Part shown: in pieces, positions 1 through 64,000 of the stretch
Layout of the letters: each line of letters opens with the position of its first letter
How positions within the stretch are numbered: position 1 is the first letter of the stretch
NCBI GenBank assembly: GCA_964510585.1
Contig: CAZECW010000004.1
Coordinates: 3,606 to 67,605, forward strand
Length of the DNA stretch: 64,000 nt
Direction of reading: 5' to 3'
From: an uncultured archaeon
GTDB lineage: Archaea > Asgardarchaeota > Jordiarchaeia > Jordiarchaeales > Jordiarchaeaceae
Notes under the pieces: generated by a model
The model's database searches: none
What the model was told of the DNA's origin: nothing
Seen by the model: only the letters and a program-made list of their open reading frames with translations
Made by a program: the position numbers and the translations under genes

Positions 1-10
1 TAATGCAGCG

Positions 11-403
11 GTGAAGCTGAGAATTGTTAAATCCGATGAAACTGTTATGAGACCAGAGGAAGAGATACCCTTAGAAATAGTTAAGTTTTCCCCAGCAAAA
101 CTAGCCACGGAAACAGCGGACCTTGTAACAAACTTCATCACATTAATAGACTGCGTCCAATTAGGAGACTACGCCCGGGTGGATAATATAGTCCCCATAA
201 TGGACGACATAATACTCCTCATGGAAAACTACACAGGACTGAATGACAAGAACTACTGGGTTTACAAAGAGATAACCGCTTGGCGTGACAAACTCAAAAA
301 CGAGCCTCCAGACCTTGTAATTGACTCCGAAGACGCCAAAAAGATAGAATATGACGCGGTAAGGTGGTTTAAAGACTTCCGCCAAAGAATAAGACAATTA
401 TAG
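11..403 (+). CDS. Hypothetical protein, possibly 5'-partial because the reading frame is open to the window edge. It sits immediately upstream of the ESCRT-II-like gene.
   Basis: ORF with GTG start at 11 and open frame back to position 2. No recognisable motif. A short spacer of 17 bp (404-420) separates it from the next gene. Confidence 0.35.
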   Translation: MKLRIVKSDETVMRPEEEIPLEIVKFSPAKLATETADLVTNFITLIDCVQLGDYARVDNIVPIMDDIILLMENYTGLNDKNYWVYKEITAWRDKLKNEPPDLVIDSEDAKKIEYDAVRWFKDFRQRIRQL

Positions 404-420
404 AAGAGGAGCCATAAAAG

Positions 421-1155
421 ATGGGGATACGGGAATTACGCGACAGGATGGAGAAAAAAAAGTACATGCAAAAAAAGGCCACAGAATTCAAACTGGAGGA
501 AATAAAAAGCGACCTGGAAACTGCAACAGAAACAAAAGAGAAACTGGAAGAAATCGCTAGAAAATATGGAGTCATCATAGCCACCAGTCCCAAACTCCAG
601 GACGAAATTGAGAGAATCAGAAAACAGTACGGAATACCCAAAGAATCCATAATTACCCAAATAATTTCTGAAGAAGAAGTACTCAAAAAGGGAGCAATGG
701 GAATAGGAACAAAAATCGACCACGAAAAACTGGGAATGCTACTCTACCAAAGAGCCCTTCTTAAACGCAAAGAAAATGGAGGAATAATGACCTTCGCGGA
801 AGCCTACCTACTGACAAACACGGGAAAACTCGCCCAAAAACTAGAAAACAAAGACATTGAAAAAGCAGTAAAAATACTTGAGAAAAACAAACTCATACCA
901 GGAACACGCCAACTGAAAAGCGGAGTAAAAATAATAAGCTTCTTCCCAATAGAACTCACCGACGACCAAAACGAAGTACTAAGCATAGCAAGCAGAAGCG
1001 GAATCATCACCCTAGAAGAAATAATGCTAAAAACAGGTTGGACAAAAACCCGCGCACAAAACGTACTACAAACCCTAGAAGAAGAAGGTATAACCCGAAA
1101 AGACGAAAGCTACGCACACGGAGAAAAATACTACTTCCCAGGATTTATGCACTAA
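421..1155 (+). CDS. ESCRT-II subunit Vps22/EAP30 (SNF8)-like protein with tandem winged-helix domains.
   Basis: The C-terminal 130 aa align colinearly with human SNF8/EAP30: KRKENGGIMTFAEA matches HRNGGLITLEEL, and GWTKTRAQNVLQTLEEEGITRKDES…YYFPGF matches KWETERARQVLEHLLKEGLAWLD…HYWLPALF. The N-terminal part is predicted coiled-coil. Confidence 0.6.
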   Translation: MGIRELRDRMEKKKYMQKKATEFKLEEIKSDLETATETKEKLEEIARKYGVIIATSPKLQDEIERIRKQYGIPKESIITQIISEEEVLKKGAMGIGTKIDHEKLGMLLYQRALLKRKENGGIMTFAEAYLLTNTGKLAQKLENKDIEKAVKILEKNKLIPGTRQLKSGVKIISFFPIELTDDQNEVLSIASRSGIITLEEIMLKTGWTKTRAQNVLQTLEEEGITRKDESYAHGEKYYFPGFMH

Positions 1156-1327
1156 AAAGTTCTCCAATCTCAGAAAAAGCTCTTCACAAATTTCTCTCAT
1201 TTTCCAAAAAGCCAAACCAACCAGAAGACAACTGTGACACAAAAACCTTCCCTTTTTTCAAAATATTAGGAACACTTGAACTAGAAACCAGAATTTAAAA
1301 AAAAGAGGGGAGAGGGGATTTTCCGCA

Positions 1328-3058
1328 CTACTCTGGCGGAATTTCGGCATATATGGTAGCCATATCTATACCTATTCTCCTGTTGTGTGCATAGTACGCT
1401 GCGAAGATTAAACCGCCCAGGCCGAATACGAACACGTTGAGTAGGAATCCCTGCAGAGCCAGTGCTCTTATGGCTGCAAATATTACGAAGGTTGTGCCGA
1501 AGAACGCTATGATACCAGCAATGGTGATGACGGGTATGCGGCCCACTTGCCACTTGAATCCTCTCTCGTAGATTTCTGGTTTAATGTATGGGAACAGTAT
1601 TGCTGCCATAGCTCCGAACCAGAGCATAGTTGTATCCATAACCACAGTATCAAAGGCTGCCATGAAGATGTCGAGTGATGAGAGCAGAACACCCGCAACG
1701 GCAACTATGGCTACTAGTGTGGTTGCCCAAACTGGGCTGTGCCATCTCTCACTAACCTCGGCAAACTTCACTGGGAATGTTCTGTCGAATGACCATGCAA
1801 AGGTAGTTCTAGCAGCGGTGATAAGGAATGGTGGAATGTCGTTCATCAACCATAGGGCTCCCGCTATGGCAATTAGGAACGCGATAGGCCCTGAAGCGTA
1901 TGGAACCTGTAGTGTTGCGTAGAATGGTAACTGGGTTCCTATAGGAGCTGGCCAGCTGGGAAGGGCCCATGGAGGTATCAGCGCCAGGTACATTGAGAGG
2001 TTGTCGCCCCATGCAGCTTGCAGGGCAGCGTATAGACCCGCGTATTCGGGGTTCATTGTGAGGGCCCATGTAATGTCGCTCTGAGCTTCTGCTGCGACGA
2101 CGTACACGTTTGCGAAAAGTCCGCTGGTGTTTAGCGCCAGGAAGCTAATTCCAATATAGTATGCCGCAATTATTAGGGTTCCGTAGACTACAGATATTAT
2201 CATGTTTCTGTTGGGTTCTTTCATCTCGCCGCCCACGAATGTGGATGCGGTGAACCCGATGTAAGCCCAGGTGAGCAGTGCTACTGCGCTGACTGTGTCA
2301 TCCATTGGGGTGGTGGCAAGGATACCATTCCAATAGTGAGCGAGGGCTGCTTCAAAGTAGTTGTTGAATAGTCGGGTAAGGGCGTTGTCCAGCCCTTCAC
2401 TTGTGATGAAGTCTATGGGGTTAGAGTAGGCTAGGGCGTAGTTGACCATGGCGTTGGCCGTGTTTCCAGTTATCAGGTAAAATATTGTGAAAATGCTTCC
2501 TATTGCTGAGATGATGAGCATGGCATTTAGTACTTTTCCAAAGATGTTTAGTCCAGCTACTGTGACTATGTAGAAGACCACCACCAAAATTATCCCCACT
2601 ATTATACCGGCTTCTTTGGACTGCATCCAGGTACCTATCTGGAACAGCCCGTCTGTGGGGACTCGCCCAATGACTTGGAGTCCGAAGCCGAGGAAGGCGG
2701 TGTCCAGGAAGGCGATGATGCCGAAGGATAGTGCCACGGAGACCCACCAGACCCAGCTGCTTAGGAATCCTATGAAGGGACTCAGTGTTCGGCTGATGTA
2801 TACGTAGCCGCCGCCGGATCGGGGCATTGCTACTCCGAACAGGGCGAAGACAACTGCAGCGGATATGGCGGGTATTGCTCCTATGGCGAATGCCAGTGGT
2901 ACGTTGGCCAGTGGAAGTGCCGCGGGCGTGTTTACTGAGTATTTGTTGATTCCTCCGCCGATGACGTTGCAGAGCACTATTGATAGGGCGGTGAACCAGC
3001 CAATTTCACGTACTAGGCCTGTTGCATCTCTTGCGAAGGTTACCTTTTTTGCTCCCAT
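1328..3058 (-). CDS. APC-superfamily amino-acid/polyamine permease.
   Basis: 576-aa highly hydrophobic protein with about 12 predicted TM helices and G/A/I/V-rich segments typical of APC transporters. Confidence 0.7.
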   Translation of the reverse strand: MGAKKVTFARDATGLVREIGWFTALSIVLCNVIGGGINKYSVNTPAALPLANVPLAFAIGAIPAISAAVVFALFGVAMPRSGGGYVYISRTLSPFIGFLSSWVWWVSVALSFGIIAFLDTAFLGFGLQVIGRVPTDGLFQIGTWMQSKEAGIIVGIILVVVFYIVTVAGLNIFGKVLNAMLIISAIGSIFTIFYLITGNTANAMVNYALAYSNPIDFITSEGLDNALTRLFNNYFEAALAHYWNGILATTPMDDTVSAVALLTWAYIGFTASTFVGGEMKEPNRNMIISVVYGTLIIAAYYIGISFLALNTSGLFANVYVVAAEAQSDITWALTMNPEYAGLYAALQAAWGDNLSMYLALIPPWALPSWPAPIGTQLPFYATLQVPYASGPIAFLIAIAGALWLMNDIPPFLITAARTTFAWSFDRTFPVKFAEVSERWHSPVWATTLVAIVAVAGVLLSSLDIFMAAFDTVVMDTTMLWFGAMAAILFPYIKPEIYERGFKWQVGRIPVITIAGIIAFFGTTFVIFAAIRALALQGFLLNVFVFGLGGLIFAAYYAHNRRIGIDMATIYAEIPPE

Positions 3059-3661
3059 TTTTTAAGTCCTCCTTCCTAGATTGGACTTTCTTCTAAAATT
3101 TTTGTTTCACTTATATAAGATTATCTATTTACAATTGTATAGTACCACGGTAAAAGTCGAAGTGAACCAAAAAAGAGGAAGTATGGATTTATCCAAGGTG
3201 GATTAAGGAAATACCAAAGAAAATTTTATTTATCTTAGAAATTAAGACAAAAAAGATAATTTAACTAATAATATAAGAATAAGTCTTGTTGGCAGGGGAA
3301 TTATATAAATAATTATTATTTGTAATTATTTACATAAATATTAATAACTTAATAAATATTTATATGTACCTAAAACATAACTAATAAGCTTAAACCTTGA
3401 GAAAATTCAAAATTGTATATAGAGCAGAACAATTTTAACCCAATAAAAATTGTCGTAAGAATCCTGCTTGATGGACAAAACCGTTAAAAGAAAAAACTAA
3501 ACGTATAATCTTATAAACTAAGTGGTTTAGGCAAATAATTTTTAAATATAAACAAAAGCACATATAAGTCAATTAAACATCCCCCCCAAAAAAAGACTCT
3601 AAAAAGGTAAGAAGATGGGAAATCCATCCCCAACAAAGGGAAACGCAACGTAGCAAAAACA
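3059..3661. promoter_or_regulatory. AT-rich 600-bp divergent intergenic region, presumably holding promoters (TATA/BRE-like) for the permease (-) and glycoprotein (+) genes.
   Basis: Very AT-rich with many TTATATA/TTTAAATA-like boxes, lying between divergently oriented genes. Confidence 0.4.
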
Positions 3662-6600
3662 GTGATTGAAATGGAAAATAGGAAAAAGGCATCAGCAATA
3701 CTCATAATTTGCGTAATACTCTTCCTTACTACAGCCCTCATAGTTACCAACACAATACCTCTAACACTACCTCCCAGTCAGAATAATTCCCTACAACTGA
3801 AGGAAAACGGAACTTATGCAACAATCCAAATAAATGGAATATATTACAATGTAACTTGGTTTGAAATAAGCAATGAAATCATAAATCAAACAATCGAGAA
3901 CAGCGTCGTAGGCACAAATACTTACTATCTTAACATCACTTGGAACAATTATGTTAATCGTTCAGTTGTCATGTCCTTCAACACCACAAATGATACAATA
4001 TACTTCAATGGTGTCCAACTATACATAGGGTATAATAATTCTCCACCAGCCTTGAGGGTGGAGCTAAGAAACGGAACCCAACAGAACTCAAAATGGGTAC
4101 CAAGCAACGAAACAATACTATATGAGGAATATAGCATTGACAATTTTACACAAGAGGCAAATTGGGCTACTTTGCTAAATGAGACATCTATACTACTTGT
4201 TCCATCACACACTTATTTCTTACTGCTCAGGTTGAATGAAACCACAGGTGATGATAATAGTAGTTATTATTATTGGCGGTGTACTCCAGACACAGGTGAT
4301 GATAGTGATGGTGTCGATGAAGGAATTGCCCTCGCCTTGGAATTTGAAGATGTAAGTGATTTAAATAACTCTGCTTTTTGGGCTGACTGCGCTGATGATT
4401 ATGATTGCTGGATGATTATGAATTTCACAAAGCTTCAATATACCCTAAGCCTACAGCTCCCTGTGAATTGGACGCTGAGTTATCTCATGGTGGATGTTTT
4501 TAACAGCACTGGATCCTTCTTTTACCACATTTCGAATAGTATTTCGGGAAACATTACTGGGGGTACGGGAAGCTTCAACGTTACTCTGCCCGATGGCGAT
4601 AGAATGTGTCTTGCAGTTATAAAATTTACAGAGATACGTCCAGTTTCATGGTTAACTGTAATTGAGGGTACTAGGAATTCTGATGGCTACGCACGAACCG
4701 TTGGAAACATGAGTGAAGCTCAAAGGTTCAGGTTGCCACATGACTCAAATAATCTCTCAATACAAATATTGATACGCAACACGGGTCTGAAGGAGAATCT
4801 CACAGCGGAGATATGGAATGCCACCTTCGTTGAATCAGTGGGGAGCTATAACCTAACTGGGAAAGTGGTTGATTTGGAGGTGCCATACTGGAACGTTACC
4901 TCAGACTATAATTGGCTAACACTCAACTTTGAAGGCTACTTCTCTGAAGGAGACTACTTTCTAGTAATACATACAAAAGATTGGGCGGGCGATCCAAGTA
5001 GCGGTCCATTTTATGATTGGGCAAGTCACACCAGCTTTTACGAGATTCCCCCATCGGAGGGCTACGAAATATGGACTTCAGAAAATAACCACAGCAATTG
5101 GAACTGGCAGGATATGCGAGATCCCTATGGTCACAGGTACTGGCACTGTATGAAGGTGGAGTCGTACAATTCAACAGACACAAGAAACATTAGCGTCTGG
5201 GTTAACGGTAAGCTGGTCGGTGACAATTGGGTGTGGAATGATACCGTTTGGATACCGGTACAAAAGACGCAGGGCGATAATGTTACCTTCACCCTAACAA
5301 GTAATATGGACTTTGAATACAGCTTAGACTATGATATTTATTACTATAATTATACCTATGATTTGAACAATGAAACACAATTCTATGTTAACGATTACCC
5401 TATGAGCAACAGCACCCAAGGCTATTTCACCCAGATCTTTACCAGCAGCCAGCTGGGATACAACAGTAGCACGGGACTGGTCGAACTGACTTTCAAGGCT
5501 TGGAACATAACCAGTAAAGAGTGGATAAGCACAAGCGTTAACGCCACAATAAGCGCCTCAATGTACTACATAGAAAACGTTTCGGTATCATCTGCAACGG
5601 AACTAAACTATACCTATGTACATAGCAGTGACGCTGCCATTTCTCTATCACAAGAATCCCTATACATCGACTACTCCAACCTAAATGTATACGCAGTTAA
5701 CACGGTTCAACTTAATGGAACAACCCTCCATGGCAACTGGACAGACAACACCCTAACCAATAAGATAACAGTACTCAAAAACGCATTTAACGACACACAA
5801 ATAGGACAAGAAATCTTGGCGGGGGACAATGTAACAATCACCGTAAACTTTTACTCTATAGTAAACATTGAATCCCCAACCCTACCCTACATTGGCGAGC
5901 AAGTCACACTAAACATTACAAATGTAGTCAACACGCCCGACTACTTGAACGTGACCATAATAAGACCCAATGGCACAATACAAACACTCAATGGAACCAA
6001 ACTAAATTATGAAAACTGGAGCGTTAATTTCACACCCGAAGAAACTGGCAAATACATCGCATCAATCACCACACAATCAACAGGCGGAAACATAATAAGA
6101 AGAGAAGTAGCAAATCGAAGCGTAGAAAAATACTACTATGTATTCACCGTGTATCAATTAGGCTTGGGACTAAATAAGCCCGACATTGTCGCCGAGGAAC
6201 CGCTAAGCCTAGGAATACCGTATAATTTGCAGATTTGGGTAAAATACTTACCCTTCAACTCCTCGGAAACCCCACAGGTTAATGTAAACAACATAATAGT
6301 TCTCCTGAATGGCAGTAAAACAATAAATGACCCAGTGTTCAATAGTTTAACGGGGTTCTGGGAGCTCACAATAATCTGGACCAGCCTCGGCAACCTAAAC
6401 ATCACAGTGAACGTTACTGATGATAACGGTAGAACTGTCGTCGAAACTTTCATAGTCCAAGTGGTCTACCCAAAACCACCCTCACCTATACCAATATTAT
6501 CATTAATGACAACATACGCAGCCATAGGTCAGTTTGATATAGACACACTGGCAAGAATCGCCACCATCGTATTCTGGCTACTAATAATAGTTCTCATCTT

Positions 6601-6664
6601 TATACGCGTCTTTTATCCAGACACTCTAATCAAAATCCACAAAAAACTACTGAGAAAAACATGA
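3662..6664 (+). CDS. Large secreted or surface (S-layer-like) glycoprotein with an N-terminal signal/anchor and a C-terminal TM anchor.
   Basis: 1000 aa. N-terminal hydrophobic segment ASAILIICVILFLTTALIV. About 55 N-x-S/T sequons. C-terminal hydrophobic helix IATIVFWLLIIVLIFI followed by a basic tail KIHKKLLRKT. Confidence 0.6.
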   Translation: MIEMENRKKASAILIICVILFLTTALIVTNTIPLTLPPSQNNSLQLKENGTYATIQINGIYYNVTWFEISNEIINQTIENSVVGTNTYYLNITWNNYVNRSVVMSFNTTNDTIYFNGVQLYIGYNNSPPALRVELRNGTQQNSKWVPSNETILYEEYSIDNFTQEANWATLLNETSILLVPSHTYFLLLRLNETTGDDNSSYYYWRCTPDTGDDSDGVDEGIALALEFEDVSDLNNSAFWADCADDYDCWMIMNFTKLQYTLSLQLPVNWTLSYLMVDVFNSTGSFFYHISNSISGNITGGTGSFNVTLPDGDRMCLAVIKFTEIRPVSWLTVIEGTRNSDGYARTVGNMSEAQRFRLPHDSNNLSIQILIRNTGLKENLTAEIWNATFVESVGSYNLTGKVVDLEVPYWNVTSDYNWLTLNFEGYFSEGDYFLVIHTKDWAGDPSSGPFYDWASHTSFYEIPPSEGYEIWTSENNHSNWNWQDMRDPYGHRYWHCMKVESYNSTDTRNISVWVNGKLVGDNWVWNDTVWIPVQKTQGDNVTFTLTSNMDFEYSLDYDIYYYNYTYDLNNETQFYVNDYPMSNSTQGYFTQIFTSSQLGYNSSTGLVELTFKAWNITSKEWISTSVNATISASMYYIENVSVSSATELNYTYVHSSDAAISLSQESLYIDYSNLNVYAVNTVQLNGTTLHGNWTDNTLTNKITVLKNAFNDTQIGQEILAGDNVTITVNFYSIVNIESPTLPYIGEQVTLNITNVVNTPDYLNVTIIRPNGTIQTLNGTKLNYENWSVNFTPEETGKYIASITTQSTGGNIIRREVANRSVEKYYYVFTVYQLGLGLNKPDIVAEEPLSLGIPYNLQIWVKYLPFNSSETPQVNVNNIIVLLNGSKTINDPVFNSLTGFWELTIIWTSLGNLNITVNVTDDNGRTVVETFIVQVVYPKPPSPIPILSLMTTYAAIGQFDIDTLARIATIVFWLLIIVLIFIRVFYPDTLIKIHKKLLRKT

Positions 6665-6797
6665 ATCCCCTCATTTTTTATTAATTGATAATGATATAAG
6701 AGATTTTGCACCCTCCTAATTTTGAGTCTGGGCCTTAGCCAATGATTCCGTAGTCCCGTACCTATATTTTTGGAGGGTTCAATAGAGAAAAGGAGGA

Positions 6798-7008
6798 ATG
6801 GTGCGGAGGACGAGATGTGTTCAGGGGGTAGCAGGCTACCACCGCCTTTGAACTCGTGTAGGCCTATGTGAACTCCCAGATAACTGGGGGTTTCTACGCC
6901 ACAGGAGCTCTGATACGCGAGTGATTGGAAATCGCAAACCTCAGTCCTGCTCCATGCCAGTCAAATCCCTGAGGGGACGACATTTGACCTGGCTCGGAAA
7001 CCTCCGCA
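6798..7008 (+). ncRNA. Candidate structured ncRNA of about 210 nt closed by an 8-9 bp terminal helix. Family not identified.
   Basis: TGCGGAGG at 6800-6807 pairs perfectly with CCTCCGCA at 7001-7008. There is an internal hairpin CCTCAG…CTGAGG. It lies in a 780-bp non-coding gap. Strand is unknown. Confidence 0.3.
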
Positions 7009-7434
7009 CATATATTGACAAAATAGGATTACACTGAACCAGTTTTTATAAGTTTCTATGATAGGTAACGATATGATGCGTTATGCCTGTATTTTTCGTG
7101 TTTTAAGGGGGATAGCATATTATTAAAAAATTTTTGGAACACCATTTTTTAAGGGGAAAGTTCAAAAGGAAAATGTATAAAAATTATAGTGCATATCCAT
7201 TTTGTGTGGTAGAATTCGTCTGAGCGTAACAATTTATTTAGGGTATTTGGAATGTGCAGGGATTTCCGAGTGGTCAATACCCAGCTGTGGTTGGCTATAG
7301 GAGCTGGGCTTAGGACCCAGTGGCGTAGTGGTGTCGGTCTGTTTTGGTGGCGCCGCGTAAGCCTTCGCGTGTTCGAAAAGAGGCATCAGATTGATGCAGC
7401 TCGATAGTCACGCTCCCTGCACCAATTTTTAAAA

Positions 7435-8304
7435 GTGGGTATGTGCTCTGTTTATTTGGACTGTGTAGTCTTTATTTTTTGGGGTTTTTGTTTGATGGTG
7501 GTTGTTTTGGATAAGCGTATTGATAGGATTGATCGCAAGATTGATAAGGGTAGGATTAAGAAGAAGCGTTCTGAGGATTTGGAGACGACGCAGGCGGTTA
7601 TTGATAAGAGGACTGCTATGATTTTGTATGATTTGATTAATAGGGGTTATTTGGATAGTATGAAGGGGGTTGTGGCTTCAGGTAAGGAGTCGAATGTTTA
7701 TTGGGCGACTGCTGAGGAAAATGGGGTTACTCGAGATTTGGCGGTTAAGATTTATAGGACTTCGACTATGGATTTTAAGAGGATTTGGGTTTATATTCAG
7801 GGGGATCCTCGCTTTACCAAGGTTAAGAGGGATACGCGTTCCATTGTTTATGCGTGGGCTGAGAAGGAGTTTAAGAATCTTAGGTTGGCGGATGAGGCGG
7901 GTGTTAGAGTTCCTAAGCCCGTTGTTTGGAGGGGTAACGTTCTTGTTATGGAGTTTATTGGTGAAAATGGAGTTTCTGCTCCTAGGTTGAGAGAGGCGAT
8001 GGTTGAGGATCCGGAGCCTGTTTTCAAAATTGTTTTTGATTATGTTGTTAGGCTTTATGAGAAGGCGGAATTGGTGCATGCGGATCTTAGCGAGTATAAT
8101 ATTTTGTACTGGGATGAGCCGGTAGTAATTGATGTTTCTCAAGCGGTTCTCCTAAGTCACCCTTTAGCATTAGATTTTTTGGCTCGTGATCTAAAGAATA
8201 TTTTAAGATATTTTTCAAGTTTAGGGGTGGAGGTTCCCTCCCTAGAGGAAGCATATAAAAAAGTTACGGGTGAAGAATTGGTTTGGAGACAAGAGAGTTT
8301 ATAA
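7435..8304 (+). CDS. rio1: RIO-type serine/threonine protein kinase (Rio1).
   Basis: GKESNVYW nucleotide-binding loop, catalytic VHADLSEYNIL, and a metal-binding D in IDVSQAV. Length and order are typical of archaeal Rio1. The true start is probably a few codons downstream of 7435. Confidence 0.85.
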   Translation: MGMCSVYLDCVVFIFWGFCLMVVVLDKRIDRIDRKIDKGRIKKKRSEDLETTQAVIDKRTAMILYDLINRGYLDSMKGVVASGKESNVYWATAEENGVTRDLAVKIYRTSTMDFKRIWVYIQGDPRFTKVKRDTRSIVYAWAEKEFKNLRLADEAGVRVPKPVVWRGNVLVMEFIGENGVSAPRLREAMVEDPEPVFKIVFDYVVRLYEKAELVHADLSEYNILYWDEPVVIDVSQAVLLSHPLALDFLARDLKNILRYFSSLGVEVPSLEEAYKKVTGEELVWRQESL

Positions 8305-8864
8305 AAGTTCCGAAAGAGCGGGTGGCAGTTATCATAGGTTCAAATGGACAGGTTAAATCCATGATTGAAAGGGAAACTAAAACAAGGCTAGACATCAATA
8401 GTGAAGATGGCAGCATAGTTATCACTCCAACTGAGGAAACAGATGATCCTTTAGCGGTTTGGAAGGCTAGAGATATTGTGAGGGCTATTGGCAGAGGCTT
8501 CAGCCCCACAAGAGCCCTTAGACTCTTGGATGAGGGGGAACTGCTGGAAATTGTGGATCTCACACTTTTCACCAATAAATCTAAGAATTCTCTGACCAGA
8601 ATTAAGGGTCGGATTATAGGCGCCGGAGGAAAAACGAGAAAAATTATAGAGGAGATCAGCGGTGCCAATATATCAGTTTACGGGCACACAGTGGCCATAA
8701 TAGGGAATGTTGAGCAGGGCAGAATGGCTAAGGAAGCGATAATGATGCTGATTAAGGGTGCCCCCCACTCAACAGTTTATAGTGTCCTCCAGAAGAGAAA
8801 AAGGGCCCAAAAGAGAAAATGGACCTCTTGGAAGACATTGGGAGAAAATCAAATCGGAAGCTAA
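8283..8864 (+). CDS. KH-domain RNA-binding protein (archaeal Dim2/Pno1-like), co-transcribed with rio1.
   Basis: Two KH-like segments with GxxG loops (IIGSNGQV, IIGAGGKTRKIIEEISG). Overlaps the rio1 stop by 22 nt. Rio1–KH pairing is a conserved archaeal arrangement. Confidence 0.7.
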   Translation: METREFIKVPKERVAVIIGSNGQVKSMIERETKTRLDINSEDGSIVITPTEETDDPLAVWKARDIVRAIGRGFSPTRALRLLDEGELLEIVDLTLFTNKSKNSLTRIKGRIIGAGGKTRKIIEEISGANISVYGHTVAIIGNVEQGRMAKEAIMMLIKGAPHSTVYSVLQKRKRAQKRKWTSWKTLGENQIGS

Positions 8865-8865
8865 A

Positions 8866-9183
8866 TCAAATTCCCTTCAGATAACCATTATCCTCAAGCC
8901 ACTTTGCCTGCCCTTTAGAGTATCTCCAAATTATATCCGCCCTGTCATCCTGAAAGTCCCAAGGGGCAACAATGACGACGTCACCTTCTTTGATCCAGAC
9001 ACGTTTCTTCATTTTTCCTCTTATTCTGCTGAGTCTAACTTTCCCATCGGTGCACTTTACTTGAAGGCGATCGTAGCCCATCATTTTGACCACTATTCCA
9101 AGAATTTCGCCCTGTCTTGGAGTGCGAACCTTCCTAAATTCGCCTTCGTCTTCTTCTATGAGGTCTTTTTTCTTCGGTGTCAC
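8866..9183 (-). CDS. eif1a: Translation initiation factor aIF-1A.
   Basis: 105 aa. S1-like OB fold core GEILGIVVKMMGYDRLQVKCTDGKVRLSRIRGKMKKRVWIKEGDVV with a typical acidic/aromatic C-terminus. Confidence 0.85.
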   Translation of the reverse strand: MTPKKKDLIEEDEGEFRKVRTPRQGEILGIVVKMMGYDRLQVKCTDGKVRLSRIRGKMKKRVWIKEGDVVIVAPWDFQDDRADIIWRYSKGQAKWLEDNGYLKGI

Positions 9184-9287
9184 AATTTCAACCTTCTTTT
9201 AGTCCCTTAAGAATACGTTTCCGTTCTTTTAAAATTTCCTAAAGGACTGATGGGAATTGTTAGGTTTCCTAGAGGAGGTGTCGATTA

Positions 9288-10355
9288 TTAAGTTTCTGGT
9301 GAGAGGATGGTTATTTCTTCGTCTATTTTTATTGCTTGTACTATTTCTCCTTCTTTAAGGTTTGTGTGGGTTTGCTCCCTTTTTATTTCGGTTATTTCGT
9401 ATGTTTTTAGGTCCATTAGTTGGATGGTGTCTTTAGTTTTGGAAATTATGAGGTATTGTTTTGTTTCTGGTTTCCAGCTTTGTATTTCTGATTCCCAGAA
9501 GTCCTTGTACTGTATGATTTGTTTTTCTCCGGTTTTGGGGTTTTTTCCTATTATGTTGCCTTTTTCTATTTTTTCGAATATGAGGGTTTTGTCCATTAAT
9601 TGTATTATCTCGCCTGGCGTGAAGGAGGGGAGTCTCACTGATACTGATGTTGTTCCTTTCTTTTTTCCATCCTTCATTCCGGACAATTTGAACGATTCTT
9701 GGATGTTTGCTCCCATTTGTTCTTTTGTGGATGTGGCAATGTTTTTCGCGAGTCCAGTTGAGCTAACGTAGAGGTCGAAGCCTTCTTTTTTCTCCTTTAT
9801 TTGGGGTATGTACTCGTCTTTGTATCTTTCAGATTCGAGGGCTTTGTCTATTATTTGGTAGATTTGTTGTCTCTCTTCTTCGCTTATTCTGCCTCTTAGC
9901 CCTCTGAACTGGACTATGGCCTCGTAGGCGCCTTGCTTTTTCTTGGTGCAAATGCCGCAGGGTGAAGATTCGAGTTTTATGGTGACTTTGACTGTTTCAC
10001 TGATGGTAGTATCGTTTTTTTTGGCGGTTATTAGAATTGGAACATCGATTTTTCCTGTTAATTCCACTTCTTCTGCTATTTGGGGTTGTATAATTATTTC
10101 AAATTCTGGTGAGTGTTTTATGAAACGCGGTGAGTTCTGCTCTATTACTATCTCTAAGAATTCATTCGGGTTAAAGCTATTGGTTTGCACCCACTTTTTG
10201 GAAAGCTTGTAACTGTAACAGTGTGGGCAAATTCTCACTTCAAACTCATGTTTAACAGTGAATGGGGGATTCTTCTTGAGGTAACATGATTCACAGAGGT
10301 TTTCAATCAGAGGGGCATCTGTTTTTCCACATAGCGCACAGAATCTTTTTGTCAT
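9288..10355 (-). CDS. nmd3: NMD3-family 60S ribosomal export/biogenesis protein homolog.
   Basis: N-terminal CxxC…CxxC…CPHC zinc-finger cluster (FCALCGK…CESCY…CPHCYSY) and about 355 aa, matching archaeal Nmd3. The 3' half of the gene has sharply A/C-biased codons. Confidence 0.7.
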   Translation of the reverse strand: MTKRFCALCGKTDAPLIENLCESCYLKKNPPFTVKHEFEVRICPHCYSYKLSKKWVQTNSFNPNEFLEIVIEQNSPRFIKHSPEFEIIIQPQIAEEVELTGKIDVPILITAKKNDTTISETVKVTIKLESSPCGICTKKKQGAYEAIVQFRGLRGRISEEERQQIYQIIDKALESERYKDEYIPQIKEKKEGFDLYVSSTGLAKNIATSTKEQMGANIQESFKLSGMKDGKKKGTTSVSVRLPSFTPGEIIQLMDKTLIFEKIEKGNIIGKNPKTGEKQIIQYKDFWESEIQSWKPETKQYLIISKTKDTIQLMDLKTYEITEIKREQTHTNLKEGEIVQAIKIDEEITILSPET

Positions 10356-10382
10356 TTACATGTTACCTCATAAAGTATGAAT

Positions 10383-10700
10383 CTACATAATTACTTTTTG
10401 TGCGTGGGCTACGCCTTCAATTTTTATGATTCCTTGGGGGGGTATTAGTCCCTCAATTATGGCTTGGGAAACAATGTTGTTGCCAACTATGTTTATTATG
10501 GTTCCCTGTTTGATTGCTGCTATGCCCTCCTCTATTGAGACCAGCTCACCACAATAAAATTCCTTTTTCACCTCTATTTTGAGCTTGCCTTCTCTAAAGG
10601 TTTTTCCCAATATATCCTCGTCGCAAACAGCAACCATAATTTCATTATTTACTCTCCTTATATGAAGGTAGACTCGCATCTTAAAGCTCTCCTTACTCAT
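10383..10700 (-). CDS. DUF424-family small protein, conserved downstream of aIF-2beta in archaea.
   Basis: About 105 aa from the internal ATG (MSKESFKMRVYLHIRRV…). The longer ORF would overlap the aIF-2beta gene. Confidence 0.5.
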   Translation of the reverse strand: MSKESFKMRVYLHIRRVNNEIMVAVCDEDILGKTFREGKLKIEVKKEFYCGELVSIEEGIAAIKQGTIINIVGNNIVSQAIIEGLIPPQGIIKIEGVAHAQKVIM

Positions 10701-10725
10701 TATGGTAGGTGGCTTTAAAGCAACT

Positions 10726-11136
10726 CTATTGTATGGTTTTGATTGATGCTCTTGCTCCGCAGGCTTCACACACAAGGAAGTGGAATCTATCCTGTTTTTC
10801 AATGTGGGTGTCTGGCTTTCCACACTCGGAACAGAGAACGTAGGTGTGGGTGTATCTGGATATTAGTTCATCAAGAGCCTTGTTTGTAAACTTTCCCTGG
10901 AAAATCGCTCTCTGCCCTTCTATAATACCTGCGGTTGCCAACTCCCGCATAAGATACTTCATTAAGTGCTGAGGGTCTCTATTCAGAGCCGAAGCTATAT
11001 CTCTAAAGTTTCTAACAATTGTCCTGTTTCCCTCAACAAAAATTACTGATTTGGGGATCTCAAATCTTTTGCGTTCAAAAACTTCAGGGGGTAACTGTTG
11101 ACGTGCTCTATCTAATAGACGCTCATAGTTTTCCAT
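10726..11136 (-). CDS. eif2b: Translation initiation factor aIF-2 beta subunit.
   Basis: 136 aa. Conserved core, plus a C-terminal C4 zinc ribbon CSECGKPDT…CEACG. Confidence 0.85.
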   Translation of the reverse strand: MENYERLLDRARQQLPPEVFERKRFEIPKSVIFVEGNRTIVRNFRDIASALNRDPQHLMKYLMRELATAGIIEGQRAIFQGKFTNKALDELISRYTHTYVLCSECGKPDTHIEKQDRFHFLVCEACGARASIKTIQ

Positions 11137-11156
11137 TACACAACCACCTCGAGTTT

Positions 11157-11828
11157 TTAGAGTTTCCTGTAAGTCTGAGGCCTAGGCTCATAAATTGTTC
11201 CATCAGACAACAACTCTGTGAGGCCGGACTCTAATTCTTTAAGTGATAATCCAGTTTCCTTCTTTATGACTTGGAAATCCACTCCTTCACCTTCGTCAAA
11301 TTTTTCGATAACTTCCATAATGCGGGTAATCTTACTGGCCAAGTCTTCTTCAGGTACAGTTTTATCTTCTTCAGATACTCCAATTTCTTCTTTTAGAGTA
11401 CTAGTCTCACCTATAGGTTTTAACACCATTAACTCCAATTCTCTAACAATTTCCCAATTGGGATCATCAACATTTATAACAAGTTCTGGGACTAAATAAA
11501 CCTCGCCCCGATACTCTTTAACCTTACCGATAATGTCTACTATATCACCAATCTGAACCTTATTAATAGGGGAATTCTGATTCTTCCAGAACTTAGCCCT
11601 AATTGTTTCGGTACCGTCATCAATGGTAATGCTACCAAAGTCTGATTGAGAGCTGATAAACTTGTCGACCACAGTTCCCATAACCCTAGCCCTCTGAATC
11701 TCTAATCCTGAACCAGTAACAATAAACCGCCCATTAGGTTTTTCCACCCACTTACCATTAACCAGATCCGAAATGTGTACCTTATACGCGGTGGCCCTCT
11801 TTTTAATGATTCTACTCAACTCCATCAC
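11157..11828 (-). CDS. OB-fold nucleic-acid-binding protein with a C-terminal winged-helix domain (RPA32-like).
   Basis: Central OB-fold-like region (GRFIVTGSG…VDDGTETIRAKFW…GDIVDIIGKVKEYRGEVYL), an acidic linker, then a wH-like tail (VDFQVIKKETGLSLKELESGLTELLSDGTIYE). Confidence 0.45.
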   Translation of the reverse strand: MMELSRIIKKRATAYKVHISDLVNGKWVEKPNGRFIVTGSGLEIQRARVMGTVVDKFISSQSDFGSITIDDGTETIRAKFWKNQNSPINKVQIGDIVDIIGKVKEYRGEVYLVPELVINVDDPNWEIVRELELMVLKPIGETSTLKEEIGVSEEDKTVPEEDLASKITRIMEVIEKFDEGEGVDFQVIKKETGLSLKELESGLTELLSDGTIYEPRPQTYRKL

Positions 11829-11927
11829 TCTGAAAATTCCTTACAGTTTAACATCTTTATTCTACACATTCCAGAACGATTTCCAATAAGCATTAATTTG
11901 GAATCTTAGGGGGTGGATTTTGAACGT

Positions 11928-12788
11928 TCAAAAAAACTGAACGCCATAAATTTTTTCTGGAAGTTCCTTGTTAACTTTCCAAAGTCTATCCTTTAAATCT
12001 TCTTGCTCTCTTAATTGATTTACCAACTTGGGTACAGATTTTGGTCCCAGCACCGCCCCCGGCCTCTTGGGATCATCAAGGTAATCAGTTTCGAGGAGGA
12101 AGCGGTCTCCCTCCTTAAACGCAGCTTCAACATTTTTCCTAGATGCAATTAGGGAGGGAAAAATTTTTTCGCGTTCACAGATTCTAATTAATGGTGGACA
12201 AAAATGCTTTATTACCCTACAGGGGCTCAAGTTAGATTTTCGTACCATGCCAGATAATTCAATTATTTCTTTTTCCCCTACACTTTCTGTATGAAGCTGT
12301 ACCGCGCATCCACAATCCCTAGCCCTTCCAAGAGCGTAAAGTAATATTTCATTTGAGATTTCCCAAATTTCGGGACTTACCTGATAGTGAGGCCGCCCCA
12401 CCTCCCCAATGGCTATCGCTCTCCCCTCCTCAATCCATTTTACCGCTATGTCCAAACCAGCACATATAAGCTCCTTGGCTTTTCTTATTTCCATTCCTCT
12501 ATCTAACATCTGAGTTAGTTCAGCTGGGTGAACCCCTATGACACCATAGGCATAAATATTGAGAGACCTAATTTTTTCCACACAATCAGAAACATAACTG
12601 TAACAGGTTTCATAATCTGAAGCCTTTGAAACAGTTACACCATAGCTCCACGAGGGCAGACAAACTATAATTAGGGCTGTACCCCCAGCTCTCTTGAATT
12701 CTTTTCCAATGTTCACAGGTCCAAGACCTTTAACTGGATTAATGTGCATATGGTTATCCGTGGCGGGAAAACTTTGCATATTCATCAC
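11928..12788 (-). CDS. TatD-like metal-dependent hydrolase (TIM-barrel amidohydrolase superfamily).
   Basis: N-terminal DNHMHINP metal-binding motif. Length of 286 aa. Confidence 0.45.
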   Translation of the reverse strand: MMNMQSFPATDNHMHINPVKGLGPVNIGKEFKRAGGTALIIVCLPSWSYGVTVSKASDYETCYSYVSDCVEKIRSLNIYAYGVIGVHPAELTQMLDRGMEIRKAKELICAGLDIAVKWIEEGRAIAIGEVGRPHYQVSPEIWEISNEILLYALGRARDCGCAVQLHTESVGEKEIIELSGMVRKSNLSPCRVIKHFCPPLIRICEREKIFPSLIASRKNVEAAFKEGDRFLLETDYLDDPKRPGAVLGPKSVPKLVNQLREQEDLKDRLWKVNKELPEKIYGVQFF

Positions 12789-13021
12789 ACACGCAGCTAT
12801 TCAAATTCTCTTGAAAATAGTAGCGCGAGAAAATTTAATATTTGTTATTTATCAGCATTTTTTACCAAACGTTTAAAACAGCCCTGTATCATCGTTCTGA
12901 TAACGAGAACACGATTCCGAAGACATTTTTACATATGGGAATGTTTGTTCCAAAAGGTTCTTAAGAAAAAGTATTGTTGCTACCTAAAACAAGGTTACTT
13001 ATTTGTTCGAGGTGGTAGAGT

Positions 13022-15031
13022 TTGAGTAGGATGCTGATTACTTCCGCGTTGCCCTACGCTAATGGTGACCTTCACATAGGACATGTTTCCAGCACATATA
13101 TTCCCGCTGACGTCTATGCGAGATTTTGCAGATTAAAAAAACACGACGTGGTTTTTGTATGTGGAAGCGACGACCACGGGACACCAATTTCAGTTGCAGC
13201 ACGCGAAGCAGGACGCACCCCCCTCGAACATGTGGATTATTATCGCGAAAGACAACTAAATGATCTTAAAGCATTAAACATAAGTTTTGATAACTATTAT
13301 AAAACTCACAGCGAAGAAAACCGAGAAATAACAGAATACTTTCTCCTAAAACTGAGGGAAAAAGGCTACATCTACCAGAAAGAAGTGAACGAGTTCTACT
13401 GCGAGAAGGACAAAACCTACCTTCCCGATAGAATGATAAAAGGCACCTGCCCCCACTGCGGAGCAGAAGACCAGTACAGTGATGCATGCGAAGTTTGTGG
13501 AAGAACAATTGAACCAGGAGAAATACTTAAGCCCTACTGCATTCTATGCGGCAATCCTCCAGTAACCAAAAGGGAGAAACACTTCATATTCAAGCTCAGC
13601 GTATTTTCCGAGAGATTATACCAATGGTTAACATCGGACAAAACAGGTAAAAACTTTCCTAGAGATGTTGTAAACTACGTACTTCAATGGATAAAATCGG
13701 GACTCCAAGACTGGGACATCACCCGAGAGGACTACTGGGGATTCAAACTACCATACCCTGATGCAAAGGAAAACCAATACGTGTATGTATGGTTCGATGC
13801 ACCCATAGGGTACATAGCTTCCACAATTAATTGGTGTAGAAAAAATAAAGCAAACTGGGAGGATTACTGGAAGAGGGAAGATAGTTTCATCACTCATTTC
13901 ATTGGTAAGGATATAATATACCACCACTTTCTTTTTTGGCCAGCCATGCTTATGGGAACCGAGGAAATAACGCTCCCCAAAAAATATGTGGTGAACGGAT
14001 ACCTCACCCTCGAAGGTTTAAAGATGAGCAAAAGCCGAAAATGGCTGATTCCCCTAAACTACATTTTGCAAAAATACCCGGCAGATTATGTAAGATTTTA
14101 TCTGGCCTTCAAAGCCGCAAACACCATAAAAGACAATAACTTCAGCTGGGAAGAATTTCAAGAAAGAATAAACGGAGACCTTGTGGACAACATTGGAAAC
14201 TTCATCCATCGAATTCTCCACTTCATCAACAACCGATACGACAGCAAAATACCAGAACCCTCAGATTTCGACGAACAGGACAGAGAATTTATCCAATTAA
14301 TTCAAACCGCCCCCGACGAACTCGCCACATATTATGAAGAATGCGACCTCTCAAAAGCCATCAAAAGAATAATCGAACTCTTCAAATTTGCCAACAGCTA
14401 CTTCTCAGCAAAAGAGCCCTGGAAAACCATAAAGGAAAACCCTAAACAAGCAAAAAATGCACTCTACCTCTGCGCCAACTTCCTCCTCTCATCATCCATA
14501 CTCCTTTATCCAATAATACCCCAATCAGCAGAAAAACTCCAAAAACTACTAAAGATAAAACCTGAAAATTGGGACACCGCAAAAGAGCTCCTACTAAAAC
14601 CCGAACACCAAATCCAGAAAGCAGAACCCCTATTTGAAAAAATTCCAAAAGAAGAAATAATAAAAGAAATAGAAACACTAAAACAACAAACAGAACAAGC
14701 AGGAAAAAAAGTAGAAGTAGACATCAGCGAATTTAACAAGCTAGACATAAGAATAGGAGAAATAATCTCCGCAAAACAACTACAAGGAGACTTAATCCAC
14801 ATAATTGTTAAAACAGAACCCAACAGGCAAGTAAACATAGTAGGCAAACTCGGAGGAAACTACAAACCCCAAGAACTATATGGTAAAAAAGTGACAGTGA
14901 TAACAAATCTGAAACCAAAAAAAGTTCAAGGAATACTATCAGAAGGCATGCTCCTAGCAGCAATAGACGGAGAAAAGATATCACTAATAGTACCAGACAA
15001 GGATATCGAAACGGGAAGCAAGGTTAAATAA
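13022..15031 (+). CDS. metG: Methionyl-tRNA synthetase with a C-terminal EMAP/Trbp111-like tRNA-binding domain.
   Basis: HIGH motif (DLHIGHVSS), KMSKS motif, CPHC…CEVCG zinc knuckle, and a C-terminal OB-fold tRNA-binding domain. Confidence 0.95.
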   Translation: MSRMLITSALPYANGDLHIGHVSSTYIPADVYARFCRLKKHDVVFVCGSDDHGTPISVAAREAGRTPLEHVDYYRERQLNDLKALNISFDNYYKTHSEENREITEYFLLKLREKGYIYQKEVNEFYCEKDKTYLPDRMIKGTCPHCGAEDQYSDACEVCGRTIEPGEILKPYCILCGNPPVTKREKHFIFKLSVFSERLYQWLTSDKTGKNFPRDVVNYVLQWIKSGLQDWDITREDYWGFKLPYPDAKENQYVYVWFDAPIGYIASTINWCRKNKANWEDYWKREDSFITHFIGKDIIYHHFLFWPAMLMGTEEITLPKKYVVNGYLTLEGLKMSKSRKWLIPLNYILQKYPADYVRFYLAFKAANTIKDNNFSWEEFQERINGDLVDNIGNFIHRILHFINNRYDSKIPEPSDFDEQDREFIQLIQTAPDELATYYEECDLSKAIKRIIELFKFANSYFSAKEPWKTIKENPKQAKNALYLCANFLLSSSILLYPIIPQSAEKLQKLLKIKPENWDTAKELLLKPEHQIQKAEPLFEKIPKEEIIKEIETLKQQTEQAGKKVEVDISEFNKLDIRIGEIISAKQLQGDLIHIIVKTEPNRQVNIVGKLGGNYKPQELYGKKVTVITNLKPKKVQGILSEGMLLAAIDGEKISLIVPDKDIETGSKVK

Positions 15032-15324
15032 CCAAAAAACCGAAAAACCAATCCACCTCCAACTATAATCAAAAATTCAAGATTACACCAACTTTCGACA
15101 CAACATCCATGAATAGGAGCTTACCCAGTTTATTCCCAAATCAAAAAACTTTACTTTCAGCAGCTCCTCTCCTCCCAAAGACCCACCTGCTACCTAAAAG
15201 ATAAAACTACTCATCACCCATCATGAAAGTTTTTCATCGTCAAAAAAACACAACCAAAGAATTCGCAAAAGTGAATAAGGAAGGAATGATTTCAAAAACA
15301 AATCGTAATCGAGAATATTGAAAA

Positions 15325-16227
15325 TTATACCCATTCTTGGAAAACAACACTGGAATGGGTATCAATGATATCCTCTATTTCAAAAATTTTCAGTAAAAGC
15401 TGGTTATAATGCCTAATATCCTTAACCCTAACTACAGCCATTAAGCCATACTCCTCGCCAGTCCGATAAATGCTACGCACCTCATCAAACTCGCACAATT
15501 TTTTAGCCACGGAAAGATAGGCTCTGGGATCTACACTAATTTCTAAATAGAACTTTGCATCCAAACCAATGGCAGAAAAGTCCACTTTTGCGGTATGACC
15601 AATAATTACATCTTCACTTCGAAGTTTGGAAATTTTCCTAGAAACTACGGATTGCGAAACACCCAGCCTCCTAGCCAACTCTGTTTGAGAATAAGGCATA
15701 GGACTGGTCTGCTGTCTAAGGAGGCTAAGCAGCTTCCAATCAAAATCAGAAACAGGGTAATAATCGATTTTCGAGTCGGGAACAACAAATCCAGACTCTT
15801 TAAACGTGGTCAAAATCTCCACTAAACGATACTTCTTAAACCTTGAAACCACCATCAAGCGATCAAGCCCAGAAAGAAATGAAGAAAAATCCGAAGGAAA
15901 CCTGAACCGGTACAAACCCAAAAGAGAAAACTCCCCCGAAATTCCATCCAACACTTGAATCTGAGGAAGACCTAACAGGCCCCTAACCACATCATACTCG
16001 TGAGGATTCGTCTTAACAAAAAGAAAAATACTACGATCAAATAATATCTTCAAGGGATTCAAAATAACAGAATACCCCCTCAAAACTCCCCTCTCAAACA
16101 ACCCATTAATCACCCTAGCAACATAATTTCGGCTTTTCCCCAGCCTCTCCGCCAAATTCTTCACACCGAGAGAAGAATCCTTCAACAAAAGATTCAAAAC
16201 CGCCTCTTCCAAAGCATCTAACCGCAT
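15325..16227 (-). CDS. Lrp/AsnC-family transcriptional regulator with duplicated HTH+RAM modules.
   Basis: Two repeats of an HTH segment (NLAERLGKSRNYVARVI; ELARRLGVSQSVVSRKI), each followed by an alpha/beta RAM-like segment. The start is taken at the internal ATG (MRLDALEEAV). Confidence 0.5.
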   Translation of the reverse strand: MRLDALEEAVLNLLLKDSSLGVKNLAERLGKSRNYVARVINGLFERGVLRGYSVILNPLKILFDRSIFLFVKTNPHEYDVVRGLLGLPQIQVLDGISGEFSLLGLYRFRFPSDFSSFLSGLDRLMVVSRFKKYRLVEILTTFKESGFVVPDSKIDYYPVSDFDWKLLSLLRQQTSPMPYSQTELARRLGVSQSVVSRKISKLRSEDVIIGHTAKVDFSAIGLDAKFYLEISVDPRAYLSVAKKLCEFDEVRSIYRTGEEYGLMAVVRVKDIRHYNQLLLKIFEIEDIIDTHSSVVFQEWV

Positions 16228-16344
16228 AAAAACCACACAAAACAAGCCGATTTAAAAGCAAATTATGACAAACAATATATATAAACTTTATAAGTTTACC
16301 CCACAAGAAGAAAAACAAAAACACCACAATGGGAGAAAAAAATT

Positions 16345-17715
16345 ATGGCACAAACACAAAAAGGAGATAAGTACGAAGTCAAAGACCTAAAACTAGCACC
16401 AGGCGGACGAGCAACAATCGAATGGGCAGAATCAAGAATGCCCGTACTTATGCAAATAAGAAAAAGATTCCAAAAAGAAAAACCACTCAAAAACACCATA
16501 GTAGGAGCATGCCTCCACGTAACAAAAGAAACAGCGGTACTTGCAAAAACTCTAAAAGCTGGAGGAGCAGAAGTCTACCTTTGCGCCTCAAATCCCCTAT
16601 CAACACAAGACCATGTAGCCGCGGCACTAGTAGAAGAAGGAATAAACACATTCGCTTGGAAAGGCATGGACTACGAAGGCTACTACCGAGCAATAGCCAA
16701 CGTTATTAAAGGAGAACCGAACATCACACTAGACGACGGCGCCGACCTAGTATCAACCCTAATCAAGCTAAAAAGAGGAGAAACTGGCGAGGAAATCAAA
16801 ATAGTCAAGAAAATTCTCGGAAGCCGTACAGACTGGGCGGACAAAGTATGGGCCGGAGCCGAAGAGACCACAACCGGCGTAATCCGCCTCAGAGCCATGG
16901 CAAAAGATAACGTGCTATTATACCCAATTATAGCTACAAATGATACCCCCACGAAATGGGAAACATAAACACCACCCGTGTTTAAGCCCAAATTTGACAA
17001 CTTGTGGGGAACTGGACAAAGCACCATAGACGGTATACTAAGAGCAACAGCAGACCTCATCGCGGGCAAAATTTTTGTAGTTGCAGGATACGGTCACTGC
17101 GGTAGGGGTGTAGCGCTAAGAGCAAAGGGACTAGGAGCGAGAAGAGTCATCATCTGTGAAATAAATCCCCACCGAGCACTAACAGCCGCCTTAGAGGGCA
17201 TGGAAGTAATGCCCATGAGCGAAGCCGCTGAGGTAGGAGACATTTTCGTAACCGCCACGGGATGCAAGAATGTTATAAATGCTGAACATATGAAAAAGAT
17301 GAAAAACGGGGCAGTAATGTGTAACACAGGCCACTTTAATGTGGAAATAAATATACCTGATTTGGAAAAAATAAGCGTCAGCAAGAGAGAAATAAGACCA
17401 CTAGTCGATGAGTACACACTGGAAGATGGAAGAAAAATCTATCTGCTCGCCCAAGGCAGGCTCGTGAATCTTGCATGTGCCGAAGGACACCCAAGCGAAG
17501 TTATGGACATGAGCTTTTCGGATCAGGCTTTGGCTGTGGAGTGGATTGTTAAGAATAAGGATAAGCTGTCTGGGATGGGTAGTGTGGTTTTGGATATTCC
17601 TGAGGAGATTGATAGGACTGTTGCAGAGTTGAAGTGTAAGGCTATGGGTCTTAGATTGGATGTTTTGACCCCAGAACAGGAAGCGTATTTGTCAGGTTGG
17701 GCTGAAGGAACCTAG
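16345..17715 (+). CDS. ahcY: Adenosylhomocysteinase (S-adenosyl-L-homocysteine hydrolase), interrupted by an in-frame TAA at 16966-16968 inside a 30-nt insertion.
   Basis: Colinear with SAHH throughout: EETTTGV, the NAD-binding [18 protein letters not shown]. Where archaeal enzymes read TKYLFDN, this sequence reads [16 protein letters not shown]. Both halves are in the same frame. Confidence 0.85.
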
Positions 17716-17864
17716 TTCTTACTTTCCTATTTTTATTTTTGTTTGTGTTTTTGGTGGCTTTTTGTGGGTCTTTGGCTTTTTGGTTTTTTGTTATTGCGGA
17801 GTTCAGTCTTTATTGGGGCTTTTTTCTCTTTAAAATTGATAAAGAAGCTCTAGTTGGCTTGCCT

Positions 17865-18191
17865 TTAAAGTAGGAATAGAAGTGTTATTGGGGTAGGGTT
17901 CTGGGTTAGCCATTGGTTTACTAGCTGGTGTAGGTAGATTCCTATGTATTGGGTTACTCCGCCCGAAATTTCGATGATTATGGGGATAATAAGGTGCCAC
18001 TTGGAGGAAACTCCTATTAGGAGGAGGCTTATCATTATTCCTACTAGGTAGGAGAGACGGTGGTGTGAGATGGTGAGCAGTGCTAGGTTCAGGACGAGCA
18101 TACCTACTCCAATCATTAGTAGTATGCCAAAAATTGTGTTGAGCAGATTATAGGTCAGAGGGTTGGTAAGAAGCCAGTAAACATCTATCAT
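17865..18191 (-). CDS. Small hydrophobic membrane protein, hypothetical.
   Basis: 108 aa with 3 predicted TM helices. No recognisable motif. Confidence 0.3.
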   Translation of the reverse strand: MIDVYWLLTNPLTYNLLNTIFGILLMIGVGMLVLNLALLTISHHRLSYLVGIMISLLLIGVSSKWHLIIPIIIEISGGVTQYIGIYLHQLVNQWLTQNPTPITLLFLL

Positions 18192-18384
18192 GGGGATCCT
18201 CTCTATTGTATTTTTGTGAAGGAAAGGATATGAACCCCGCGAAAATTAAAAGGCTTGGTTTCATTTTTTGGGGATGTAGGAAAGTTTTAATTACGTTTTT
18301 ATGATTAGGTTCTGCAGATATTTATTTGGCAGTTGATTGTTGATGTTTGTGGTTGGATGTTGATGATAATTGGAGGAGAATCTG

Positions 18385-19503
18385 ATGGATACTGAAGAAA
18401 AGGTTCAGCGTGTCTTACGTGGCTTGAGTGAAGTTATCACTGTCGAGGATCTACGGAATTTATTTGAGGTAGACAACCACCCTAAGGCTTACATAGGTGT
18501 TGAGCCTTCTGGATAAACCTTTTAGGCTTTCTAGGGTTCCAGAATATTTCATTTGGGCTGGGTGGTTTGGGCTTGGAAGGTTCAGGATTTGATTCTTTGC
18601 GATGTGGATATGCATGTTCTCGAAGCAACTTGGCATGCGAAGATTAACGACAAATTTGGTGGAAACATGAATACCATACACACCTGTGCAAAGTACATTG
18701 AACACTGTTTACAAGCGTTGGGTGTAGATATTAGCAGGGTTCATTTTCCAAAGGCTGAGGATCTTATGGATAGTTTGGATTATTGGGCGACAGTGATAAA
18801 CATTGCTAAAAACACTACGCTGGCCCGCATTAAGAGAGCTATGAGCATAATGGGCCGCAAAGTAGATGATGCGGAATCTGATTATTCAAAAACACTTTAT
18901 CCTTGCATACAGGTAGCTGACATCTTATACGCCGGTTTTAAGCTGTGTCTGGGCGGAACCGACCAGAGAAGAGCTCACATATTGGCGAGGGAGTTGGCTC
19001 CTAAGTTCGGCTTGGATTGGAAGCCGGTAGCTATTCACACACCTCTCCTCATAGGCCTAGAGGGATTATCAAGGATGGAGTTTGAGGATATGAGCGAGGA
19101 TGTTTTAATGGAGGCCAAGATGTCGAAATCCAAACCTCAAACAGCAATTTTTATACATGATAAGCCAGAGGAAATTAGGAGTAAAATTTCTGCTGCTTTT
19201 TGCCCACCGAAACAGGTAGAATTCAATCCAATAATGGAAATAAATAGGCTTCTTCTCTTTTCCAGAGAAGGTTTTACTCTTCATGTAGAACGTGAGGAAA
19301 AATTTGGAGGAGATATAGATTTTGAGAGCTTTGATGAATTGAAATCTGCTTACAGCGCCGGTAATCTTCATCCTCTGGACTTGAAACGGGCTACTGCGGA
19401 GGCCCTCATTGAACTGTTGAAAAATGTTAGGCAACATTTTGAAAAGAATAGTGAAGCCCGTAACCTTTTGGAAACATTAAAAAAGGCTACAGTAACCCGG
19501 TGA
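18385..19503 (+). CDS. tyrS: Tyrosyl-tRNA synthetase (archaeal/eukaryal type), interrupted after the EPSG motif by a 30-nt insertion carrying three in-frame stops (TAA, TAG, TAG).
   Basis: The N-terminus (…AYIGVEPSG) and the downstream ORF (…HLGW…KMSKS…) are in the same frame and colinear with M. jannaschii TyrRS. 10 extra codons sit between EPSG and HLG. Confidence 0.8.
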
Positions 19504-19611
19504 CAAACTTTATCGCGTAGAAGTGTAAGAAAACTTTATTTTGTTCGGCTTTTAACATTGTGTTCAAGAGAGTTTGTCATTTGTTTTCCTTTGCTGATTG
19601 GATGGCTGATT

Positions 19612-20037
19612 ATGCCCTGTAACAATTTGCATGAAGAATTGGAACAGTTTATATCAAAGCTTAGAACAATCTCTGAAAACGGTACCCCCATTATTGTGGA
19701 GGGCTATAAGGATGAGAGAAGCTTAAGAGAACTAGGGGTTCGAGGAATAATTCTTAGATTATCTGGAAGAAAACTCATAGAAGTCGCTGAAGAACTTGCC
19801 AATTATGAGGATTTCCTGATTCTAACCGACTTTGATCGCAAAGGACAAGATATGGCGCTGCGCCTCTTGAAGTATCTAGATCACCACAAGGCAGAGTTAA
19901 CGCTGAGTTTCAGGAGAAGATTTAAAAATTTAACCTCAAAAGTCACCTGCGCCATAGAAGGATTAGCATCCTCATATTTCACTCTTCAAAACCAAAACAA
20001 TAAAAACATGGAATTCAAAGTTGAAAAATTCTTTTAA
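19612..20037 (+). CDS. Small standalone Toprim-domain protein.
   Basis: IIVEGYKDERSL…ILTDFDRKGQ gives a conserved E plus DxD Toprim signature. About 140 aa. Lies immediately upstream of dnaG. Confidence 0.5.
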   Translation: MPCNNLHEELEQFISKLRTISENGTPIIVEGYKDERSLRELGVRGIILRLSGRKLIEVAEELANYEDFLILTDFDRKGQDMALRLLKYLDHHKAELTLSFRRRFKNLTSKVTCAIEGLASSYFTLQNQNNKNMEFKVEKFF

Positions 20038-20196
20038 TGACAAATGGGAGAAAGACATAATTATATCCGAAAGTACGTTAATGTTGAAAATGGTACGTCA
20101 TTATGTTAAAGCTTAATTAAATAAACAATCACTCTTACAAAATTTCAATCATAACACACTTTTATTACCTTATTTCATTATGGAGGTGACGCTTAT

Positions 20197-21435
20197 ATGG
20201 TTAATCGAAATGAGTTTAGCACAACAAAGTACATTATAAAAGCTAAAATAGAAGTAGACGGAGTTGTTGAAAAACCAGACGTTGTGGGAGCAATATTTGG
20301 ACAAACCGAGGGGTTGCTGGGCTCTGAACTTGACCTGCGTGAGCTACAGAGAACTGGGCGAATAGGGAGAATAAAAGTTACAATAGAGTCCCATGGAGGC
20401 AAATCAACGGGAACGGTAATAATTCCCTCAAGCCTTGACAAAGTAGAAACTGCAATGCTAGCAGCTGCTGTGGAATCCGTCGACAGAGTAGGACCATGCA
20501 CTGCTCATGCAACCTTAGAGATAATCGAAGATGTACGAGAGGTTAAAAGAAGAAAGATAGTTCAGAGAGCAGCAGATATTATAAGAAAATGGTCCGAAGA
20601 AGTGTCGCCTGAAAGTCAACAACTCACAGACGAGGTTTTGGATGCAGTTCGAGTAGCTGAAATCACTAAGTACGGTCCTGAAGAACTACCAGCGGGACCA
20701 GCCATAGACAGCTCTGACGATATAATAATAGTTGAAGGGCGGGCGGATGTTCTTAATCTTTTGAGATGCGGCTACAAGAACGTTATAGCGATGGAAGGAA
20801 CAAGTATACCAAAGACTATAATCGATCTTAGCAAGAAAAAAACGATCACGGCCTTTCTAGATGGGGATAGGGGAGGAGACCTGATTTTGAAGGAATTACA
20901 GCAAGTAGCGGATATAGATTATGTGGCCCGCGCCCCTCCAGGAAGGGAAGTTGAAGAACTCACCCAAAAGGAAGTGGTTAAGGCTCTGAGAAACAGACTG
21001 CCTGTAGAGCAATTAGAAGCGGAAGAACCCAAAAAGAAGGAGAAGGAAAAGGAGAAAAGAAAAGAGCAGGAAAAAGAAGAGAAAAAGGAAAGAGGGTGGG
21101 AAGAAAAAAAACCCAAAAGGACTGAAATTCCTCCCAAAATTAAGCTTCCAGAACAGATTCTAAACTACCTGCCTAACATAAAAGCCTCAAATAAGGCTAT
21201 ACTTTTAGGGAAAAACTTGGAATTAATGGAGGAAATGGATGTATCTTCGTTGGCAGAGCGCCTGAAAGAAGTGGGCTCGGTTAGAGTTATCATTTTTGAT
21301 GGAATTATTACTCAGAGGTTGGTAGACCTAGCTCAGGATAAAGGGGTGGAGTATATTTTAGGGGTAAGACAAGAGAATGTTACAAAGAAACCCTTAAATC
21401 TAAAGATTGTAGAGTTCAACGAGGTAATAACTTAA
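20197..21435 (+). CDS. dnaG: Archaeal DnaG-type primase (exosome-associated), with a lysine/glutamate-rich low-complexity insert.
   Basis: N-terminal archaeal-DnaG signature [32 protein letters not shown]. Toprim [14 protein letters not shown]…[27 protein letters not shown] insert near 21000-21130. Confidence 0.85.
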
Positions 21436-21474
21436 AAATTTGGACCCAGTTAGAAACTGTAGGGTGAGAAATTT

Positions 21475-22596
21475 TTGAAGGAAAAAAGTGAAAAGATTCG
21501 ACATATTTCTACTTCCGTTCGTGAAGAGCCTTTAAAAAAGAAGGAACGAATGCAATATCTTTCCGTGGTGGAGCTGCAGCCATCAGGTTTTCCTTTCCGG
21601 CTTGTGGGAGAGGAGCCCCCTATAGCCTTATTGACCGACGACGCTGAACTGTTCCAAGCGTATGCTAGGGAACAGTGGGCTGGTATTTGTGTTAAGAAGG
21701 GGGATTACCTATTTGACCAACTAGTTTTCCCAGATTTCGCCTTTAAAGTTTCCGACGCTCAGCCAGCTCGGGGAAGAATAGGTTTTTCCACACGTTTCAT
21801 TCTTAAGAGGAAACCCTTCAGTGAGGAGAAGAGACCGTCAATTCGTTTTTCAGATGTTATAGGTCAAAACGAAGCCAAAAGCAAGTGTCTGATAATCAAA
21901 AAATACTTGGAAAATCCGAAAGCTTTTGGAGACTGGGCGCCGAGAAACATTCTTTTCTATGGGCCTCCAGGAACGGGGAAAACAATGCTGGCTCAAGCAC
22001 TGGCTAACGAAACAAATGCACCCTTCTATTTAATTAAATCCACAGATTTGATAGGAGTTAATGTTGGTGACGCTTCAAGAAGAATACACTCTGTTTTCAA
22101 AATAGCATCAGACAATGCGCCTAGCGTCATATACCTCGACGAAATTGACGCTATAGGGTTAGACCGCAGCTTCCAAAACATAAGAGGGGACGTATCAGAG
22201 GTAGTTAATGCTTTGTTGGGGGAGCTGGATGGATTAACCGCGAATTTTGGCGTAGTATGTATAGGAGCTACAAATAATCCAGTCATGTTAGATAAGGGGA
22301 TCAGAAGCAGATTCGAAGAAGAAATCGAGTTCAAACTTCCCAACGCTGAAGAACGGGAACAAATCCTTAGACTCTACATATCAAAAATGCCTTTGCCGGT
22401 AAAGGCAGACATTAAAAAGATAGTTAGAAACACTGAAGGCTTCTCTGGTAGAGACCTTAAAGATAAAATCCTTAAAGCAGCGCTCCACAAAGCCATACTT
22501 CAAGAGGAAAAATGTGTAACACAAGACATAATAGACGCCATACTTAAACAACTCAATGACAAGTCGCCAAAAGAAAAACCCAAAATGTTCACTTAA
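21475..22596 (+). CDS. AAA+ ATPase with an N-terminal CDC48/VAT-N-like domain and a single AAA module.
   Basis: Walker A GPPGTGKT, Walker B IYLDEIDA, and the second region of homology. The N-terminal about 110 aa resemble a double-psi barrel N-domain. Confidence 0.75.
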   Translation: MKEKSEKIRHISTSVREEPLKKKERMQYLSVVELQPSGFPFRLVGEEPPIALLTDDAELFQAYAREQWAGICVKKGDYLFDQLVFPDFAFKVSDAQPARGRIGFSTRFILKRKPFSEEKRPSIRFSDVIGQNEAKSKCLIIKKYLENPKAFGDWAPRNILFYGPPGTGKTMLAQALANETNAPFYLIKSTDLIGVNVGDASRRIHSVFKIASDNAPSVIYLDEIDAIGLDRSFQNIRGDVSEVVNALLGELDGLTANFGVVCIGATNNPVMLDKGIRSRFEEEIEFKLPNAEEREQILRLYISKMPLPVKADIKKIVRNTEGFSGRDLKDKILKAALHKAILQEEKCVTQDIIDAILKQLNDKSPKEKPKMFT

Positions 22597-22652
22597 ATAT
22601 TTAAATTGTTAAACCCCAAAAGGTCTATAAACTGTTTTCTACAGGTTAACAG

Positions 22653-23204
22653 GTGCAAGCCTTGAAAATCATCGGCCTTGTGGGAATGCCGGGCAGTGGA
22701 AAAACATTAGCAGTAAATGTAGCAAAAAGCTTGGGTATACCTGTAATATCAATGGGAGACATGGTTCGGGAGGAGGTAAAATCAAGGGGCCTAGAAGAAA
22801 CACCTGAAAACGTAGGCTATGTATCTAAGGATTTGAGGGAAAAGGAAGGCCCCCAAGCTGTTGCCCAAAGGACACTCGCCAAAATTAAGAAGGAGAAGGC
22901 CCCCGTGATTCTTGTTGAGGGAATTAGAAGCCTCCAGGAGATAGAGTTATTCAAGACATTCACTTCCGACTTCACACTAATCGCTATACATTCATCGCCC
23001 AAAACCCGTTACCGACGTTTAATTGAAAGAGGGCGGTCGGATGATGCCAAGGATATCAGAATCTTTCAGGAAAGAGACCTCAGAGAAATAAATTATGGAA
23101 TAGGATCGGCAATCGCTCTTGCAGATTACATGATAGTAAACGAGGGCAGCGAATCAGAACTGATGAGAAAAGTTCAAACAATTCTAGAGGAGATAATGCA
23201 ATGA
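22653..23204 (+). CDS. P-loop nucleotide kinase, UPF0200 family (archaeal dephospho-CoA-kinase-like).
   Basis: GMPGSGKT P-loop, about 180 aa. Forms the conserved UPF0200/UPF0201 gene pair. Confidence 0.55.
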   Translation: MQALKIIGLVGMPGSGKTLAVNVAKSLGIPVISMGDMVREEVKSRGLEETPENVGYVSKDLREKEGPQAVAQRTLAKIKKEKAPVILVEGIRSLQEIELFKTFTSDFTLIAIHSSPKTRYRRLIERGRSDDAKDIRIFQERDLREINYGIGSAIALADYMIVNEGSESELMRKVQTILEEIMQ

Positions 23205-23632
23205 TAGAATTGGAAATCGAGACCCCAGTATACCCCACTGAGAGTAGAGACAAGGTGGAAAAAGCTCTAAAATCCGTCGTGGACACAACCTACACTTTTT
23301 CAGAAGGTGTTGGAGTGAAGTTTCTTCACGGCAAAGCTCAAGGTCTGGAGGGACTTGTGAAACTTCATCAACGCCTAAGGGAGCAACTCATAGTTGAATC
23401 GGCAAGAAAAATTTTGGTAAGAAACATAGTTGGAAATACAGTAACATTCTACCTACACAAACAGGCAGCCTTTATGGGAAAAATACACTTCTGCCAACCA
23501 GAATCGGAATCCCCGATGGGGGCCATAAAAATAACAATAACAAGCAACAACATAGGGGAACTTGTGGACTGGCTTGCGCCAAAAACTGTTGAGGGTAAGC
23601 CTTTAGAGAGGCCTCCACCAACAGACTGTTAA
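23201..23632 (+). CDS. UPF0201-family protein, the conserved partner of UPF0200.
   Basis: 143 aa. Start overlaps the upstream stop (ATGA). Family assignment rests on size, position and general similarity. Confidence 0.45.
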   Translation: MIELEIETPVYPTESRDKVEKALKSVVDTTYTFSEGVGVKFLHGKAQGLEGLVKLHQRLREQLIVESARKILVRNIVGNTVTFYLHKQAAFMGKIHFCQPESESPMGAIKITITSNNIGELVDWLAPKTVEGKPLERPPPTDC

Positions 23633-23649
23633 AAAGGGAAGAAATAAAA

Positions 23650-24456
23650 GTGGTAGGCATAAAACTAGGCGTCTCAACTATGCCCTTTATAAAAAGTCAC
23701 TTCGACGAAATTGTGAAAACAATTGAAAACATTCCAGAAAATTTAGAATTGGACTGTTGTGAAATCATTGAGGAGGGGTTTCATTTTTTAAACTCAGAAC
23801 GAATAAAAATGCTAAAGAATGCCGCTTCAACATCCAAAATAAGTTATACAGTCCACGCTCCCTTCGCAGGGATCAATTTGGCTTCGCCAGAGCCTCTCCA
23901 ATCGGTTCTGCTAGATTTCATGGATAAGTCACTTGAAAGGAGCTACACCTTAGAGGCTGAAATATTTATAGTGCATCCGGGGCTGCTTTCACCCTTCACG
24001 ATTCACTTCCCCGAATTAGCTTGGCATAGCCTAAAAAACGCAATAAGGCACCTATGTAAGCTTTCAGACGCTTTGGGCTCTCCTAAAATTGCAGTTGAAA
24101 ATATGGCGCCACCCTATCCTTTTCTGGTTTCTCAAAGTCAAGATGTAGAGAGGCTGTTTCAAGAACTTGAAGATTGTGAATTTGGTTTGTGCTTGGACAT
24201 TGGACACGCTCAAAAATCAGGGGGAGTGAAAACCTTTCTTAAGCATGTGGAACAGTACGTAACACATGTGCATGCTCATGATAACATTGGGGATAAGGAT
24301 GCTCACCTGCAAGTTGGAAAGGGAACCGTTGATTGGAAATACGTTGTCAGCACGCTTAAAAAACTAAATTTTAGAGGATACATTGTTGTTGAGAATACTA
24401 CCTTAGACGATGCTTACGATAGTATACGCTTTTTAAAAACAATTATTAACCGCTAG
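23650..24456 (+). CDS. Xylose-isomerase-like TIM-barrel protein, AP endonuclease family 2 (endonuclease IV-like).
   Basis: Motifs are spaced as in Endo IV: HAPFAGINLASPEP, IVHPG, VENMA, GLCLDIGHA. Confidence 0.55.
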   Translation: MVGIKLGVSTMPFIKSHFDEIVKTIENIPENLELDCCEIIEEGFHFLNSERIKMLKNAASTSKISYTVHAPFAGINLASPEPLQSVLLDFMDKSLERSYTLEAEIFIVHPGLLSPFTIHFPELAWHSLKNAIRHLCKLSDALGSPKIAVENMAPPYPFLVSQSQDVERLFQELEDCEFGLCLDIGHAQKSGGVKTFLKHVEQYVTHVHAHDNIGDKDAHLQVGKGTVDWKYVVSTLKKLNFRGYIVVENTTLDDAYDSIRFLKTIINR

Positions 24457-24468
24457 GTTTTCTCGGTA

Positions 24469-25371
24469 CTAGTCCAAAACTATCTCCATAAGGTCTTCTC
24501 CCAAGATGCTGTTGTGAAAAACTTTTTTAGCTTGTTCCAAAAGTTCGTTGGAGTTTTTGTATCTTGAACTTATATGGGTGAGAATCAATTTTTGCACCCC
24601 CGCTTCTTTAGCCACTTTTGCGGCTTGGGTGGTTGTGGAGTGCTTTGTCTCTACTGCCTTTTCTTCTAAGTCTTCTCCATAAGTGCTATCGTGTATTAGG
24701 ATAGTGGCGCCTCTACTTATTCGTTTAACTGAGTCGCAGGGGGGAGTATCTCCTGAATAAACGATTTTTCTTCCAGGTCTTGGAGGATCCACCACTTGGT
24801 TTGGCTCTATCCTTCTCCCATCTGGGAGTGTAACTTTTTCACCATATTGTAATTTTTTCCATAGGGGGCCCATAGGTATTCCTAAAGCTCTAGCTTTTTC
24901 AGGATGGAATTTACCTGGCCTATCCTTTTCGATAAAGGCAAAGGCAAAAGAATTGTTGTGCTCTGTTTTGGCACATTCAACCGTGTAGAGGCTCGTCTCA
25001 CATACTACCCCCTCAGTAACCTCTTTAATATGCACGTTAAATGTGAGAGTAAATTCCACTGTCGTCTTTATGGCTTTAACGAAATCAGCAATGCCTTTTG
25101 GACCAAATATGTGGAGGGGTTTCTCCCGATTCATGAGCGAAAGTGTTTGCAATATTCCGGGGATACCCATTATATGGTCTCCGTGAAGGTGGGTGATAAA
25201 AATTTTGTTAATTCTGCTCACACTTAAATTTGCCTTCTCCATCTGTCTTTGTGTTCCCTCCGCACAGTCGAACAAAATAATTTCTCTATTTATTTTTACG
25301 GCGATTGCCGGAAGGTTTCTATCAGCAGTAGGCATTCCGCCAGAAGTTCCCAGCAATATGATTTTCAGCAA
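24469..25371 (-). CDS. rnz: Ribonuclease Z (tRNA 3'-processing endonuclease, metallo-beta-lactamase fold).
   Basis: LGTSGGMP N-terminus. HxHxDH motif ITHLHGDHIMG. About 300 aa. Confidence 0.85.
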   Translation of the reverse strand: MLKIILLGTSGGMPTADRNLPAIAVKINREIILFDCAEGTQRQMEKANLSVSRINKIFITHLHGDHIMGIPGILQTLSLMNREKPLHIFGPKGIADFVKAIKTTVEFTLTFNVHIKEVTEGVVCETSLYTVECAKTEHNNSFAFAFIEKDRPGKFHPEKARALGIPMGPLWKKLQYGEKVTLPDGRRIEPNQVVDPPRPGRKIVYSGDTPPCDSVKRISRGATILIHDSTYGEDLEEKAVETKHSTTTQAAKVAKEAGVQKLILTHISSRYKNSNELLEQAKKVFHNSILGEDLMEIVLD

Positions 25372-25374
25372 CTT

Positions 25375-26406
25375 TCATTTCCTCAGCACTATAATTTGGC
25401 GTGTTAAACTCTTGTGTACCGGTATCAAATGTTTTTCTATTATTCGAAAACTTGTTCCCAAAATAGATTCGTCAACATTGACTGTTAAGGGGGTGCCCAT
25501 ACAGATGTATCCTGCTGAACTAGATAGTTTATCTAATTCCTGTAAGAAGAATTCAATTAGTTTTTCGGGGCGGACGCCTTTGGTGGAGGCCGATCCTCCG
25601 TAGGGTGGATCCGTTGCTATGCTGTCAAATTGGTTGAGGGGGAGGTGTTTGGCGTCTGAAAGTATAATGTTCCAGTTGACTATGTTGAAGTGTAGGAGAT
25701 TCCTTTTTGCACCTTTAACCATTTTTTTGTCTATGTCGGAACCTATGGTTTTGCAACCCATGAGGCCCGCCTCAATTAGAAGACCTCCTGCTCCACAGAA
25801 TGGATCCAAGAAGACTCCTTTGGGTCGAGCTCGAGAGAGATTAACCATAGCTCTGGCGAGATGGGGATTCATGGAACTGGGAATAAAAAAAGGCCTGAAT
25901 TTTGCCTTCCTGAGACCTAAAGCTTTCCTTTCGGATTCCCTGACACTTATCCCAAACAGGAATATGTCTTCCGTTAAAACGCCATAAAATAACTTGTCAG
26001 GATTTTCAAGATTGGCCCTTGCCCCCACCCTCCTATGAATGAGGGCGCCAATTTCTTTTTCTAAAAGAAGTGAGCTCACTTCCGGTGAATAATTTTTTAT
26101 GCGTTTCACTCTAACGGCAAAGGTTTCTTTGGCTGAGATGTGTTTCTGAAAATCTACGTCTCGAAGTGAAGCCATTATCTGGTTGAAGTCTGCTTCACAT
26201 TTAAGCAGTGAAATGCAGCATCTATGAACCATTGCGGCACGCTCAGCTATTCTTTGGCAACTCTCCTCCTCTGCTTTCAAAAGTAGTACTTGGTCATATT
26301 TTTCTGCTTTGTAGTCCATGTTCAGGCTTTCAAGGATTGCTAAGCACTCAGCAGCAGCTATTGTTTTGGTTTCTCCAGATAGAATGTAAAAATGGTTTTT
26401 AATCAC
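25375..26406 (-). CDS. THUMP-domain tRNA (guanine-N2)-methyltransferase (Trm11/TrmG10-like).
   Basis: N-terminal ferredoxin-like/THUMP region. SAM-binding motif DPFCGAGGLLIEAG. Catalytic DPPYG. Confidence 0.7.
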   Translation of the reverse strand: MIKNHFYILSGETKTIAAAECLAILESLNMDYKAEKYDQVLLLKAEEESCQRIAERAAMVHRCCISLLKCEADFNQIMASLRDVDFQKHISAKETFAVRVKRIKNYSPEVSSLLLEKEIGALIHRRVGARANLENPDKLFYGVLTEDIFLFGISVRESERKALGLRKAKFRPFFIPSSMNPHLARAMVNLSRARPKGVFLDPFCGAGGLLIEAGLMGCKTIGSDIDKKMVKGAKRNLLHFNIVNWNIILSDAKHLPLNQFDSIATDPPYGGSASTKGVRPEKLIEFFLQELDKLSSSAGYICMGTPLTVNVDESILGTSFRIIEKHLIPVHKSLTRQIIVLRK

Positions 26407-27290
26407 TCTTTTAACGCCTCAGCGATAATAGGAGCTACGGACACTAAGCTAACATCGCTAGGAACTGTGTCGGTTGCAATTATTTCAGTTACTCCTGCAT
26501 TAAGAATCCTAAACCGGGAGTCCCCCACCAAGATGGCGTGAGTGCATGCGGCATAAATTTTAGCGGCGCCTTGATTTTTGGCAATTTCGATGGCTTTAAC
26601 CATGGTTCCGCCAGTACTGATAATGTCATCCACTACGACCACATCGCGGTTGATGACATCAATTTCTCTACTCTTGGTTTCGATTTCACCTGTGTGTTTA
26701 TCTCTAAACTTGCTGAGAACCACATATTCAGCGCCTAAAAATTCTGCAAGACTTTTAGCCCTATTCATAGCTCCTTCGTCTGGGGAGATAATGACAGGTT
26801 TCGTCAGTTTATACTTGTTTAAGTATTCGCCCAGAAGGGGAATAGCGCTTAAGTCTCTTACGGGAATACTGAGATAATCAAAAAGTCTCTTGTTATGAAT
26901 ATCGACTGTTAGTATTTCGTCGGCTCCCGCATTCTGAATTATTTTACAAATTATTTTTCCACTCACCGCTTCGCCGGGAAGAAATCTTTTGTCTTGGCGG
27001 GCGTAAGCAAAATAGGGAATAACTGCGGTAACCTTTGATACACCCAATTCTTTTAGAGTTTCAATTATGAAACAGAGCTCAACTATACCTTGATCAGGGT
27101 TCGGGGGTATCGTGGATTGAACCACAATAGCGTGGCGGTTTTTTGGCTCCTCTTTAATTCTAATGTATTTCTCGCCGTCTGGGAAGGTCTTAAACTCAAT
27201 GGGAATAGCTCCACATTTTAAACATCTAGAGATACGCAGACCCAAGAGTTGCGAACTAGGACCAGGCACTACTACTTTTTCGAGCAACAT
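26403..27290 (-). CDS. prs: Ribose-phosphate pyrophosphokinase (PRPP synthetase), copy 1.
   Basis: PRPP-binding loop VVVVDDIISTGGTM, typical N-terminal domain, 295 aa. Confidence 0.9.
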   Translation of the reverse strand: MLLEKVVVPGPSSQLLGLRISRCLKCGAIPIEFKTFPDGEKYIRIKEEPKNRHAIVVQSTIPPNPDQGIVELCFIIETLKELGVSKVTAVIPYFAYARQDKRFLPGEAVSGKIICKIIQNAGADEILTVDIHNKRLFDYLSIPVRDLSAIPLLGEYLNKYKLTKPVIISPDEGAMNRAKSLAEFLGAEYVVLSKFRDKHTGEIETKSREIDVINRDVVVVDDIISTGGTMVKAIEIAKNQGAAKIYAACTHAILVGDSRFRILNAGVTEIIATDTVPSDVSLVSVAPIIAEALKE

Positions 27291-27495
27291 TCATCAACTC
27301 TTCTCTAAACACATCTACTCAATTTTCTAAAAAGCTCCGTTTAACAGGGGATAACTCACAAATATTTAAAGGCTGTTTATCTTTATTCCAGAGATATTAA
27401 AAATATTTTAGGTCAAATAAGCTCAGAAAAATATGTATATAATATCAAATTTTGAACGGCGGCAAATCTGGTTCCAATATCTTAAAAGTTAGAAA

Positions 27496-28554
27496 GTGTA
27501 TATGTATCTAGAAAAAGTTCCAATTTTGGTGAAACTTTTGCTAAAGGAAACAATGATTTACGAGAAGCTTGATAATAACATGGTAAAATGTGGGATTTGC
27601 CCCCACCGCTGTCTAATTAAACCCGGAAAGAGGGGAAAATGTAAAACAAGAGAAAACATAGATGGAGTTCTCTACTCCCTTGTTTATTCCTCAATATCTG
27701 CTATGGCTAATGACCCTATTGAGAAAAAACCTCTGTTCCACTTTTATCCAGGAAGCACCGCATTTTCTATATCAACGGTGGGATGTACTTTTCATTGCCA
27801 CCACTGCCAAAACTGGAGCATCTCTCAGGCAGAGCCCGAATCTGGCTTAACTAGAGAGTTTTCACCAGAAGAAATTGTCTCAGCAGCTAAGAAAAGTGGT
27901 AGCCGTTCTATCGCATACACCTATAATGAGCCCTTCGTTTTCTACGAATTCGTCTACGATACTGCAAAGATTGCACATAAAAACAACATAAAAAATATTC
28001 TAGTTACAAACGGGTATGCTACACCTGAGGCCATAGAAAAAATAGCTCCCCTAATAGATGCAGCAAACATTGATGTGAAAGCGATGAGCGAGGAATTTTA
28101 CAGAGAGATATGTGGGGCGCGGCTTCAACCAGTATTGGACGCCGTCCTTCTTATGAAGGAGAAGGGCATTCATATAGAAATTACTTATCTTATAATCCCT
28201 CAGAAAAATGATAGCGTAGATGAGATAAAGAAATTTGTAGAATGGGTGAAGGGCAATTTAGGACTGGATGTACCTATCCATTTCTCCAGGTTTTATCCCC
28301 ATTACAAAATGAAAAATCTTAGCCCCACCCCAGTTCAAACAGTTATCAAAGCTAGAGAAATTGGGCAAAAAGCAGGACTGCACTACGTCTACTGTGGAAA
28401 TATACCGGGAGAGGGAGAGAACACGTATTGCTATAATTGTAACCAATTAATAGTTGGACGATGGGGATACGTAATAGAGGAGTACAAACTTGCCAAAGGC
28501 AATACGTGTCCAAACTGCGGAGCGAAGATAAACATAATTGGAGAATGGGAATAG
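27496..28554 (+). CDS. Radical SAM enzyme, AmmeMemoRadiSam/PflX-like, with a C-terminal zinc ribbon.
   Basis: KCGICPHRC…DPIEKKPLFHFYPGS…GCTFHCHHCQNWSIS gives the CxxxCxxC cluster. C-terminal CYNCN…CPNCG. Confidence 0.75.
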   Translation: MYMYLEKVPILVKLLLKETMIYEKLDNNMVKCGICPHRCLIKPGKRGKCKTRENIDGVLYSLVYSSISAMANDPIEKKPLFHFYPGSTAFSISTVGCTFHCHHCQNWSISQAEPESGLTREFSPEEIVSAAKKSGSRSIAYTYNEPFVFYEFVYDTAKIAHKNNIKNILVTNGYATPEAIEKIAPLIDAANIDVKAMSEEFYREICGARLQPVLDAVLLMKEKGIHIEITYLIIPQKNDSVDEIKKFVEWVKGNLGLDVPIHFSRFYPHYKMKNLSPTPVQTVIKAREIGQKAGLHYVYCGNIPGEGENTYCYNCNQLIVGRWGYVIEEYKLAKGNTCPNCGAKINIIGEWE

Positions 28555-28568
28555 TTCCCCCCAAATGT

Positions 28569-29718
28569 TTAGGATACTGGGCGCCAGATAATTCCTAGTT
28601 CATCCGCAGTTTTATATGCTTCCTCCATTTCATCGCTAGTCACTCTTCTACATATATCTGCATATTCCTTCCTTCTTGGTACCTCGTGTGTTGGGTGATA
28701 CTGTTCCATTATGTTAACTAAAGCTTTAGGACAATTTTTAGCCACCCATTCAAGCACTGGTTTGGTGCAACATTCAACGTGTCCCGGTAAAACTAGGTGC
28801 CTTATTATCATACCAGATGTTCCAGGTTCCACGGTCTCATCATAGGCCATCTTGTGATTTCTTGAAACGACTTCCCAGTAGTTAGAAACTTTACTCAACC
28901 TCTCCGCGCATTGATTATTTCCATATTTAAAGTCGGGGAGCCAGAAATCCATAACGTCCAGTAAAAGCTTCATACATTCTTTGGAACAGTACATGTTAGA
29001 ATTCCATAGTTGCACAATGTTTGTTTTAGTTTCCCTGATGCCTTTTAAAATGTTGTAGGTGTTTGGAGTTGGATCTCCACCCACATAATTTATGTTTCTT
29101 GCACCTTCCCTCTTTAGATCTCTTGAGATTCGTGCAAGGCTCTCACCCGAAGTTTCTATACCGTTTTTTGGATTTGTGGAAATGTCATAGTTCTGACAAA
29201 ACACGCATTTAAAAGTGCAACTGGAGAAGAAGAATGCACCGCAAGAGCCTTAACTCTTAAGCGTTTGTGCCTGAAGGAACTAGAGGGGCCTCTTCCCCTG
29301 TATGTATGAATGCTGAGGATACGTAAGACTCGCTACCCAGTTTACAAAATCCTTTTTCACCCTCCAGTCTATTAGCTCCACACCGTCTTTCACAGAAATG
29401 ACACTGTGATAGAATCCTTCTTGCTAGTTCCACCTTAACATCCAAATAAGAAATCTTTGGCGAATCCATGTTTCCCAGTTCCAGTTCACCTGCATCAATC
29501 CGCCTCAAGACACTTCTAAAAACACCACTTATTCTATCATGTTCATCCCAAAGCTTGCCCAGCTCCGCATCTAGCTCCACATCTACACCTACTTTTAAAG
29601 CTATCATAAACTTAGCATAAAGCCTATCATTGAATACCTCATAGTACCTCCAAAGCCTCTCACGAACTATACCGTTATCCCAAACACGGTAAGCATCTGG
29701 GCGAATTAGTTTCCACAT
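28569..29718 (-). CDS. PflX-like radical SAM protein, split into two ORFs by a roughly 13-nt stop-containing insertion just upstream of the CxxxCxxC motif.
   Basis: The upstream ORF ends …HTGEEAPLVPSGTNA*. The downstream frame reads GSCGAFFFSSCTFKCVFCQNYDIS (radical-SAM cluster). The frames differ by +1. The stop in each frame lies beyond that of the other, so the two cannot be joined by a single indel. Confidence 0.6.
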
Positions 29719-29988
29719 ATTTTAACACTCCAACTCTTTAAGTTCTTAATAAAACAGACACAACAAGTAAATATAATTTTTACACAAAACCCCAAATATT
29801 TGCGGTTGTAATGAGGGAGTGCAGACTTATTCGGCTCCATTTCCCCTCAAACAGACTCTATAATAGCTTACTAGAAGCCAATTTTTGAAGCTTAAATGAA
29901 CTATTCTACATCACCATTAGAATGTGGGAAAATACTTAAATGTATATTAAAGCATCAGAAATGAGGATTATAATTTAAAAAGTTATGG

Positions 29989-31071
29989 ATGGCAGATATT
30001 CACGCTGTTCAATTTGAGAACCGAATAGGGTCATTTCTAAAAAGAGTATTGGAGGCTAATTTTTTGACCTGTCACGTCTTGGTGGGCGGCTTCTTCGGAG
30101 ACGAAGGAAAAGGGAAAATTATTTCCTACCTAGCTATAAAGGATAATGCTTCAATATGTGTAAGGGCAGGTGTTGGTACAAACGCGGGACACACAGTCGA
30201 ATACAAAGGTAAAACCTACAAGTTGAGACAGATATCAAGCGGATTCGTCCAAGAAAAGGCCAAAATACTAATCGGACCCGGCGTACTAATTAACCCTGAC
30301 ATTCTAAAAAAGGAGATAGAGGAAACAGGAGTGGGGAACAGAATAAAAATTGATGGGCAGTGCGCAATAATCGAAGCAAAACACATCGAAGAAGACAGAG
30401 GGTCCTCGTTCCTCAAAGAGAAGATTGGGAGTACCGGAAGCGGATGCGGACCTTGTAATGTGGAGAGAGTAATGAGGCGGGCTAAACTGGCAAAGGACAT
30501 CCCAAATCTTTCTCAGTATATCACAGATGTCCCATTGGAGGTTAACACCGCCATCGATGAGGGTAAACATGTTTTAGTGGAGGGAACTCAAGGCACGTTC
30601 CTCTCACTATACCACGGTACTTATCCCTTCGTGACTAGTAAGGATACCACCGCATCTCAAGCTTGTGCAGATGTGGGTGTGGGGCCAACCAAGGTAGACG
30701 AAGTTTTCGTTGTTTTCAAGTCGTATACTACTAGAGTTGGAGCAGGACCTCTCAGTGAAGAATTGTCTGAGGAAGAAGCTAAAAAGAGGGGGTGGTTTGA
30801 AACTGCAACAGTGACTGGAAGGAAAAGAAGAGCGGCGCCCTTCAACTTTGAATTGGCAAAAAGAGCCGTCATGCTAAATGGCGCCACACAGGCCGCCTTG
30901 ACGAAACTTGACGTAATCTATCCAGAATGCGCTGGAGCTAGGTCTATAGAAGACCTGTCCAAAGAGGCCCTCTCCTTCATAAGAAAAATTGAGGAAACAA
31001 TAAAAATTCCCGTAAGCCTCATAGGAACAGGGCCTAACACCATGGATATAATAGACCTCAGAGAAGCATAA
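29989..31071 (+). CDS. purA: Adenylosuccinate synthetase.
   Basis: GDEGKGKI P-loop, GTNAGHTV, TGSGCGP. The true start is probably an internal TTG near 30064 (…TCHVLVGGFFGDEGKGK). Confidence 0.9.
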   Translation: MADIHAVQFENRIGSFLKRVLEANFLTCHVLVGGFFGDEGKGKIISYLAIKDNASICVRAGVGTNAGHTVEYKGKTYKLRQISSGFVQEKAKILIGPGVLINPDILKKEIEETGVGNRIKIDGQCAIIEAKHIEEDRGSSFLKEKIGSTGSGCGPCNVERVMRRAKLAKDIPNLSQYITDVPLEVNTAIDEGKHVLVEGTQGTFLSLYHGTYPFVTSKDTTASQACADVGVGPTKVDEVFVVFKSYTTRVGAGPLSEELSEEEAKKRGWFETATVTGRKRRAAPFNFELAKRAVMLNGATQAALTKLDVIYPECAGARSIEDLSKEALSFIRKIEETIKIPVSLIGTGPNTMDIIDLREA

Positions 31072-31103
31072 TTCTTGATAAAAACGTAAGGGGTATTATG
31101 AAA

Positions 31104-31883
31104 TTAGAGCTTCTCTTTAGAAGTGGTGAGCTGTGGGACTTCTTTTGACATGAAGTTTCTTAAGGCTCTTATTAGTGCATCGACCCCCTCTATCATTGAT
31201 ATTGCTACAGGAATGCGCTCCACTTCTGCTATTTTTACAGCAAGGGGGTCTAGTTTCTTTGGTCCATGAATTATAAGTAGGGATGGCTTCAATGAGCGGG
31301 TGGTTCCCATCTGGCTAGTTTTAATAGCCACCATAGAAGCTCTTCCACTAATCACATTTGTGAATATGGCGGCACGCTGGGGCGTAGCTCCATAGAGTTT
31401 GAGAAGCTGTTCGGAGGAAAGATTGACTATGGCGTTGATGACGTCAATAGCGGTGTATCCATATATCGGTTGGCTTATCAGATCCTTGTTTACAAGTACT
31501 TCGCATTCCAAGTATTCGCATAAAACCTCAGATTTGATGGCGTATGGAAACTCTCTAATATCTAGAATGATGTCTGAAGGAATTTCCTTGGTTATAATTC
31601 TAGTCAAACCATTAACTACTTGGCCGCCCTTCAGGTCGTCTAGATAGACTAAGGCCTCAACAAATTTTTTAATGGTGTCTATCCTGGGGGAAACCCTTCT
31701 ACCACTCTCATAGTCACTAATCACTGAGGGGGAGAGTCCAAGGATATCCGCTAGGTCCTTTTGAGGAATCTGAAACTTTTCTCTCCACTTTCTCATCACT
31801 TTGCCTGGATCATCAGATAATGTTATTTCTCCGGCAATGCTCTGGCATAAACTTTTTTTACCTTCATCGATGGAGCTACGCAT
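31104..31883 (-). CDS. Archaeal XRE-family HTH transcriptional regulator with a C-terminal alpha/beta domain (COG1709-like).
   Basis: HTH segment QKDLADILGLSPSVISDYESGRR followed by a conserved alpha/beta domain of about 170 aa. Confidence 0.5.
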   Translation of the reverse strand: MRSSIDEGKKSLCQSIAGEITLSDDPGKVMRKWREKFQIPQKDLADILGLSPSVISDYESGRRVSPRIDTIKKFVEALVYLDDLKGGQVVNGLTRIITKEIPSDIILDIREFPYAIKSEVLCEYLECEVLVNKDLISQPIYGYTAIDVINAIVNLSSEQLLKLYGATPQRAAIFTNVISGRASMVAIKTSQMGTTRSLKPSLLIIHGPKKLDPLAVKIAEVERIPVAISMIEGVDALIRALRNFMSKEVPQLTTSKEKL

Positions 31884-32151
31884 AGACTATGAACACTCCT
31901 TTGAAAAATAGTTTAATGGTTTAAAGCATTTATGGGATAGAATATAAGTCTTTCGACGAATGTTGAAAAAAATTCTAATATTGTCGAATAGACCCTCTAT
32001 AAAACGGCAATATTATTTGGGAAATTTATAGGTCAAACTTTTTTATAAATAAAATCTGTTTTAAATTGTTTAAAATTTTTATGCTGATTTTTTCAAAATT
32101 TTTAAATAGTATTAGAAAATTTTATCAGTTTTGTGTTATTCTTCTTTGTAT

Positions 32152-32697
32152 TTATTGGAGCTTTTTTATTATGTTATCGAGATTATCGATATCAGATTTG
32201 AGCACGTTTTGAAGATGCTTCAAAGCGAAATTGTGATCTTCATCTGTTAGTGCGGCCACACAGTCCCTTGGAACTATTACTTTGTATCCGAGTAGGGTGG
32301 CGCTGCTACCCGTGTGTAGAATGCAGATATCGGTACACACTCCCGTTAATACCACCGTGTCTATTTTCTTACTTTTTAGAATTTTTTCTAGGTTCGTTCT
32401 AAAGAAACCGTCATAGGTTTTTTTCTTAACTATTATGTCCCCCTTCTGGGGCTTTAGCTCATCTATAACTTCAGAACCTTTAGTTTTTTCTACAGCGTGT
32501 GGTGGCCATATTTGGAATTCTCGATCATCAGGGTCATGGCTATCCGCTATGAATATTACGGGGATTTTTTTGTTCCTTGCATGTTCTATGAGTTTCTTTA
32601 TAGGGGTTATTATTTTCCTTCCAGCAGAACATTCTAGGGGTGCTCCTTCCAGAATAAAATCATTTAGCATATCTATGACCAAGATTGCAGGCTTCAT
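32152..32697 (-). CDS. Isochorismatase-family hydrolase (nicotinamidase-like).
   Basis: ILVIDMLNDF (catalytic D), K in IVKKKTYDGFF, catalytic C in LTGVCTDICI. Confidence 0.8.
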   Translation of the reverse strand: MKPAILVIDMLNDFILEGAPLECSAGRKIITPIKKLIEHARNKKIPVIFIADSHDPDDREFQIWPPHAVEKTKGSEVIDELKPQKGDIIVKKKTYDGFFRTNLEKILKSKKIDTVVLTGVCTDICILHTGSSATLLGYKVIVPRDCVAALTDEDHNFALKHLQNVLKSDIDNLDNIIKKLQ

Positions 32698-32700
32698 TTC

Positions 32701-34392
32701 TCAGCCTCCTCCAAATTTTTTAATTTTTTCTACGAATAACTCGAGACTGCACTCAAAAGCTCCTACAGGATACTCCAAATCAAAATTATTTAACACTTCT
32801 GGGTGAATTTCACCAACGTGTCCTATGATTTTTCCATCAGCTTCGATTGAAGCCACCCGTCCCTCCATGAAACTTGGGTGGGAGATTGGGCGGAATTTCC
32901 ACTGTTTACATCCTAATTCTCTTAGGAGGGCCTCTGCGATAGCCTTTATGTCAGTGAATCCCACCTCAGTGTCGGTAATGGCTGCTGCGACGTTTAGTTG
33001 GCGTCGAGCACTAGTTTCAGCTTCGGGATCATAAAATACAATGTCGCCCACCTCAAATATTTTTTGAGGAAGGGCCTCGTGCTTGTTAATTTTTAGAATC
33101 TTAATTAGTCCTGGAAGTAGGGCATCTCTAACCATGTTAAATTCCACACTCACAGGGTTAAGCAGCTCTACTGGTTTACCTTTCGTTCGCATGTAATCAT
33201 AGTGTTCTCTAAAATTTGTTAACGTGAAGCTAATAACTTCATTAAGCCCCAGCCCCACCAGCACGCTTTTTACAATGTTTGATAATTTCTGGTAGGGATG
33301 AGCTTCAGCAATAGTCAAGGTTTTGGGAAAAGTTGGTTTCAAATTATAAAGGCCATAACCTATAGCTACCTCTTCCACAAAGTCTACTTCGTGCATAATA
33401 TCGTGGCGATATGCTGGAACACGCACATTTATCTTGCCACCATTGTACTCTGCTTCCATACGAACTTTTTCTAGGGATTTAATAATTTCTTGTATGGAAA
33501 GTTCTAGTCCCAGTAAGCGGTTTACATAATCAGGATGTATCGACCAAGTTTTGGGTGTGAGGTCAGGTGTTGTGATAACTTTGTCAGAGTATTCTACTTT
33601 CACACTCTCTATTTTAGCGCCCCCCTCTGCTAACGAAGTTACGAGAATGTTTAGTGTACTGGTAACATCTTTCATTGTAGTCCCAGTTACATCTATGAAA
33701 AGATTTCTAGTTTCCTCTGTGAGTTGGGTCAAAATGCCATTAATTATGGGGGGGAAGGATAAGACGTTGTTGTTAACATCGGTGATGATGGGATACTTGG
33801 GTTTTCCCTCCATTATGTGGGCGTAGTCCCTACCCTTTGGATGTTTCATCAAAATTTCTCTAGGAGTAAGTTCCACCGCCCAGTTAAGAGGAATAAATTT
33901 TATTCCCTCAGGATCCACAGCTCGATACTCGAAGGGGGGTTTAACCTTGTCAAAATCATGAATCCCTATAGAAGATTTTACCCTATCTCTACCTATAGCC
34001 CAATGCAGGTCTTCTTGCATTCCTATAAGTTCAACTATGTTTTCATTGTTAAGTGAAACATTCCTAACTATTGCACAGACTATGTATGGTCTAATCTCTG
34101 CTAATGCTGGATCCACCCTCACTACTACGCCGCTCTCGGTAATCTTGTATTTTGGAAGCCCAGTCTCTATTTCCATAAATCCTCGGAGAGCCCGAGCAAT
34201 TCCTTCCTGGCTTGAAAAGTCTGGACGATTAGGATTATATTCGACCTTAAGATAATCTTGTGCCTTCTCTTCAATGTCCAGTCCCAGCCAGGGAACATTC
34301 TTTTCAAGTTCATCGGAATCAATTTTTCTTCCCAATAATTCACTCATTCGATTGCAAGTTAGGGTTATTACTGGAATTTTAACCTCCTCCAA
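32701..34392 (-). CDS. pheT: Phenylalanyl-tRNA synthetase beta subunit (archaeal type).
   Basis: 563 aa with B3/B4 and B5 domains. Immediately downstream of pheS. Confidence 0.9.
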   Translation of the reverse strand: MEEVKIPVITLTCNRMSELLGRKIDSDELEKNVPWLGLDIEEKAQDYLKVEYNPNRPDFSSQEGIARALRGFMEIETGLPKYKITESGVVVRVDPALAEIRPYIVCAIVRNVSLNNENIVELIGMQEDLHWAIGRDRVKSSIGIHDFDKVKPPFEYRAVDPEGIKFIPLNWAVELTPREILMKHPKGRDYAHIMEGKPKYPIITDVNNNVLSFPPIINGILTQLTEETRNLFIDVTGTTMKDVTSTLNILVTSLAEGGAKIESVKVEYSDKVITTPDLTPKTWSIHPDYVNRLLGLELSIQEIIKSLEKVRMEAEYNGGKINVRVPAYRHDIMHEVDFVEEVAIGYGLYNLKPTFPKTLTIAEAHPYQKLSNIVKSVLVGLGLNEVISFTLTNFREHYDYMRTKGKPVELLNPVSVEFNMVRDALLPGLIKILKINKHEALPQKIFEVGDIVFYDPEAETSARRQLNVAAAITDTEVGFTDIKAIAEALLRELGCKQWKFRPISHPSFMEGRVASIEADGKIIGHVGEIHPEVLNNFDLEYPVGAFECSLELFVEKIKKFGGG

Positions 34393-34398
34393 TAAGTT

Positions 34399-35922
34399 CT
34401 ATAAGAGAATGGGGGTTCTTCTAATCCACCCTAAATCGTTTTTGTAGAGATCTCTTATGTCCTCTAAACCTAGGCGAAGCATAGCGAGCCTTTCAAAACC
34501 TCCGCCCCAAGCTAGAACAGGAACTTTTACGCCTAGTGGAATCGTTACTTCGGGGCGAAAGATACCCATCCCGCAGAGTTCTATCCAACCAAACTCTTCT
34601 ACGTAAACAGTGGATTGCAGTGATGGCTCTGTGTATGGGAAATAGCTGGGCCAGAACTGTACCTTCTCGAAACCTAAACGTTTATAAAACTCGGTTAAGG
34701 TTCCCATTAGGTCTCTAAGTGTCACATTTTCGTCCACAATGATACCCTCTATTTGAAAGAATTCTGCTAAATGTTTGTAGTCCAGTTTTTCGTTTCTGTA
34801 GACTCTGTCAACGGAAAAAACCTTTACTGGAGGTTCGGGGTGCTCCGCCAAGTAGCGAATTGTTGTTGCAGTAGTGTGAGTTCTCAGAATAGTTTGGCGA
34901 GCTACATTGGCATCCCATTTGTAGCCCCACCCAATTGAACCAGTTTTCCACCCATTTTCGTGGGTTTTTGACACCCTTTGAACTATTTGTTTATCCGGAA
35001 GCTTGGCGGTTTTGGGAAACTTTAGATAGAATGTATCATGCATTTCGCGTGCTGGATGATCCTGTGGTTGGAACAAGGCGTCAAAATTCCAAAAAGCGGA
35101 CTCTACAAAAGGTCCCCTTATTTCGGTAAACCCCAAATTCAAAAAGATCTCTCTAATTTCGTTAATCAATTCTGCTACAGGGTGAATTTTTCCCGGGTGA
35201 ATCGTTACTACTGGGGCTTCAACATCATACTTCCTAAATTTGGTACTTCGCCATTTTCCCGACTTTATGAGATCCGAAGTGAGGATGCTGACTTCCTCAA
35301 CAACACTAACCCCTGATTGAGCAAGTCTTCTCCCCTCCTCAGTTATAATCAGAGAACGAACCTTTTCTTGGCGTATTTTAATTAAATTTCTTTTTTGAAG
35401 GGAATCAAGCATTTTCTTCATTTTGTTTGGAAGCTGAGATTCCTCTACCACACCTCTATCATTCAACAATTTTAATAGGTTCTCATCGTCCCCTAGAGGG
35501 GGCATCTCCTTAACACTTATGAGAGTTTCACTATCTTGTTTCTTAAATTCTGCCCAATTTTTTCTCCGAAGCCACCCCAGAGCTATTTTTAAATCCTCCT
35601 CGGAGAAACTGGCTTCTTTAGAAAGTTGGGATAAAGTGGCGTTGCCCCCCAACTTTAATACAATATTTAAAAGCCTCCGCTCCGGAAGCCCTTCTTCCAC
35701 GTATTTGGAGCCCTCTTTGAGTATTTCCACGTAGAGTTTTTGTGTTTCTCTCTGCTCCACTAAACCCTTTTCGCCCAGCCATGCTGAGGCTCTAGCCACC
35801 GCAACATGGTCTAGCCCCGTTTCTTTCTCTAAATCGCTGATTGTGGTTTCACCTTTGCTCTTGTTTAAGGCTTTTAGAATTTTAAGCTCTATTTCTCGTA
35901 ACTTTACCTGTTCCTTTACCAT
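34399..35922 (-). CDS. pheS: Phenylalanyl-tRNA synthetase alpha subunit.
   Basis: Class II motifs (FRPEVTIP…, GGGFERLAMLRLG motif 3) with an N-terminal winged-helix extension. Confidence 0.9.
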   Translation of the reverse strand: MVKEQVKLREIELKILKALNKSKGETTISDLEKETGLDHVAVARASAWLGEKGLVEQRETQKLYVEILKEGSKYVEEGLPERRLLNIVLKLGGNATLSQLSKEASFSEEDLKIALGWLRRKNWAEFKKQDSETLISVKEMPPLGDDENLLKLLNDRGVVEESQLPNKMKKMLDSLQKRNLIKIRQEKVRSLIITEEGRRLAQSGVSVVEEVSILTSDLIKSGKWRSTKFRKYDVEAPVVTIHPGKIHPVAELINEIREIFLNLGFTEIRGPFVESAFWNFDALFQPQDHPAREMHDTFYLKFPKTAKLPDKQIVQRVSKTHENGWKTGSIGWGYKWDANVARQTILRTHTTATTIRYLAEHPEPPVKVFSVDRVYRNEKLDYKHLAEFFQIEGIIVDENVTLRDLMGTLTEFYKRLGFEKVQFWPSYFPYTEPSLQSTVYVEEFGWIELCGMGIFRPEVTIPLGVKVPVLAWGGGFERLAMLRLGLEDIRDLYKNDLGWIRRTPILL

Positions 35923-36155
35923 GTCTTTTCCTCCAGAGAGTAAACAACAGAGGCTGGCAACTAATTACTGGCTCAGCGTTAACCAAACGTTGAGAAATCT
36001 TAAAAAAATTTGGGTTATCCTTCTTAAGAACTCTCATAAATATTTTTGGTAACATTATAGAAAATGTTGTGAGGGGCATTTGTCAGAAGCATAGTCAAAA
36101 ACAATGTATTAATAATATTTGTTTCGCATAATATTTTTGTAACTTAAAAATTGGT

Positions 36156-36629
36156 TTATTTCAATAAGTTTCCCTGTTCATTGATTTTTCCTTCGCGAAT
36201 TCTTGTACTTGAAATGCGTTGTCCATCTTGGGCTAGAATAAGGGGTACTAGAACAATTTCTAGAGGGGGTAATCCTTTTTCTTCACGTATTATGTTAATT
36301 TTTTTAACTCCGGGCAGGGTTTCTTCGGTTGCAACCAAGGCTTCTAAACCCGCATCCATTATAGCTGGACCATAAGGATCGTCCAGGCTTATTATTTCAG
36401 CCCTATCAAGGTAACCTTCTTCTTTGAGAAAGTTCTCCAATTTTTTCTTTCTCACCTCGTAGGGTTCTATCTTGTTTGCCAGAGTCTTGTGCTGCGCCAT
36501 TCTGCTTGTGGTCAGCCCAATCATTACGCGTTCGCTGACCTCGAAGGCCTTACGTATCAGAGCTTTGTGCCCAATATGAAGCCTGTCAAAAGTCCCCGAA
36601 ACTCCAACTAATCTAAAACGGTAAAGCAT
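36156..36629 (-). CDS. coaD: Archaeal phosphopantetheine adenylyltransferase (cytidylyltransferase fold).
   Basis: GTFDRLHIGH nucleotidyltransferase HxGH motif. 157 aa. Confidence 0.75.
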   Translation of the reverse strand: MLYRFRLVGVSGTFDRLHIGHKALIRKAFEVSERVMIGLTTSRMAQHKTLANKIEPYEVRKKKLENFLKEEGYLDRAEIISLDDPYGPAIMDAGLEALVATEETLPGVKKINIIREEKGLPPLEIVLVPLILAQDGQRISSTRIREGKINEQGNLLK

Positions 36630-36728
36630 AGTACCTTCTCCAACATTACTATTATACTGGTAACAATTATATATACATCTTCACAGAACACTTAACGAAT
36701 TAAAACTATTATAGAGAGGATATAAATA

Positions 36729-37610
36729 ATGCTTGAAGCTAATATTTTAGAGTCTTATAGAGCGGCCGGCGATATAGCGGCGAAGATTAGAGAAGAAGCC
36801 GGAAAAATCGTAAAGGAGGGGACGCCACTAATAAAAATCTGTGATGCACTCGAGAAGAGAATAATAAAGGAGGGAGGAAAGCCTGCTTTCCCACTAAACA
36901 TTTCACTAAACGATGTAGCCGCCCATTACACCTCACCTCCTGATGATAAAACGACTATCCCCCCCAAGGCCCTAGTTAAAGTGGATATTGGAGTTCAGGT
37001 TGAAGGCTACATCGCCGATACAGCCGTTACAATCAGTGTAGGTAAGGTGGGAATGGAACTAATCAAGGCATCAGAACTAGCTCTCGAAAACGCACTGAAA
37101 ACAATAAAACACGGAGTAAAATCTAGCAGTATAGGAGAAATTATTGAAAAAACCATAAAAGAATTCGGCTTTAAACCCATCTCCAACCTAACCGGCCATC
37201 TACTAGAAAAGTATAATCTACACGCGGGAAAATCCATTCCAAATGTGAAGACAAAGATAGGATTTGTTCTAAAGGAGGGAGAAGTTTACGCCATGGAGCC
37301 CTTCGCCACCACAGGGGAGGGAATAGTGGAAGACTCCAAGTACGCCTACATTTACCGCCTGCCCAGCCCCAAAACATCAACACAATTTTTATCATACATT
37401 GCTCGAGAGTTTAAAACATTGCCTTTCGCAGCCCGATGGCTAATCTACAAGTTTCCAAGAAACAAAATAGAGGAACTCATCAGAAAGTTTGTGTCGGCAC
37501 AAATAATTCAAGCCTACCCAGTTTTAGTGGAAAGAGGGAAGGGAACGGTTTCCCAAGCTGAACACACATTTATCGTTAAAAGGAATGGGTGCGAAATAAT
37601 CTCTGCTTAG
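36729..37610 (+). CDS. map: Methionine aminopeptidase, type 2.
   Basis: Pita-bread fold metal ligands (D…D…H…E…E) in the archaeal MAP2 arrangement. 293 aa. Confidence 0.9.
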   Translation: MLEANILESYRAAGDIAAKIREEAGKIVKEGTPLIKICDALEKRIIKEGGKPAFPLNISLNDVAAHYTSPPDDKTTIPPKALVKVDIGVQVEGYIADTAVTISVGKVGMELIKASELALENALKTIKHGVKSSSIGEIIEKTIKEFGFKPISNLTGHLLEKYNLHAGKSIPNVKTKIGFVLKEGEVYAMEPFATTGEGIVEDSKYAYIYRLPSPKTSTQFLSYIAREFKTLPFAARWLIYKFPRNKIEELIRKFVSAQIIQAYPVLVERGKGTVSQAEHTFIVKRNGCEIISA

Positions 37611-38029
37611 TACTCCTCCTCCTTCTCCTCGATCTTAGACATGGGAACAGAGTAGATGGCACTTATGTATATTTCAGCATTACAAGCTTTGCAAGCCCCA
37701 ATTTTTTTGAAAACGTAGTCACCCTTATGGAAATCTCTAACCTCCCTATAATCACAACCATAACATTTCAAAACTGTCACAGTCTTATATTCCACGGCAG
37801 GCTTGGAGCGGGAAAACAATATCATAGGATAAACCGCAATAAGAAACGCGAAAAAAGCGTATAGCAATCTCTGATTCCTAACACCCGTAAACAAGTCCCA
37901 AAAAAGATCACTCAGCGAAGGATTAAAGTAAAGATATAGTATGTACACACCAACGGCTGCGACTCCCGCCGAGAACGCAAATAAAGCCAAATTGAATATC
38001 CTTCTCCTTCTCTGCGACACAACAATCAC
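37607..38029 (-). CDS. Hypothetical membrane protein with a C-terminal CxxC…CxxC zinc-ribbon.
   Basis: Two TM helices, then CYGCDY…CKACN. Confidence 0.35.
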   Translation of the reverse strand: MIVVSQRRRRIFNLALFAFSAGVAAVGVYILYLYFNPSLSDLFWDLFTGVRNQRLLYAFFAFLIAVYPMILFSRSKPAVEYKTVTVLKCYGCDYREVRDFHKGDYVFKKIGACKACNAEIYISAIYSVPMSKIEEKEEEY

Positions 38030-38035
38030 CCAATT

Positions 38036-39187
38036 TTAACCTATACCTATACAGTTACCTATTCCCGCAACAATAACCGTGTCACCGGGCTTGGTGCGTT
38101 CAAGAATCATGTTTTTTACACGCTCAGCAGCTTTATAGGCCCCATCATAAATTTCTTTTTTCATAGGCGTCAAAGCTTCCTCAATAGACATTTTAATTAT
38201 AACTGCATCCACAGGAACCTTCTGACTCGTTACCTCCTGCTCTATCTTAAACTTGTCAACACCCGGCCCACCAATAGCAGCCCCGACGCCCTCCACCACT
38301 TTACCAGTCTTCTCACCTTCAAATTTCAACCCGGCGTCAATCATAATAACTCTAGCAATTTTTCCGTTAGCTTCCTTAATAAGGTTAACAATAGCGTCAC
38401 CTGGCTTTCCAACTCGCCCTCCCGGGCCGATGGCTCTCACAATTAATACATTTCTACCCTCGAAAGTTATGGGAGTTAAGGAAATGTCTTCAGCAATTTC
38501 ACTGGACTCAGCGTTCCCATCCTTCACAAATTCATTTTTGAAAATAGAAGCAACAAGAGCGCCAGCACCGTCACCTATAGGCTGACCCTCATTAAAAGCC
38601 TTCAAAGCATTGTAATAGGCCTTAGCATACTTCATAATAAATGACAACGCAACCTGAATACTCACAATCATGGCATAATTATTAGTCTCCTTACCCATAT
38701 AGTAGAAGTGCCTAATAACCAGAAACATCTGACGCAAAGCCATAGCAGCCTCAAAAGTCATATCAATATTAGCCCTCTGATCACGATCAGCCGCAGGCGC
38801 CAACTTAGCAATAAGATCATCAAACCTAGACTTCCTCACATCAAGCAGATGTTCAAGCCTCTTAAAAACACCTGAAGGATCACGCTCCACAGGCTCAATC
38901 AAAACAAACTCCATATAATCCTCCACAATAGGTGTAGGATCCTTCTCCGGCTTACCCAACTCCCTAATCATCCTAATAGTAGTCTTTTTAGCCTCCTCAG
39001 ACCACTTCTCAAGCTGAGTTATAACCTCTCGAATCTGTGCCAAATACTGCATACTCTGAACTTTCAAAATTAGACCACTGAAAATCATAAATATAAAGAA
39101 GACAAATATCAGAATATTCATGATGAGAATGTATGGATCAGAATAGCCAAACGGCAACTGCAGTGAGGGAAACAACATAACCATCAC
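38036..39187 (-). CDS. Conserved archaeal membrane-anchored protein (DUF1512-like).
   Basis: N-terminal TM helix, then a soluble domain of about 330 aa with glycine-rich loops (IGPGGRVGKPGD, GAAIGGPGVD). Confidence 0.4.
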   Translation of the reverse strand: MMVMLFPSLQLPFGYSDPYILIMNILIFVFFIFMIFSGLILKVQSMQYLAQIREVITQLEKWSEEAKKTTIRMIRELGKPEKDPTPIVEDYMEFVLIEPVERDPSGVFKRLEHLLDVRKSRFDDLIAKLAPAADRDQRANIDMTFEAAMALRQMFLVIRHFYYMGKETNNYAMIVSIQVALSFIMKYAKAYYNALKAFNEGQPIGDGAGALVASIFKNEFVKDGNAESSEIAEDISLTPITFEGRNVLIVRAIGPGGRVGKPGDAIVNLIKEANGKIARVIMIDAGLKFEGEKTGKVVEGVGAAIGGPGVDKFKIEQEVTSQKVPVDAVIIKMSIEEALTPMKKEIYDGAYKAAERVKNMILERTKPGDTVIVAGIGNCIGIG

Positions 39188-39356
39188 ACAACACTAAACC
39201 TTCACATTCGCAAAACTACTAAAACACACACATAAAAGATTTATAAGCATTCCCAGAAAAACCGCCCTAATACACCCCTAAAAAATAGAAGACACCAAAG
39301 AGAAAAAGACATCAGAGTTAGTAAAAGACAAAGTAGAAGGTGAAAATAGAGGGATT

Positions 39357-39557
39357 GGTCCCGCAGGCCGGACTTCCAAATATAGTGTATGGCACACTAT
39401 AAACTTTGAACCAGCGACGTTGGGGCTGAGTACTATATGCACCCAGTTATCCCGGTGTCTGAGTGCCTACTGGGGTAAGCCACACTTAACGAGTGCAGCT
39501 CTACAGCCGGGCACTCTAGCCAGTCTGAGTTACTGCGGGTAAAGTTACTGCGGGACC
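39357..39557 (+). ncRNA. Candidate structured ncRNA of about 201 nt with a perfect 10-bp terminal helix. Family unassigned.
   Basis: GGTCCCGCAG (39357-39366) pairs with CTGCGGGACC (39548-39557). Internal hairpins ATAGTGT-atggc-ACACTAT and GAGTGCC…GGCACTC. An 11-nt direct repeat GTTACTGCGGG occurs twice. It is a GC-rich island in a 480-bp intergenic gap. Confidence 0.4.
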
Positions 39558-39665
39558 TTTGAAGCGGCTTTTTCAGGTATGATTCCTAGATGTTTATTGT
39601 TAGATAAATTTTTCGTATTCGCTGATTTGAGTGTATATTTTTTTAAGTGGTTGGGGGATATGTTT

Positions 39666-40550
39666 TTAGGTTAAAGCTTTGGCTAGGGTTCCTGCTATTT
39701 CTACGACGGATATCGGTGAGGGAATGGTGGTTGTTCCAATAACGGTGTAGGCTCCGGCGGTGTATATTTTTTTGAGGGCATTGTCTACAAGTAAGGGGTG
39801 GGTGCACGCGGCGACTATTTTTTTTGCGCCTTTCTTTTTGAGGGTTTCGATGGTTTTTGCTATTGTTCCTCCTGTGGAGATGATGTCATCTATTATTACT
39901 ACGTCCCTGTTTTTTACTTCTAGTTCTCTGGTTGTTATTTCGACTTCTGTGGAGCTAATTCTCTTTTTTTCCAGAACGTCGTATTCTGTTCCTAGTTGTT
40001 CTGCGGCGAGTTTGGCCCATTGTTCGGCTTCTTCATCGGGTCCTATGATTAGTGGTTTTTGTAGGGAAAGGTTTGCTCCTATGTAGTGTGCTATATCTGG
40101 AACCGCTGTGAGGTTTTTTGCGGGAATTTTGAATATTTTTCTCATATCGTCTACTCTGTGAAGGTGCATGTCGACTGTGAATATTTGGTCTGTTCCCACT
40201 GTTTCTATGAGTTTTGAAACGGTTTTGAGGCTTATTGCTTCTCCGGGGTTGAATCTTTTGTCTTGTCGTGCGTAGGCGAAGTATGGGATTACGCCTGTTA
40301 CCTTTTTTGCTCCTGAGTCTTTGAGTGCTTCAACCATTAGGAAGTATTCCATTAGGTATTCGTCGGGATTTAGATACATTGATTGCACTACTACGGCCTC
40401 GACGCCGTTGAGATCTCCTTCTATGCGGATATACTTTTCTCCGTCTGGAAATCTTTTGATTTCTGTCCCGAGGAGAGTAGCATCCAGTTCTCTTGCTATT
40501 TTTATCGCTAAAACATATGAGGAGGATCCGCCTATTATTACTTTATTCAT
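39666..40550 (-). CDS. prs: Ribose-phosphate pyrophosphokinase (PRPP synthetase), copy 2.
   Basis: VVIIDDIISTGGTI PRPP loop. Paralogous to 26403-27290. Confidence 0.85.
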   Translation of the reverse strand: MNKVIIGGSSSYVLAIKIARELDATLLGTEIKRFPDGEKYIRIEGDLNGVEAVVVQSMYLNPDEYLMEYFLMVEALKDSGAKKVTGVIPYFAYARQDKRFNPGEAISLKTVSKLIETVGTDQIFTVDMHLHRVDDMRKIFKIPAKNLTAVPDIAHYIGANLSLQKPLIIGPDEEAEQWAKLAAEQLGTEYDVLEKKRISSTEVEITTRELEVKNRDVVIIDDIISTGGTIAKTIETLKKKGAKKIVAACTHPLLVDNALKKIYTAGAYTVIGTTTIPSPISVVEIAGTLAKALT

Positions 40551-40727
40551 TATTATTCCCTCAAGGGTTGTTAATGGTTTAGATAAAATTTTTTATGGTT
40601 TAGTGGTGACCGTTTCCCTTGATAACTCAACGGTGGCAAAATAATTTTTCGGTTAATAAAGCTTTTGAAGAATTATGGTATAACTTAGAGAAATAAGGAT
40701 AACGTTTTTGGCTGGGAGGTTTACCTA

Positions 40728-41279
40728 TTGGCTTGGACGGTATGGATTTGTGGGCGTCCGGGTTCGGGTAAATCCACCATAGCCCGGGTGCTTGAGTCTC
40801 TTTTGGAAGAGAAGGGTATTCGCGCCCAAATCTTAAGTACCGATGTCCTCAGGAAGGTAGTTACGCCTGAGCCAACTTATAGTGAGGAGGAACGCAGAAT
40901 AGTTTATGCGACCTTGGTTTTCATTGCAAAGATTCTCAATCAAAATGGTGTTAATGTGATATTGGACGCGACGGCAAATCTTAAGGCTTACCGTGAGGTT
41001 GGAAGGAGGGAAATTGAGAACCTCATAATTGCCTATGTGGATTGCCCCTTAGAGATTTGTATGAAGAGGGAGGCAGAGAGGAAAGAAACTTATGGGGCCC
41101 CACGAGACATATATAAAAGGGGGTTGGCAGGAGAGAGCGCCACTGTTCCCGGCATAGGTGTGCCCTACGAGGTGCCTGAGAACCCGGACATTGTACTGGA
41201 CTCGGTAAAGTTTACAGCCCAGGAAAACGCTGAAAAAATTCTAAAGGTTATTCTTCAAAAATACTCTCAGAATATTTAA
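40728..41279 (+). CDS. P-loop kinase, adenylylsulfate-kinase/KTI12-like.
   Basis: GRPGSGKST Walker A, D in LDATAN. About 180 aa. Confidence 0.5.
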   Translation: MAWTVWICGRPGSGKSTIARVLESLLEEKGIRAQILSTDVLRKVVTPEPTYSEEERRIVYATLVFIAKILNQNGVNVILDATANLKAYREVGRREIENLIIAYVDCPLEICMKREAERKETYGAPRDIYKRGLAGESATVPGIGVPYEVPENPDIVLDSVKFTAQENAEKILKVILQKYSQNI

Positions 41280-41382
41280 CTCACACCCACTGTTTAAAAA
41301 TTATTAACTTCTGGGAGGATACCTACGACTCCTTTTTTGGAGTATAAAGTAGATAGGGGGGTGTGTTTATTGAATGTTGGGT

Positions 41383-42441
41383 TTATTCTAGAATCTGGTT
41401 GTCTAGTTTTCCATAATTTTTCTGGTATCTTGCCTTAAATTCTTCGATTGTGAATTTGTGATTTTGGGTTCCCTCATGTTCTACGGCGTATCCTCCACAC
41501 ACGGCTCCCATTTGGCATGCTATTTTTAGTTCTTCTATAGATAAATCTTCTAATCGGGGGTTAATTTTTGAAAGTCCAGAAAGTAGTCCGCCTCTGAAGG
41601 CGTCGCCTGCGCCTGTGGGGTCAACTAGTTTGGAAATTTTTACTGCTGGTATGTTGATTTGTTCATTGTTTAAGTAGATGGAGCAGCCGCGTTCACCGCG
41701 AGTAATGATTGTGGCATCTATAATGTCATCTAATTTCTTTTGCAGCTTGTTTTCAACCAGCCCTGCTTCGTAATCGTTAACTATGAGTATTGATGCCCCG
41801 CTAATAAATTTGTAGAGGTCCTCTGGCGCGAAATTGTAAATCATTTGACCTGGATCTGCGATGAATGGGACGCCTAGTTCTTTGAATTCTTTGGCGTGGC
41901 GGCACATTGTTCCTATGGGGTTGGGTGAAACTATGCCCAGTTCAACGTTTTTGTTTTTCACTATCTCTCTTATTTTTATGTTGCAAGTGTCTTGAAGGGC
42001 GCCTGTGTGAAAAATGGACATTTGGTCTCCTATTTTGCTCGTTACAATGTAGGCTTCAGCGGTGTCTTCCTCTTCGCACACCACTAATCCGCTTAAATCT
42101 ATTCCACATTTTTCCAAGTGTTTTTTGTAATCGCGACTAACGAAATCTTTCCCAACACAAGATATTGGAAGAGGATTACCATTGGTTAGTTTCATATTGT
42201 ACGCTATGTTTAGAGCGGTTCCGCCAAATGATACCTTCTTATTTACTAAGAAGGAAAAGCTGATTCGGGTGTCCCTGCCCCTTTTTTCAATGGCGTTTCT
42301 AAAAATTTCATCAAGAGTTTCTTCAGTAAACGCTATCACATCAAACGCCGCAGATCCCGAAATAGCAACCTTCTCCTTTTTCGGCAAGGTGGTCAGGCCT
42401 TCACTTCGTATTTCTTGAAAAACATTAAATTCTCTAAACAA
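41383..42441 (-). CDS. PfkB-family carbohydrate/nucleoside kinase.
   Basis: C-terminal PfkB signature DPTGAGDAFRGGLLSGL. Confidence 0.75.
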   Translation of the reverse strand: MFREFNVFQEIRSEGLTTLPKKEKVAISGSAAFDVIAFTEETLDEIFRNAIEKRGRDTRISFSFLVNKKVSFGGTALNIAYNMKLTNGNPLPISCVGKDFVSRDYKKHLEKCGIDLSGLVVCEEEDTAEAYIVTSKIGDQMSIFHTGALQDTCNIKIREIVKNKNVELGIVSPNPIGTMCRHAKEFKELGVPFIADPGQMIYNFAPEDLYKFISGASILIVNDYEAGLVENKLQKKLDDIIDATIITRGERGCSIYLNNEQINIPAVKISKLVDPTGAGDAFRGGLLSGLSKINPRLEDLSIEELKIACQMGAVCGGYAVEHEGTQNHKFTIEEFKARYQKNYGKLDNQILE

Positions 42442-42842
42442 ATTAAATAAGTAAATTTTATGGCATTTAGAATAAAAATATTTTCACACATTTATTGAAA
42501 AAAAGCAGTGGAAACCCTTGAATTTTTCAAAAGTTTTCATCACGCAAAACAATTCCGACAAGATAAGGACATAATTATTTACTTTCCATCATCCTCAATG
42601 AATATTTTCGTGTTTTGGCTTTTACATACATGAAAAACTTCTCGTACTTAGAGGGGAAGAGGGCACTGGAAACTCTGTAAAATCGTTGACGAGGAAAAAC
42701 AAGTTTAACGGAGAGCGCCAGCAATTACTGTATACTTCTTTTTTATGGTTTCAGGATTTCCCAAACAAATATTCTAAAATTGGAAAGTTTCTTTGGCTTA
42801 CTGAAATTGAGTAGAGAAATGAACTAAGGGGGGAAGTGGGGT

Positions 42843-43928
42843 TTAGGTTTTAAGGTACGAGTTTACTTCCTTGGGATCGAATATTTCGGTGTTTAAAACG
42901 TTATTTATGAAGTTGAATAGTTTAAGGCGTGTATCTTTACTTAAATCTGGATACCAGATGGGATTCGCTATTACGAGGCATCTCCAGGCGTAAAAGGGTT
43001 GGAGTACTTTGAGAATCTCTTCATCTTCCGTTTTTTCTAAGTAGTTATTGAAGAACAGATGGTAGAGTTTTTCGAATGGCCCTTCGAGTTTTCCGTATTT
43101 CAGTAAGCTGAAGAAGATGTAGTTTATGGTTAGAGCGGTGACATCGTCTGCTGCTTCTCCCCATTCTCCTCGGCTTCTGTCAAATACTGTTAAATCTGTT
43201 CCTTCCCTGAAAAAGATGTTCCAAGGGTGATAATCGCCGTGCTCCTGACACAATCTGTGAGTGTACTTCTTAAGCTTCCACCTCCAATCTATGCATTTCT
43301 TCTCTATTTCGCTGAGCTTCACTTGGTGGACGAGCTCAAAATCTGGGGGGTAAGAATCGGTTAATCCGAAAATGCATTCACCGTGGCCTATTAATTCTCT
43401 AATCCTTTTCACGTAGAGGTGGGGCTCATTCCTCTTTACAGAATGAATTTCCACTAGGTAATCGGATAACTTCTCTGCACGCTTCTCATCCAAGATTGTT
43501 AGGCTGCCTCTTTCAGAAATTTTTTCTAAATCAACCTTGTAAAGGGTTCCCTCAACGAACTCCACATTCATGAAAAACTCTTCAGCATCGCCAACCGAAA
43601 CAATACGGCCGTCACTCATAAAGGCTCCACAGTCAAGGGAGCGGACATGGAGAGGCAAACGATTATAGGTGGTGTGCGCTGTGAGAACCACGTGTGCCCT
43701 GTCGGGCATATATTCGTGTCCGAACTGTGAAGGCGCCACGGTTTCAATCAAGTACTTTTTTCTTGTGCCATTATACTCCACTTCTATCACGCGGTGAATG
43801 CCATATCCTGCCTTTTTCAACTTCGCCTTTTCTTCGCCGCCTAAACCACTAACGCTCACAATCTTTACTTTGGTGCCAAGTATTTGGCTGTAATATCTTT
43901 GGAGTTCGTCTTCCCTATAATAACTCAT
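42843..43928 (-). CDS. Aminoglycoside-phosphotransferase (APH)-fold kinase, possibly methylthioribose-kinase-like.
   Basis: HGDYHPWNIFF catalytic loop and FDRSRGEWGEAADDV metal-binding segment. Neighbours MTA-salvage genes. Confidence 0.5.
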   Translation of the reverse strand: MSYYREDELQRYYSQILGTKVKIVSVSGLGGEEKAKLKKAGYGIHRVIEVEYNGTRKKYLIETVAPSQFGHEYMPDRAHVVLTAHTTYNRLPLHVRSLDCGAFMSDGRIVSVGDAEEFFMNVEFVEGTLYKVDLEKISERGSLTILDEKRAEKLSDYLVEIHSVKRNEPHLYVKRIRELIGHGECIFGLTDSYPPDFELVHQVKLSEIEKKCIDWRWKLKKYTHRLCQEHGDYHPWNIFFREGTDLTVFDRSRGEWGEAADDVTALTINYIFFSLLKYGKLEGPFEKLYHLFFNNYLEKTEDEEILKVLQPFYAWRCLVIANPIWYPDLSKDTRLKLFNFINNVLNTEIFDPKEVNSYLKT

Positions 43929-44144
43929 TGAAGTTTAACCCCTCTTAGTAGGTTATGAAGTTCTTTCAATTAAATTGACAAAATTTATAGTTAAAAAAAC
44001 TTACTACTTTAATTGTCTTCCTAAAAAGGATTCCTTACTTCGAAAAATAAGGAAACACTCTGCATGTTTAAAACATAGATTTCTCAGAAACACATCGCAC
44101 ATTTTAATTCCTAAACCAGTTATTATTGTTGGAGAGGTTGTAAG

Positions 44145-45740
44145 TTGGATATTGTTATCAAGAACGCAAGAATTATTGATGGAACTGGAACCCCCCGGTT
44201 TAAAGGAGAGATTGGCATTACAGGAGAAAGAATAGTGGAGATAGACAAAGGCATATCTACCAGAGGGGATAGAATCATCGATGCTAAGGGTCTTATTGTA
44301 ACTCCTGGCTTTATTGATGCGCACACGCACTCAGATGCGACTTTATTAATGGAAAGAAGTGCGCTGAATTATATTAGTCAGGGTGTGACCACAAATGTTA
44401 TTGGAAACTGTGGCTTATCTGCAGCCCCATTAAATAAGAGAACTGTAAAAGACCTGCTTACACTTGTAGCGCCAGATTTTAAAGGGGATCCTACCGAGAT
44501 GTGGACCAGTTTTGGGGGATATCTTGACTTTTTGACATTTGTGAGTACAGCCATTAATGTTGTTCCACTTGTGGGGCATAACACCATCCGAATTGCTGTG
44601 ATGGGCATAGAGGAGAGAGATCCATCTGAAGATGAACTTGAAGAGATGAGGAGATTGACGGAACAGAGTATGAGGGAGGGGGCGTTTGGTCTATCAGCAG
44701 GTTTAATCTATGTACCCGGTATTTTCACCAGAAAAGAGGAGTTAATAGAGCTCTGTAAAGTAGTTTCCAGGTATGGGGGAATATTCACTATTCATATAAG
44801 AGGAGAGGGGGATACAGGAGTACAAGCCATAAAGGAAGCCATAGAAATAGCAAGAAGGGCGCAAGTGCCCTTAGAGATTTCTCACTTTAAATCAGAAGGG
44901 AAAAGAAACTGGGGGAAGGCTCAAGAGAGATTGAGGCTGATTGAGAGTGCCAGGAAAGAAGGTATCGATGTGACTGCTGATTTTTATCCTTATACTTTCG
45001 CTTTGACATTTTTGCATTCCCTTTTTCCGACTTGGATTTTCAGAGATGGTTTGGAAGCTGTACCTGAAAAATTGAAGAATCCAACTATTCGTGAACAATT
45101 GAGAGAGTATTTTAGGCTTGCTGGTGATGTTGTGGGAATCTCTGATGTGGAGGATTGGCGCACCGTTGTTCTATCTAATCCCAGTAACCCAAAGTATAAA
45201 GGTAAATCAGTATTGGAAATTGCGGGAGAACAGCGTAAGGATATAGTTGATACCGTTTGTGAACTAGTGCAGTCAGAGGGCTTATCGCTGGGAATTCTTC
45301 TGCTCTGGATGAGTGAGGAGGATGTTGATGTAATAGCAAAGCACCCGCTAATTATGGTGGGCTCCGATGGGGCTGTTGTTACTTCACCAAAAGAAATGAT
45401 TCACCCCCGATACTACGGCACTTTCACAAGAGTTTTAGGATACTATGTTCGGGAGAAAAAGCTTATGGGCCTTGAGGAAGCTGTACGAAAGATGACATCG
45501 TTACCAGCTCAGAGATTCGGACTAAAAGATAGAGGTGTCTTGAGGGAGGGAAACTATGCGGATTGTGTCATCTTTGACCCAGAAAGAGTGAAAGACTGTG
45601 CCACTATAGATGAGCCGAACAAGTTGTCTGAGGGAATAGAATATGTTATTGTTAATGGAACCGTGGTATTTGAACATGGAAAATTTGCGGGGAAGTATCC
45701 TGGCAAGATTCTGAGGAAAAAGGTAAAGGAGAATTGTTAA
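44145..45740 (+). CDS. N-acyl-D-amino-acid deacylase (D-aminoacylase) family amidohydrolase.
   Basis: IKNARIIDGTG…PGFIDAHTHSD metal-binding start. TTG start. 531 aa. Confidence 0.8.
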   Translation: MDIVIKNARIIDGTGTPRFKGEIGITGERIVEIDKGISTRGDRIIDAKGLIVTPGFIDAHTHSDATLLMERSALNYISQGVTTNVIGNCGLSAAPLNKRTVKDLLTLVAPDFKGDPTEMWTSFGGYLDFLTFVSTAINVVPLVGHNTIRIAVMGIEERDPSEDELEEMRRLTEQSMREGAFGLSAGLIYVPGIFTRKEELIELCKVVSRYGGIFTIHIRGEGDTGVQAIKEAIEIARRAQVPLEISHFKSEGKRNWGKAQERLRLIESARKEGIDVTADFYPYTFALTFLHSLFPTWIFRDGLEAVPEKLKNPTIREQLREYFRLAGDVVGISDVEDWRTVVLSNPSNPKYKGKSVLEIAGEQRKDIVDTVCELVQSEGLSLGILLLWMSEEDVDVIAKHPLIMVGSDGAVVTSPKEMIHPRYYGTFTRVLGYYVREKKLMGLEEAVRKMTSLPAQRFGLKDRGVLREGNYADCVIFDPERVKDCATIDEPNKLSEGIEYVIVNGTVVFEHGKFAGKYPGKILRKKVKENC

Positions 45741-45784
45741 AGGACAAATAGTGTAGAGGCAGCATTTATTTTTGGGGTGTTAGC

Positions 45785-46864
45785 ATGAAGGTTAAGATAA
45801 ATGGAAAAGTTATGGAGTACCGCAATGTCTGGATGGAAAACGGCGTTGTTAACATGATTGACCAAACAAGGTTACCTTTCGAGTTTAGAATACAAAAAAC
45901 AAAAAATTACAGGGAAACTGCCGAAGCAATACGAAAAATGCAAATAAGGGGAGCCCCAGCAATCGGTGTAGCGGCATCATACGGATTAGTACAAGCTGCC
46001 CTAGAATTCAAAAATTTAGAGCCGAAGGAGTTCTGGAGAAAAATGGAAGAGGTTGCCCAAGAGTTTCTCAACACCCGCCCCACAGCCGTAGATCTACATA
46101 ACATGATGGAAAGGATGATGACGAGGATAAAAAAGGCGGGGAGCCCCCAACAATGCCTGCAAATTGCACTTAGTGAATCTCAGCTGATAGCGGAAGAAAA
46201 CGCTGAAGCATGTAAGAAGATTGGGCTCCTGGGCAGAGACTTAATTAAGGATGGGGACGGGGTGCTAACACACTGTAATACTGGCGCCCTAGGCACGGTC
46301 GATTATGGCACAGCTATAAGCATAATAAAGTTCGCTCACTATCAGGGTAAGAAATTCATTGTACTGGCAACTGAAACCAGGCCTTGGCTGCAGGGACGCC
46401 TAACTGATTGGGAGCTAACACAGGAAGACATTGAGCACTACATTATAGCGGATTCGGCTGCGGGGTACTATATGGATAAGGGGGATGTCCAAATTGTGTT
46501 GGTTGGCGCTGACAGAATACTGCCAAACGGCGACGTTATAAACAAGATTGGTACACGCACACTGGCAGTACTGGCACATGAAAACAATATTCCCTTCGTA
46601 GTGGCTGCACCAACAACCTCAATAGATCTTTTTCCAAAGGCTGAAAACATTAAGATAGAAGAGAGAGACACCAAGGAAATAACCCACATAAAGGGGTATA
46701 ATGAGGAAACAAAGGAGTTACAAACATTAAGACTCTACTTAACAGACTGGGTAAAGAACCCCGTATTTGATATAACTCCTGCAAAATATATTTCCAAAAT
46801 AGTTACCGAAAACCAGATCATTGAACCACCATACGATCTTAAAACGCAGCTCAAAAATGAATAA
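45785..46864 (+). CDS. eIF-2B alpha/beta/delta-like protein: S-methyl-5-thioribose-1-phosphate / ribose-1,5-bisphosphate isomerase (MtnA/e2b2 family).
   Basis: N-terminal …IDQTRLPFEF…GAPAIGVAASYGL and C-terminal GADRI…NGDVINKIGT are the family hallmarks. Confidence 0.8.
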   Translation: MKVKINGKVMEYRNVWMENGVVNMIDQTRLPFEFRIQKTKNYRETAEAIRKMQIRGAPAIGVAASYGLVQAALEFKNLEPKEFWRKMEEVAQEFLNTRPTAVDLHNMMERMMTRIKKAGSPQQCLQIALSESQLIAEENAEACKKIGLLGRDLIKDGDGVLTHCNTGALGTVDYGTAISIIKFAHYQGKKFIVLATETRPWLQGRLTDWELTQEDIEHYIIADSAAGYYMDKGDVQIVLVGADRILPNGDVINKIGTRTLAVLAHENNIPFVVAAPTTSIDLFPKAENIKIEERDTKEITHIKGYNEETKELQTLRLYLTDWVKNPVFDITPAKYISKIVTENQIIEPPYDLKTQLKNE

Positions 46865-47427
46865 TCACTAACAAGAATTAGTTCCAATTAAGATTAGTAT
46901 TGATAGAAGAAGCGGGAGTAAAATTACTCAGAAGGCTCCTCCCATTATTTTTTTCTGCTACATTTAGAGGCTGTGGCAGGTTTCAACTTAAACATACACT
47001 TTTTAAAGCAATAGCCTGAAAAATGAAAATTATAAGCGGTGCCCCTACCAAGAAAAAGGGGAATGGTGAGCTAGTAAGGTTGAGTAAAAGATAACATTTT
47101 TTCATGGTGGAAACGTGGCAATTTTTGAAGAATACGAGAGTTGAGATGGGGACTTACAAAGGACAATTAAAAGAAGCTAGAATTTGTATAAGAAAAAATT
47201 AAAACCAGAAGGAGGCAGAGTAATTAAGCTAAAGCCAAATATTCCCAGGAGTAAAGTAAACTAGTCTTGATAGAAAAAAGATTGTAAAACTAATCTTCCA
47301 ATTCGGAAAGTCTATTGCTTGAGTTTTAAAAAATAATTAATATTATAAATGTGTAAATCCCAAAGAATTAAAACAAAAATAGAAAAAGTTGCCTGAAAAC
47401 AAGCAATAATAATAGGAGGATATCCAG

Positions 47428-48282
47428 ATGACAAGGAAAGAAGCCGTGTTTGTACCTATAGGCGTTTCCAAAGAAGAAGTTGAGGAGTTCTTACCGGTAG
47501 AAATAGGTATCCTTGGTGGAACAGGAAACTATGACCCCGCAATATTTGAGAAACCCAAAGAAATTAAGGTGTACACGCCTTACGGAGCTCCATCAGACAA
47601 TGTCATTATTGGATTGGTGAAGGGGCGTAAAGTGGCTTTCCTAGCAAGACATGGTAGGCACCACTCAATACCGCCCCACCAGATTAACTACAGGGCTAAT
47701 ATCTGGGCATTCAAAAGCCTCGGAGTTACAAGAATCTTTTCCCCTGCTGCCTGTGGAAGCTTGCAACCAGAAACAATTAAGCCGGGAGAGTTCGTGATTG
47801 CCACGCAGATTTTTGATAGAACCTTTGGACAGAGGAAGGACACCTTCTTTGAGGGGGGAGTTGTGGGCCATGTGGAGTTCGCAGACCCCTTCTGCCCTGA
47901 GCTAAGGAAAATAGTCATTGACACTGCCCACGAGTTAGGTCTCAAAATACATGAGGAGGGTACCTATGTTTGCATAAATGGTCCAAGGTTCAGCACTAGA
48001 GCGGAAAGTCTCTTCTACAAGAGCCAGGGATTTTCAGTGGTGGGGATGACCTGTTACCCAGAATGTGCTCTGGCGAAAGAGGCGGAAATTTGTATGGTTA
48101 ACATTTCGATGCCCACCGATGTAGACGTTTATGGCATAGTGCCTGTTAACGCAGCAGCGGTGGCGAAGAGTATGAGAGAGAACATAGCCAATGTAAGAAA
48201 ATTATTATATACGGCTATAGAGCGAGTGCCAAAGGAACGAAAGTGTAAATGTAGCAGAGTTCTAGATCTTGCATTGTACTAA
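47428..48282 (+). CDS. mtnP: 5'-methylthioadenosine (purine nucleoside) phosphorylase.
   Basis: IGILGGTG N-terminus, FSTRAES, VGMT motifs. 284 aa. Confidence 0.85.
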   Translation: MTRKEAVFVPIGVSKEEVEEFLPVEIGILGGTGNYDPAIFEKPKEIKVYTPYGAPSDNVIIGLVKGRKVAFLARHGRHHSIPPHQINYRANIWAFKSLGVTRIFSPAACGSLQPETIKPGEFVIATQIFDRTFGQRKDTFFEGGVVGHVEFADPFCPELRKIVIDTAHELGLKIHEEGTYVCINGPRFSTRAESLFYKSQGFSVVGMTCYPECALAKEAEICMVNISMPTDVDVYGIVPVNAAAVAKSMRENIANVRKLLYTAIERVPKERKCKCSRVLDLALY

Positions 48283-48756
48283 TAAGATAAATATTGTAAA
48301 GAGCTCCTTTCCCCAAATTACTTAGATTTATTTTTAAAACATACACCTTTTTAGAAAACGGCTGTTTTAAATATGGTTCAGCAATTAAGCCAATGGTTTA
48401 CAGAATCGTTGGCGAGATAGGTCCCCGATTTTTGGGAGGACGCCAAAATTTGATGATTCTCTAGTTTCCCGGTTAACGACTAATTCTTGACCTTACAAGA
48501 ATGTTGAATAGAAAGGCTCTCAACTTTAGTCGCAGTGGGTGTCAACTTTTTCAAGATGTAATTTTCGGCGCTCATCTGCTTACATAGGACTTAATCATTT
48601 TAATATTATTTTTGTATATTTGTTATGGTTTTATTATATTTATTTTTTATAATACATATTGTTATTGTCTTTTTCCTTTTATAATTTTTTGACAAAGGTT
48701 TAAAGCTATGGATGGCTAATAGGTAACTACACATAATATCTGAGAGGTGTATCTTT

Positions 48757-49812
48757 TTGTCGATAAAAAGCCCTACCGCAGATGATGTTTTCAAAAAGTG
48801 GCTGGAGCGCGCGGACTTGGGTAAACTTGAGAAGGCGTTTTCAGTCAAGCACGTCAAGTTTGAAAGATCAAATGTTTCTGCCTCGGAGTCTGTTAAAAAC
48901 GTGGAGAAACATGCGGTATTTTTCTTCTACTCTAAAATAGAACCCTCTATTGGTAAGGAAGCTGAAAAAAAGTTAGTAGACATTGATGAGCTGAGAAAAG
49001 TGACCTTTTATGACTTTGGAAACAAACAAGTAGACTTGACCGAGTGGAAGGACAAGAAGCTCGTTCCTTTATACTCCTCCATCAAGGAGATTAGTTGCAG
49101 TGAGTGTAATGGTAAGGGATTCATCGCCTGTGACAAGTGTAAAGGTTCAGGGACATTGGAATGCAAGAAGTGCAAAGGAACGGGAAGCCTCACCTGCAAC
49201 GCTTGTAAAGGAGAAAAGAAACTTTACCTAAATTTAAAGGTTATAACAGCAGAGGGTAAGAAGACAGATATAGAAATGCCTTATAACTGCGATTTATGCG
49301 GGGGAGTTGGAACAATATATTGTGACAATTGCGCTGGCACTGGTAAAATCGACTGCGACAAGTGTCATGGAGGAACCAAAAACCCCTGCAAGAAGTGCAA
49401 AGCCACAGGTACACTATTTGAGTATACCATCGGTCCTGTGCCATTCAAGCCCGCGGTTATCCCTAAACTATTCTTCAGACCAGAATTTGAAAAGTACTTG
49501 GGAAAATTGATAGATAAAGAATTTGCCAACATTGAGGGGATAGTCATTAGGAACTATGAAAACCTATCAGAAAAGGAACTCACGCCACAGTTGGGATTCT
49601 TCAACAAAGAGGTCGAAGACAAAATGAAAAAGGCTAGGGACACTTTTAAAGAGTTAGAGAAAAAGGCGGCTAAGGGCGGCGAAAAACCAGAATACCCAAT
49701 ATATGTTTATCCACTGCTTAAACTCGACGTGGAATCACCTAGAGGTAAGAAATTCACCATTTTCAGTATAGGAACTGAACGCGGCTACATCGTAACTGAT
49801 TATGGATTTTAA
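48757..49812 (+). CDS. Hypothetical protein with two tandem DnaJ-type (CxxCxGxG)x4 zinc-finger modules.
   Basis: Module 1: CSECNGKG…CDKCKGSG…CKKCKGTG…CNACKG. Module 2: CDLCGGVG…CDNCAGTG…CDKCHGG…CKKCKATG. Confidence 0.5.
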   Translation: MSIKSPTADDVFKKWLERADLGKLEKAFSVKHVKFERSNVSASESVKNVEKHAVFFFYSKIEPSIGKEAEKKLVDIDELRKVTFYDFGNKQVDLTEWKDKKLVPLYSSIKEISCSECNGKGFIACDKCKGSGTLECKKCKGTGSLTCNACKGEKKLYLNLKVITAEGKKTDIEMPYNCDLCGGVGTIYCDNCAGTGKIDCDKCHGGTKNPCKKCKATGTLFEYTIGPVPFKPAVIPKLFFRPEFEKYLGKLIDKEFANIEGIVIRNYENLSEKELTPQLGFFNKEVEDKMKKARDTFKELEKKAAKGGEKPEYPIYVYPLLKLDVESPRGKKFTIFSIGTERGYIVTDYGF

Positions 49813-49843
49813 AAAGGCAATCTCACTCCCCTAGCAGGGGCTT

Positions 49844-51493
49844 TTACTTTTTGGAGTATACAATCTCTCCGCCCACTATGGTCATTTCCACCTTTATTTC
49901 ACTTATTCTGTTGGCTGGTACATTTAAGGGGTCGTCTGAAAGTACCACTAAATCTGCAAGTTTACCTGTCTCAATTGAACCCTTTATTTTTTCTTCAAAA
50001 GAAGCATAGGCTGCACCCAAAGTATACATTCTAATCGCCTGCTCCACTGATACCCTCTGCTCAGGAATGAAGGTGTAGTTGGAGGCTACCTGTCTTAAAA
50101 CTGCAGCCTGTATTCCCAGCAATGGATCCATAAGCTCTACTGGGCAATCAGACCCTGCTGCTAGTATGATTCCCTCCTCCAACAACTTCTTGAAGGGATA
50201 GACGTATTTGGCTCTCTTTTCTCCTACACGGTCAAGCATCCACCGTCCGTCAGAGACAATAAATGGAGGCTGAACAGAGACAACCACTCCTAATCTTTTC
50301 ATTCGCTGTATTAAATCTTCATTTAAAACTGATGCGTGCTCAATGCGGTGGCGATGGTCTTTTTTTGGTTTCTCCCTTAAGGCTTCCTCTAAAGCGTCTA
50401 AAGCTACTGTAACCGCTCTATCACCTATGCAGTGTATTGCCAACTGGAAACCTGCCAGATGAGCCTTCTTGACTATTTCACGGAGCTTCGCTTCATCGTA
50501 AATCAGGATTCCTCGATTTCCAGGGTCGTCGCTAAAAGGTTCGAGCATTGCTGCGGTGTGTCCTCCAAGACTACCATCCAGAATAATCTTTATCGCTCCA
50601 ATTTTTAATTGGTGGTTTCCGAACCCCGTGTAAAAGCCAAGGCTCATTATACTAGACATATAAGCTTCAGGAATTTGGAGATACACTCTTAGCGGAAGTT
50701 CTTCCCGCATCAGCAATGTTTGGAAAGCTCTTCCCTGGAAATCTTGAGCTTGATCCAGCAGGGGCATACAGTGTATTGAGGTTATTCCTTTGGTTACAGC
50801 CTCTTTGCAGGCAAGTTTCAAAGCTGATACGTAGTCTTCGTCTCCTAAGGATACAAGGTTGAGTATCATAAACCCTGCAGATTCACGCATTATACCTGTG
50901 GGCTCATTGGTTTCCGGATCTTTATCGATTTTTCCTCCGGGAGGAGATTCTGTTTCCGCAGTTATTTTTGCCAGTTCTAAGGCCTTGCTATTGACACAAC
51001 TGATATGGCCGCAAATACGCATAAGAGTAACTGGATTATTGGGAGCCGCTTGATCCAGATCCCATCTTGTGGGGAGCCGTTTCTCGGCTAGAATTGAGTC
51101 ATCCCAACCATGCCCCACTATCCACGCTCCCCTAGATTTTCTTTGAGCTTCTTTTCTTACCTTTTCCTTAATCTCTTTGATCGATTTCGCTCCTCTCAAA
51201 TCCAACATGTTTAGCATAGCTCCGAAACCCAAGATGTGTATGTGGCAGTCTGTAAATCCGGGGAGAACCGTCTTACCCTTAAGATTAACAATTTTAACCT
51301 TGTTACCAAGAAGGGATTTCATCTCCTCACTGGTGCCGACGCCAATAATTTTCCCGTCGCGGATAGCAACCGCCTCAGCCCTGGGTTTATTCGGATCCAA
51401 AGTTATAATATTACCATTCACCAAACAAAGACCTGAACGCTCAAAATTTTTAGGATCCATATAATTAAACCTCCTTTCATATACCGCCAACAA
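49844..51493 (-). CDS. Amidohydrolase-3 family metal-dependent hydrolase.
   Basis: 549 aa. GFTDCHIHI metal site. C-terminal amidohydrolase_3 architecture. Confidence 0.7.
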   Translation of the reverse strand: MLAVYERRFNYMDPKNFERSGLCLVNGNIITLDPNKPRAEAVAIRDGKIIGVGTSEEMKSLLGNKVKIVNLKGKTVLPGFTDCHIHILGFGAMLNMLDLRGAKSIKEIKEKVRKEAQRKSRGAWIVGHGWDDSILAEKRLPTRWDLDQAAPNNPVTLMRICGHISCVNSKALELAKITAETESPPGGKIDKDPETNEPTGIMRESAGFMILNLVSLGDEDYVSALKLACKEAVTKGITSIHCMPLLDQAQDFQGRAFQTLLMREELPLRVYLQIPEAYMSSIMSLGFYTGFGNHQLKIGAIKIILDGSLGGHTAAMLEPFSDDPGNRGILIYDEAKLREIVKKAHLAGFQLAIHCIGDRAVTVALDALEEALREKPKKDHRHRIEHASVLNEDLIQRMKRLGVVVSVQPPFIVSDGRWMLDRVGEKRAKYVYPFKKLLEEGIILAAGSDCPVELMDPLLGIQAAVLRQVASNYTFIPEQRVSVEQAIRMYTLGAAYASFEEKIKGSIETGKLADLVVLSDDPLNVPANRISEIKVEMTIVGGEIVYSKK

Positions 51494-51532
51494 TTATTCG
51501 ATAAAACGATTATTCTATTTGGAATAAATTTT

Positions 51533-52897
51533 TCAGATTTCTGCATAGTTATAGAGAAAAGAGGCCACGTATTTTTCGAAGTCTTTTATTCCATCAACCA
51601 TGAGATACTCATTAGGTGCATGTGCTCTACCGCCGTGCCCTGGACCGCTCATTATGAATTTCATGTTAAACGGTGGTTTGGTGAAAAGGTAGAAGGGGGC
51701 GCTTCCAGGTAACATTGGCATCACAACCGGTTCGTAGTTGAGATCCTTGAATGTTTTTATTGCTGCTTGGCTGATTTTGTCTTTGACTGAAACTTTCACC
51801 CATTCGTAGGCACCTAGAACTCGCACCTCAATGTCCTCGAAGCCTCGCTTCTTCAAGTGAGTCTTAACTCTATCAATGACCTCGCCGGTAGTCATGTTTG
51901 GAACCAGTCTAATATCAATCTTAACGGTTGCCTTAGCAGGAGTAATGGTCTTTGTTCCAGGCCCCGTCCACCCACTAATTATTCCGTCAATGTTGATGGG
52001 TGACGGCTTAAAGATCAAGTTTCTAGCCATCGCCTTAGGATTCTCACCGCGATAATTCTCAACCTGGTAGCTTGCGGTCATAGCCTTAACCAGCAGTTCG
52101 GAATACTTGTCTACCAGCTCCAAATCCTCAGGAGAAGGGGGCTCAACATTATCATAGAATCCCTCAATCAAAACCTCATCTTGTCCACGCATACTGTTCA
52201 AAGCCCAAATCAGGCGCCAAACAGGGTTAGGGAGAATATTAGCTTGGCTTGAATGAACATCTAAAGGATTTGTTTTACACTCCAGTTCCATGTATACGAT
52301 GCCCTTAAGGCCAAGAAGCAGAGCTGGAGGGGCTCCCGGAACCGCTTGGCTTGGAATCCACATACCCATAGCTTCGCATTGCTTCAACTCGCTCTCCCTC
52401 TTTTTAGCCCATTCTGGCAGGTGAATACTGGCTTGCTCTTCCTCACCCTCCACTCCAAAAATTAAATTGAATGGTAAATCTCCAGCGACTTCCAGAATAG
52501 ATTGCAGAGCGTTAAGAGTAGCCATAAATGGGCCCTTACTGTTTATGGCGCCCCTCGCTATTATGCGGTTATCAATAATTTTGGCTTCAAATGGTGGTGA
52601 CGCCCATTCGTTCAGAGGTTCCACGGGCTGAGTATCATACATTCCATATATGAACATCCAGCGATTGCTAGTTTTGGATTTGAGTTTCCCAAAGACTACA
52701 GGATAGCCCGAGGTGCTATCGATTGTGGATTCTGCGCCCAGCATCTCTTTTAGGTAGTCACGTGTCATTTCTGCGGTTTCCTGCATGCCTTCCCCTGTTT
52801 GGGAAATGCTTGGTTGCCTCAAGTATTCCTGTATTCTTTTAATGTGGTCGTCAAAGTGTTCATCTATGTGCTTGTGAATCTTTTCGATTTCAGGCAT
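51533..52897 (-). CDS. M20-family metallopeptidase (ArgE/DapE/ACY1-like).
   Basis: 454 aa. HxD…D…EE…H metal-ligand pattern. Dimerisation-domain insert. Confidence 0.7.
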   Translation of the reverse strand: MPEIEKIHKHIDEHFDDHIKRIQEYLRQPSISQTGEGMQETAEMTRDYLKEMLGAESTIDSTSGYPVVFGKLKSKTSNRWMFIYGMYDTQPVEPLNEWASPPFEAKIIDNRIIARGAINSKGPFMATLNALQSILEVAGDLPFNLIFGVEGEEEQASIHLPEWAKKRESELKQCEAMGMWIPSQAVPGAPPALLLGLKGIVYMELECKTNPLDVHSSQANILPNPVWRLIWALNSMRGQDEVLIEGFYDNVEPPSPEDLELVDKYSELLVKAMTASYQVENYRGENPKAMARNLIFKPSPINIDGIISGWTGPGTKTITPAKATVKIDIRLVPNMTTGEVIDRVKTHLKKRGFEDIEVRVLGAYEWVKVSVKDKISQAAIKTFKDLNYEPVVMPMLPGSAPFYLFTKPPFNMKFIMSGPGHGGRAHAPNEYLMVDGIKDFEKYVASFLYNYAEI

Positions 52898-52958
52898 TCA
52901 ATTCTCCTCCACATAAATAAAAACCTAAACCAGTTGGGATTTATCTTTTTTCTAATTT

Positions 52959-53294
52959 TTATTTTACATTTCTTATGTATGCTACGCCAAGAGGGGTCAA
53001 GTCCACCACATTTCCTTTTACAGTGATGAACAAGATATCTTTGAGGAATTGTATATGGAAACTTAATGTTTTTTCATCCATTTTTAGGAGGGTTGCTATT
53101 TCTTGTACGGTTAGCGCTTTTTCTTTGAGCATTGTTAGAATTTCTCTTCTGATTGGATTTTGCATGGCTCGGAGGGCTCTTCTATGTGCCTCAGTTGGGT
53201 CTTTTACCGAGCCGCTTTCATCTAATTTTCGTTTCCAAGCTTTAAGTTCTTCGTCACTCATTTCTCTACAATTTTTCGTTTCCAAACTGTTCAC
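52959..53294 (-). CDS. Small winged-HTH (ArsR-like) transcriptional regulator, paralog A.
   Basis: NPIRREILTMLKEKALTVQEIATLL HTH. 111 aa. Confidence 0.55.
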   Translation of the reverse strand: MNSLETKNCREMSDEELKAWKRKLDESGSVKDPTEAHRRALRAMQNPIRREILTMLKEKALTVQEIATLLKMDEKTLSFHIQFLKDILFITVKGNVVDLTPLGVAYIRNVK

Positions 53295-53365
53295 CCTGCT
53301 TCATCATACTTATCTCAAGAAGCATCAAGTGGTCTTGGTCTCCTCCTCCATTTGTTTGGTGCTTT

Positions 53366-53707
53366 TCATCTTATTACGTTTTTTAGGTATACAACTCCGA
53401 AAGGTGTCAGATCCACCATGTTCCCTTCTATGGTTATGTAATATGTTAGCATGAGATATTGAAGATGGAACTGCACAATTTTTTCATCCAGTTTCAAACT
53501 CTCAGATATCTCCTGTATGGACAAAGCCTTATCTTTAAGAAGCATCAAGATTTCTCTCCTGGCGGGGTTTTGCATAGCTAGAAGAGCTCTCCTATGCCAC
53601 TCTGTCGAATTTCCCTCTATGTTCCTCTCTAACACGTTCATTCTCCAATCTTCGATTTCCTCATCGCTCATTTCTCTACAATCCTTGTTCTGCAAAACCA
53701 GCACCAC
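53366..53707 (-). CDS. Small winged-HTH (ArsR-like) transcriptional regulator, paralog B.
   Basis: About 45% identical to paralog A (CREMSDEE, AMQNPxRREIL, VDLTPxGVxYxxNV shared). Confidence 0.55.
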   Translation of the reverse strand: MVLVLQNKDCREMSDEEIEDWRMNVLERNIEGNSTEWHRRALLAMQNPARREILMLLKDKALSIQEISESLKLDEKIVQFHLQYLMLTYYITIEGNMVDLTPFGVVYLKNVIR

Positions 53708-53936
53708 TTATGGAATTTACATAGTACAACAGTGAACTAACATTAAATTGTTTCGCATCCAAATCATGTTTTCCTCACCAACCAAAATACTCAAAATCCA
53801 ATGTGGGAATATCACCTAGCTAAAGTAGGTTTTAAGTTTGAAAAAAGATTTATAGCCCCTAGAAAACATTGGGAACTCTGATATTCTACTTGGCGATTCG
53901 ATTCATCAAAATCCTAAAAATATAGTTGGTGTCTTT

Positions 53937-55244
53937 ATGGAGCTGGATTTGTCCAGAGAAGAATTGTTAAACCTGCAAGAAAAGAAATTCAAGCGCACAA
54001 TGGAACTGGCATTTAAAACACCACTATACAGCCAAAAATTCAAAGAAGCAGGACTAAGCCTGGCAGACATCACAAGCTTAAAAGATTTAGAAAAGTTACC
54101 ATTCTCCAGCAAACAAGACATCGTCAAGGACTATAGAGCAGCAATCGCAGACCACAGTAATTTAGCAGTGTTCCACACCACCTCAGGAACATCAGGAATC
54201 CCCACAGTTGTAGGCTACACCAACAATGATGTCGAAACACAAACCATCAATGAAGCCCGAAACCTGCTAACAGCAGGATTCAAAAAGGGAGACATAATAA
54301 TTAATACTACACCCTATGGCATGTTTTTTGCGGGCGTTTGTATTCATGACGCTATAAGGAGAATTGGGGCTGTTGTGGTTCCTTCTGGTAAATTGGCGAG
54401 CAGTAGGCAGCAGGTGGATATGATTCATTTTTATCGCCCCACCGGAGTTATTGGCATTGCCCAGTTTATTTTGAAGTGGGCTTCCCTGTATGAGGATATG
54501 TTTGGAGAGGATCCTCGGGAAAGTTCTCTTAATAGAGGGTATGCTCTTGGGGAGCCGGTTCCAGAGGGTAAAAGAAAACGCATAGAGGATGTTTGGGATA
54601 TTGACCTTAGAATTGGGTATGGTTTGACGGAGGTAGGCAGTGGGGGAGAGTGCGAAGAGAAAAATGGTGTGCATTGGCAAGAGGATCTCTCCTTGGTGGA
54701 GGTTATCGATCCAGACAATAATGAGAGGGTTGCGGATGGGGAAAGAGGGGAGCTAGTTTATACTACTATTTCTAGGACTGGCACTTTGGCCATTAGGTTT
54801 TGTTCAAGGGATAGTTCCTTTATAGTGAGTGGTGACTGCTCCTGCGGTCGTATAACGCGGAGAGTTATGCCTCCAGAGTTTCGTTTGGATAGTTTGATTA
54901 AGATTAAGGGAACCCTTACCAGTCCTTTCGCCATTGATTCAGCGATTTTCAGTTACGAGGGTGTTAGAGATTACCTGGTGGTGGTGAGCGAAGATTCATC
55001 GGGTCTTGATCGCGTGGATGTTTATATTGATTCAGACTCCTTCACGCCTAAACAAATTGAGAGTTTATATGATCGATTTGGTGGTAAGGTTTGGTTTAAC
55101 CCCTCATCAGTAAAAATAGTGGAGAAGGATAGTATTCCAGTAATTGGTAGGAAGGGGAAGAAAATTATTGACCTTAGAACCGAAGCGGACTATGGGGATG
55201 AACTTAAAACCTTTCTGGAAAAGTATGGGGAATCCAACCAATAA
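53937..55244 (+). CDS. Phenylacetate-CoA ligase / coenzyme F390 synthetase family adenylating enzyme.
   Basis: FHTTSGTSGIPT adenylate-forming core. 435 aa. PaaK-like architecture. Confidence 0.75.
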   Translation: MELDLSREELLNLQEKKFKRTMELAFKTPLYSQKFKEAGLSLADITSLKDLEKLPFSSKQDIVKDYRAAIADHSNLAVFHTTSGTSGIPTVVGYTNNDVETQTINEARNLLTAGFKKGDIIINTTPYGMFFAGVCIHDAIRRIGAVVVPSGKLASSRQQVDMIHFYRPTGVIGIAQFILKWASLYEDMFGEDPRESSLNRGYALGEPVPEGKRKRIEDVWDIDLRIGYGLTEVGSGGECEEKNGVHWQEDLSLVEVIDPDNNERVADGERGELVYTTISRTGTLAIRFCSRDSSFIVSGDCSCGRITRRVMPPEFRLDSLIKIKGTLTSPFAIDSAIFSYEGVRDYLVVVSEDSSGLDRVDVYIDSDSFTPKQIESLYDRFGGKVWFNPSSVKIVEKDSIPVIGRKGKKIIDLRTEADYGDELKTFLEKYGESNQ

Positions 55245-55285
55245 TTCTCTGACATGTTTTCAGGAGACTTTGGTCATTTCTTCTG

Positions 55286-56572
55286 TTACTCCCTTACGAT
55301 TTCTGGGACTCTGATTCCCTGTTTTTCCAGTCTTTCGTTTACAATCTGTTTCATTTTCTCGTTGGTCAGGGTTTTAATTTGGTGGGGAGCATAGACCCCG
55401 ATGTCGGTTATTATTAGGTCGATTAGCTTGGGCGGAGTGACGTCAAAGGCGGGATTGTATATTACTATTTCTCCTTTTCCCGGAATTCTTTTGTTAGTGA
55501 TAATGTTTCTTGGGGGCCACTCTTTTAGGCTTTTTTCGCTGATTATCTTGTTTTTCCGCTTGTCTTCTGCCTCCAGTTTGTATAGGTATGTTACTTCATC
55601 AATACTGCGTTCCTCTATGGGTATTTCGCTTCCCTTCTTGGTTTCCAGGTCAATGGTGCTGTACGAGGTAGCGTAGTAAAAGTCCACATTTCCGTAAAGG
55701 GCTGCTATTCTCGCGATGTCGGCGGATCCAATTTTGTTTGCTACTGATCCATCCCTGGCTACTCTATCTACTCCAAGGAGAACCTTGTTCACCCCGAAGC
55801 GTTCGAAGGAGGATGATATCATATTGTCTGTCACAATTATTATGGGCACTTGGGCCCTGTTTAGCTCCCATACTGTGAGTTTGTATCCTTGGCTACGGGG
55901 GCGTGTTTCTTTTGAAACCATAACTATGTCTTTTCCCTCAACGTATGCTTCTTCAAGCATACCCAAAGCATGGCCGCCGTAACTTGAGGACATGCTTCCA
56001 CCATTGCAGTGAGTCATAATCACATCTCCGTCCTCTATGTACTGTTTTCCGTCCTGCCTCAGGTACCAGCTCAGTATAAGGTCCGCGGCCAAAAAGTAGT
56101 CTGCAGCTTCCCTTACTCCCTCAACAGCCTCTTCAACCTTCCCACTTTTGTTGAGAGATTTCTCCGCAGTCTTAAGACATAAATCCGTTGCCCACTTTAG
56201 GGGAGAAGCGGTTGGCCTAGTACTATTTAAGAAATCGGCAGCTTCCCTCAACTTTTTCATGAAAACATCTTTTTTCTCTTTTTTAAACTCTAAAGCCGCC
56301 AGCAACATCCCATAGCCTGCAGCGCATCCTATTGCCTGACTGCCTCTAACAATCATTCCCTTTATGCCCGGAATGCCCGCCTCGCGGTAATCCCTAGTTT
56401 TCCACACTGTAAACTCATAGGGAAGCTTTGTCTGGTCCAGCAGAACCAGCGTTTCCTCCTCCGATTCATAGTGGACTGTAAGAGGAATATTTGTTTTATT
56501 ATGAACATAAGCTCCACTCTCAGCGTCGAATTCCAGTCCTATCTTTTTGAAGACCTTTTGAATATCAACCAT
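55286..56572 (-). CDS. eIF-2B-like / MtnA-family isomerase, second and longer paralog.
   Basis: LDQTKLPYEF…GSQAIGCAAGYGM and GVDRVARDGSVANKIGS. 428 aa. Confidence 0.7.
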   Translation of the reverse strand: MVDIQKVFKKIGLEFDAESGAYVHNKTNIPLTVHYESEEETLVLLDQTKLPYEFTVWKTRDYREAGIPGIKGMIVRGSQAIGCAAGYGMLLAALEFKKEKKDVFMKKLREAADFLNSTRPTASPLKWATDLCLKTAEKSLNKSGKVEEAVEGVREAADYFLAADLILSWYLRQDGKQYIEDGDVIMTHCNGGSMSSSYGGHALGMLEEAYVEGKDIVMVSKETRPRSQGYKLTVWELNRAQVPIIIVTDNMISSSFERFGVNKVLLGVDRVARDGSVANKIGSADIARIAALYGNVDFYYATSYSTIDLETKKGSEIPIEERSIDEVTYLYKLEAEDKRKNKIISEKSLKEWPPRNIITNKRIPGKGEIVIYNPAFDVTPPKLIDLIITDIGVYAPHQIKTLTNEKMKQIVNERLEKQGIRVPEIVRE

Positions 56573-56728
56573 ATGCTTGCAACTCCGTAAAATTTGATAA
56601 CGTTCATAATTTAGGTAACTATTTGAATTTTATGTGTTCAGATACAGAAAAATCCGAAGCTTAAATAAATTTAGTGCCACGCAGCTGAAACGAAACTAAA
56701 ATCGGGAAATAGTTACAGAATTAAGTTT

Positions 56729-57679
56729 CTAGCCCTTCACTTTTTTATGGAATTCCTCTAGTTCTTTTTTGTTTGGGCTTCCTCTTGTTTCACTTCTAGT
56801 TGCTTTAAAAGCCCCCGCCAGGTTTGCCCTTTGCAAGGACTCAATGAGAGAATATCCTTGAGCCAGAGACGCCGCCAAAACTCCATGGAACGCGTCTCCA
56901 CACCCCACCGTATTAACCACCTTGAAGCCATACTTCTGAAGTGGAATGCCCCTAATTATTATGCTTTGCTCATCTCTTGGGTCAATCAACTGGGATCCCT
57001 CAGCCCCCATTTTTTTAATCACCTTTAAATTCTTGTTAATGGGAGAAAGACGTTTCTTCACTTCTTCCGGTTCACTGGCGCCAGTTAGGTTTTCCACCTC
57101 CACAGCGTTCATCAAAAGAATATCCACAAATTTTAAAATGTCTTTTAGTGACTCGTATCCCTTCACACAGTGTATCCCTGGATCCCAAATGGTGATAGCC
57201 CCAAATTTTTTTCCAAGCTCCACAACCTTCAAAACCACGGGAAGCGGTGGATCAACTACCGCCAACACCTTGGCTTGACGTATCAACGCTAACCTTTTCA
57301 CTTCCTCCACATCCTCTGGCTTAATTTCGTGATTCGCCCCAAAAAGAGTGTTAATAAAGTTCTCACCCTTAGAATCTATCACAATATAGGCTTGACCAGA
57401 CTCCACACCCCTAACTGTAATAATTCCACTTATATCGACCCCCTCACCCTCCAAAACCTTTTTCTGCATCTCAGCTATCTGGTCATCACCCAAACCGCCA
57501 ATGAACGCCACCTCACCCGGATCCATCAATCTTGCAGCCGCCACAGCCACATTGGCGCCCTTCCCCCCAGGAATGCGTGTTATCCTTTTCACCGGCACCT
57601 CCTCACCTATCTTGGGAAATCTTTCCACAAAGAGATTAATATCATAGTTTATAGCCCCAAAACTCACCACTTTGGCCAT
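56729..57679 (-). CDS. Ribokinase-like PfkB-family sugar kinase.
   Basis: GGKGANVAVAAARL and C-terminal GCGDAFHGVLAASL. The start is taken at the internal ATG (MAKVVSFG). Confidence 0.8.
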   Translation of the reverse strand: MAKVVSFGAINYDINLFVERFPKIGEEVPVKRITRIPGGKGANVAVAAARLMDPGEVAFIGGLGDDQIAEMQKKVLEGEGVDISGIITVRGVESGQAYIVIDSKGENFINTLFGANHEIKPEDVEEVKRLALIRQAKVLAVVDPPLPVVLKVVELGKKFGAITIWDPGIHCVKGYESLKDILKFVDILLMNAVEVENLTGASEPEEVKKRLSPINKNLKVIKKMGAEGSQLIDPRDEQSIIIRGIPLQKYGFKVVNTVGCGDAFHGVLAASLAQGYSLIESLQRANLAGAFKATRSETRGSPNKKELEEFHKKVKG

Positions 57680-57816
57680 AGGAACCACTTCAAACCCTTT
57701 ATATGTTTTACCAAAAAATTTCAAGGTTTTTATTGGTAATTTCACATTCCTTCATAAAAGCATTACCCCAAAATCAAATGAAAAACAAAATAATCCCAAA
57801 AAAGGCTACAAACTCT

Positions 57817-58560
57817 TTAAATTATATCCAAAATTTCTGAAATATTATTCACCGTATAGTCCGGCTTCTCATCATCACAAGTTGGCTCCCTCTCAGCGTG
57901 TAAATCCTTCCTCACACGTATAGTAATCGCCCCAATGGATTTCGCCCAAGCAAAATCATTCCTGGGATCATCACCAACAACGAAAATTCTCTTACCAGTA
58001 ACGGGTTGACCCAAATCCTCCTCCAAACACTGAATAAGCCTCTCAAGAAACTCGGGAGCTGGCTTACATACACCTAAACGCTCCGAAGAAAACAAGAAGC
58101 GATAGTGCTTCCCGGGCTCCAGCCCGAAAAGTTTCATCTTCAACTCAGTTTCCTCGTCCTCATTATTGGTGGCAATCACAACAATCGACTTCCTATTCAG
58201 CATCTCAAGCGTTTTATGAGTATCCGGATACGGCCTTGCACGAGCAACAAAATGCTTCCAATAAAAATCGTGAATCTTGTCAAGAAACTCTGAAGCAAAC
58301 CTAATCCCATTATTCTGCTGCACCTTCTCAAGAAATAACCTCAACCTAATCCTCTTATTATGCCTCCTCGGCTTAAGAGGATACAATTCATAATGCTCCT
58401 TCTTAGCCTGCCTGTAAAACTGCTCCATCTTTTCCAAGCTAACCCTCGAACCACAACTCCTACTAGCCTCCTGACAAGTCAACTCAAAAACCTTCCTAAA
58501 CGCCTCTTCCTCAGGAATAAGCGACAAACCCAAAGTACCATCCATATCAAAAATAACCAC
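57817..58560 (-). CDS. HAD-superfamily hydrolase.
   Basis: FDMDGTLG motif I with a GTG start at 58560, VVGDDPRNDFAWAKSIGA motif IV. The long upstream extension of the ORF is an artefact of the stop-free A/C tract. Confidence 0.7.
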   Translation of the reverse strand: MVIFDMDGTLGLSLIPEEEAFRKVFELTCQEASRSCGSRVSLEKMEQFYRQAKKEHYELYPLKPRRHNKRIRLRLFLEKVQQNNGIRFASEFLDKIHDFYWKHFVARARPYPDTHKTLEMLNRKSIVVIATNNEDEETELKMKLFGLEPGKHYRFLFSSERLGVCKPAPEFLERLIQCLEEDLGQPVTGKRIFVVGDDPRNDFAWAKSIGAITIRVRKDLHAEREPTCDDEKPDYTVNNISEILDII

Positions 58561-58599
58561 AGTATCCCCGTCCGACTGAAAAACGCCAGTTCCCTTCTT

Positions 58600-59700
58600 C
58601 GAGAAAACCACCGTAAACACCCTAAACAATTCTACAAGGCACCAAACACAAAAAAGACACAAAAAAATTAGCAAAATATCCTTATAAGCATTTGTATACC
58701 AAAAACCAAACCCGACCCACACCCCACAAAAACCCAAACACACAACTACGCTACAAGACCACAAAACAACCAAAAGCACGAAAACATAACAAGTACACAT
58801 AACCAAACAACACAAGAAAAATGAAACACAACACACCCCCCAACAAACTGAACCACACAAAACAAGAACCCAAAACACCCAATTTCCAACCCCAAAAAGA
58901 AACAATACAAAACCCCCAAAAACCAACACTCTCCTCCCAAAACAAAAAACATCAAACACACCACCAAAAACAAACTGCCAAAAACACCAATCACCAAAAA
59001 ACAGTAAAAAACAAAAAAATAATCACCAACACCAAAACACCACAAAAACCAAAAATAAGGAAAAACCATTGGGAGACACCGTGTACCCTAGGATACTAAC
59101 ACATGACATCCCAGGATAGAGCGACACGCCCTTGCCTCAGCCATGCTCTCTCATACCAGGGAAGCACCGGCGTCTCCCAAAGCCGCTGTAGTCTACCTGG
59201 GTAGGCTCCCCAATCATAGAAAGGCAACCGCCACACTCCTGAAGAAGCCCGTCGAGTAGACATTATCACGGCAACAAATGTAGCCCAACCCCTTGCCCTA
59301 AACTTCATCCCAACTAAAAAAGAAAGTCAGCCAGTCCTCAGAGGTGGGCCAACAATAACAAAAACAAAACAAACTAATGAAACTTTCGGAAAACAAAACA
59401 ACCAACCAGACACAACCCACCAAAAACAAAACACACAAAAACCACGAAAAACCCACCACAAAAAGTTTAGACAATAAAAACCCCGCCCCAAACCCGAAAA
59501 GCGAAAACAAAAACACACCACCACAAAAAACTAGGCAGCATCCCCGCTCCATTCACAGGCAGCCCCATACGAAAAAGGCGCCCCAACCCATCCCAGCCCA
59601 CCTCCTTTAGTTATTCTTCTGGGTCTACCCCCTAACCTGTTAGCAGAATTGGCTCCCCACACTTAACCAACTTATCACCTGACATTCACGCAACCCCTCA
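58600..59700. repeat. Low-complexity tract composed almost only of A and C on the + strand, nearly devoid of stop codons in any frame, interrupted by a GC-rich unique island (about 59070-59330).
   Basis: Long runs such as caaaacaaccaaaagcacgaaaacataacaag… and accaaaaacaaaacacacaaaaaccacgaaaaaccc. The island contains the stem GGGAGACACCG / CGGCGTCTCCC. Confidence 0.7.
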
Positions 59701-59848
59701 TAAAGCCTTGCCTCAGAAAAAGGGAAAAAGATATAGGAAGGGAAGAAAAAATAAGTTTTATACCTCCCCTGGGGGCAAAGGAAGGGAAGACACAGCCAAC
59801 CATGCAACGAAGCAAATAAATAAAAAAGTTGAAGAAGAGGAAACAAAA

Positions 59849-61570
59849 ATGACACAACCAAAACAAAAATGGAAAAAAGAATTCGACAGCATTGTTGTGT
59901 GTTGTTTTGTTGGCGACGTTGACGGAGACGGAAAAAACGAAATAATAACAGGAAACAAGGACGGAACACTTATGGTCTTAAGCGGAGAAGGAGAACAAAA
60001 ATGGAAAAAAAAATTCGACGACAGTGTTTTGTGCTGTTTTGTTGGCGACGTTGACGGAGACGGAAAAAACGAAATAATAACAGGAAGCGAGGACAGTACA
60101 CTTAGGGTCTTCAGCGGAGAAGGAGAAAAAAAATGGAAAAAAGTATTCGGCGGCAGTGTTGTGTGCTGTTTTGTTGGTGATGTTGACGGAGACGGAAAAA
60201 ACGAAGTAGTAGCAGGAAGCGGGGACAGGACACTTAGGGTCTTCAGCGGAGAAGGAGAACAAAAATGGGAAAAAGTATTCTTGGACGTTGTTGAGTGTTG
60301 TTCTGTTGGCGACGTTGACGGAGACGGAAAAAACGAAATAATAATATATGGCGGGGACGGAAGACTTAGGGTTTTCAGCAGAGATGGAGAACAAAAATGG
60401 AAAAAAAAATTAGGCGGTGTTCGGTGTTGTTTTGTTGGCGACGTTGACGGAGACGGAAAAAACGAAATAATAACAGGAAGCGAGGACAGTACACTTAGGG
60501 TCTTCAGCGGAGATGGAGAACAAAAATGGAAAAAAGTATTCGGCGGCGAGGTCTGGTTTTGTTCTGTTGGTGATGTTGACGGAGACGGAAAAAACGAAGT
60601 AGTAGCAGGAAGCAAGGACGGAACACTTATGGTCTTAAGCGGAGATGGAGAACAAAAATGGAAAAAGGTATTCGGCGGCGAGGTCTGGTTTTGTTCTGTT
60701 GGCGACGTTGACCAAGACGGAAAAAACGAAATAATAACAGGAAACAGAGACAAGGCACTTATGGTATTAAGCGGAGATGGAGAACAAAAATGGAAAAAAG
60801 AATTCGACAGCGAGGTTTTGTGTTGTGTTGTTGGCGACGTTGACGGAGACGGAAAAAACGAAATAATAACAGGAAACAAGGACGGAAAACTTATGGTCTT
60901 AAGCGGAGAGGGAAAACTAAAATGGCAAAAAGAATTCGTGGACGATGTTCGGTTTTGTTTTGTTGGCGACGTTGACGGAGACGGAAAAAACGAAATAATA
61001 ATAGGAAACGAGGACGGAAAACTTAGGGTTTTCAGCGGAGAGGGAGAACTAAAATTGAAAAAAGTATTCTTCGACGTTGTTGAGTGTTGTTCTGTTGGCG
61101 ACGTTGACGGAGACGGAAAAAACGAAATAATAATAGGAAACAGGGATCAGACACTTAGGGTATTCAGCAGAGAAGGAGAAAAAAAATGGAAAAAAGAATT
61201 CGGCGACGTTGTTTTGTGTTGTTCTGTTGGCGACGTTGACGGAGACGGAAAAAACGAAATAATAATAGGAAACGGGAACCAACTTATGGTTTTAAGCGGA
61301 GATGGAGAACAAAAATGGGAAGAAGTATTCTACAACAGTGTTTTGTGTTGTTTTGTTGATGATGTTGACGGAGACGGAAAAAACGAAGTAGTAGCAGGAA
61401 GCGAGGATGGAACACTTATAGTCTTCAGCGGAGAGGGAAAACTAAAATGGCAAAAAGAATTCGGCGGCGAGGTTCGGTGTTGTTTTGTTGGTGATGCTGA
61501 CGGAGACGGAAAAAACGAGGTGGTAGCAGGAAGCAGTTTCGGGACGCTTGAGGTTTTTGTTTTTCCCTAG
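59849..61570 (+). CDS. FG-GAP/integrin-alpha-like beta-propeller repeat protein with 13 tandem repeats of about 42 aa and no signal peptide.
   Basis: Repeat consensus VxCCFVGDVDGDGKNEIITGxxDGTLxVxSGEGEQKWKKxF, with a DxDxDG Ca-binding-like loop. The start is taken at the internal ATG (MTQPKQKW). Confidence 0.7.
   Translation: MTQPKQKWKKEFDSIVVCCFVGDVDGDGKNEIITGNKDGTLMVLSGEGEQKWKKKFDDSVLCCFVGDVDGDGKNEIITGSEDSTLRVFSGEGEKKWKKVFGGSVVCCFVGDVDGDGKNEVVAGSGDRTLRVFSGEGEQKWEKVFLDVVECCSVGDVDGDGKNEIIIYGGDGRLRVFSRDGEQKWKKKLGGVRCCFVGDVDGDGKNEIITGSEDSTLRVFSGDGEQKWKKVFGGEVWFCSVGDVDGDGKNEVVAGSKDGTLMVLSGDGEQKWKKVFGGEVWFCSVGDVDQDGKNEIITGNRDKALMVLSGDGEQKWKKEFDSEVLCCVVGDVDGDGKNEIITGNKDGKLMVLSGEGKLKWQKEFVDDVRFCFVGDVDGDGKNEIIIGNEDGKLRVFSGEGELKLKKVFFDVVECCSVGDVDGDGKNEIIIGNRDQTLRVFSREGEKKWKKEFGDVVLCCSVGDVDGDGKNEIIIGNGNQLMVLSGDGEQKWEEVFYNSVLCCFVDDVDGDGKNEVVAGSEDGTLIVFSGEGKLKWQKEFGGEVRCCFVGDADGDGKNEVVAGSSFGTLEVFVFP
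59880..61540 (+). repeat. Intragenic tandem DNA repeats of about 126 bp, 13 copies, highly similar at the nucleotide level.
   Basis: The same stretch gttggcgacgttgacggagacggaaaaaacgaaataataacaggaa recurs many times. Confidence 0.85.
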
Positions 61571-62335
61571 GTTTAATCTCGCGTTCTTTTTTCTCTTCCC
61601 ATGGGGGTAAACTCCATCCCTACATAGGTCTGGGATTCGAGGTGGCGGGGCTTTTATCCCTGCTGCCCCAGGTGGACCAGTTTTACCACGAGCGCATCTG
61701 GCCCGCGGCAAAATTCGCCCTGGGAGCCTCATGGGTGCAGAAGCAATAATACAAAGCGCAATAGTTAACACCATAGTGATAAACGGCTTAAGCGCAGTGG
61801 AGAACGCCTGGGAGAACCAGGTGTTTGGAGACCCCTGGTACCAGGACGCCAAAATAGACTTCACACCTCTGCTGGAATTTCTGCCCCCGGACACCTGGAG
61901 CCTGCAGGACTACCTAGACAGCTGGACAACAAAATACATATACGGAATGTGGTGGTTCTAAAAGTTATACTTCACTCATGGGTGGGTGTTTGAGTTTTTG
62001 GTGGATGGGGTTACGTAACTGTTGCATGAAACCAGGTATTTCTGTAGCGTATACGGTCTTCCAAAAAAAAGGGGGACAGGGAATATTGGCTCTGACAATC
62101 ACCCGGACGTGTGGCACACACAGGAGCCGAATGGGTGAACAGGCCCCTCCCTAAGAATGTGGGGAGAGGGCTGGAGGAAACGGTGAAGCCCTTTACCCAA
62201 TGGAACCATGTTCCCCCCCAGATGCGGGCGGATGCAGTCCTTTGTGCGGAGAGGCAGGCTGTACCCTGAGATGAAGCTGGGGATGAAGCCCGAAGATGCT
62301 GTTGAAAAACTTCTCTGTTTTGTAGGAGGGGTAGT

Positions 62336-63313
62336 TTAGGTTGAGGGGCGAAGGGTTGGTGTTCGGGAATGTGCAAGGGATGTTCTCCCTGTCTGTTTGA
62401 GTTTTAGTCCTGCAGCTACCCTTCTCTTTATGTTTATGGCGGTGGCTGTGTGAAGCTGTTGGGCTTCCACCTTGCTTAGACCACGATATCGCGCCTTTCC
62501 CGCTCCATGTCTCTTTGCCTCGGAGATTGTTCCCTCAACTGGGCAGCGCCGCTTAAGCTTCTTCTGGTACTTTACGCTCTTCTCCTTCTTCCGGTACTTG
62601 TCTATTATGGGGGACAGCATCACCTGGATCTCAAGGCTTCTTCCCTCTTTGGATTTTGTGCACAAGCCGTAGTTTGGGCAGTCTAGGCACTGCTTTCCGA
62701 AGTGAAAGATTAAACACTCGTCAAGCCCCTCTCCCTTCCTCTTTACTCTAATGCTTCTCTTCCCCGCAGGGCAGAAGGCAACTTCTCTCTTAACGTTCAC
62801 CTTGAAGTCCTTCCTCTGGAACCCTTCCTTCCCGCGGGTGTCAGACTTCACACGGCCCACGATTTCAACTCCTATCGTCCTGCAGAGCACTATCCCCTTA
62901 GCGCTCGTGTATCCCATGTCCGTTGTAAGTTCATTTGCATCAATCTTCTCCTTGGCGTCTTTGGCTATTTCGTACAGCGCTTCGTAGTCGGGTCTGTCGG
63001 CGGTGTTGAGCATGCAGGTAACTATGAACGGTGTCTCATTTTTCCCGGGGATGGTTTCGCAGATGTGGGCCTGGTATCCGGGGTTTATCTTCTCTCCCCT
63101 TTTTCCCACCTTGGCGTCGGGGTCGTGTGGGCTGACCATTTTCCTCTTTATCTTGTCCTTAACCTCCACCTCGCCTCCTTCCTTTAGGTCGTATACCTCA
63201 TTGAAGGCTTGCTCTAGAAGTTGGTACTCATCTAGATTTTCAAGATTGTTTTTCCGGCAGGTTTCGAGAATCCGGTGGGCGTGTTCGCCGTATTCTTTGA
63301 GCCGTTTTTTCAT
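62336..63313 (-). mobile_element. IS5/IS1182-family DDE transposase.
   Basis: HDPDAKVGKRG (the DPDAR-type motif) and C-terminal SEAKRHGAGKARYRGLSKVEAQQLHTATAINIKR, characteristic of this family. GC-rich relative to the host. Confidence 0.7.
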
Positions 63314-63423
63314 GGTCTCCCGGCTCTTGGCGAAGGGCTATGCATTACCCATAACTTTTAAGGGTGTTGGAGGGGTATCTGAGTGTGCATATAATGTTCA
63401 CAATTAAGCTTAGGTGAAAAGCG

Positions 63424-64000
63424 ATGTTACCATGGGTTGAACAAGAGCTTCAAGGCGTAGATCTGGGCGATGCCCGTTTAAACAGCCGCCTGATGAAGCT
63501 GGTTAATGATTTTGCCACCAATCCGAATGCCAGCATCCCTCAAGCCTGCGGAGAATGGAGCGCCACAAAGGCCGCCTACCGTTTTTTCGACTCAGAACGG
63601 ATCAAACCAGAGGATATCCGCGCCGCTCACATCCAAAGCACCATCCAACGAGTGAAGAAACATGAAACCATCCTCCTTGTACAGGACACCACCAACCTAG
63701 ATTTCACCCACCATCCCCACACCAAAAACATAGGATACCTCGACAATGTCTTCCAGAAAGGGTTAAAGGTCCACTCCACCATAGCAGTAACACCAGATGG
63801 AGTCCCCCTAGGACTAATCTGCCAAGAGGTTTGGGTCCGCGACCCCCCAGAACCTGGGGAAGAGACACCAGAGAGACAAACGCGACACCAAAGACAAGGA
63901 AAGCCAGCGCTGGCTAACAGCTCTGCAAAACAGTCAGGACGCTGTGCCAGAGGAGGTTCACATAATCATCGTGGCCGACAGGGAGGCAGACATCTACGAC
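63424..64000 (+). mobile_element. IS4-family (Tn5-like) transposase, running off the window end, with an apparent frameshift near 63885.
   Basis: Frame 1 gives MLPWVEQELQG…LGDARLNSRLMKL…ACGEWSATKAAYRFF…LLVQDTTNLDF…GLKVHSTIAVTPDGVPLGLICQEVWVRD. The continuation KESQRWLTALQ…VHIIIVADREADIYD is in a different frame. Confidence 0.7.

Follow-up and report, generated by a model that had tools for sequence, protein, structure and literature searches.

The 64,000-nt stretch of archaeal DNA analyzed here (the window) opens inside an ESCRT gene cluster: the truncated 3' part of a Vps28 gene is followed by an open reading frame encoding a homologue of Vps22 (SNF8/EAP30), a subunit of ESCRT-II, and then by a convergent amino-acid permease gene (Table 1). 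The Vps22 frame starts with ATG and ends in TAA (1153-1155). Its start codon is well placed, because an MG[IL]RE N-terminus is common to 19 homologues and a Shine-Dalgarno-like GAGGAG motif (406-411) lies 9 nt before the ATG. The Vps28-Vps22 spacer is conserved: the metagenomic contig L001 shares it, as does L007 apart from a 1-nt indel. The T6 run that follows Vps22 is a candidate archaeal terminator.

Table 1. Features at the start of the window, numbered from its first base; residue ranges refer to the Vps22 protein
Feature	Position	Strand	Basis and remarks
Vps28 (ESCRT-I) gene, 3' part, cut by window edge	1..403	+	Frame open from base 2; stop TAG 401-403
Spacer Vps28/Vps22	404..420	+	17 nt; holds GAGGAG; operon-type junction, read from sequence
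Vps22/SNF8/EAP30 homologue (ESCRT-II)	421..1155	+	244 aa; Pfam EAP30, PDB sequence matches, AF2 and Foldseek
N-terminal helical region (about aa 1-95)	421..705	+	AF2: H3-35, H39-49, H57-70; pLDDT 57-83
Winged-helix domain 1, WH1 (about aa 100-175)	718..945	+	AF2: H101-114, H125-132, H143-155, E161-164, E170-173; pLDDT about 80-94
Winged-helix domain 2, WH2 (about aa 180-244)	958..1152	+	AF2: H181-190, H198-205, H209-221, E236-238; pLDDT 85-96
Intergenic, Vps22/convergent amino-acid permease gene	1156..1327	.	End of ESCRT cluster; T6 run 1253-1258
Amino-acid permease	1328-3058	-	Convergent with Vps22; identical gene annotated AA_permease on L001-L009

The Vps28 fragment comprises the C-terminal 130 aa of a 222-aa protein. 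Pfam VPS28 recognizes it with 38.6 bits (cutoff 24.5; E=1.2e-9), the match spanning positions 92-186 of the 188 in the profile. The GTG at position 11, from which an open reading frame had been listed (11-403), is not the true start; the frame stays open beyond it to base 2. Bases 3560-4960 of L001 are 100% identical to window positions 1-1400, and this contig reaches 3.56 kb further upstream. There Vps28 is complete (L001:3294-3959, 222 aa; VPS28 E=2.3e-17, profile 2-186/188), and 23 nt before it lies the gene for a 248-aa Vps23/Tsg101-like subunit of ESCRT-I, in which an N-terminal UQ_con/UEV domain (7e-18 / 1.4e-6) and a coiled coil are followed by the steadiness box (Vps23_core, 3e-5). Farther upstream and divergent come two genes, one for a zf-AN1 and one for a Zn-ribbon protein, and after them the gene of a Ras/Arf-type small GTPase. 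Read from its sequence, the locus is a predicted three-gene operon with the order Vps23-like, Vps28 and, last, Vps22.

The first-pass annotation of the window, made from the sequence alone, had taken the frame at 11-403 for a possibly partial ESCRT component, which it proves to be, and had expected the cluster to continue upstream. It does continue, with the UEV/Vps23-core protein, but the genes added are those of ESCRT-I only, and the Vps25, ESCRT-III, Vps4 and ubiquitin genes that might have been looked for there are absent within 10 kb. No further ESCRT gene was found in the 10 kb upstream in three NCBI MAGs whose Vps22 is 98% identical, nor any Vps25, ESCRT-III or Vps4 gene within 10 kb on either side of Vps22 in related MAG loci. 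A Pfam scan of the 64-kb window found no gene for Vps25, Snf7/ESCRT-III, Vps4 or ubiquitin.

Beyond the permease gene lies a gene whose 1000-aa product has no recorded Pfam match, followed by a block of ribosome-biogenesis and translation-factor genes; the Pfam scan of 50 further ORFs from 11.9 kb onward yielded only housekeeping genes. An AAA ATPase at 21475-22596 was considered as Vps4 and rejected, as its domains are PRS2_N, AAA and PRS2 lid, without MIT or Vps4_C. Scans for tRNAs and with Rfam found no tRNA or rRNA in the window. The window protein at 45785-46861 is on record in a JGI sample that also yielded one of the Vps22 contigs; that at 55286-56569 has no exact record, probably reflecting a differing start call.

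That the gene at 421-1155 encodes an EAP30/Vps22 homologue had been proposed from a C-terminal alignment with human SNF8, and database searches bear this out. Pfam EAP30 (PF04157) gives a full-length match that chance could not produce, scoring 70.7 bits (E=1.9e-19) where the gathering cutoff is 26.8 bits; residues 2-226 align to positions 2-216 of a profile 219 positions long. When the single sequence was compared with all PDB sequences by phmmer, human SNF8 (2zme_A) was the best relative (5e-13, 52.3 bits), its residues 45-235 aligning to residues 40-239 of the window protein; human VPS36 (2zme_B) scored 35.2 bits (8.6e-8) and yeast Vps22 (1u5t_A) reached 8e-6. The protein does contain the C-terminal residues on which the original alignment relied (206-224, GWTKTRAQNVLQTLEEEGI; 237-242, YYFPGF), and the HMMER match line over that stretch agrees ('w ra+ vl+ l +eg+' and 'ge +y+'). 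A family profile made from 20 diverse Asgard homologues also matched SNF8 best in the PDB (2.8e-34, 121.9 bits; yeast Vps22, 2.1e-17; VPS36, 5.4e-13, 52.2 bits), its positions 4-239 being colinear with SNF8 chain residues 9-239 from the N-terminal helix through to the C-terminus. Residues D182, W207, R211, G234 and F239 are invariant across these 20 homologues, and the window protein shares 26-47% identity with diverse Asgard members.

The predicted structure leads to the same family. An AF2 model computed from a 19-sequence alignment (mean pLDDT 80.8, pTM 0.74) shows N-terminal helices followed by two winged helices, in keeping with the tandem winged-helix fold that the first-pass annotation had attributed to the C-terminal region. 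The five best Foldseek matches in the PDB are SNF8 (2zme_A, 6e-9; 3cuq_A, 1.8e-8), yeast Vps22 (1u5t_A, 2.5e-7) and then VPS36 (2zme_B and 3cuq_B, 2.9e-7 and 4.1e-6), all of them EAP30 subunits of ESCRT-II; TM scores for the SNF8 chains are 0.51-0.57, and the next match stands at 1e-3, about 1000-fold weaker in E-value. Neither of the outcomes named at first pass as refuting the assignment, a lack of any significant EAP30 match or a predicted fold of another kind, was obtained. WH2 ends in a conserved Y-x-x-G-x-K-Y-Y-F-P-G motif. Confidence in the modelled N-terminal helices is no more than moderate (pLDDT 57-70); this region is colinear with the helical N-terminus of eukaryotic Vps22, and both the EAP30 and the SNF8 alignments start at residues 2-4. 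Its first helix (H3-35) is long and basic, with 9 K/R among the first 25 residues. The first helix of human VPS22 has been reported to contribute to membrane binding, and the basic first helix of the window protein may help to bind membrane as well. A steadiness-box signature has been described for the N-terminus of Asgard Vps22 (Makarova et al., 2024); here the Pfam scan gave no match to Vps23_core at E<=1 and the segment is colinear with the N-terminal helices of human SNF8, so that we treat it as a putative canonical Vps22 N-terminal region.

HTH_IclR is the sole Pfam family besides EAP30 to match above its own cutoff (residues 194-228, E=1.7e-5, 25 bits, cutoff 22), and weak matches to TrmB, MarR and DUF7343 accompany it. 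These matches speak for an ordinary winged-helix DNA-binding transcription regulator that merely resembles EAP30, a reading we consider extremely unlikely. The HTH_IclR match lies inside WH2, where it is expected of any wHTH, and these matches span about 35 residues, whereas EAP30 covers residues 2-226; the fold of the whole chain matches Vps22, and the gene is operonic with Vps28 and the Vps23-like gene. The Pfam scan found no IclR effector-binding domain in the protein, and an IclR-type identity was rejected on this count and on the 35-residue extent of the match. Pfam, Foldseek and the family profile have effectively refuted the regulator reading already.

Within ESCRT-II, the window protein is by sequence Vps22-like and not Vps36-like, as it scores higher with SNF8 and is without a GLUE or PH domain. 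The Pfam scan detected neither domain in the 244 residues, all of which are accounted for by EAP30, so that neither a GLUE/PH domain nor NZF fingers could fit. An identity as Vps36 was rejected because the protein is too short, has no N-terminal GLUE (split PH) domain and scores higher with SNF8; phylogeny likewise places Asgard Vps22 on the Vps22 side and not with Vps36 (Hatano et al., 2022; PMC9192718). Vps25 was also rejected, matching neither at the level of sequence nor of profile: PF05871 (Vps25) found nothing in the protein at E<=1 in the Pfam scan, and the Asgard family profile did not match Vps25 in the PDB, while for comparison PF05871 recognizes the Asgard Vps25 of another locus (L029) at 1.2e-12.

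We assign the host to the Asgard class Jordarchaeia (= Freyarchaeia) from sequence matches, a placement that relies on the names of public MAG records; the names Freyarchaeia and Jordarchaeia denote the same group (Valentin-Alvarado et al., 2024; PMC11291895). The Asgard origin suggested at first pass is upheld by identical or 96-98% identical proteins and about 20 kb of synteny in Freyarchaeota/Jordarchaeia MAGs. An identical Vps22 protein is already recorded in NCBI, JGI, ENA and Logan, and relatives at 96-98% identity in these MAGs are annotated 'EAP30/Vps36 family vacuolar-sorting protein', with the record names Candidatus Freyarchaeota archaeon and Candidatus Jordarchaeaceae archaeon at 98%. 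Among genomes sampled at one per species, the loci closest to it belong to Freyarchaeota SQRJ_82 (98%) and Jordarchaeia RPF2 and QZM_A3 (96%), then Jordarchaeum madagascariense (86%) and the complete Freyarchaeota chromosome CP147778.1 (84%), with more distant loci in Promethearchaeota, Hel-, Heimdall- and Hermodarchaeota MAGs. Gene order over about 20 kb is common to GCA_038849455.1, GCA_038871775.1 and GCA_030587375.2, and the DNA is 98% identical over 1.4 kb. Three MAGs labelled Thermoproteota/Bathyarchaeota are probably mislabelled, judging by their Jord-, Loki- or Heimdall-type synteny. One further MAG with a Vps22 locus is labelled merely 'uncultured archaeon'.

The first-pass annotation also held that ESCRT-II is limited to eukaryotes and Asgard archaea. 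When 1.8 billion representative sequences were searched exhaustively with HMMER, 270 relatives emerged, 10 of which were looked up; the 7 with source names are Thor-, Odin- or Promethearchaeota proteins or eukaryotic SNF8, in agreement with the report that ESCRT-II is essentially absent outside Asgard archaea and eukaryotes (Hatano et al., 2022; PMC9192718). With a family otherwise eukaryotic, the gene might not be natively archaeal, having come from eukaryotic contamination or been acquired recently from a eukaryote, a reading with practically no chance of being right: identity to eukaryotic SNF8 is only 22-24%, Vps22 is conserved at 34 to 98% identity across Asgard lineages, the genes form intron-free prokaryotic operons on contigs of up to 3.58 Mb in Asgard MAGs, and GC content is uniform over the region at about 0.41-0.44. 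Contamination or transfer is already refuted by these observations.

To place the operon in context, ORFs around Vps22 were clustered in 33 Asgard loci. The Vps23-like and Vps28 genes lie directly upstream of Vps22 in 21 of them, belonging to the Jord/Frey group, to Helarchaeota Hel_GB_B and to many MAGs labelled Heimdall, which form a large group of their own and insert a short ORF (about 100 aa) without annotation. The triplet is also intact in a Jordarchaeales genome with only 60% identity in Vps22, although every flanking gene there is different. By Pfam, Loki-type loci and Hel_GB_B continue from Vps22 into Vps25 (PF05871, 1.2e-12), Vps4 (MIT, AAA and Vps4_C) and ESCRT-III (Snf7, 4e-18), a neighborhood described as usual for Vps22 in Asgard genomes (Hatano et al., 2022; PMC9192718). 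Asgard Vps25 forms a separate cluster (c17) and does not adjoin Vps22 in Jord/Frey. From this comparison of loci, Jord/Frey keeps the ESCRT-I and Vps22 half here and probably has the Vps25/Vps4/ESCRT-III half elsewhere.

The partner genes are documented in the lineage. [quoted passage not shown] By analogy with these related genomes, Vps25, ESCRT-III and Vps4 would be encoded at another locus of the host. A Vps25 profile search, which needs shared 5-mers, returned Loki, Hel, Sigyn, Thor and 'Bathyarchaeota'-labelled proteins, none of them labelled Jord/Frey.

This arrangement allows two further readings. In the first, Vps22 would be a stable part of an ESCRT-I ubiquitin-recognition module that reaches ESCRT-III directly and bypasses Vps25, as its tight operon with Vps28 and the Vps23-like gene, physically apart from Vps25, Vps4 and ESCRT-III, could suggest. 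Gene order alone does not define complexes, however, and the single-copy Vps25 kept in 3/3 tabulated Freyarchaeia genomes (PMC11291895) argues for its use; a bypass is quite improbable. In the second, the ancestral unit would have been an ESCRT-I plus Vps22 ubiquitin-recognition module, distinct from a Vps25, ESCRT-III and Vps4 scission module, and the conserved divergent Zn-ribbon protein beside the triplet could be an ESCRT-0-like adaptor. On this reading Vps22 would be co-transcribed with the ESCRT-I genes and lie apart from Vps25/Vps4/ESCRT-III in Jord/Frey, as in Heimdall-labelled and Hel MAGs; we hold this idea to be unlikely, and if it were true the boundary between ESCRT-I and ESCRT-II in eukaryotes would be a later re-partitioning.

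The reading we prefer, with a probability of roughly 0.88, is that 421-1155 encodes the Vps22 (SNF8/EAP30) subunit of an Asgard-type ESCRT-II, which ends a Vps23-like/Vps28/Vps22 operon and works with ESCRT-I, Vps25, ESCRT-III and Vps4. Family, fold, affinity for Vps22 over Vps36, operon context and lineage are observations made in this analysis; the proposed mechanism draws on proteins from other Asgard lineages. Going by Loki-, Heimdall- and Thorarchaeota proteins, the Vps23-like protein would read ubiquitin through its UEV domain, and Asgard UEV proteins do bind ubiquitin (PMC9192718). Vps28 would then link the Vps23-like protein to a Vps22 dimer; in yeast two-hybrid (Y2H) assays on Asgard proteins, ESCRT-I (Vps28 and/or Vps23) contacts Vps22 directly (PMC9192718). 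Vps22 itself would dimerise via its N-terminal helical region and first winged helix, in place of the eukaryotic Vps22-Vps36 stalk. SEC-MALS and crosslinking showed the Heimdall Vps22 to form a stable homodimer, and self-interaction was seen by Y2H for Loki, Heimdall and Thor; the Vps22 of Odinarchaeota, also a thermophile, is monomeric in vitro, and dimerisation is thus not universal (PMC9192718). Vps22 would carry Vps25, which would nucleate ESCRT-III filaments (Vps25 contacts ESCRT-IIIB by Y2H; PMC9192718), and Vps4 would remodel ESCRT-III, the outcome being ubiquitin-directed membrane budding or scission. By analogy, its likely role in Jord/Frey is to form a dimer that connects ESCRT-I with Vps25 and ESCRT-III.

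Whether the dimer pairs two copies of Vps22 is where the main competing proposal comes in, namely that Vps22 forms a heterodimer in which a divergent second paralogue of the EAP30 family takes a Vps36-like role. Freya-JZ and Freya-QZM each have two cog.002769 EAP30/Vps36 proteins (PMC11291895, Supplementary Data 5), two relatives with weak, shorter-coverage matches (P0037 and P0038) appeared in our homologue search, and for the monomeric Odin Vps22 an undiscovered partner was proposed by the authors (PMC9192718). Yet the SRVP Freyarchaeia genome, which is complete, has a single copy (PMC11291895), and two copies in draft MAGs may represent strain redundancy. Asgard genomes have one Vps22/36-like gene each, and self-interaction is documented in three lineages (Hatano et al., 2022; PMC9192718); no second EAP30 gene was found in the window or within 10 kb. 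We think a heterodimer unlikely and retain the homodimer as the working model.

Few eukaryotic signature proteins are as clear as those of ESCRT-I and ESCRT-II, and their genes mark the window as Asgard DNA; they place it in the thermophile-associated Jordarchaeia/Freyarchaeia, a lineage of hot springs, and are useful for its annotation. The protein, its family and the ESCRT content of the lineage were all known, and we do not present them as a discovery: the identical protein is recorded, its relatives are correctly named, AsCOG cog.002769 'EAP30/Vps22 family protein' is a defined family (Makarova et al., 2024), and the ESCRT complement was tabulated in 2024 (PMC11291895), leaving nothing new to the field on these points. 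What is mildly informative is the gene order, with Vps22 beside ESCRT-I and not beside Vps25, ESCRT-III and Vps4. It fits the published direct contacts between ESCRT-I and Vps22 in organisms without Vps36 (PMC9192718), to which it adds little.

Compared with known systems, the window protein resembles human SNF8/EAP30 (PDB 2ZME chain A, 3CUQ chain A) in its N-terminal helices and two winged helices, in near-full-length colinearity at a similar size (258 aa in human, 244 aa here) and in the conserved C-terminal aromatic G-x-x-Y-[YW] motif; it differs in sequence (22-24% identity) and in being encoded in an operon with ESCRT-I genes. Eukaryotic SNF8 pairs with its paralogue VPS36, which bears a GLUE domain, and no Asgard partner of that kind is known (PMC9192718). 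VPS36 (2ZME chain B, 3CUQ chain B) shares the paralogous EAP30 core with the window protein and scores below SNF8, by 17 bits when the single sequence is the query and by about 70 bits when the profile is. Vps25 (PF05871) is likewise a tandem winged-helix subunit of ESCRT-II, and its chain 3cuq_C shows a distant structural likeness to our model (Foldseek E=1e-2). The Vps22 of Heimdallarchaeota AB_125, studied by Hatano et al. (2022), belongs to the same Asgard family (cog.002769, which the tabulated Freyarchaeia genomes also have; PMC11291895), whose members are about 240 aa long and share the invariant residues. Asgard Vps22 usually lies near Vps25, ESCRT-III and Vps4 according to Hatano et al. 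(2022), whereas in Jord/Frey it stands beside the Vps23-like and Vps28 genes only.

We report that the S-adenosylhomocysteine hydrolase gene of this population is either a genuine split gene or one that carries a fixed nonsense mutation. The first of its two ORFs encodes 207 aa matching positions 1-216 of the AdoHcyase profile, while the second encodes 245 aa spanning AdoHcyase_NAD and AdoHcyase positions 216-286, and the in-frame TAA between them (16966-16968) falls at the exact domain boundary. The same 207 + 245 aa split recurs on 10 independent contigs, drawn from different assemblies, and is thus not a one-off assembly error. We also identified a second pair of successive same-frame ORFs, each with a Toprim domain, which could be two genes or a single interrupted DnaG-like gene.

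Features of the window and of related loci (L001, metagenome contig overlapping the window start; L040, Vps22-bearing locus)
Feature	Location	Strand	Remark
Putative surface protein, 1000 aa	window 3662-6664	+	
Ribosome-biogenesis/translation block	window 7435-11828		
S-adenosylhomocysteine hydrolase gene	window 16345-17715	+	two same-frame ORFs
Toprim ORF pair	window 19558-21435	+	159 aa + 412 aa
Salvage-type genes (nucleoside/ribose-phosphate), concentrated	window 39666-57745		
FG-GAP beta-propeller protein, 620 aa	window 59708-61570	+	
DDE transposase (DDE_Tnp_1_6)	window 62336-63313	minus	
Divergently transcribed block beside the ESCRT-I/Vps22 triplet	L001:225-2212		upstream of the window, on the contig that carries window 1-1400
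Small ORF (c5), example	L040:9593-9931		

The ribosome-biogenesis/translation block, which is syntenic with three Freyarchaeota MAGs, comprises a RIO1 kinase, a KRR1/PNO1-type KH protein, eIF1A, NMD3, DUF424, eIF2-beta and an RPA-like OB-fold protein. The salvage-type genes encode two IF-2B-family proteins (45785-46864 and 55286-56572), two PfkB kinases, a PRPP synthetase, a PNP_UDP_1 phosphorylase, two Amidohydro_3 enzymes and an APS-kinase-like P-loop protein; a second PRPP synthetase lies elsewhere in the window (26403-27290). The 1000-aa protein has an N-terminal hydrophobic segment, a transmembrane-like C-terminal tail and very many N-x-S/T sequons; no Pfam family is recorded for its homologues in related MAGs. 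It probably sits at the cell surface and is heavily glycosylated. The 620-aa propeller protein also matches the eukaryotic BBSome propeller families BBS2_Mid, BBS7 and PTHB1, matches that probably reflect generic FG-GAP repeat similarity. At the far end, the GC content rises to 0.515 (62000-64000) from ~0.41 elsewhere in the window, and this segment, with its transposase, is likely an insertion element close to the contig end.

Upstream of the window, the divergent neighbors of the ESCRT-I/Vps22 triplet on L001 encode a 173-aa zf-AN1 protein and a protein of 231 aa carrying a Zn ribbon at its C terminus (cluster c18), beyond which lies a Ras/Arf-type small GTPase. The Zn-ribbon protein also adjoins the triplet in Jordarchaeales genomes of 59-67% identity, where the other flanks are different, and could be a lineage-specific accessory that binds ubiquitin or cargo.

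Three Vps22-bearing MAGs (L020, L027 and L032) are labeled Thermoproteota or Bathyarchaeota/Bathyarchaeia. Synteny around Vps22 is of Jordarchaeales type in L020, Loki type (Vps22-Vps25-Vps4) in L027 and Heimdall type in L032. These labels are probably wrong, and the three genes are unlikely to represent non-Asgard ESCRT-II.

More than 25 clusters of ~730-805-aa proteins (P0062-P0064, P0070 and others) carry the EAP30 region only at the C terminus (approximately residues 550-770), after a long uncharacterized N-terminal part, and every named member comes from Candidatus Thorarchaeota. In Heimdall-labeled MAGs (L031-L040, L043 and L014), Vps28 and Vps22 are separated by a small inserted ORF (cluster c5; 97-121 aa) without a match in Pfam. 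This ORF may encode an ESCRT-I piece of the free-standing, steadiness-box-like sort mentioned by Hatano et al. (PMC9192718).

Follow-up and report, generated by a model that had tools for sequence, protein, structure and literature searches.

An interrupted adenosylhomocysteinase gene

How can a cell obtain a working enzyme from a housekeeping gene whose reading frame contains a stop codon? The question is raised by ahcY, encoding adenosylhomocysteinase (16345-17715, plus strand), in the window, the whole 64-kb stretch of DNA analysed here. A single frame encodes the complete enzyme apart from a TAA at 16966-16968, which is in frame with both halves of the gene. Alignment to solved SAHH structures runs end to end and leaves a single 10-residue gap, located between TK.. 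and ..FDN. This bears out the proposal of the initial annotation that the TAA lies within a 30-nt (10-codon) insert in a gene otherwise colinear with SAHH. At the DNA level, comparison with intron-less Asgard ahcY produces a clean 30-column gap, AAATGGG------AATTTGA, and the intron-less genes of Heimdallarchaeota and others read through the site as an uninterrupted AAATGGGAATTTGA.

Removal of the insert in silico gives a product that matches the Pfam families AdoHcyase and AdoHcyase_NAD. In a search of 5.8 billion proteins, its closest homologs are Asgard sequences at ~74% identity (Jordarchaeales, Promethearchaeota and Hodarchaeales), all reading TKWEFDN followed by [LIV]WG; the 74% identical protein of a Jordarchaeales MAG is full length at 445 aa. 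The same search returned no full-length spliced ahcY protein whose identity to the query exceeds 74%.

Gene callers divide ahcY into a 207-aa and a 245-aa ORF; the start codon assigned to the latter is GTG 16978, within the insert. Public databases list exon 1 on its own, as an 'adenosylhomocysteinase' fragment of 207 aa. One possibility would be to take these calls at face value. On that reading ahcY would be a genuine two-part gene: each half would yield its own polypeptide, the two would come together as an active enzyme, and the insert would serve only as a spacer. Against this, the break falls in the middle of TKWEFDN, a conserved motif. Other interrupted genes, described below, weigh on the same proposal.

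Structure of the ahcY insert

On the evidence of its sequence, the 30-nt ahcY insert is very probably a bulge-helix-bulge (BHB) intron of the relaxed HBh' form that is removed from the pre-mRNA. The intron would span 16963..16992, including the TAA. Exon 1 (16345..16962) ends in ACG AAA UGG GAA, encoding T K W E, and exon 2 (16993..17715) begins with UUU GAC AAC, encoding F D N. Here, the exonic strand of helix H, UGGG (16957..16960), forms four base pairs with the intronic strand CCCA (16987..16990). The 5' bulge, B1, is AAA (16961..16963), with a predicted cut between 16962 and 16963. It is followed by the 23-nt intron hairpin h' (16964..16986), in which eight of nine stem positions (16964-72 with 16978-86) are paired, the exception being one A.A mismatch, and which closes on the loop CACCC (16973-77). 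The inner hairpin described earlier, AAACAC (16967-72) opposite GTGTTT (16978-83) around this loop, is present as claimed. On the 3' side, the bulge or loop B2 is AAU (16991..16993), with a predicted cut between 16992 and 16993, and the outer helix beyond it amounts to only 2-3 A-U pairs.

Excision by the BHB rule yields the junction UGG GAA/UUU GAC (slashes mark cut or junction sites), which translates as TKWE/FDNLWG and is identical to the closest Asgard homologs. Owing to the AA repeat at the 5' site, a cut one or two bases further upstream would give the same product. The opposite placement, with the bulges 5' of the helix strands, was also considered. It too excises 30 nt and results in TKPKFDN; the tRNA 37/38 geometry places bulges 3' and the homologs read TKWEFDN, so this alternative was rejected.

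Chance does not account for this structure. The 73-nt ahcY region folds with z = -2.9 relative to shuffled versions. For the 37-nt motif, a 4/4 helix together with at least eight of nine hairpin pairs, in the register required by homology, appeared in 0 of 200,000 shuffles.

Comparison with the canonical hBHBh' motif locates the departure at the 3' side. The 4-bp central helix is found in ahcY, in the two further interrupted genes of the window (tyrS and a radical-SAM gene) and in a second ahcY intron of the relative L096/L097. The 3-nt 5' bulge between H and h' is likewise present in ahcY, and is cleanest in the fold of J. madagascariense (L005). What ahcY lacks is the 3-nt 3' bulge with a stable exon-exon helix h. 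Minimum-free-energy folds of ahcY and tyrS put the 3' site within a loop of 11 nt; in that of the radical-SAM gene it faces a loop of 18 nt. Because the outer exon-exon helix is weak, the ahcY intron is assigned to the relaxed HBh' form, of the kind seen in cbf5 and in non-canonical tRNA introns, and not the canonical one. All four introns have the relaxed arrangement of one h'-B-H unit and a second cut 2 nt past H. When each bulge is cut after its second nucleotide, the products agree with the homolog consensus for all three window genes (SGT/IFFSSC in the radical-SAM gene), and the frame is recovered in the variants of 28, 29 and 31 nt.

The initial annotation had pointed out identical AAA codons at the two edges of the insert. 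These codons do exist, at 16954-56 and 16990-92, although AAATGGG had been placed one position off and occupies 16954-16960. The match is incidental: one AAA is a Lys codon, and the other consists of the end of CCCA plus the first two bases of the 3' bulge. The two do not act as take-off and landing sites. Nor does the stretch between them correspond to the removed segment, as its loss would delete the conserved Trp-Glu; the segment that fits is 16963-16992.

The insert in related lineages

A scan with one genome per species assigns the window to Candidatus Jordarchaeia (also called Freyarchaeia). Intron-bearing ahcY genes are known from the window and five relatives, comprising four MAG assemblies and a metagenome lineage represented by two contigs (L096/L097). 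Identity to the window at the amino acid level, and the length of the first intron, are 98% and 29 nt in SQRJ_82, 96% and 30 nt in both QZM_A3 and RPF2, 88% and 28 nt in L096/L097, and 84% and 27 nt in J. madagascariense. The insertion site is identical in all five. The insert is lineage-specific, a point raised by the initial annotation: it is kept at one site in these relatives and is absent from intron-less Asgard ahcY.

Helix H and both bulges are invariant in six of six intron-bearing sequences, and the variable positions fall mostly in the loop. The A.A mismatch of the window's stem becomes an A-U pair in J. madagascariense and L096. No double-sided compensatory changes were counted among the six introns, whose sequences are too similar for this purpose.

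Introns of 28 and 29 nt put exons 1 and 2 into different frames, and the exons nevertheless remain 84-98% identical to the window protein. Because these versions shift the frame while the exons stay conserved, the insert cannot be translated and requires precise removal. The same combination rules out a translated insert, simple readthrough and a pseudogene. For SQRJ_82, the length of 29 nt is known from one MAG only and may reflect a miscalled homopolymer; the 28-nt and 31-nt cases each have two independent contigs behind them. Orthologs that translate the insert without a stop had been named as the finding that would reduce the TAA to a simple nonsense mutation. None of the relatives translates the insert, all keep the stop, and in two lineages the length is not a multiple of three.

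When a stop breaks the frame of an essential gene and the genome was assembled from a metagenome, one would ordinarily suspect a pseudogene, a nonsense mutation within an enlarged loop, or a mistake in sequencing or assembly. Here, such an origin has a negligible probability. The 207-aa exon-1 ORF is identical in sequence in independent JGI and Logan assemblies, and the interruption recurs in at least five related lineages, which answers the concern over a miscall. The exons are under clear purifying selection (84-98% amino acid identity), the structure of the insert is conserved while its loop drifts, and no second ahcY copy is seen within the window.

The lineage L096/L097 contains a second ahcY intron, of 31 nt, at EGH/PSEV. 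It has the helix GGCC/GGCU, the bulges ACA and CAC and a 9-position hairpin, and this ahcY is spread over three frames. An in-frame stop lies a few codons past the 5' junction in the three window introns and in every relative examined; the second L096 intron is without one. Such early stops would quickly truncate translation of unspliced transcripts.

Two further interrupted genes in the window

The initial annotation also linked the ahcY insert to one in tyrS through a shared mechanism, which it did not name. The two are indeed alike in size and design, and a common mechanism accounts for both. In tyrS (plus strand), exon 1 (18370..18514) has the 3' end GAG CCU UCU GGA U, a 30-nt BHB intron is predicted at 18515..18544, and exon 2 occupies 18545..19503. 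Helix H pairs CUGG (18509-12) with CCAG (18539-42), B1 is AUA (18513-15), the hairpin covers 18516-38 (23 nt), and B2 is AAU (18543-45). Excision gives EPSG-LF-HLGW, and Aeropyrum pernix TyrRS aligns to tyrS with a 10-residue gap exactly at the insert. The motif arises in the required register in 122 of 200,000 shuffles. In J. madagascariense and L096 the tyrS intron is 31 nt long, and only with the predicted cuts (GGA C/.../UA UUU) do the exons come back into one frame.

The third case is a radical-SAM gene (PflX-like activase) on the minus strand, which is called as two ORFs in different frames and publicly annotated as a 233-aa fragment. Exon 1 is 29265..29718, the predicted BHB intron of 31 nt is 29264-29234, and exon 2 is 28569..29233. 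Helix H pairs GCAC (29270-67) with GUGC (29239-36), B1 is AAA, the hairpin spans 29263-40, and B2 is AUU. The spliced product, PLVPSGT joined to IFFSSCTFKCVFCQN, is the commonest sequence among the matches listed that have the cysteine motif. Shuffling yields the motif in the required register in 1031 of 200,000 trials. In a Jordarchaeaceae relative (L164), this position is occupied by an intron of 28 nt whose hairpin has been remodelled yet remains paired. In tyrS and the radical-SAM gene alike, excision at the BHB positions is the only one that recovers the consensus protein.

These two genes bear on the proposal of a truly split gene. In tyrS, the first downstream start is the Leu codon of HLG, and a separately translated second half would lose the His that aligns with HIGW of A. 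pernix TyrRS. In addition, three unrelated genes would each need a spacer of 27-31 nt with BHB geometry in exact register. Independent translation of the halves is therefore very improbable, despite the two ORFs called in ahcY, and removal of an intron from the RNA accounts for the same genes.

They also allow excision to be weighed against translational bypassing, known from phage T4 gene 60 and the 'byp' elements of Magnusiomyces mitochondria, in which the ribosome would skip the insert. In bypass elements a take-off codon is followed by a stop and a hairpin, and the landing codon beyond them matches the take-off codon; these elements are similar in size to the inserts described here. The resemblance is real: the stop is at or just past the 5' edge (one codon after the junction in ahcY; directly after GGA in tyrS, in each case TAA), a hairpin follows, AAA codons flank the ahcY insert, and a hop would tolerate lengths not divisible by three. 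However, a hop from AAA to AAA removes the Trp-Glu of ahcY, and obtaining TKWE-FDN would require take-off at GAA and landing at AAA, a mismatch. The tyrS (U/UA) and radical-SAM (A/UC) junctions lie inside codons, which a hop is unable to assemble, and whole-codon landings give products that depart from the homolog consensus. Bypassing has no need for a 4-bp helix and 3-nt bulge, yet all four inserts have both in the register that predicts the junction. Taken together, these features make a ribosomal hop hardly credible and favour the intron.

The remainder of the window was surveyed for similar cases. Searching the entire window for the bare BHB motif gave hundreds to thousands of chance matches, whether or not the joining of ORFs was demanded, and was of no use. 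A stricter scan (4/4 helix, closed hairpin of -3 kcal/mol or below, ORF rescue) gave 12 matches, of which tyrS and the radical-SAM gene supply the only credible ones; its filter misses ahcY owing to the A.A mismatch. A scan of ORF junctions flagged many in-frame stops between long ORFs, for example PheRS alpha/beta with TAG and an M20 peptidase/amidohydrolase. These represent ordinary adjacent genes with ribosome-binding sites, and neither introns nor recoded stops. A PfkB kinase gene (41386-42441) suspected of a truncated N-terminus is intact. Pfam checks gave no evidence of interruption in other window ORFs of at least 140 aa; a few of these ORFs match no Pfam family. At least three of the ~60 genes in the 64-kb window thus bear introns, and the introns at the three window sites and in their homologs are all 27-31 nt long.

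Proposed splicing mechanism

We infer that splicing occurs in vivo, with EndA, the tRNA-splicing endonuclease, and RtcB as the enzymes. In the pre-mRNA, UGGG at the end of the exon would pair with CCCA near the 3' end of the intron, forming the 4-bp central helix. The AAA bulge would set this helix apart from the 9-position hairpin of the intron, and the 3' cut would fall two bases past the helix, within AAU. EndA is predicted to cut each bulge between nucleotides 2 and 3, which is where the archaeal splicing endonuclease cuts (PMC2738675). RtcB would then ligate the exons, and would probably also circularise the intron.

The mature ahcY mRNA would thereby encode TKWE/FDNLWG in a normal adenosylhomocysteinase of 446 aa. 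At the RNA level, the predicted spliced junctions are ACGAAATGGGAA joined to TTTGACAACTTG for ahcY, CCTTCTGGAT joined to TATTTCATTTGG for tyrS, and CCTTCAGGCACAA joined to TCTTCTTCTCC for the radical-SAM gene. The 30-nt intron circle is expected to contain ...GCCCAA joined to ACATAAAC, and the predicted spliced products include the junction peptide AYIGVEPSGLFHLGWVVWAWK.

The lineage provides a suitable context for this proposal. Asgard archaea have an (alpha-beta)2 EndA bearing the L1 loop, and enzymes of this type cut relaxed motifs (HBh' and bulge-helix-loop) (PMC5829648). In Freyarchaeia/Atabeyarchaeia, 92-95% of tRNA genes have introns, often several, and many of these are at non-canonical positions (PMC11291895). 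Because the Asgard type of EndA accepts relaxed motifs and the load of tRNA introns is high, BHB splicing fits what is known of the group. The window itself encodes neither EndA nor RtcB, and ARAGORN finds no tRNA in it.

A related possibility is that the insert is excised from the RNA by an activity other than EndA and RtcB, such as another hairpin-recognising endonuclease or a self-cleaving element. The 3' site is non-canonical as a bulge, and the range of 27-31 nt is narrower than the 11-175 nt of archaeal tRNA introns (PMC2738675), both of which would be compatible with a different nuclease. In contrast, the 5' half of the motif (h'-bulge-H, with a 3-nt bulge and a 4-bp helix) is exactly the recognition unit of EndA, and the relaxed substrates cut by the Asgard-type enzyme (PMC5829648) include the HBh' form. 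As for a self-cleaving element, no Rfam family, ribozymes included, reaches its gathering score in the window, and none is matched at E <= 1 in 58900-59800. Another nuclease is thus an improbable explanation, and EndA the better candidate for the cuts.

Extent and significance

It is quite possible, if slightly short of probable, that in Jordarchaeaceae mobile BHB mini-introns have spread throughout the genome, passing from tRNA into protein genes, with gain and loss at the level of species and ~100 introns per genome, a figure extrapolated from the ~3 of 60 genes in the window. If so, a prokaryote, and one from the archaeal group closest to eukaryotes, would routinely splice mRNA with its tRNA machinery when expressing its genes. 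Introns that turn over in housekeeping genes would constitute a living system for asking how a cell that lacks a nucleus tolerates mRNA introns under coupled transcription and translation. Such tolerance is central to models for the origin of introns and of the nucleus.

There may also be a practical consequence. Fragmented annotation of the kind seen here could bias metabolic reconstructions of Asgard MAGs, as well as estimates of their completeness and counts of their pseudogenes, a fault that a BHB-aware gene caller would remedy.

Comparison with known systems

In the literature searched, cbf5 is the only archaeal protein gene with documented introns, and the Asgard cases are apparently frequent. 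The full texts searched, whose coverage is incomplete, contain no reports of BHB introns in protein genes of Asgard, Jordarchaeia or Freyarchaeia. A 2025 paper on archaeal splicing endonucleases refers, for mRNA introns, only to three cbf5 studies; work on the cbf5 intron includes Watanabe 2002, Yoshinari 2006 and Yokobori 2009 (PMC2738675).

The intron of the cbf5 pre-mRNA in Crenarchaeota (Aeropyrum, Sulfolobus, Desulfurococcales) is likewise short, located in a protein gene, and mostly has a relaxed BHB-like motif (PMC2738675). It also resembles the present introns in that the junction is set by a cut between bulge nucleotides 2 and 3, and in its gain and loss among close relatives (PMC2738675). 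It is cut by a hetero-oligomeric EndA, and its splicing was demonstrated by cDNA and in vitro cleavage (PMC2738675). The introns described here differ in residing in an Asgard host, and in affecting ahcY (at two sites), tyrS and a radical-SAM gene, as opposed to one gene at one site; in this case we infer the splicing.

With the BHB introns of archaeal tRNA and rRNA, the inserts share a recognition motif and, presumably, the enzymes, and their size is within the range of tRNA introns. In contrast to these, the substrate is an mRNA. The exonic half of the motif consists of constrained codons, and splicing must precede or compete with translation.

The bypass elements of T4 gene 60 and Magnusiomyces are comparable as short hairpin inserts, with a stop near the 5' edge, in otherwise intact genes. 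They are set apart by the position of the tyrS and radical-SAM junctions within codons and by flanking codons that do not match.

A eukaryotic counterpart is the unconventional mRNA splicing of HAC1/XBP1, in which a small intron in a coding sequence (26 nt in XBP1) is removed without the spliceosome by endonucleolytic cuts within RNA structure. A tRNA ligase, which in animals is RtcB, then seals the exons, and removal changes the frame or the product. Unlike the mechanism proposed here, HAC1/XBP1 is cut by IRE1 at twin 7-nt stem-loops and not by the tRNA endonuclease at a BHB, and it serves as a regulated stress switch. The ahcY, tyrS and radical-SAM introns would extend the parallel with this eukaryotic pathway, in that a tRNA ligase would again act on mRNA.

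Further putative introns in protein-coding genes

Apart from the adenosylhomocysteinase (ahcY) insert, a bulge-helix-bulge (BHB) mini-intron also occurs in a third protein-coding gene of the window, which encodes a radical-SAM (PflX-like) activase. This putative intron spans 31 nt (29234-29264, minus strand), and gene calling placed its flanking exons (29718-29265 and 29233-28569, minus strand) in two separate ORFs that do not share a frame. Taking out the 31 nt restores PLVPSGT/IFFSSCTFKCVFCQN across the junction in the predicted product. The Jordarchaeaceae relative L164 has an intron at the identical site, with a length of 28 nt.

In ahcY itself, two metagenome contigs of one related lineage (L096 and L097; 88% amino-acid identity) carry a second intron, of 31 nt, positioned between EGH and PSEV (in the regions L096 3216-3320 and L097 3621-3725). 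Its predicted helix is GGCC/GGCU, with bulges ACA and CAC. This intron is missing from the window ahcY. This distribution shows that these putative mRNA introns were recently gained or lost within the lineage.

An insertion and a stop codon probably unrelated to introns

Relative to solved SAHH structures, AhcY also contains an in-frame insertion of roughly 20 residues at about residues 141-170 (16760-16850). As Asgard AhcY homologs have a similar total length (about 447 aa), this insertion is probably a translated, lineage-specific loop rather than an intron.

A separate in-frame TAG (34399-34401) connects two long ORFs on the minus strand (35922-34402 and 34392-32704). Pyrrolysine readthrough at this codon was considered and dropped: the ORFs encode the PheRS alpha and beta subunits and are separated by a GGAGGAGG ribosome-binding site, which makes them ordinary neighboring genes.

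Genomic context

Positions 421-1152 (+) encode a eukaryotic signature protein of the EAP30/Vps36 family (ESCRT-II-like), consistent with an Asgard origin of the window. At the opposite end, a DDE transposase ORF (62339-63313, minus strand) lies inside a G+C-richer stretch (62000-64000; G+C of 0.515 vs about 0.41 elsewhere) and is probably an insertion sequence.

Long, low-complexity spacers consist, on a given strand, of nearly all A+C or nearly all G+T; these include 58700-59060, 59360-59540, 16250-16340 and 17716-17800, with others elsewhere. Across the 64 kb, the (G+T)-(A+C) skew, which goes as low as -0.6, changes sign about 35 times, independently of gene orientation; one such change falls within the 3'-terminal part of ahcY, near position 17435.

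Between A+C-only spacers are islands of normal G+C (59060-59350 and 59540-59720) that lack a long ORF and have the appearance of structured RNA. Rfam searches of both islands gave zero matches at E <= 1, and ARAGORN found zero tRNAs across the entire window. The islands could be RNA genes heavily disrupted by introns, comparable to what has been reported for tRNAs of the same lineage.

Follow-up and report, generated by a model that had tools for sequence, protein, structure and literature searches.

Until now, introns of the bulge-helix-bulge (BHB) kind have been confirmed in one archaeal protein-coding gene only, cbf5, which is the sole case cited up to 2025. The cbf5 pre-mRNA intron of Crenarchaeota (Desulfurococcales and Sulfolobales; Watanabe 2002, Yokobori 2009) has a relaxed BHB that is cut by the archaeal splicing endonuclease, EndA (PMC2738675). 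In Asgard archaea EndA is a broad-specificity (alpha-beta)2 enzyme with an L1 specificity loop, reported for Odin-, Loki-, Thor- and Heimdallarchaeota, Jordarchaeia not being among them, and relaxed forms of the motif are known substrates of this enzyme (PMC5829648). Between 92 and 95% of the tRNA genes of Freyarchaeia and Atabeyarchaeia contain introns, often at non-canonical sites, and tRNAs with multiple introns occur there as well (PMC11291895). A literature search for BHB introns in Asgard protein-coding genes found no report.

The DNA analysed here is a 64-kb stretch of a Jordarchaeia genome (the window), in which short inserts interrupt ahcY, tyrS and a radical-SAM gene. All three are very probably relaxed BHB-type introns. 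With cbf5 they share the short length, the relaxed BHB-like motif and lineage-specific gain and loss (cbf5 is cut by a hetero-oligomeric endonuclease), but they belong to another phylum (Asgard/Jordarchaeia) and to other genes, affect 3 of the ~55 genes of the window at once, with up to 3 introns per gene in a relative, range from 27 to 191 nt in size, and their splicing is a prediction. The archaeal tRNA BHB introns are similar in the 4-bp helix, the 3-nt bulge and the cut positions, as well as in the intron-rich lineage and the signs of duplication (relative L094); here, however, the host is an mRNA without a tRNA body to aid recognition, and excision must preserve the frame and precede or outcompete translation. 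In the IRE1/RtcB splicing of eukaryotic HAC1/XBP1 mRNA the spliceosome likewise plays no part: a structure-specific endonuclease together with an RtcB-type ligase takes out a small intron, of 26 nt in XBP1, and the reading frame is altered. This splicing differs in the endonuclease, in the twin stem-loops with a consensus loop, and in being regulatory and stress-induced, whereas the introns described here, located in housekeeping genes, appear constitutive. In T4 gene 60 and the byp elements of Magnusiomyces mitochondria, finally, conserved genes likewise carry short, structured inserts with stop codons that do not show up in the protein; these systems act on the ribosome and depend on take-off and landing codons that match, neither of which holds here.

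Interrupted genes and insert boundaries

Each of the three genes is broken by a short insert with a stop codon or a frame shift. The two ahcY ORFs (16345-16968 and 16978-17715) share a reading frame, and compared with solved AhcY structures (PDB alignment) the gene has exactly 10 extra residues with a TAA inside. The tyrS ORFs (18370-18516 and 18553-19503) are also in one frame, with exactly 10 extra residues relative to solved TyrRS (PDB alignment) and three stop codons inside them, while the radical-SAM ORFs on the minus strand (29718-29257 and 29204-28569) lie in frames that differ by +1, the break coming directly ahead of the CxxxCxxC motif. The claim of the initial annotation that three genes are disrupted alike is real, the split ORFs being present in the sequence and shared by relatives and independent assemblies. 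Of the sizes it gave (30, 30 and ~13 nt) the first two were right, and the radical-SAM insert was found to measure 31 nt (29234-29264).

The features are as follows; C1 is a 4-nt segment close to where the upstream exon ends, and C2 a 4-nt segment near the 3' end of the insert.

16345..16962, plus strand: ahcY (S-adenosylhomocysteine hydrolase) exon 1, ending in ACG AAA TGG GAA (TKWE); the last 6 nt are C1 TGGG (16957-16960) and the first two bulge bases AA (Pfam AdoHcyase, PDB alignment)
16963..16992, plus strand: ahcY predicted intron, 30 nt, in-frame TAA; A, hairpin CATAAACAC(CACCC)GTGTTTAAG, C2 CCCA (16987-16990), AA
16993..17715, plus strand: ahcY exon 2, through the stop codon (Pfam AdoHcyase_NAD)
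18370..18514, plus strand: tyrS exon 1, starting at TTG 18370 or, more likely, at ATG 18385 and ending in CCT TCT GGA T; C1 CTGG (18509-18512), then AT (PDB TyrRS alignment)
18515..18544, plus strand: tyrS predicted intron, 30 nt; A, hairpin AACCTTTTAGGCTTTCTAGGGTT, C2 CCAG (18539-18542), AA
18545..19503, plus strand: tyrS exon 2, TA TTT CAT TTG GGC to the stop; its first two bases finish the split Leu codon T|TA (Pfam tRNA-synt_1b)
29265..29718, minus strand: exon 1 of the radical-SAM gene (PflX-like putative pyruvate formate-lyase activating enzyme family), ending in TCA GGC ACA A; C1 GCAC (29270-29267), then AA (full-length homologues align across)
29234..29264, minus strand: radical-SAM predicted intron, 31 nt; A, hairpin CGC(TT)AAGAG(TTAAGG)CTCTTGCG, C2 GTGC (29239-29236), AT
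28569..29233, minus strand: radical-SAM exon 2, TC TTC TTC TCC AGT TGC to the stop; its first two bases finish the split Ile codon A|TC (Pfam Radical_SAM, Fer4_12)

Reading through tyrS from exon 1 meets three in-frame stops in or across the intron: a TAA whose T is the exon base 18514, and two TAG codons. The true inserts are not the obvious runs of ten stop-containing codons (18515-18544 vs 18514-18543 in tyrS, 16963-16992 vs 16957-16986 in ahcY). Naive excision of these runs was tried and rejected: the frame is restored, but the junctions read Ile-Phe and Pro-Lys, which occur in 0 homologues. A BHB in ahcY with AAG as the 3' bulge was rejected by hand, as it would take out 19 nt and break the frame.

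The remaining ~55 genes of the window are intact, and no further split genes were found among its ~60 ORFs. Adjacent or overlapping ORF pairs at the RIO1/KH protein, DUF424/aIF2-beta, two ArsR-family genes and the transposase region are separate genes.

Proposed splice register and shared architecture

The register of splicing was tested on six introns: the three of the window and three lineage-specific ahcY inserts of relatives (31, 56 and 191 nt). Splice sites were set independently, from the protein consensus or from intron-less alleles. With both 4-mers placed 2 nt ahead of their splice sites, C1 and C2 pair completely (4/4) in 6/6 introns, and all other registers score 0-2; by our own arithmetic the chance of this is ~(6/16)^4 per intron and ~1e-9 overall, alternative boundaries included. 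Five of the helices are entirely Watson-Crick and one contains a G.U pair. All six have a common design: the 5' exon pairs at its end with the end of the insert to form the 4-bp helix, three nucleotides bulge out after C1, and the insert folds internally into a hairpin stacked on C2. Both junctions fall 2 nt past the helix, where the archaeal BHB splicing endonuclease makes its cuts. That the cut comes after the second bulge base is a rule taken from the canonical 37/38 tRNA intron.

The folds of minimum free energy (MFE) show the bulge-helix geometry, and that of the radical-SAM insert matches the intron structure exactly. Only ~1-3 of the 6 introns have their 3' site in a proper 3-nt bulge that is closed by an outer helix between the exons. 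This helix is canonical in the 191-nt intron of L094 (ACC/GGT), approximate in ahcY introns 1 and 2 (CGAA/UUUG and CCGA/UCGG in MFE folds), and absent in radical SAM and tyrS, the latter having only a distant GCCU/GGGC pairing. Since these two genes lack it, the motif is relaxed rather than canonical, and in these models it fits the hBH/BHL class, not the strict hBHBh' form.

Helix cells are paired in 96-97% of cases, vs 12-60% when the partners are slid. Covariation is weak, with one double compensatory change (A:U to G:C in ahcY pair 2) and most pairs invariant; its score was reached by 54 of 500 shuffles, there being little variation to work from. At pair 2 of the ahcY hairpin, A:A is replaced by A:U or G:C in relatives, and loops and lengths vary freely. 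Looking for a positive control of the cut position, ARAGORN detected zero tRNAs in the window or in 13 Jordarchaeia loci, and zero intron-containing tRNAs in 32 outgroup loci. The splice rule (4-bp helix, cut 2 nt past it, on both strands) is concrete and usable genome-wide. A loose structure-only scan gave 119 matches in the window and an ORF-joining scan 2235 across loci, the former far too permissive for finding new introns and the latter also far too permissive; a strict ungapped-helix criterion drops known cases (radical SAM and the first ahcY intron).

In the proposed mechanism, C1 and C2 would pair in the pre-mRNA, leaving the 3-nt bulge after C1 and the intron-internal hairpin directly on C2. 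EndA would cut each strand 2 nt 3' of the helix, and an RtcB-type ligase would join the exons to give intact AhcY, TyrRS and radical-SAM frames. Both the enzymes and removal at the RNA level are what we infer; neither an EndA nor an RtcB gene was found in the 64-kb window. Excision from the RNA by another machinery, such as an IRE1-like endonuclease or a small self-cleaving element, might account for the frequent lack of a canonical bulge and outer helix at the 3' sites. It is unlikely, because the geometry is exactly that of an EndA substrate, relaxed forms are already known for the Asgard-type (alpha-beta)2 enzyme (PMC5829648), and there were no Rfam ribozyme matches in the window.

Predicted spliced products

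Excision by this register restores the residues of intact homologues at all three sites (EPSG-L-FH, TK-WE-FDN and PSG-TIF-F). The ahcY junction then reads exactly as in the closest intact homologues, and Trp-Glu is present in 17 of the nearest 20. In tyrS the product reads EPSG-L-FHLGW, with Leu-Phe at this place in 83 of 109 intact homologues and Ile-Phe in 0, and in radical SAM it reads PLVPSG-TIF-FSSCTFKCVFCQN, with TIF in 108 of 115 homologues and TFF in 0. An intron-less ahcY allele (L098) is collinear with the spliced ahcY, and the 31-nt intron of L012 and the 56-nt and 191-nt introns of L094 also match intron-less alleles to the exact nucleotide.

These junctions bear on programmed translational bypassing of the T4 gene 60 or mitochondrial byp type, in which the ribosome would take off before the insert and land after it. 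The inserts are short and hairpin-bearing, the tyrS of the window has a stop right after GGA, and the flanking codons are partly alike (GGA/AGA, AAA/AAG, ACA/GCA). Nevertheless, bypassing is very unlikely. Take-off and landing codons are identical at 0 of 6 sites (GGA/AGA, AAA/AAG or GTG in L012, ACA/GCA, CAC/TCA), and the stop is not conserved, GGA being followed by CAA in three relatives (L011, L096 and L097). A hop by whole codons would give Ile in TyrRS and Phe in radical SAM, where at least 90% of intact homologues have Leu and Ile, respectively, and would give AhcY either PK or no residues in place of WE. The symmetric 2-nt register plays no part in hopping, and an insert of 191 nt far exceeds known hops. 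What decides the matter is that two junction codons (Leu T|TA and Ile A|TC) are split between the exons, as only splicing could yield. The initial annotation had offered mRNA introns and bypassing side by side: the former is strongly supported by the register (a BHB check it had proposed, giving the 4-bp helix, the 3-nt bulge and the 2-nt offset in 6/6), the junction residues, the intron-less alleles and the lengths, while the latter fails on its unmatched codons, the unconserved stop and the split codons.

Conservation, gain and loss among relatives

The interruptions are kept in every Jordarchaeia/Freyarchaeota relative, down to ~75% nucleotide identity. Intron lengths in the clade are 27-31 nt in ahcY, 30 or 31 nt in tyrS, and 31 or 34 nt in radical SAM (34 in L011); not being held to multiples of three, the inserts are probably not translated. 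The earlier argument from clean multiples of three was wrong: the multiple of three is a coincidence of this strain, relatives having 27, 28, 29 and 31 nt. The tyrS intron occurs as eight sequence variants (30 or 31 nt) in 14 clade loci, with C1 and C2 invariant. In all relatives exon 1 of tyrS is called as a separate ORF of 43-46 aa, and the tyrS relatives of 79-100% identity are all N-truncated in gene calls; no intact TyrRS copy above 57% identity was found. A metagenome scan gained only two clade loci, the other 77 matches being distant.

It might be supposed that the genes are truly split, each encoding two polypeptides that assemble, or that the insert is excised from the DNA, and gene callers do assign start codons to the downstream parts. 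Both are highly implausible. The called downstream starts vary among relatives and fall past the histidine of the TyrRS HIGH motif, and the breaks separate catalytic residues (TK|FDN) and interrupt a beta-strand/HIGH motif. Metagenome assemblies of many samples contain only insert-bearing DNA, and the conserved 4-bp helix and register are explained by neither.

The flanking exons of the proposed introns are under strong purifying selection and the genes are therefore functional: pN 0.015-0.096 vs pS 0.26-0.61 in ahcY exon 1 and 0.004-0.09 vs 0.29-0.75 in exon 2; dN/dS 0.07-0.15 and 0.06-0.10 in tyrS exons 1 and 2; pN 0.014-0.12 vs pS 0.15-0.86 in radical-SAM exon 1 and 0.006-0.073 vs 0.16-0.85 in exon 2. 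Pseudogenes, or the assembly and sequencing errors of a low-quality or chimeric MAG which the initial annotation had allowed for, could produce stops and a frameshift in conserved genes, and the relative L004 contains a 37-nt insert that is unrelated and shows no BHB features, but this is scarcely credible given that the split AhcY ORF is identical on 9 contigs of independent samples, that same-site inserts persist across saturated synonymous divergence with dN/dS of 0.01-0.15 on both sides, that the clade lacks an intact copy of the essential TyrRS, and that the other ~55 genes are intact.

With the three further ahcY inserts (31 nt in L012, 56 and 191 nt in L094), four different insertion sites are known in this gene across lineages, and one relative has up to 3 introns in it. 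Judging from the sequences, introns are evidently gained and lost between close lineages. Introns 3 and 4 of L094 have termini in common, so at least two introns resemble copies of a single element, suggesting that the introns are mobile. Transposition of tRNA introns occurs in Thermoproteales. What is new here is that a 64-kb piece of an Asgard genome has tRNA-type introns in three housekeeping genes unrelated to one another; new too are the additional sites in relatives (up to three per gene), the presence/absence polymorphism and the hint of intron duplication.

All public genomes of the clade list essential genes like tyrS as truncated fragments, and gene calling and completeness estimates for it are thus systematically wrong. 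It is conceivable, at somewhat less than even likelihood, that Jordarchaeia, and perhaps other intron-rich Asgards, carry dynamic, mobile BHB introns in protein genes genome-wide, in tens to hundreds per genome, a figure extrapolated from 3 in ~55 genes. If so, many essential mRNAs would need splicing ahead of translation, and in an archaeal relative of eukaryotes these two processes would be in conflict, just as has been suggested for eukaryote origins, where such a conflict may have driven transcription and translation apart. The introns of the window also raise the question of what keeps an archaeon whose transcription and translation are presumably coupled from translating its unspliced mRNAs, and bear on ideas about the spread of introns and the origin of the nucleus.

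The 37-nt insert of L004 is located in an AP_endonuc_2 gene, where it breaks the splice rule and does not fold.

Split genes and the conservation of their interruptions

The ORF map of the window, combined with Pfam, revealed three conserved genes that are each present as two pieces:

16345-16968 and 16978-17715, plus strand: ahcY (S-adenosylhomocysteine hydrolase), pieces in the same frame
18370-18516 and 18553-19503, plus strand: tyrS (tyrosyl-tRNA synthetase, TyrRS), pieces in the same frame
29718-29257 and 29204-28569, minus strand: PflX-like radical-SAM gene, downstream piece +1-shifted

When the read-through products were aligned to solved structures, AhcY showed an exact 10-residue surplus (WET*TPPVFK) between TK and FDN, and TyrRS one of the same length (*TF*AF*GSR) between EPSG and HLG. 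The ORF map, Pfam and, for ahcY and tyrS, the structure alignments bear out the claim of the initial annotation that short stop-containing inserts interrupt these genes; its size of 30 nt stands for ahcY and tyrS, the radical-SAM insert is 31 nt rather than about 13 nt, and the coordinates were corrected. No further split gene was found by Pfam among about 60 other ORFs of the window. The Asgard affiliation, until then assumed, was confirmed by the adjoining genes of VPS28-like (11-403, ESCRT-I) and EAP30/Vps36-like (421-1155, ESCRT-II) proteins.

Pseudogene decay or assembly errors were rejected as the origin of the inserts because these recur in independent contigs, are conserved in the clade and are flanked by exons under selection. 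Nine contigs from independent samples encode exactly this 207-residue AhcY fragment, and the three that were retrieved are 100% identical to the window across 6 kb. In a search with the repaired TyrRS, all relatives of 79-100% identity, some of them labelled Candidatus Freyarchaeota, were N-terminally truncated (~313 aa), full-length matches occurring only at <=57% identity; clade members of the radical-SAM protein are likewise fragments, and intact proteins begin at 66% identity. At the DNA level, comparison with three Jordarchaeia/Freyarchaeota genomes (L004-L006, ~92% nucleotide identity) and with more distant clade loci (L010-L015 and L094-L097, ~75%) showed tyrS to be interrupted at one and the same position in all of them, and ahcY and the radical-SAM gene likewise, each at its own position, in all loci covering them. 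Non-synonymous differences in the exons flanking each insert amount to 0.004-0.15 per site, versus 0.14-0.86 for synonymous ones, which are often saturated, indicating strong purifying selection on both sides of each insert.

The initial annotation also regarded two of the three inserts as multiples of three, and this does not hold across the clade, where lengths of 28, 29 and 31 nt also occur at these two sites:

ahcY site 1 intron: 30, 29, 28, 29 and 27 nt
tyrS intron: 30 or 31 nt
radical-SAM intron: 31 or 34 nt

The termini are invariant and the loops differ in both sequence and length. The inserts are, on this comparative evidence, apparently removed rather than translated.

A common architecture and a proposed splice rule

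The three inserts share one design. Close to its 3' end, the upstream exon has a 4-nt strand (C1), which is followed by a 3-nt bulge and an intron-internal hairpin; the 3' arm of this hairpin runs directly into the 4-nt strand C2, which is complementary to C1, and the 3' junction lies 2 nt past C2. Minimum free energy folds yield the same bulge-helix-hairpin design. [quoted passage not shown]

16963-16992, plus strand: ahcY intron, TGGG AA/A CATAAACAC(CACCC)GTGTTTAAG CCCA AA/T; predicted spliced junction ACGAAATGGGAA/TTTGACAACTTG
18515-18544, plus strand: tyrS intron, CTGG AT/A AACCTTTTAGG..CTAGGGTT CCAG AA/T; predicted spliced junction CCTTCTGGAT/TATTTCATTTGG
29234-29264, minus strand: radical-SAM intron (31 nt), GCAC AA/A CGC(TT)AAGAG(TTAAGG)CTCTTGCG GTGC AT/T; predicted spliced junction TTCAGGCACAA/TCTTCTTCTCCAG

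One of the peptides predicted under the splice model reads ...EEAPLVPSGTIFFSSCTFK. As modelled, the design has the geometry of the archaeal BHB substrate, in which a 4-bp helix lies between 3-nt bulges (PMC7714728).

The residues predicted at the junctions agree with those of intact homologues. Leu-Phe, as predicted for TyrRS, occurs in 83 of 109 intact homologues and Ile-Phe, the product expected from a ribosome hop or from removal of the ten stop-containing codons as they stand, in none. TKWEFDN is found in 17 of the 20 closest intact AhcY homologues (TKPKFDN, 0/20), and the TIF of the rule-derived radical-SAM product, PLVPSG-TIF-FSSC, in 108 of 115 homologues (TFF, 0/115). The Leu codon of TyrRS (T/TA) and the Ile codon of the radical-SAM protein (A/TC) are each built from two exons. 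In addition, ahcY is uninterrupted in a Jordarchaeales genome (L098), reading ACC AAG TGG GAA TTT GAC AAC, and this intron-less allele is collinear with the splice junction predicted for the window.

Relatives carry three additional ahcY introns that are absent from the window:

L011, L012 and L015, at GH/PS: 31 nt, GGCC AC/A ... GGCU CA/C
L094 2967-3022, at EETTTG/: 56 nt, CCGG AA/U ... CCGG AA/U
L094 3640-3830, at GHPS/E: 191 nt, CCAG UG/A ... CUGG UA/A

For all three, the boundary predicted by the rule coincides with that given by the intron-less orthologue. With splice sites pre-set by junction residues and intron-less alleles, full C1:C2 pairing was obtained for 6/6 introns only when both 4-mers were placed 2 nt upstream of the splice site, and for 0-2/6 in every other register. 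We calculate that 4/4 pairing (Watson-Crick or G.U) would arise by chance in a fixed register with a probability of ~0.02 per intron, and of ~1e-9 for six introns even when alternative equivalent boundaries are allowed for.

Formal support from covariation is thin. Most helix pairs are invariant. Changes of a single partner that create or remove a G.U pair occur several times, and a double compensatory change occurs once, from A:U to G:C in the second pair of the ahcY intron hairpin, where the window has an A:A mismatch. The observed score was matched by shuffles in 54/500 and 170/500 trials. On folding, a proper bulge closed by an outer exon-exon helix encloses the 3' splice site, clearly so for the 191-nt intron and roughly so for ahcY introns 1 and 2; no outer exon-exon helix closing the 3' bulge was seen in the tyrS and radical-SAM introns. 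This places the motif in the relaxed (hBH/BHL) class, whose members are substrates of (alpha-beta)2 and epsilon2 endonucleases with a specificity loop; the (alpha-beta)2 type with the loop has been reported for Asgard archaea (PMC5829648). The 64-kb window itself encodes no splicing endonuclease gene, and a structure-only scan for introns was non-specific.

Probable excision from mRNA and competing explanations

The inserts are very probably BHB-type introns removed from mRNA. Excision at the RNA level by a nuclease other than the archaeal splicing endonuclease EndA is a possible but unnecessary assumption. Expression as split proteins, or excision at the DNA level, would leave the conserved helix and register unaccounted for, and the called downstream starts differ among relatives. 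Of the two mechanisms proposed in the initial annotation, mini-introns are upheld by the junction residues, intron-less alleles and register, and translational bypassing is rejected: take-off and landing codons do not match at any site, the stop that follows GGA is missing in some relatives (L011, L096 and L097 read GGA CAA), split Leu and Ile codons are beyond what a hop can make, and the 191-nt member far exceeds known hops.

In the literature searched, archaeal pre-mRNA splicing has been confirmed only for cbf5 of Crenarchaeota, whose relaxed BHB is a substrate of EndA (PMC2738675), and cbf5 was still cited as the sole case in 2020 and 2025 (PMC7714728, PMC12397907). Complete genomes of Freyarchaeia and Atabeyarchaeia reportedly contain introns, often non-canonical and multiple, in 92-95% of tRNA genes, and their report does not mention introns in protein genes (PMC11291895). 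Our literature search found no report of BHB introns in Asgard protein-coding genes. The predicted introns of the window would be of the same kind as that of cbf5, and are unusual in number, host genes and lineage. No tRNA gene was detected by ARAGORN in the 64-kb window or in 13 Jordarchaeia loci (L004-L006, L010-L015, L094-L097), and no Rfam family reached gathering score in the window; the absence of tRNA genes is compatible with their being broken by multiple non-canonical introns (cf. Freyarchaeia), or with there simply being none in these regions.

Possible intron mobility and other observations

Since the two L094-specific ahcY introns have common termini (CCAYATGTTWAAT ... GRGAGTTTTTAYTA..CATRTGG), the sequences suggest that the 56-nt intron is an internal-deletion derivative of the 191-nt one, that both belong to a single mobile family and that the introns spread. 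The longer of the two forms an extended rod on folding (-65.9 kcal/mol), and the compared loci yielded no additional copy of this family.

An insertion of another appearance, 37 nt long and AT-rich, breaks the frame of an AP_endonuc_2/TIM-barrel gene in L004 (MAG QZM_A3, 15169-15205), at a position matching ~23731 of the window (gene 23650-24456). It has no BHB register, folds worse than shuffled sequence and is missing in every other relative; possible origins are a mistake in assembly, genuine decay into a pseudogene or an element of a different type. In L010 (contig shared with L016) the syntenic ahcY is reduced to a C-terminal remnant of ~68 codons (6420-6686), near a DDE transposase gene (3607-4722), and a functional ahcY, if any, must be located elsewhere.

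The window also contains a DDE transposase gene (62336-63313, minus strand), in a stretch (62001-64000) with a G+C content of 0.515 versus ~0.41 elsewhere, probably marking either an insertion sequence or the border of foreign DNA. Strand composition is extreme at 58001-62000 (GC skew -0.36, then +0.34; AT skew +0.42), and a gene at 59708-61570 encodes an FG-GAP/beta-propeller repeat protein with internal near-repeats (e.g. 60033-60069 and 60695-60726). RNase Z-like and THUMP-methyltransferase genes lie 3 nt apart at 25371-25375, and in L010 (16941-17023) and L013 (8264-8346) a conserved 83-nt spacer occupies this gap. At 39375-39402 on the minus strand, in the intergenic region between 39187 and 39666, lies a 9-bp hairpin without mismatches (TATAGTGTG cca CACACTATA), bordered by CAAA and TTTG, which possibly acts as a terminator or binds a protein.

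Follow-up and report, generated by a model that had tools for sequence, protein, structure and literature searches.

How can an archaeon obtain a complete tyrosyl-tRNA synthetase (TyrRS) from a tyrS gene that is closed by stop codons within one of its most conserved motifs? In the 64-kb stretch of DNA analysed here (the window), the N-terminal tyrS reading frame (MDTEEK...AYIGVEPSG) terminates at a TAA at 18514-16, and two further in-frame stops follow within the insert (TAG at 18523-25 and TAG at 18532-34). The downstream reading frame (...SRIFHLGW...KMSKS..., assigned by Pfam to tRNA-synt_1b) shares the frame of the N-terminal one and runs to a TGA at 19501-03. Across the interruption lies a 7-bp inverted repeat, TTCTGGA (18507-13) and TCCAGAA (18538-44), whose arms are exact reverse complements. 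The two gene pieces, the three in-frame stops and the inverted repeat had all been described in an initial annotation of this DNA, and a direct reading of the sequence locates them as claimed there. The inner pairing of ACC with GGT and the 3-nt 5' bulge that the same annotation described are likewise present in the minimum free energy (MFE) fold of the insert. As a hairpin the insert is energetically unremarkable (z is 0.16 when 76 nt of sequence are folded and -1.9 when 45 nt are).

Our preferred answer, to which we assign a probability of roughly 0.88, is that positions 18515-18544 form an archaeal bulge-helix-bulge (BHB) intron within the tyrS mRNA. In a scan of all frame-restoring tyrS excisions, a single solution kept both EPSG and HLGW, and this solution places the candidate intron at 18515-18544. 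Its core is a 4-bp helix of CUGG with CCAG, each strand of which carries a 3-nt bulge on its 3' side (AUA and AAU); the BHB motif of archaeal tRNA introns is defined by a four-base-pair helix and two three-nucleotide bulges (PMC7714728, PMC5829648). No other placement yields a leucine between EPSG and FHLGW. The predicted splice, GGA U/UA UUU CAU (here and below a slash marks a cleavage or splice point), gives EPSG-L-FHLGW. All 10 of the aligned intact archaeal TyrRS sequences, whose consensus is EPSGLFHIGW, have Leu44 and Trp49, and the predicted junction, by giving L at position 44, thus recreates an invariant residue.

A BHB intron removed by the tRNA-splicing endonuclease was among the mechanisms that the initial annotation had put forward. 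The mechanism is supported by these results; the register and boundaries are not, since the helix is CUGG with CCAG and the bulges are A13-U14-A15 and A43-A44-U45. The segment that had been marked for removal (TAA...AGA, 18514-18543) is most likely displaced by one base, the better interval lying one position rightward at 18515-18544, because excision of the former would give Ile (EPSG-IFHLGW) and not Leu. The HLGW sequence, which had been thought to need explanation, does not depart from the norm: the W is invariant, and HIGW or HLGW is usual among the 10 intact archaeal homologues.

Two bulge registers, AUA and the UAA of the MFE fold, are isoenergetic, and a functional product arises from one of them only. 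The flanking helices are of unequal strength: the inner helix h' is strong, with 6 bp in tyrS (7-9 bp in the ahcY relatives), and the outer helix h has just 1-3 bp. In tyrS h comprises a single base pair, and the MFE fold pairs A43 and A44 with U08 and U07. This fold leaves the 3' cleavage site at the end of a 7-bp helix and not in a closed bulge, so that the motif would belong to the relaxed HBh' type and would need a permissive endonuclease. Relaxed HBh' motifs have been reported to be cut solely by the (alpha-beta)2 and epsilon2 forms of EndA, and Asgard EndA is an (alpha-beta)2 enzyme with an L1 loop (PMC5829648).

The rule by which cuts were placed after the second base of each bulge was calibrated, independently of any model, on an insert that one relative has and the window lacks. 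In relative L002 the ahcY gene contains an extra 31-nt insert whose ends are fixed by DNA alignment alone (...GGCCAC/ACACC...GGGCUCA/CCUUCG...), and these ends fall exactly after the second base of both 3-nt bulges (AC/A and CA/C) beside a 4-bp helix of GGCC with GGCU. The pre-tRNA 37/38 site likewise leads one to expect cuts after the second bulge base. Two other geometries were considered and rejected. A mirror-image BHB, with the bulges 5' of the helix strands, seemed to suit ahcY, failed for tyrS and has the wrong handedness by the pre-tRNA 37/38 rule. A 7-bp helix with a UAA bulge and canonical cuts gives either GGA-UA/A... with a stop or a 17-nt intron that is out of frame. The coordinates of the predicted features are collected in Table 1.

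Table 1. Coordinates of the three interrupted genes in the window and of their predicted BHB elements; slashes within bulges mark predicted cleavage points.
Feature	Position	Strand	Remarks
tyrS exon 1	18385..18514	+	ATG at 18385; MDTEEK...AYIGVEPSG plus first base (U) of the split Leu codon; 43 codons intact in 7 variants
tyrS predicted BHB intron, 30 nt, AAACCUUUUAGGCUUUCUAGGGUUCCAGAA	18515..18544	+	Located by BHB scan; 30 or 31 nt in relatives; excision would give invariant Leu44
tyrS central helix, 5' strand H5 (CUGG), in exon 1	18509..18512	+	Pairs with 18539-18542; 4/4 Watson-Crick; invariant in 7 variants
tyrS bulge 1 (AU/A)	18513..18515	+	Predicted 5' cleavage 18514/18515; position 2 is U or C in relatives
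tyrS inner stem-loop h'	18516..18538	+	AACCUU 18516-21 with AGGGUU 18533-38 (6 bp); apical part variable
tyrS central helix, 3' strand H3 (CCAG), in intron	18539..18542	+	Located by BHB scan
tyrS bulge 2 (AA/U)	18543..18545	+	Predicted 3' cleavage 18544/18545; outer helix is U18508-A18546 only
tyrS exon 2	18545..19503	+	UA of the Leu codon, then FHLGW...KMSKS..., TGA stop
ahcY (S-adenosylhomocysteine hydrolase) exon 1	16345..16962	+	
ahcY predicted BHB intron, 30 nt	16963..16992	+	Helix UGGG 16957-60 with CCCA 16987-90; bulges AA/A and AA/U
ahcY exon 2	16993..17715	+	
Radical-SAM gene (PflX-like 'pyruvate formate lyase activating enzyme' family) exon 1	29265..29718	-	
Radical-SAM predicted BHB intron, 31 nt	29234..29264	-	Helix GCAC 29270-67 with GUGC 29239-36; bulges AA/A and AU/U
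Radical-SAM exon 2 (FFSSCTFKCVFCQN...)	28569..29233	-	

The comparison with relatives drew on contigs from NCBI, ENA, JGI and Logan, together with a scan of one genome per GTDB species. An insert is present at the same tyrS site in 5/5 Jordarchaeia/Freyarchaeia species representatives, the complete curated chromosome CP147778.1 included; EPSGLFH is uninterrupted in Heimdall-, Hermod- and Baldrarchaeota and in other archaea. Seven distinct insert sequences were recovered, each 30 or 31 nt long (31 nt in relatives L001, L003, L005 and L008), and the number of stops varies among relatives. In several species the two tyrS halves stand in different genomic frames, and the predicted splice restores the frame in every variant. 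Since the insert measures 30 or 31 nt depending on the species, its translation is ruled out. The three stops and the length divisible by three, both noted initially, prove incidental, as relatives have a 31-nt insert with fewer stops.

Within these seven variants the split Leu codon varies synonymously between UUA and CUA, with a C at bulge position 2 in L001/L002 and L008/L014. Apart from this base, neither the central helix nor the bulges change. All helix positions are paired in the seven variants, whereas sliding the partners leaves 20-55% of them paired. The core helices hardly vary, no pair showing a compensatory change on both sides among the seven variants, and a shuffle control was consequently uninformative. 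The apical stem of the predicted intron differs in both sequence and length, and each variant can, as read from the sequences, form a hairpin. In exon 1 the variants differ by 16-21 substitutions at third codon positions and by 4-8 at the first two, and none carries a lesion, which indicates that exon 1 is under purifying selection as coding sequence. When the conceptually joined protein was used as the query, the 11 best-matching TyrRS of the protein database (79-100% identical) were all N-truncated, at 302-336 aa; more distant TyrRS homologues have ~360 aa. One of the TyrRS matches carries the name Candidatus Freyarchaeota.

A search for further inserts of this kind had been proposed at the outset. 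Beyond the tyrS inserts of the five species representatives, the window itself has two more, in ahcY and in a radical-SAM gene. The ahcY gene adjoins tyrS and is also split in frame. Its predicted intron is 30 nt long in the window and shorter in L002 (28 nt) and L008 (27 nt), and the product of the spliced gene, TK-WE-FDN, shows no gap across the junction relative to PDB 7r39 and 7o5l; the predicted mRNA junction reads ...AAAUGGGAA/UUUGACAAC.... The radical-SAM gene lies on the minus strand, and a +1 frame change separates its two parts. Here the MFE fold itself contains the central helix, a 3-nt bulge and h', and the predicted intron measures 28 nt in L009 versus 31 nt in the window. The spliced product, HTGEEAPLVPSGT-I-FFSSCTFKCVFCQN (SGT-I-FFSSC), aligns gap-free with intact Asgard homologues and reproduces their consensus, and the mRNA junction would read ...UCAGGCACAA/UCUUCUUCUCC.... 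A perfect 13-nt hairpin, CUUAAGAGUUAAG, was also tried as the radical-SAM insert; its removal restores the frame and not the consensus, whereas the 31-nt BHB element gives SGTIFF.

BHB-like motifs are common by chance, and the motif alone therefore proves nothing. A stringent scan of the whole window returned 604 and 626 matches on the two strands, as against ~450 in shuffled sequences, and a looser scan returned 316 matches that would join reading frames. Of random placements in the window, 2.1% have a fully paired (4/4) central helix, as do 4/4 of the junctions that are fixed by protein or DNA alignment, and sliding these junctions by up to 12 nt produced one other fully paired placement in total across the four cases. 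Within the 64-kb window, the BHB motif scans yielded no further convincing introns and a Pfam scan of large ORFs revealed no other obviously split genes. In the window and at the related loci, ARAGORN and Rfam detected neither tRNAs nor any known RNA family.

Other explanations of the interrupted frame fit these observations poorly. Programmed bypassing, of the kind known from T4 gene 60 and Magnusiomyces 'byp', would have ribosomes take off at GGA 18511-13, with the UAA stop in the A site and a hairpin ahead, slide, land at GGU 18535-37 and resume at UCC. The likeness to T4 gene 60 (PMC5462505; bioRxiv 10.1101/2022.08.31.505936), to which the initial annotation had drawn attention, is real in several respects: in the window a GGA directly precedes UAA at the foot of a hairpin that begins there, the gene is essential, the non-coding gap is short, and all variants retain GGU, which encodes Gly in the downstream frame. 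The bypass product, however, would be EPSG-SR-IFHLGW, which disagrees with the homologues in being two residues longer than every intact one and in lacking the invariant Leu, and no landing codon gives the conserved protein. A matched landing GGA is missing, there being no second GGA upstream of the HIGH motif, and the gap is 30-31 nt and not 50 nt. Nor is the stop after GGA conserved, the following codon being CAA in two related species (L001/L002 and L008/L014). The ahcY inserts speak against bypassing as well, as the would-be landing codon in L002 ahcY is GUG and not Lys, and the insert confined to L002 has neither a stop after its take-off codon nor a matching landing codon in frame. We consider bypassing extremely improbable, and the same can be said of a TyrRS made as two polypeptides or of stops recoded as Sec or Pyl. 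Stop-codon recoding, with use of both Sec and Pyl, has been described for Jordarchaeia (PMC9723677), and in the window the insert is in frame; but one of its stops is UAA, which is not a Sec or Pyl codon, and read-through of the 31-nt insert found in several relatives would shift the frame. A split protein is opposed by the absence of any ATG, GTG or TTG in the interval from the last stop to the His of HLGW, as a result of which a separately initiated C-terminal piece would lack the nearly invariant His46.

That tyrS is a pseudogene, or its insert an assembly or sequencing artefact, with TyrRS activity supplied by another copy, is very unlikely. Stops do interrupt the gene, and annotators call just the C-terminal 302-336 aa. 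Yet the insert recurs at the same site in independent NCBI, ENA, JGI and Logan assemblies, including a manually curated, long-read-validated complete genome (PMC11291895). The initial annotation's judgement that tyrS is not a decaying pseudogene stands, given that the insert is conserved across the class: structure is maintained in all seven variants, and exon 1 is free of lesions and biased towards third-position substitution. For each Jordarchaeia species representative, a pattern scan, which a divergent copy could escape, turned up one tyrS locus only. The spliced junction GARCCYTCTGGAYTATTTCAY, which would betray a cDNA or an intron-less allele, gave only 8 unrelated chance matches in the JGI metagenome contigs, and an allele lacking the intron did not appear among them.

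We can outline how an intron in tyrS would be handled. The tRNA-splicing endonuclease would cut behind the second base of each bulge; the enzyme is presumably the Asgard (alpha-beta)2 EndA with its L1 loop, tolerant of relaxed motifs. An RtcB-type ligase would then join ...GGA-U to UA-UUU-CAU..., and this ligation would create a UUA Leu codon and a continuous TyrRS (...AYIGVEPSG-L-FHLGW...). At the mRNA level the predicted junction is ...CCUUCUGGAU/UAUUUCAU..., in which CUGGAU is joined to UAUUUCAU, and at the protein level the predicted peptide across it is AYIGVEPSGLFHLGWVVWAWK, which contains EPSGLFHLGW. A TyrRS peptide EPSGSRIFHLGW, by contrast, would conflict with splicing of tyrS. Pfam scans of large ORFs identified no EndA or RtcB gene within the 64-kb window.

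BHB introns in mRNA are known; what is unusual here is their density and their Asgard host. The established case is the intron of cbf5, encoding a pseudouridine synthase, in Desulfurococcales and Sulfolobales (Watanabe et al. 2002; Yokobori et al. 2009, PMC2738675). The 2009 study reported confirmation for cbf5 alone and for no other gene (PMC2738675), and a 2020 paper still cited this one mRNA and added a single new substrate, from Haloferax (PMC7714728); up to now, cbf5 has been almost the only archaeal mRNA with a confirmed intron. Like the predicted tyrS intron, that of cbf5 is cut by a tRNA-splicing endonuclease, in its case hetero-oligomeric, and religated, is annotated as a split or frameshifted gene, and has been gained and lost between related lineages. 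The present cases differ in that the hosts are tyrS, ahcY and a radical-SAM gene, in the Asgard class Jordarchaeia and not in Crenarchaeota, that three genes in one 64-kb window are affected, and that splicing is predicted from sequence.

A further parallel lies in tRNA genes. Introns interrupt 92-95% of the tRNA genes of Freyarchaeia and Atabeyarchaeia; a gene often has more than one, and the positions are often non-canonical (PMC11291895). The complete genomes of these groups have 228 tRNA introns. These introns, and also those of Thermoproteales, share with the tyrS element the motif, the small size, the relaxed HBh'-type form with its need for an EndA of broad specificity, and presumably the enzymes; those of Freyarchaeia come from the same lineage. 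The difference is that in an mRNA, splicing must restore the reading frame and compete with translation. The main text of PMC11291895 treats tRNA introns only and leaves mRNA introns unmentioned, and the paper describing Jordarchaeia does not mention introns (PMC9723677). Our literature search, which was incomplete in coverage and may have missed a prior report, found no earlier account of BHB introns in Asgard protein-coding genes.

A eukaryotic analogue exists in the unconventional, cytoplasmic splicing of HAC1 and XBP1, in which the endonuclease IRE1 cuts two small mRNA structures and a tRNA ligase (RtcB or Trl1) rejoins the exons. The XBP1 intron, like that predicted in tyrS, is tiny (26 nt), and its removal changes the reading frame. 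IRE1 recognises paired 7-nt loops and not a BHB, and stress controls its activity; the comparison does not imply that its cis elements are homologous to those of tyrS.

The three predicted introns of the window probably arose when BHB introns, with which this lineage's tRNA genes are saturated, spread, and we infer no function for those of tyrS, ahcY and the radical-SAM gene beyond their persistence. Dependence of an essential aminoacyl-tRNA synthetase on the tRNA-splicing machinery, as predicted here, together with two further cases within 13 kb, suggests that mRNA splicing by protein enzymes can become common in an archaeon. Judged from these predicted introns, mRNA splicing looks routine in this Asgard relative of eukaryotes. 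Were it so, mRNA introns in Asgard archaea would bear on how split genes were tolerated, and splicing separated from translation, before there was a nucleus.

There are consequences for annotation as well. In every one of the public Jordarchaeia genomes examined, tyrS, ahcY and the radical-SAM gene are called truncated or split. Such truncated calls distort completeness estimates, marker-gene phylogenies and metabolic reconstructions of a lineage that is used to study the origin of eukaryotes.

The window contains three predicted introns among ~58 genes, all within 13 kb, and L002 has the additional, lineage-specific second ahcY intron. A genome-wide spread of ~30-nt BHB introns from tRNA to protein-coding genes in Jordarchaeia/Freyarchaeia, affecting ~5% of genes and preferring the most conserved motifs, is a proposition for which we see even odds; a figure of ~5% would extrapolate to >100 introns per genome. 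If it is true, Jordarchaeia/Freyarchaeia would be the first prokaryotes with routine and essential pre-mRNA splicing, and the problem of keeping ribosomes off unspliced transcripts would have arisen in close relatives of eukaryotes. All four insert sites lie in the most conserved motifs of their proteins (EPSG/LFH, TK..FDN, GH/PSEVMD and SGT/IFF). Insertion into the most conserved motifs is a pattern typical of mobile elements.

Besides the tyrosyl-tRNA synthetase gene tyrS, two further genes in the window hold predicted bulge-helix-bulge (BHB) introns (see table). The ahcY gene, encoding S-adenosylhomocysteine hydrolase, is annotated as two pieces of 207 and about 245 aa, and its intron, which is 27-28 nt long in relatives, contains a single in-frame TAA. 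In the PflX-like radical-SAM gene the two halves differ in reading frame, and a CxxxCxxC motif lies directly downstream of the intron.

A second predicted BHB intron, of 31 nt, separates GH from PSEVMD in ahcY of one related lineage (loci L001 and L002; L002 2437-2480 region). This intron is missing from the window and from the related loci L008/L014 and L010-L012. In Freyarchaeia-1 (L013, 1-100), the sequence just 5' of VMDMSF, at roughly the same site, differs and is apparently longer, but the locus is cut at this point. Together, the distribution of this intron and the differing Freyarchaeia-1 sequence suggest recent gain and loss of introns.

Each of the four predicted introns interrupts the best-conserved motif of its host protein, a site preference similar to that of inteins and homing introns, although this placement may in part reflect detection bias. 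A BHB-like motif also extends from the end of the DUF1512 gene, stop codon included, into the beginning of the following ORF, and splicing at this motif would join the two into one. It is probably a chance match, since the DUF1512 gene already has a full-length Pfam match without such a fusion.

ARAGORN and Rfam searches returned no tRNA and no known RNA family in the 64-kb window or the L001-L014 loci. Almost every tRNA gene in this lineage has been reported to contain multiple non-canonical introns (PMC11291895), and standard finders may therefore simply have missed such genes.

Predicted introns and other features of the window and of one related locus (L002)
Feature	Position	Strand	Details
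ahcY	16345-17715	+	holds predicted BHB intron
ahcY predicted intron	16963-16992	+	30 nt
ahcY site	16962/16993		TK..FDN
tyrS site	18514/18545		between EPSG and LFH; HIGH region
PflX-like radical-SAM gene	28569-29718	-	holds predicted BHB intron
Radical-SAM predicted intron	29234-29264	-	31 nt
Radical-SAM site	29265/29233		between SGT and IFF; adjoins Fe-S motif
L002 ahcY site			between GH and PSEV; motif GH-PSEVMD
BHB-like motif	38010-38048	-	39 nt; central helix CUGU/GCAG; 7-bp inner stem
PRPP synthetase	26403-27290		outside salvage-type cluster
PRPP synthetase	39666-40550		inside salvage-type cluster
DDE transposase (DDE_Tnp_1_6)	62336-63313	-	
Two small ORFs after transposase	62011-62376; 61442-61894		no family match

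Elsewhere, an EAP30/Vps36 (ESCRT-II) family protein is encoded at 421-1155 (+); such a eukaryote-like signature fits the window's Asgard origin. Two large ORFs, at 3662-6664 (+; 1000 aa) and 42843-43928 (-; 361 aa), matched no Pfam family at E <= 1e-5. The transposase and its two small ORFs probably constitute an insertion sequence near the window end. Finally, 39666-57745 forms a gene cluster of nucleoside/ribose-phosphate salvage type, which includes one of the two PRPP synthetases together with two IF-2B-family isomerase paralogues, two PfkB kinases, a PNP/UDP phosphorylase, an APS-kinase-like protein and two amidohydrolases.

Follow-up and report, generated by a model that had tools for sequence, protein, structure and literature searches.

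Results

A radical SAM gene interrupted ahead of its cluster motif

The DNA analysed is a single stretch of 64 kb from an Asgard (Jordarchaeia/Freyarchaeia) genome, referred to here as the window. On its minus strand, an upstream ORF at 29718..29257 encodes 153 aa and ends in ...HTGEEAPLVPSGTNA-TAA (stop codon at 29259..29257). Another TAA is met in the +1 frame, which then reads GSCGAFFFSSCTFKCVFCQNYD... and continues to a stop at 28569, and the two halves are not joinable by any single frameshift. The stops, the frames, the TAA at 29257-29259 and the failure of a single frameshift to mend the gene had all been reported in the preliminary description of this locus, and all were seen again in the sequence.

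The C-terminal part of the gene matched Pfam Radical_SAM (6e-14) and Fer4_12, no Pfam family was matched by the N-terminal part, and an NCBIfam search of the gene gave no model or equivalog at cutoff. When the fused protein was compared with 5.8 billion proteins, more than 5,000 homologues were found at 100% coverage; among the matches listed these were 355-418 aa long and came from Asgard, Thermoproteota and other archaea, with uninterrupted homologues reaching identities to the spliced protein of up to 65-67%. Several sources label the homologues 'putative pyruvate formate lyase activating enzyme', and similarity to the PflX / COG1313-type family was found over the full length, taking in both the Cys-rich region at the N-terminus and the CxxxCxxC core. 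Judged by these similarities, the host gene is a PflX-like (COG1313-type) radical SAM gene with a putative enzymatic role. Homologues and Pfam thus agree with the earlier reading of a PflX-like gene interrupted just before CxxxCxxC. The neighbouring gene at 27496..28554, previously described as a related but distinct radical SAM gene, is indeed so: it encodes an AmmeMemoRadiSam enzyme (TIGR04337, 368 bits), which belongs to another family and is no back-up copy.

The size of the insert was taken from the intact homologues, which read ...PLVPSGTIFFTSCTFKC... or ...GEEAPLVPSGTIFFTSCTFKCVFCQNYD... across the junction. In the window, PLVPSGT is found upstream and (GA)FFFSSC downstream, leaving 31 nt extra in the homologue alignment. 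Comparison of the intact homologues with the two halves therefore places the extra DNA at 29234..29264 and sets its length at 31 nt, instead of the approximately 13 (10-16) nt first proposed; the residues 'NA' upstream and 'GSCGA' downstream, which had been counted as coding, are part of the insert according to the homologues. Two shorter excisions were tried and rejected, as removal of 7 nt recreated a TAA because TTAAG is repeated, and removal of 10-16 nt gave a product longer than the homologues.

The gene, all on the minus strand, is thus divided into a first exon of 454 nt at 29265..29718, which begins with Met1 and ends one base into the codon for Ile152, a predicted intron of 31 nt at 29234..29264 (ACGCTTAAGAGTTAAGGCTCTTGCGGTGCAT), inside which lie both the TAA of the upstream ORF and that of the +1 frame, and a second exon of 665 nt including the stop at 28569..29233, which carries CxxxCxxC and the radical SAM core.

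A bulge-helix-bulge element at the interruption

Read along the minus strand, and with arrows for the predicted cuts, the junction is laid out as TCAG GCAC AA↓A CGC TT AAGAG TTAAGG CTCTT GCG GTGC AT↓T CTTC, that is, with a 4-bp helix (GCAC/GTGC) between two 3-nt bulges on opposite strands, as in the bulge-helix-bulge (BHB) element that the archaeal tRNA-splicing endonuclease (EndA) recognises. The 5' strand of this central helix, GCAC (29267..29270), is exonic and lies over Gly-Thr codons; in the MFE fold it pairs with the 3' strand GTGC (29236..29239), which is intronic and invariant in the seven genomes described below. The 5' bulge AAA (29264..29266), in which the cut is predicted between 29265 and 29264, is unpaired in the MFE folds of all versions of the intron, and in the 3' bulge ATT (29233..29235; AAT in L002) the cut is predicted between 29234 and 29233. 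An inner helix with its hairpin, CGC / TT / AAGAG-TTAAGG-CTCTT / GCG, occupies 29240..29263 in the MFE fold. The small hairpin AAGAG/CTCTT that had been noticed at the junction is present (29258..29254 with 29247..29243), but the central helix and the bulges fall outside the span marked for it. The preliminary description had rightly pointed to RNA processing as worth a check, but it put forward no mechanism.

The MFE fold of the intron reached -13 kcal/mol (z = -2.45 vs. shuffles), and the folds of the five intron versions known reproduced the central helix, the 5' bulge and the inner stem; the inner helix of this intron and of the tyrosyl-tRNA synthetase (TyrRS) intron described below measures 3-9 bp in all versions. 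Beside the 3' bulge the outer helix has only 1-2 bp (G-C, A-T), of which the A-T pair is lost in relatives. Because of this short outer helix, the predicted motif is classed as relaxed on its 3'-bulge side, a type accepted by broad-specificity EndA (PMC5829648). A 10-bp long-range pairing between GGGGAAGAGG and CTTCTTCTCC, which leaves an 18-nt loop, is also possible.

When both bulges are cut after their second nucleotide, the exons meet as ACA A↓TC TTC and the ORF becomes 372 aa long, reading PLVPSGT↓IFFSSCTFKCVFCQNYD (PLVPSGT↓IFFSSC) across the junction. The predicted spliced product, ...PLVPSGTIFFSSCTFKCVFCQNYD..., has the length of the homologues, aligns to them without gaps and is near the consensus, and the ATC (Ile) codon is rebuilt by the 3' cut in every genome.

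The radical SAM element was recovered independently by a strict scanner for BHB elements and ORFs, whose remaining matches in the window fuse adjacent genes. One of its matches, at 13021..13043, was discarded as a false positive, with MetRS complete from residue 4; a further match was recorded at 44184..44221. Two very permissive scans of the window were set aside as noise; one yielded 4,146 motifs and 184 ORF joins from just the plus strand, the other 130 ORF joins. No Rfam match and no tRNA gene were found when the window was scanned for them.

Conservation among Jordarchaeia and Freyarchaeia

The closest two protein matches (83-86% identity, Jordarchaeaceae) are themselves C-terminal fragments. 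For the relatives, the DNA of L001 and L002-L005 was used, together with a scan of GTDB species representatives. Seven Jordarchaeia/Freyarchaeia assemblies have the interruption, all at the identical site: the window, L011, L012, L013, L029 (the closed chromosome CP147778.1), L001 and L002. Some 75 orthologues outside the clade are continuous; they belong to Baldr-, Odin-, Hod-, Heimdall- and Wukongarchaeia, Thermoproteota and Archaeoglobaceae. A local misassembly, which had been named at the outset as a finding that would overturn the description, is answered by these seven independent assemblies, one of them a closed chromosome, which share the structure.

Five distinct versions of the radical SAM intron were found, of 31, 31, 31, 28 and 32 nt. 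The core GGCAC AAA CGC...CG GTGC AWT CTTCTTCTCC is invariant in them, including the adjacent synonymous exon sites (third base of GGC), and the inner hairpin varies by species in sequence and length with its pairing kept in each version. The intron length modulo 3 (31, 28 and 32 giving 1, 1 and 2) equals the frame offset of its own genome in each case, and excision as defined by the BHB element gives the same result in all seven genomes, namely exons of 454 + 665 nt, a protein of 372 aa and the same junction peptide.

In both exons, dN/dS was 0.03-0.08 with pS of 0.61-0.78, that is, saturated; the exons are under strong purifying selection. A search for additional disruptions, which would have marked an ordinary pseudogene, found none, the spliced ORF being full length. 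Covariation gave no support for the radical SAM intron, where the BHB helices are invariant and the hairpin is out of register in the five-version alignment; in the TyrRS intron, 96.9% of cells were paired and no pair was altered on both sides. The lack of covariation support follows from helices that are essentially invariant. No spliced full-length radical SAM protein or TyrRS of this clade was found among 5.8 billion proteins, and gene callers have annotated the radical SAM gene as two fragments in every genome.

Two further predicted introns in the window

The interruption had been described as affecting the third gene within 13 kb, and a Pfam survey of adjacent same-strand ORFs in the window bore this out, revealing a split S-adenosyl-L-homocysteine hydrolase (AdoHcyase) and a TyrRS ORF without its N-terminus, both on the plus strand.

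The Pfam AdoHcyase profile is split over the ORFs 16345..16968 and 16978..17715. The predicted BHB intron lies at 16963..16992, between exons at 16345..16962 and 16993..17715; it has 30 nt, is in frame and contains one TAA. Its layout is TGGG AA↓A ...hairpin... CCCA AA↓T, with a helix TGGG/CCCA and bulges AAA/AAT, and its fold has z = -2.68. The spliced AdoHcyase has 446 aa and aligns without gaps to PDB 7o5l across the TKWE↓ junction.

In the TyrRS gene, the predicted intron interrupts the HIGH motif at 18515..18544, between exons at 18385..18514 and 18545..19503, and its 30 nt contain three in-frame stops. It is laid out as CTGG AT↓A AACCTT...AGGGTT CCAG AA↓T, with a helix CTGG/CCAG and bulges ATA/AAT, and the spliced protein of 362 aa is gap-free against PDB 2cya through EPSGLFHLGW (YIGVEPSGLFHLGW). 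Close TyrRS relatives (78-100% identity, at least 10 clusters) are all N-terminally truncated fragments, interrupted at this site; the nearest full-length TyrRS, from other lineages, has 58% identity, and none above this value was present among the 5.8 billion proteins. The TyrRS intron was also found in four relatives (L086-L089) at the same site, with 30 or 31 nt, a length that fits the frame offset of each genome, and with a 5' bulge of either AT↓A or AC↓A, both of which rebuild the Leu codon.

The AdoHcyase gene of L086 has a further 31-nt BHB intron at AEGH↓PSEVMD (helix GGCC/GGCT, bulges ACA/CAC), a site that is continuous in the window, so presence or absence of these introns varies within the clade. 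As regards the AdoHcyase intron of the window, the genes of L086 and L088 start too late to include its site, and that of L090 is an 88-aa remnant beside a transposase.

All four introns have 28-32 nt, A as first base and a 5' bulge of the form A-N-A, and excision by the bulge rule yields full-length ORFs with gap-free consensus junctions in the three window genes and in all relatives. The probability that an insert of the same length would show a canonical BHB near the junction, with 19 registers allowed, was estimated with a shuffle model and amounted to P = 0.023 for the radical SAM gene and 0.007 and 0.048 for the other two, or jointly to approximately 8e-6. In each of the three genes, the BHB occurs only in the register that restores the junction defined by homology.

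Alternative explanations of the interruptions

On the evidence above, the 31 nt at 29234..29264 are very probably an archaeal BHB intron that is spliced from the pre-mRNA by the tRNA-splicing endonuclease and a ligase. The other explanations were weighed against the same data.

Translational bypass of the T4 gene 60 type, in which the ribosome would take off at GGC (Gly) and land at GGT 28 nt downstream with no RNA processing, would account for the hairpin and the nearby stop of the radical SAM gene, in which GGC and GGT flank a 31-nt step and the product PLVPSG-AFFFSSC would have the right length; moreover, the TAA of TyrRS directly follows GGA, as in gene 60. We nevertheless consider bypass very improbable, as its product SGAFFF would be off the consensus, whereas the BHB junction gives the consensus SGTIFF. 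Furthermore, a matching landing codon is absent from the correct frame in TyrRS, and use of the only pair available in AdoHcyase (AAA...AAA) would cost the catalytic TKxxFDN loop two of its residues, whereas excision of the BHB element there is gap-free. Matching take-off and landing codons with a correct product are therefore possible for the radical SAM gene only, and the geometry of 4-bp helix and 3-nt bulges in all four elements would be left unexplained.

Split genes are known in some archaea, such as Nanoarchaeum, and both pieces of the radical SAM gene are conserved and called as separate genes, as would be expected if an N-terminal piece of 153 aa were translated apart from the C-terminal radical SAM piece and the two were then assembled. 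However, the first possible downstream start in the window (GTG, 29204) comes after two of the three cluster cysteines, and in relatives the start has been called at varying positions within the insert, none of them conserved. The break would also divide the conserved SGTIFF strand midway and, in TyrRS, would cut the HIGH motif and leave a 43-aa peptide, and the conserved BHB geometry would again have no explanation. A split enzyme is accordingly given little credence.

A pseudogene, broken by a small insertion and now in decay, would fit the two stops and the frame shift seen at the junction in the raw sequence, as well as the two fragments annotated by gene callers in every genome. It has hardly any probability left, since both halves are otherwise undisrupted and combine their low dN/dS with saturated synonymous divergence, seven genomes share the exact site and the invariant structured core of the insert, whose length varies and yet always restores the frame, and an insert of the same kind is present in the essential TyrRS. 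Conservation together with purifying selection excludes both a decaying pseudogene and an artefact of assembly. A sequencing or assembly error at the junction, which has in its favour only the general possibility of such errors in metagenome-assembled genomes, is of negligible probability, as the structure recurs in seven assemblies produced by different studies and also in three independent assemblies of Logan read sets, and one carrier chromosome was curated and validated with long reads by its authors (PMC11291895).

Discussion

Proposed splicing of the radical SAM transcript

In the splicing mechanism proposed, exonic GCAC would pair with intronic GTGC in the pre-mRNA, forming a 4-bp helix flanked by the bulges AAA and ATT and stacked on the inner hairpin. 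EndA would then cut after the second nucleotide of each bulge, and a ligase of the RtcB type would join the exons, so that the spliced RNA would read ...GGCACAA↓TCTTCTTC... across the exon junction. The expected outcome is a 372-aa enzyme with its cluster-binding region (...SGTIFFSSCTFKCVFCQNYD...) intact, whereas ribosomes on unspliced RNA would meet the TAA three codons inside the intron and terminate there.

The cutting and ligation of the RNA, and the enzymes responsible, are what we infer from the sequence; in the Pfam survey, no EndA or RtcB gene was found within the 64-kb window. Cleavage of the cbf5 mRNA intron has been placed between bulge residues 2 and 3 (PMC2738675), and the EndA of Asgard archaea is of the broad-specificity (alpha-beta)2 type with an L1 loop (PMC5829648). 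In Freyarchaeia, BHB introns are present in 92-95% of the tRNA genes, many of them at non-canonical positions (PMC11291895), which implies an active splicing pathway.

Comparison with known systems

The nearest known counterpart is the intron of the cbf5 pre-mRNA in Crenarchaeota (Aeropyrum, Sulfolobales, Desulfurococcales; Watanabe 2002, Yoshinari 2006, Yokobori 2009). Like the introns described here, it is a short BHB-type intron in a protein-coding region, placed within a conserved or catalytic motif (the catalytic Asp codon in cbf5), with cuts predicted between bulge residues 2 and 3 in a motif that is often relaxed; it is likewise associated with a hetero-oligomeric broad-specificity EndA, and its presence varies between related lineages (PMC2738675). 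The hosts differ, being here a PflX-like radical SAM gene, TyrRS and AdoHcyase of Asgard Jordarchaeia/Freyarchaeia instead of a crenarchaeal gene, as does the frequency, with several genes per 64 kb in the window and a single gene per genome in the case of cbf5. In addition, splicing was shown experimentally for cbf5, whereas the present introns are predicted from the sequence.

The non-canonical tRNA introns of Freyarchaeia and Atabeyarchaeia, which have proliferated to 92-95% of tRNA genes, are also short BHB introns at unusual positions, in the same organisms and presumably processed by the same enzymes (PMC11291895). They reside in tRNA genes, whereas those reported here lie in ORFs, so that splicing would be a prerequisite for translation. 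In Haloferax volcanii, work in vivo and in vitro has confirmed that the archaeal splicing endonuclease acts on the HVO_1309 mRNA, but this is a euryarchaeal transcript with its BHB intron in the 5' UTR, so the reading frame is left uninterrupted (PMC7714728).

A more distant parallel can be drawn with eukaryotes. As in the introns proposed here, removal of the mRNA intron in IRE1/HAC1-XBP1 splicing shifts the reading frame. In that system an endonuclease acts on mRNA stem-loops, and a tRNA ligase, which is RtcB in metazoans, seals the exons together. Its nuclease (IRE1) and its motif are different, however, and the process is stress-regulated and has a single target; no evolutionary link is claimed.

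Novelty and implications

According to a 2020 paper, BHB introns in coding regions were documented in one archaeal gene family only, that of cbf5, and a 2025 paper on the splicing endonuclease still cites cbf5 as the sole example. The 5'-UTR intron of HVO_1309 is the only other archaeal mRNA substrate reported besides cbf5 (PMC7714728), and protein genes are not mentioned in the account of Freyarchaeia tRNA introns (PMC11291895). No report of BHB introns in protein genes of Asgard archaea, Jordarchaeia or Freyarchaeia was found in the literature searched, outside which most subscription journals lay. The predicted introns would thus place coding-region BHB introns in new host genes and in a new lineage of evolutionary importance, with a mechanism that appears to act on at least three unrelated genes. 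The near-universal tRNA-gene introns of the lineage would therefore have a counterpart in its proteome.

The density of introns in the window is 3 in approximately 55 genes which, if it holds elsewhere, would correspond to the order of 100 or more introns per 3.5-Mb genome. We put at about even chances the wider proposition that introns of approximately 30 nt, dependent on the endonuclease, have spread genome-wide into the protein genes of Jordarchaeia/Freyarchaeia, including essential single-copy ones such as TyrRS, and that their gain and loss between species is ongoing. At the density of the window, these archaea may rely on mRNA splicing as a matter of routine when they express their genes, and TyrRS, as an essential aminoacyl-tRNA synthetase, is indispensable to any cell.

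There are also consequences for the genomes already deposited. Gene callers split or truncate such genes in all public Jordarchaeia/Freyarchaeia genomes, and these miscalled genes distort estimates of completeness, metabolic reconstructions and counts of 'missing' essential genes.

If such introns have indeed spread genome-wide, mRNA splicing would be an obligatory housekeeping step in a prokaryote that has no nucleus, and in the archaeal group ancestral to eukaryotes. Such a cell would need a means of sparing its ribosomes wasted effort on unspliced transcripts, to which the in-frame stop retained directly downstream of every 5' splice site may contribute. Jordarchaeia and Freyarchaeia would provide a natural case in which mRNA splicing has to proceed alongside coupled transcription-translation with no nuclear envelope to separate them, and the relation between splicing and coupled translation is central to hypotheses on the origin of the nucleus.

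Predicted BHB introns in the AdoHcyase and TyrRS genes

Two further bulge-helix-bulge (BHB) introns, each of 30 nt and on the plus strand, are predicted in the window, one within the S-adenosylhomocysteine hydrolase (AdoHcyase) gene (16963..16992) and the other within the tyrosyl-tRNA synthetase (TyrRS) gene (18515..18544). The AdoHcyase intron falls within TKxxFDN and the TyrRS intron within HIGH, both of them catalytic or conserved motifs.

The strict scanner, a combined BHB and ORF scan of the window, returned additional BHB-like motifs on the plus strand at 44184..44221 and 13021..13043, close to the 5' ends of the genes for an amidohydrolase and for methionyl-tRNA synthetase (MetRS), respectively. 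The latter is likely a false positive, as MetRS looks complete without such an intron.

Early stop codons and a putative outer helix

In each of the three introns of the window an in-frame stop lies 0-3 codons past the 5' splice site: at 29257..29259 (minus strand) in the radical SAM gene, and at 16966..16968 and 18514..18516 (both plus strand) in the AdoHcyase and TyrRS genes. Relatives keep an early in-frame stop, as GCT TAA or GCT TGA, and four of the five versions of the TyrRS intron carry GGA TAA. These stops could have been selected for fast termination on unspliced mRNA or, alternatively, could be a by-product of A-rich bulges.

In the radical SAM gene, exonic GGGGAAGAGG (Gly-Glu-Glu codons; about 29290..29299, minus strand) is complementary, G-U pairs included, to CTTCTTCTCC (29223..29232, minus strand), located directly 3' of the 3' bulge of the intron, and this pairing could form a long-range outer helix. 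The TTC TTC TCC codons downstream of the intron are invariant in the seven Jordarchaeia/Freyarchaeia genomes sharing it, with synonymous sites elsewhere saturated.

Genomic context and comparison with relatives

The interrupted radical SAM gene adjoins, in convergent orientation, a gene for an AmmeMemoRadiSam-system radical SAM enzyme (27496..28554, plus strand; TIGR04337, 368 bits), an adjacency kept in relatives (L001-L004). The window also encodes, on the plus strand, Vps28-like (11..403) and EAP30/Vps36-like (421..1155) ESCRT proteins, both eukaryotic signature proteins of a kind that Asgard archaea typically encode, and a 1000-aa ORF (3662..6664) for which no Pfam match was found. Duplicated nucleotide/ribose salvage genes (26403..27290, 39666..40550, 41383..42441, 44145..46864, 47428..48282, 49844..51493 and 55286..57745) comprise two each of PRPP synthetases, IF-2B/MtnA-like proteins, PfkB kinases and amidohydrolases, plus one purine nucleoside phosphorylase-family protein. 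A 325-aa DDE transposase and an overlapping same-strand 121-aa ORF (62011..63313, minus strand) constitute an IS element, possibly frameshifted.

In the relative L090 (JGI 3300031877) local synteny with the window is broken at AdoHcyase. All that is left of this gene is an 88-aa remnant (2920..3186) preceding TyrRS, and some 1.7 kb farther upstream lies a gene for a DDE transposase. In another relative, L086 (GCA_054385675.1), the 3' part of AdoHcyase carries an additional predicted 31-nt BHB intron (about 343..373) at AEGH|PSEVMD, with the layout GGCC AC|A ... GGCT CA|C (bars marking predicted cuts). This intron is absent from the AdoHcyase gene of the window, indicating gain or loss of BHB introns among related species.
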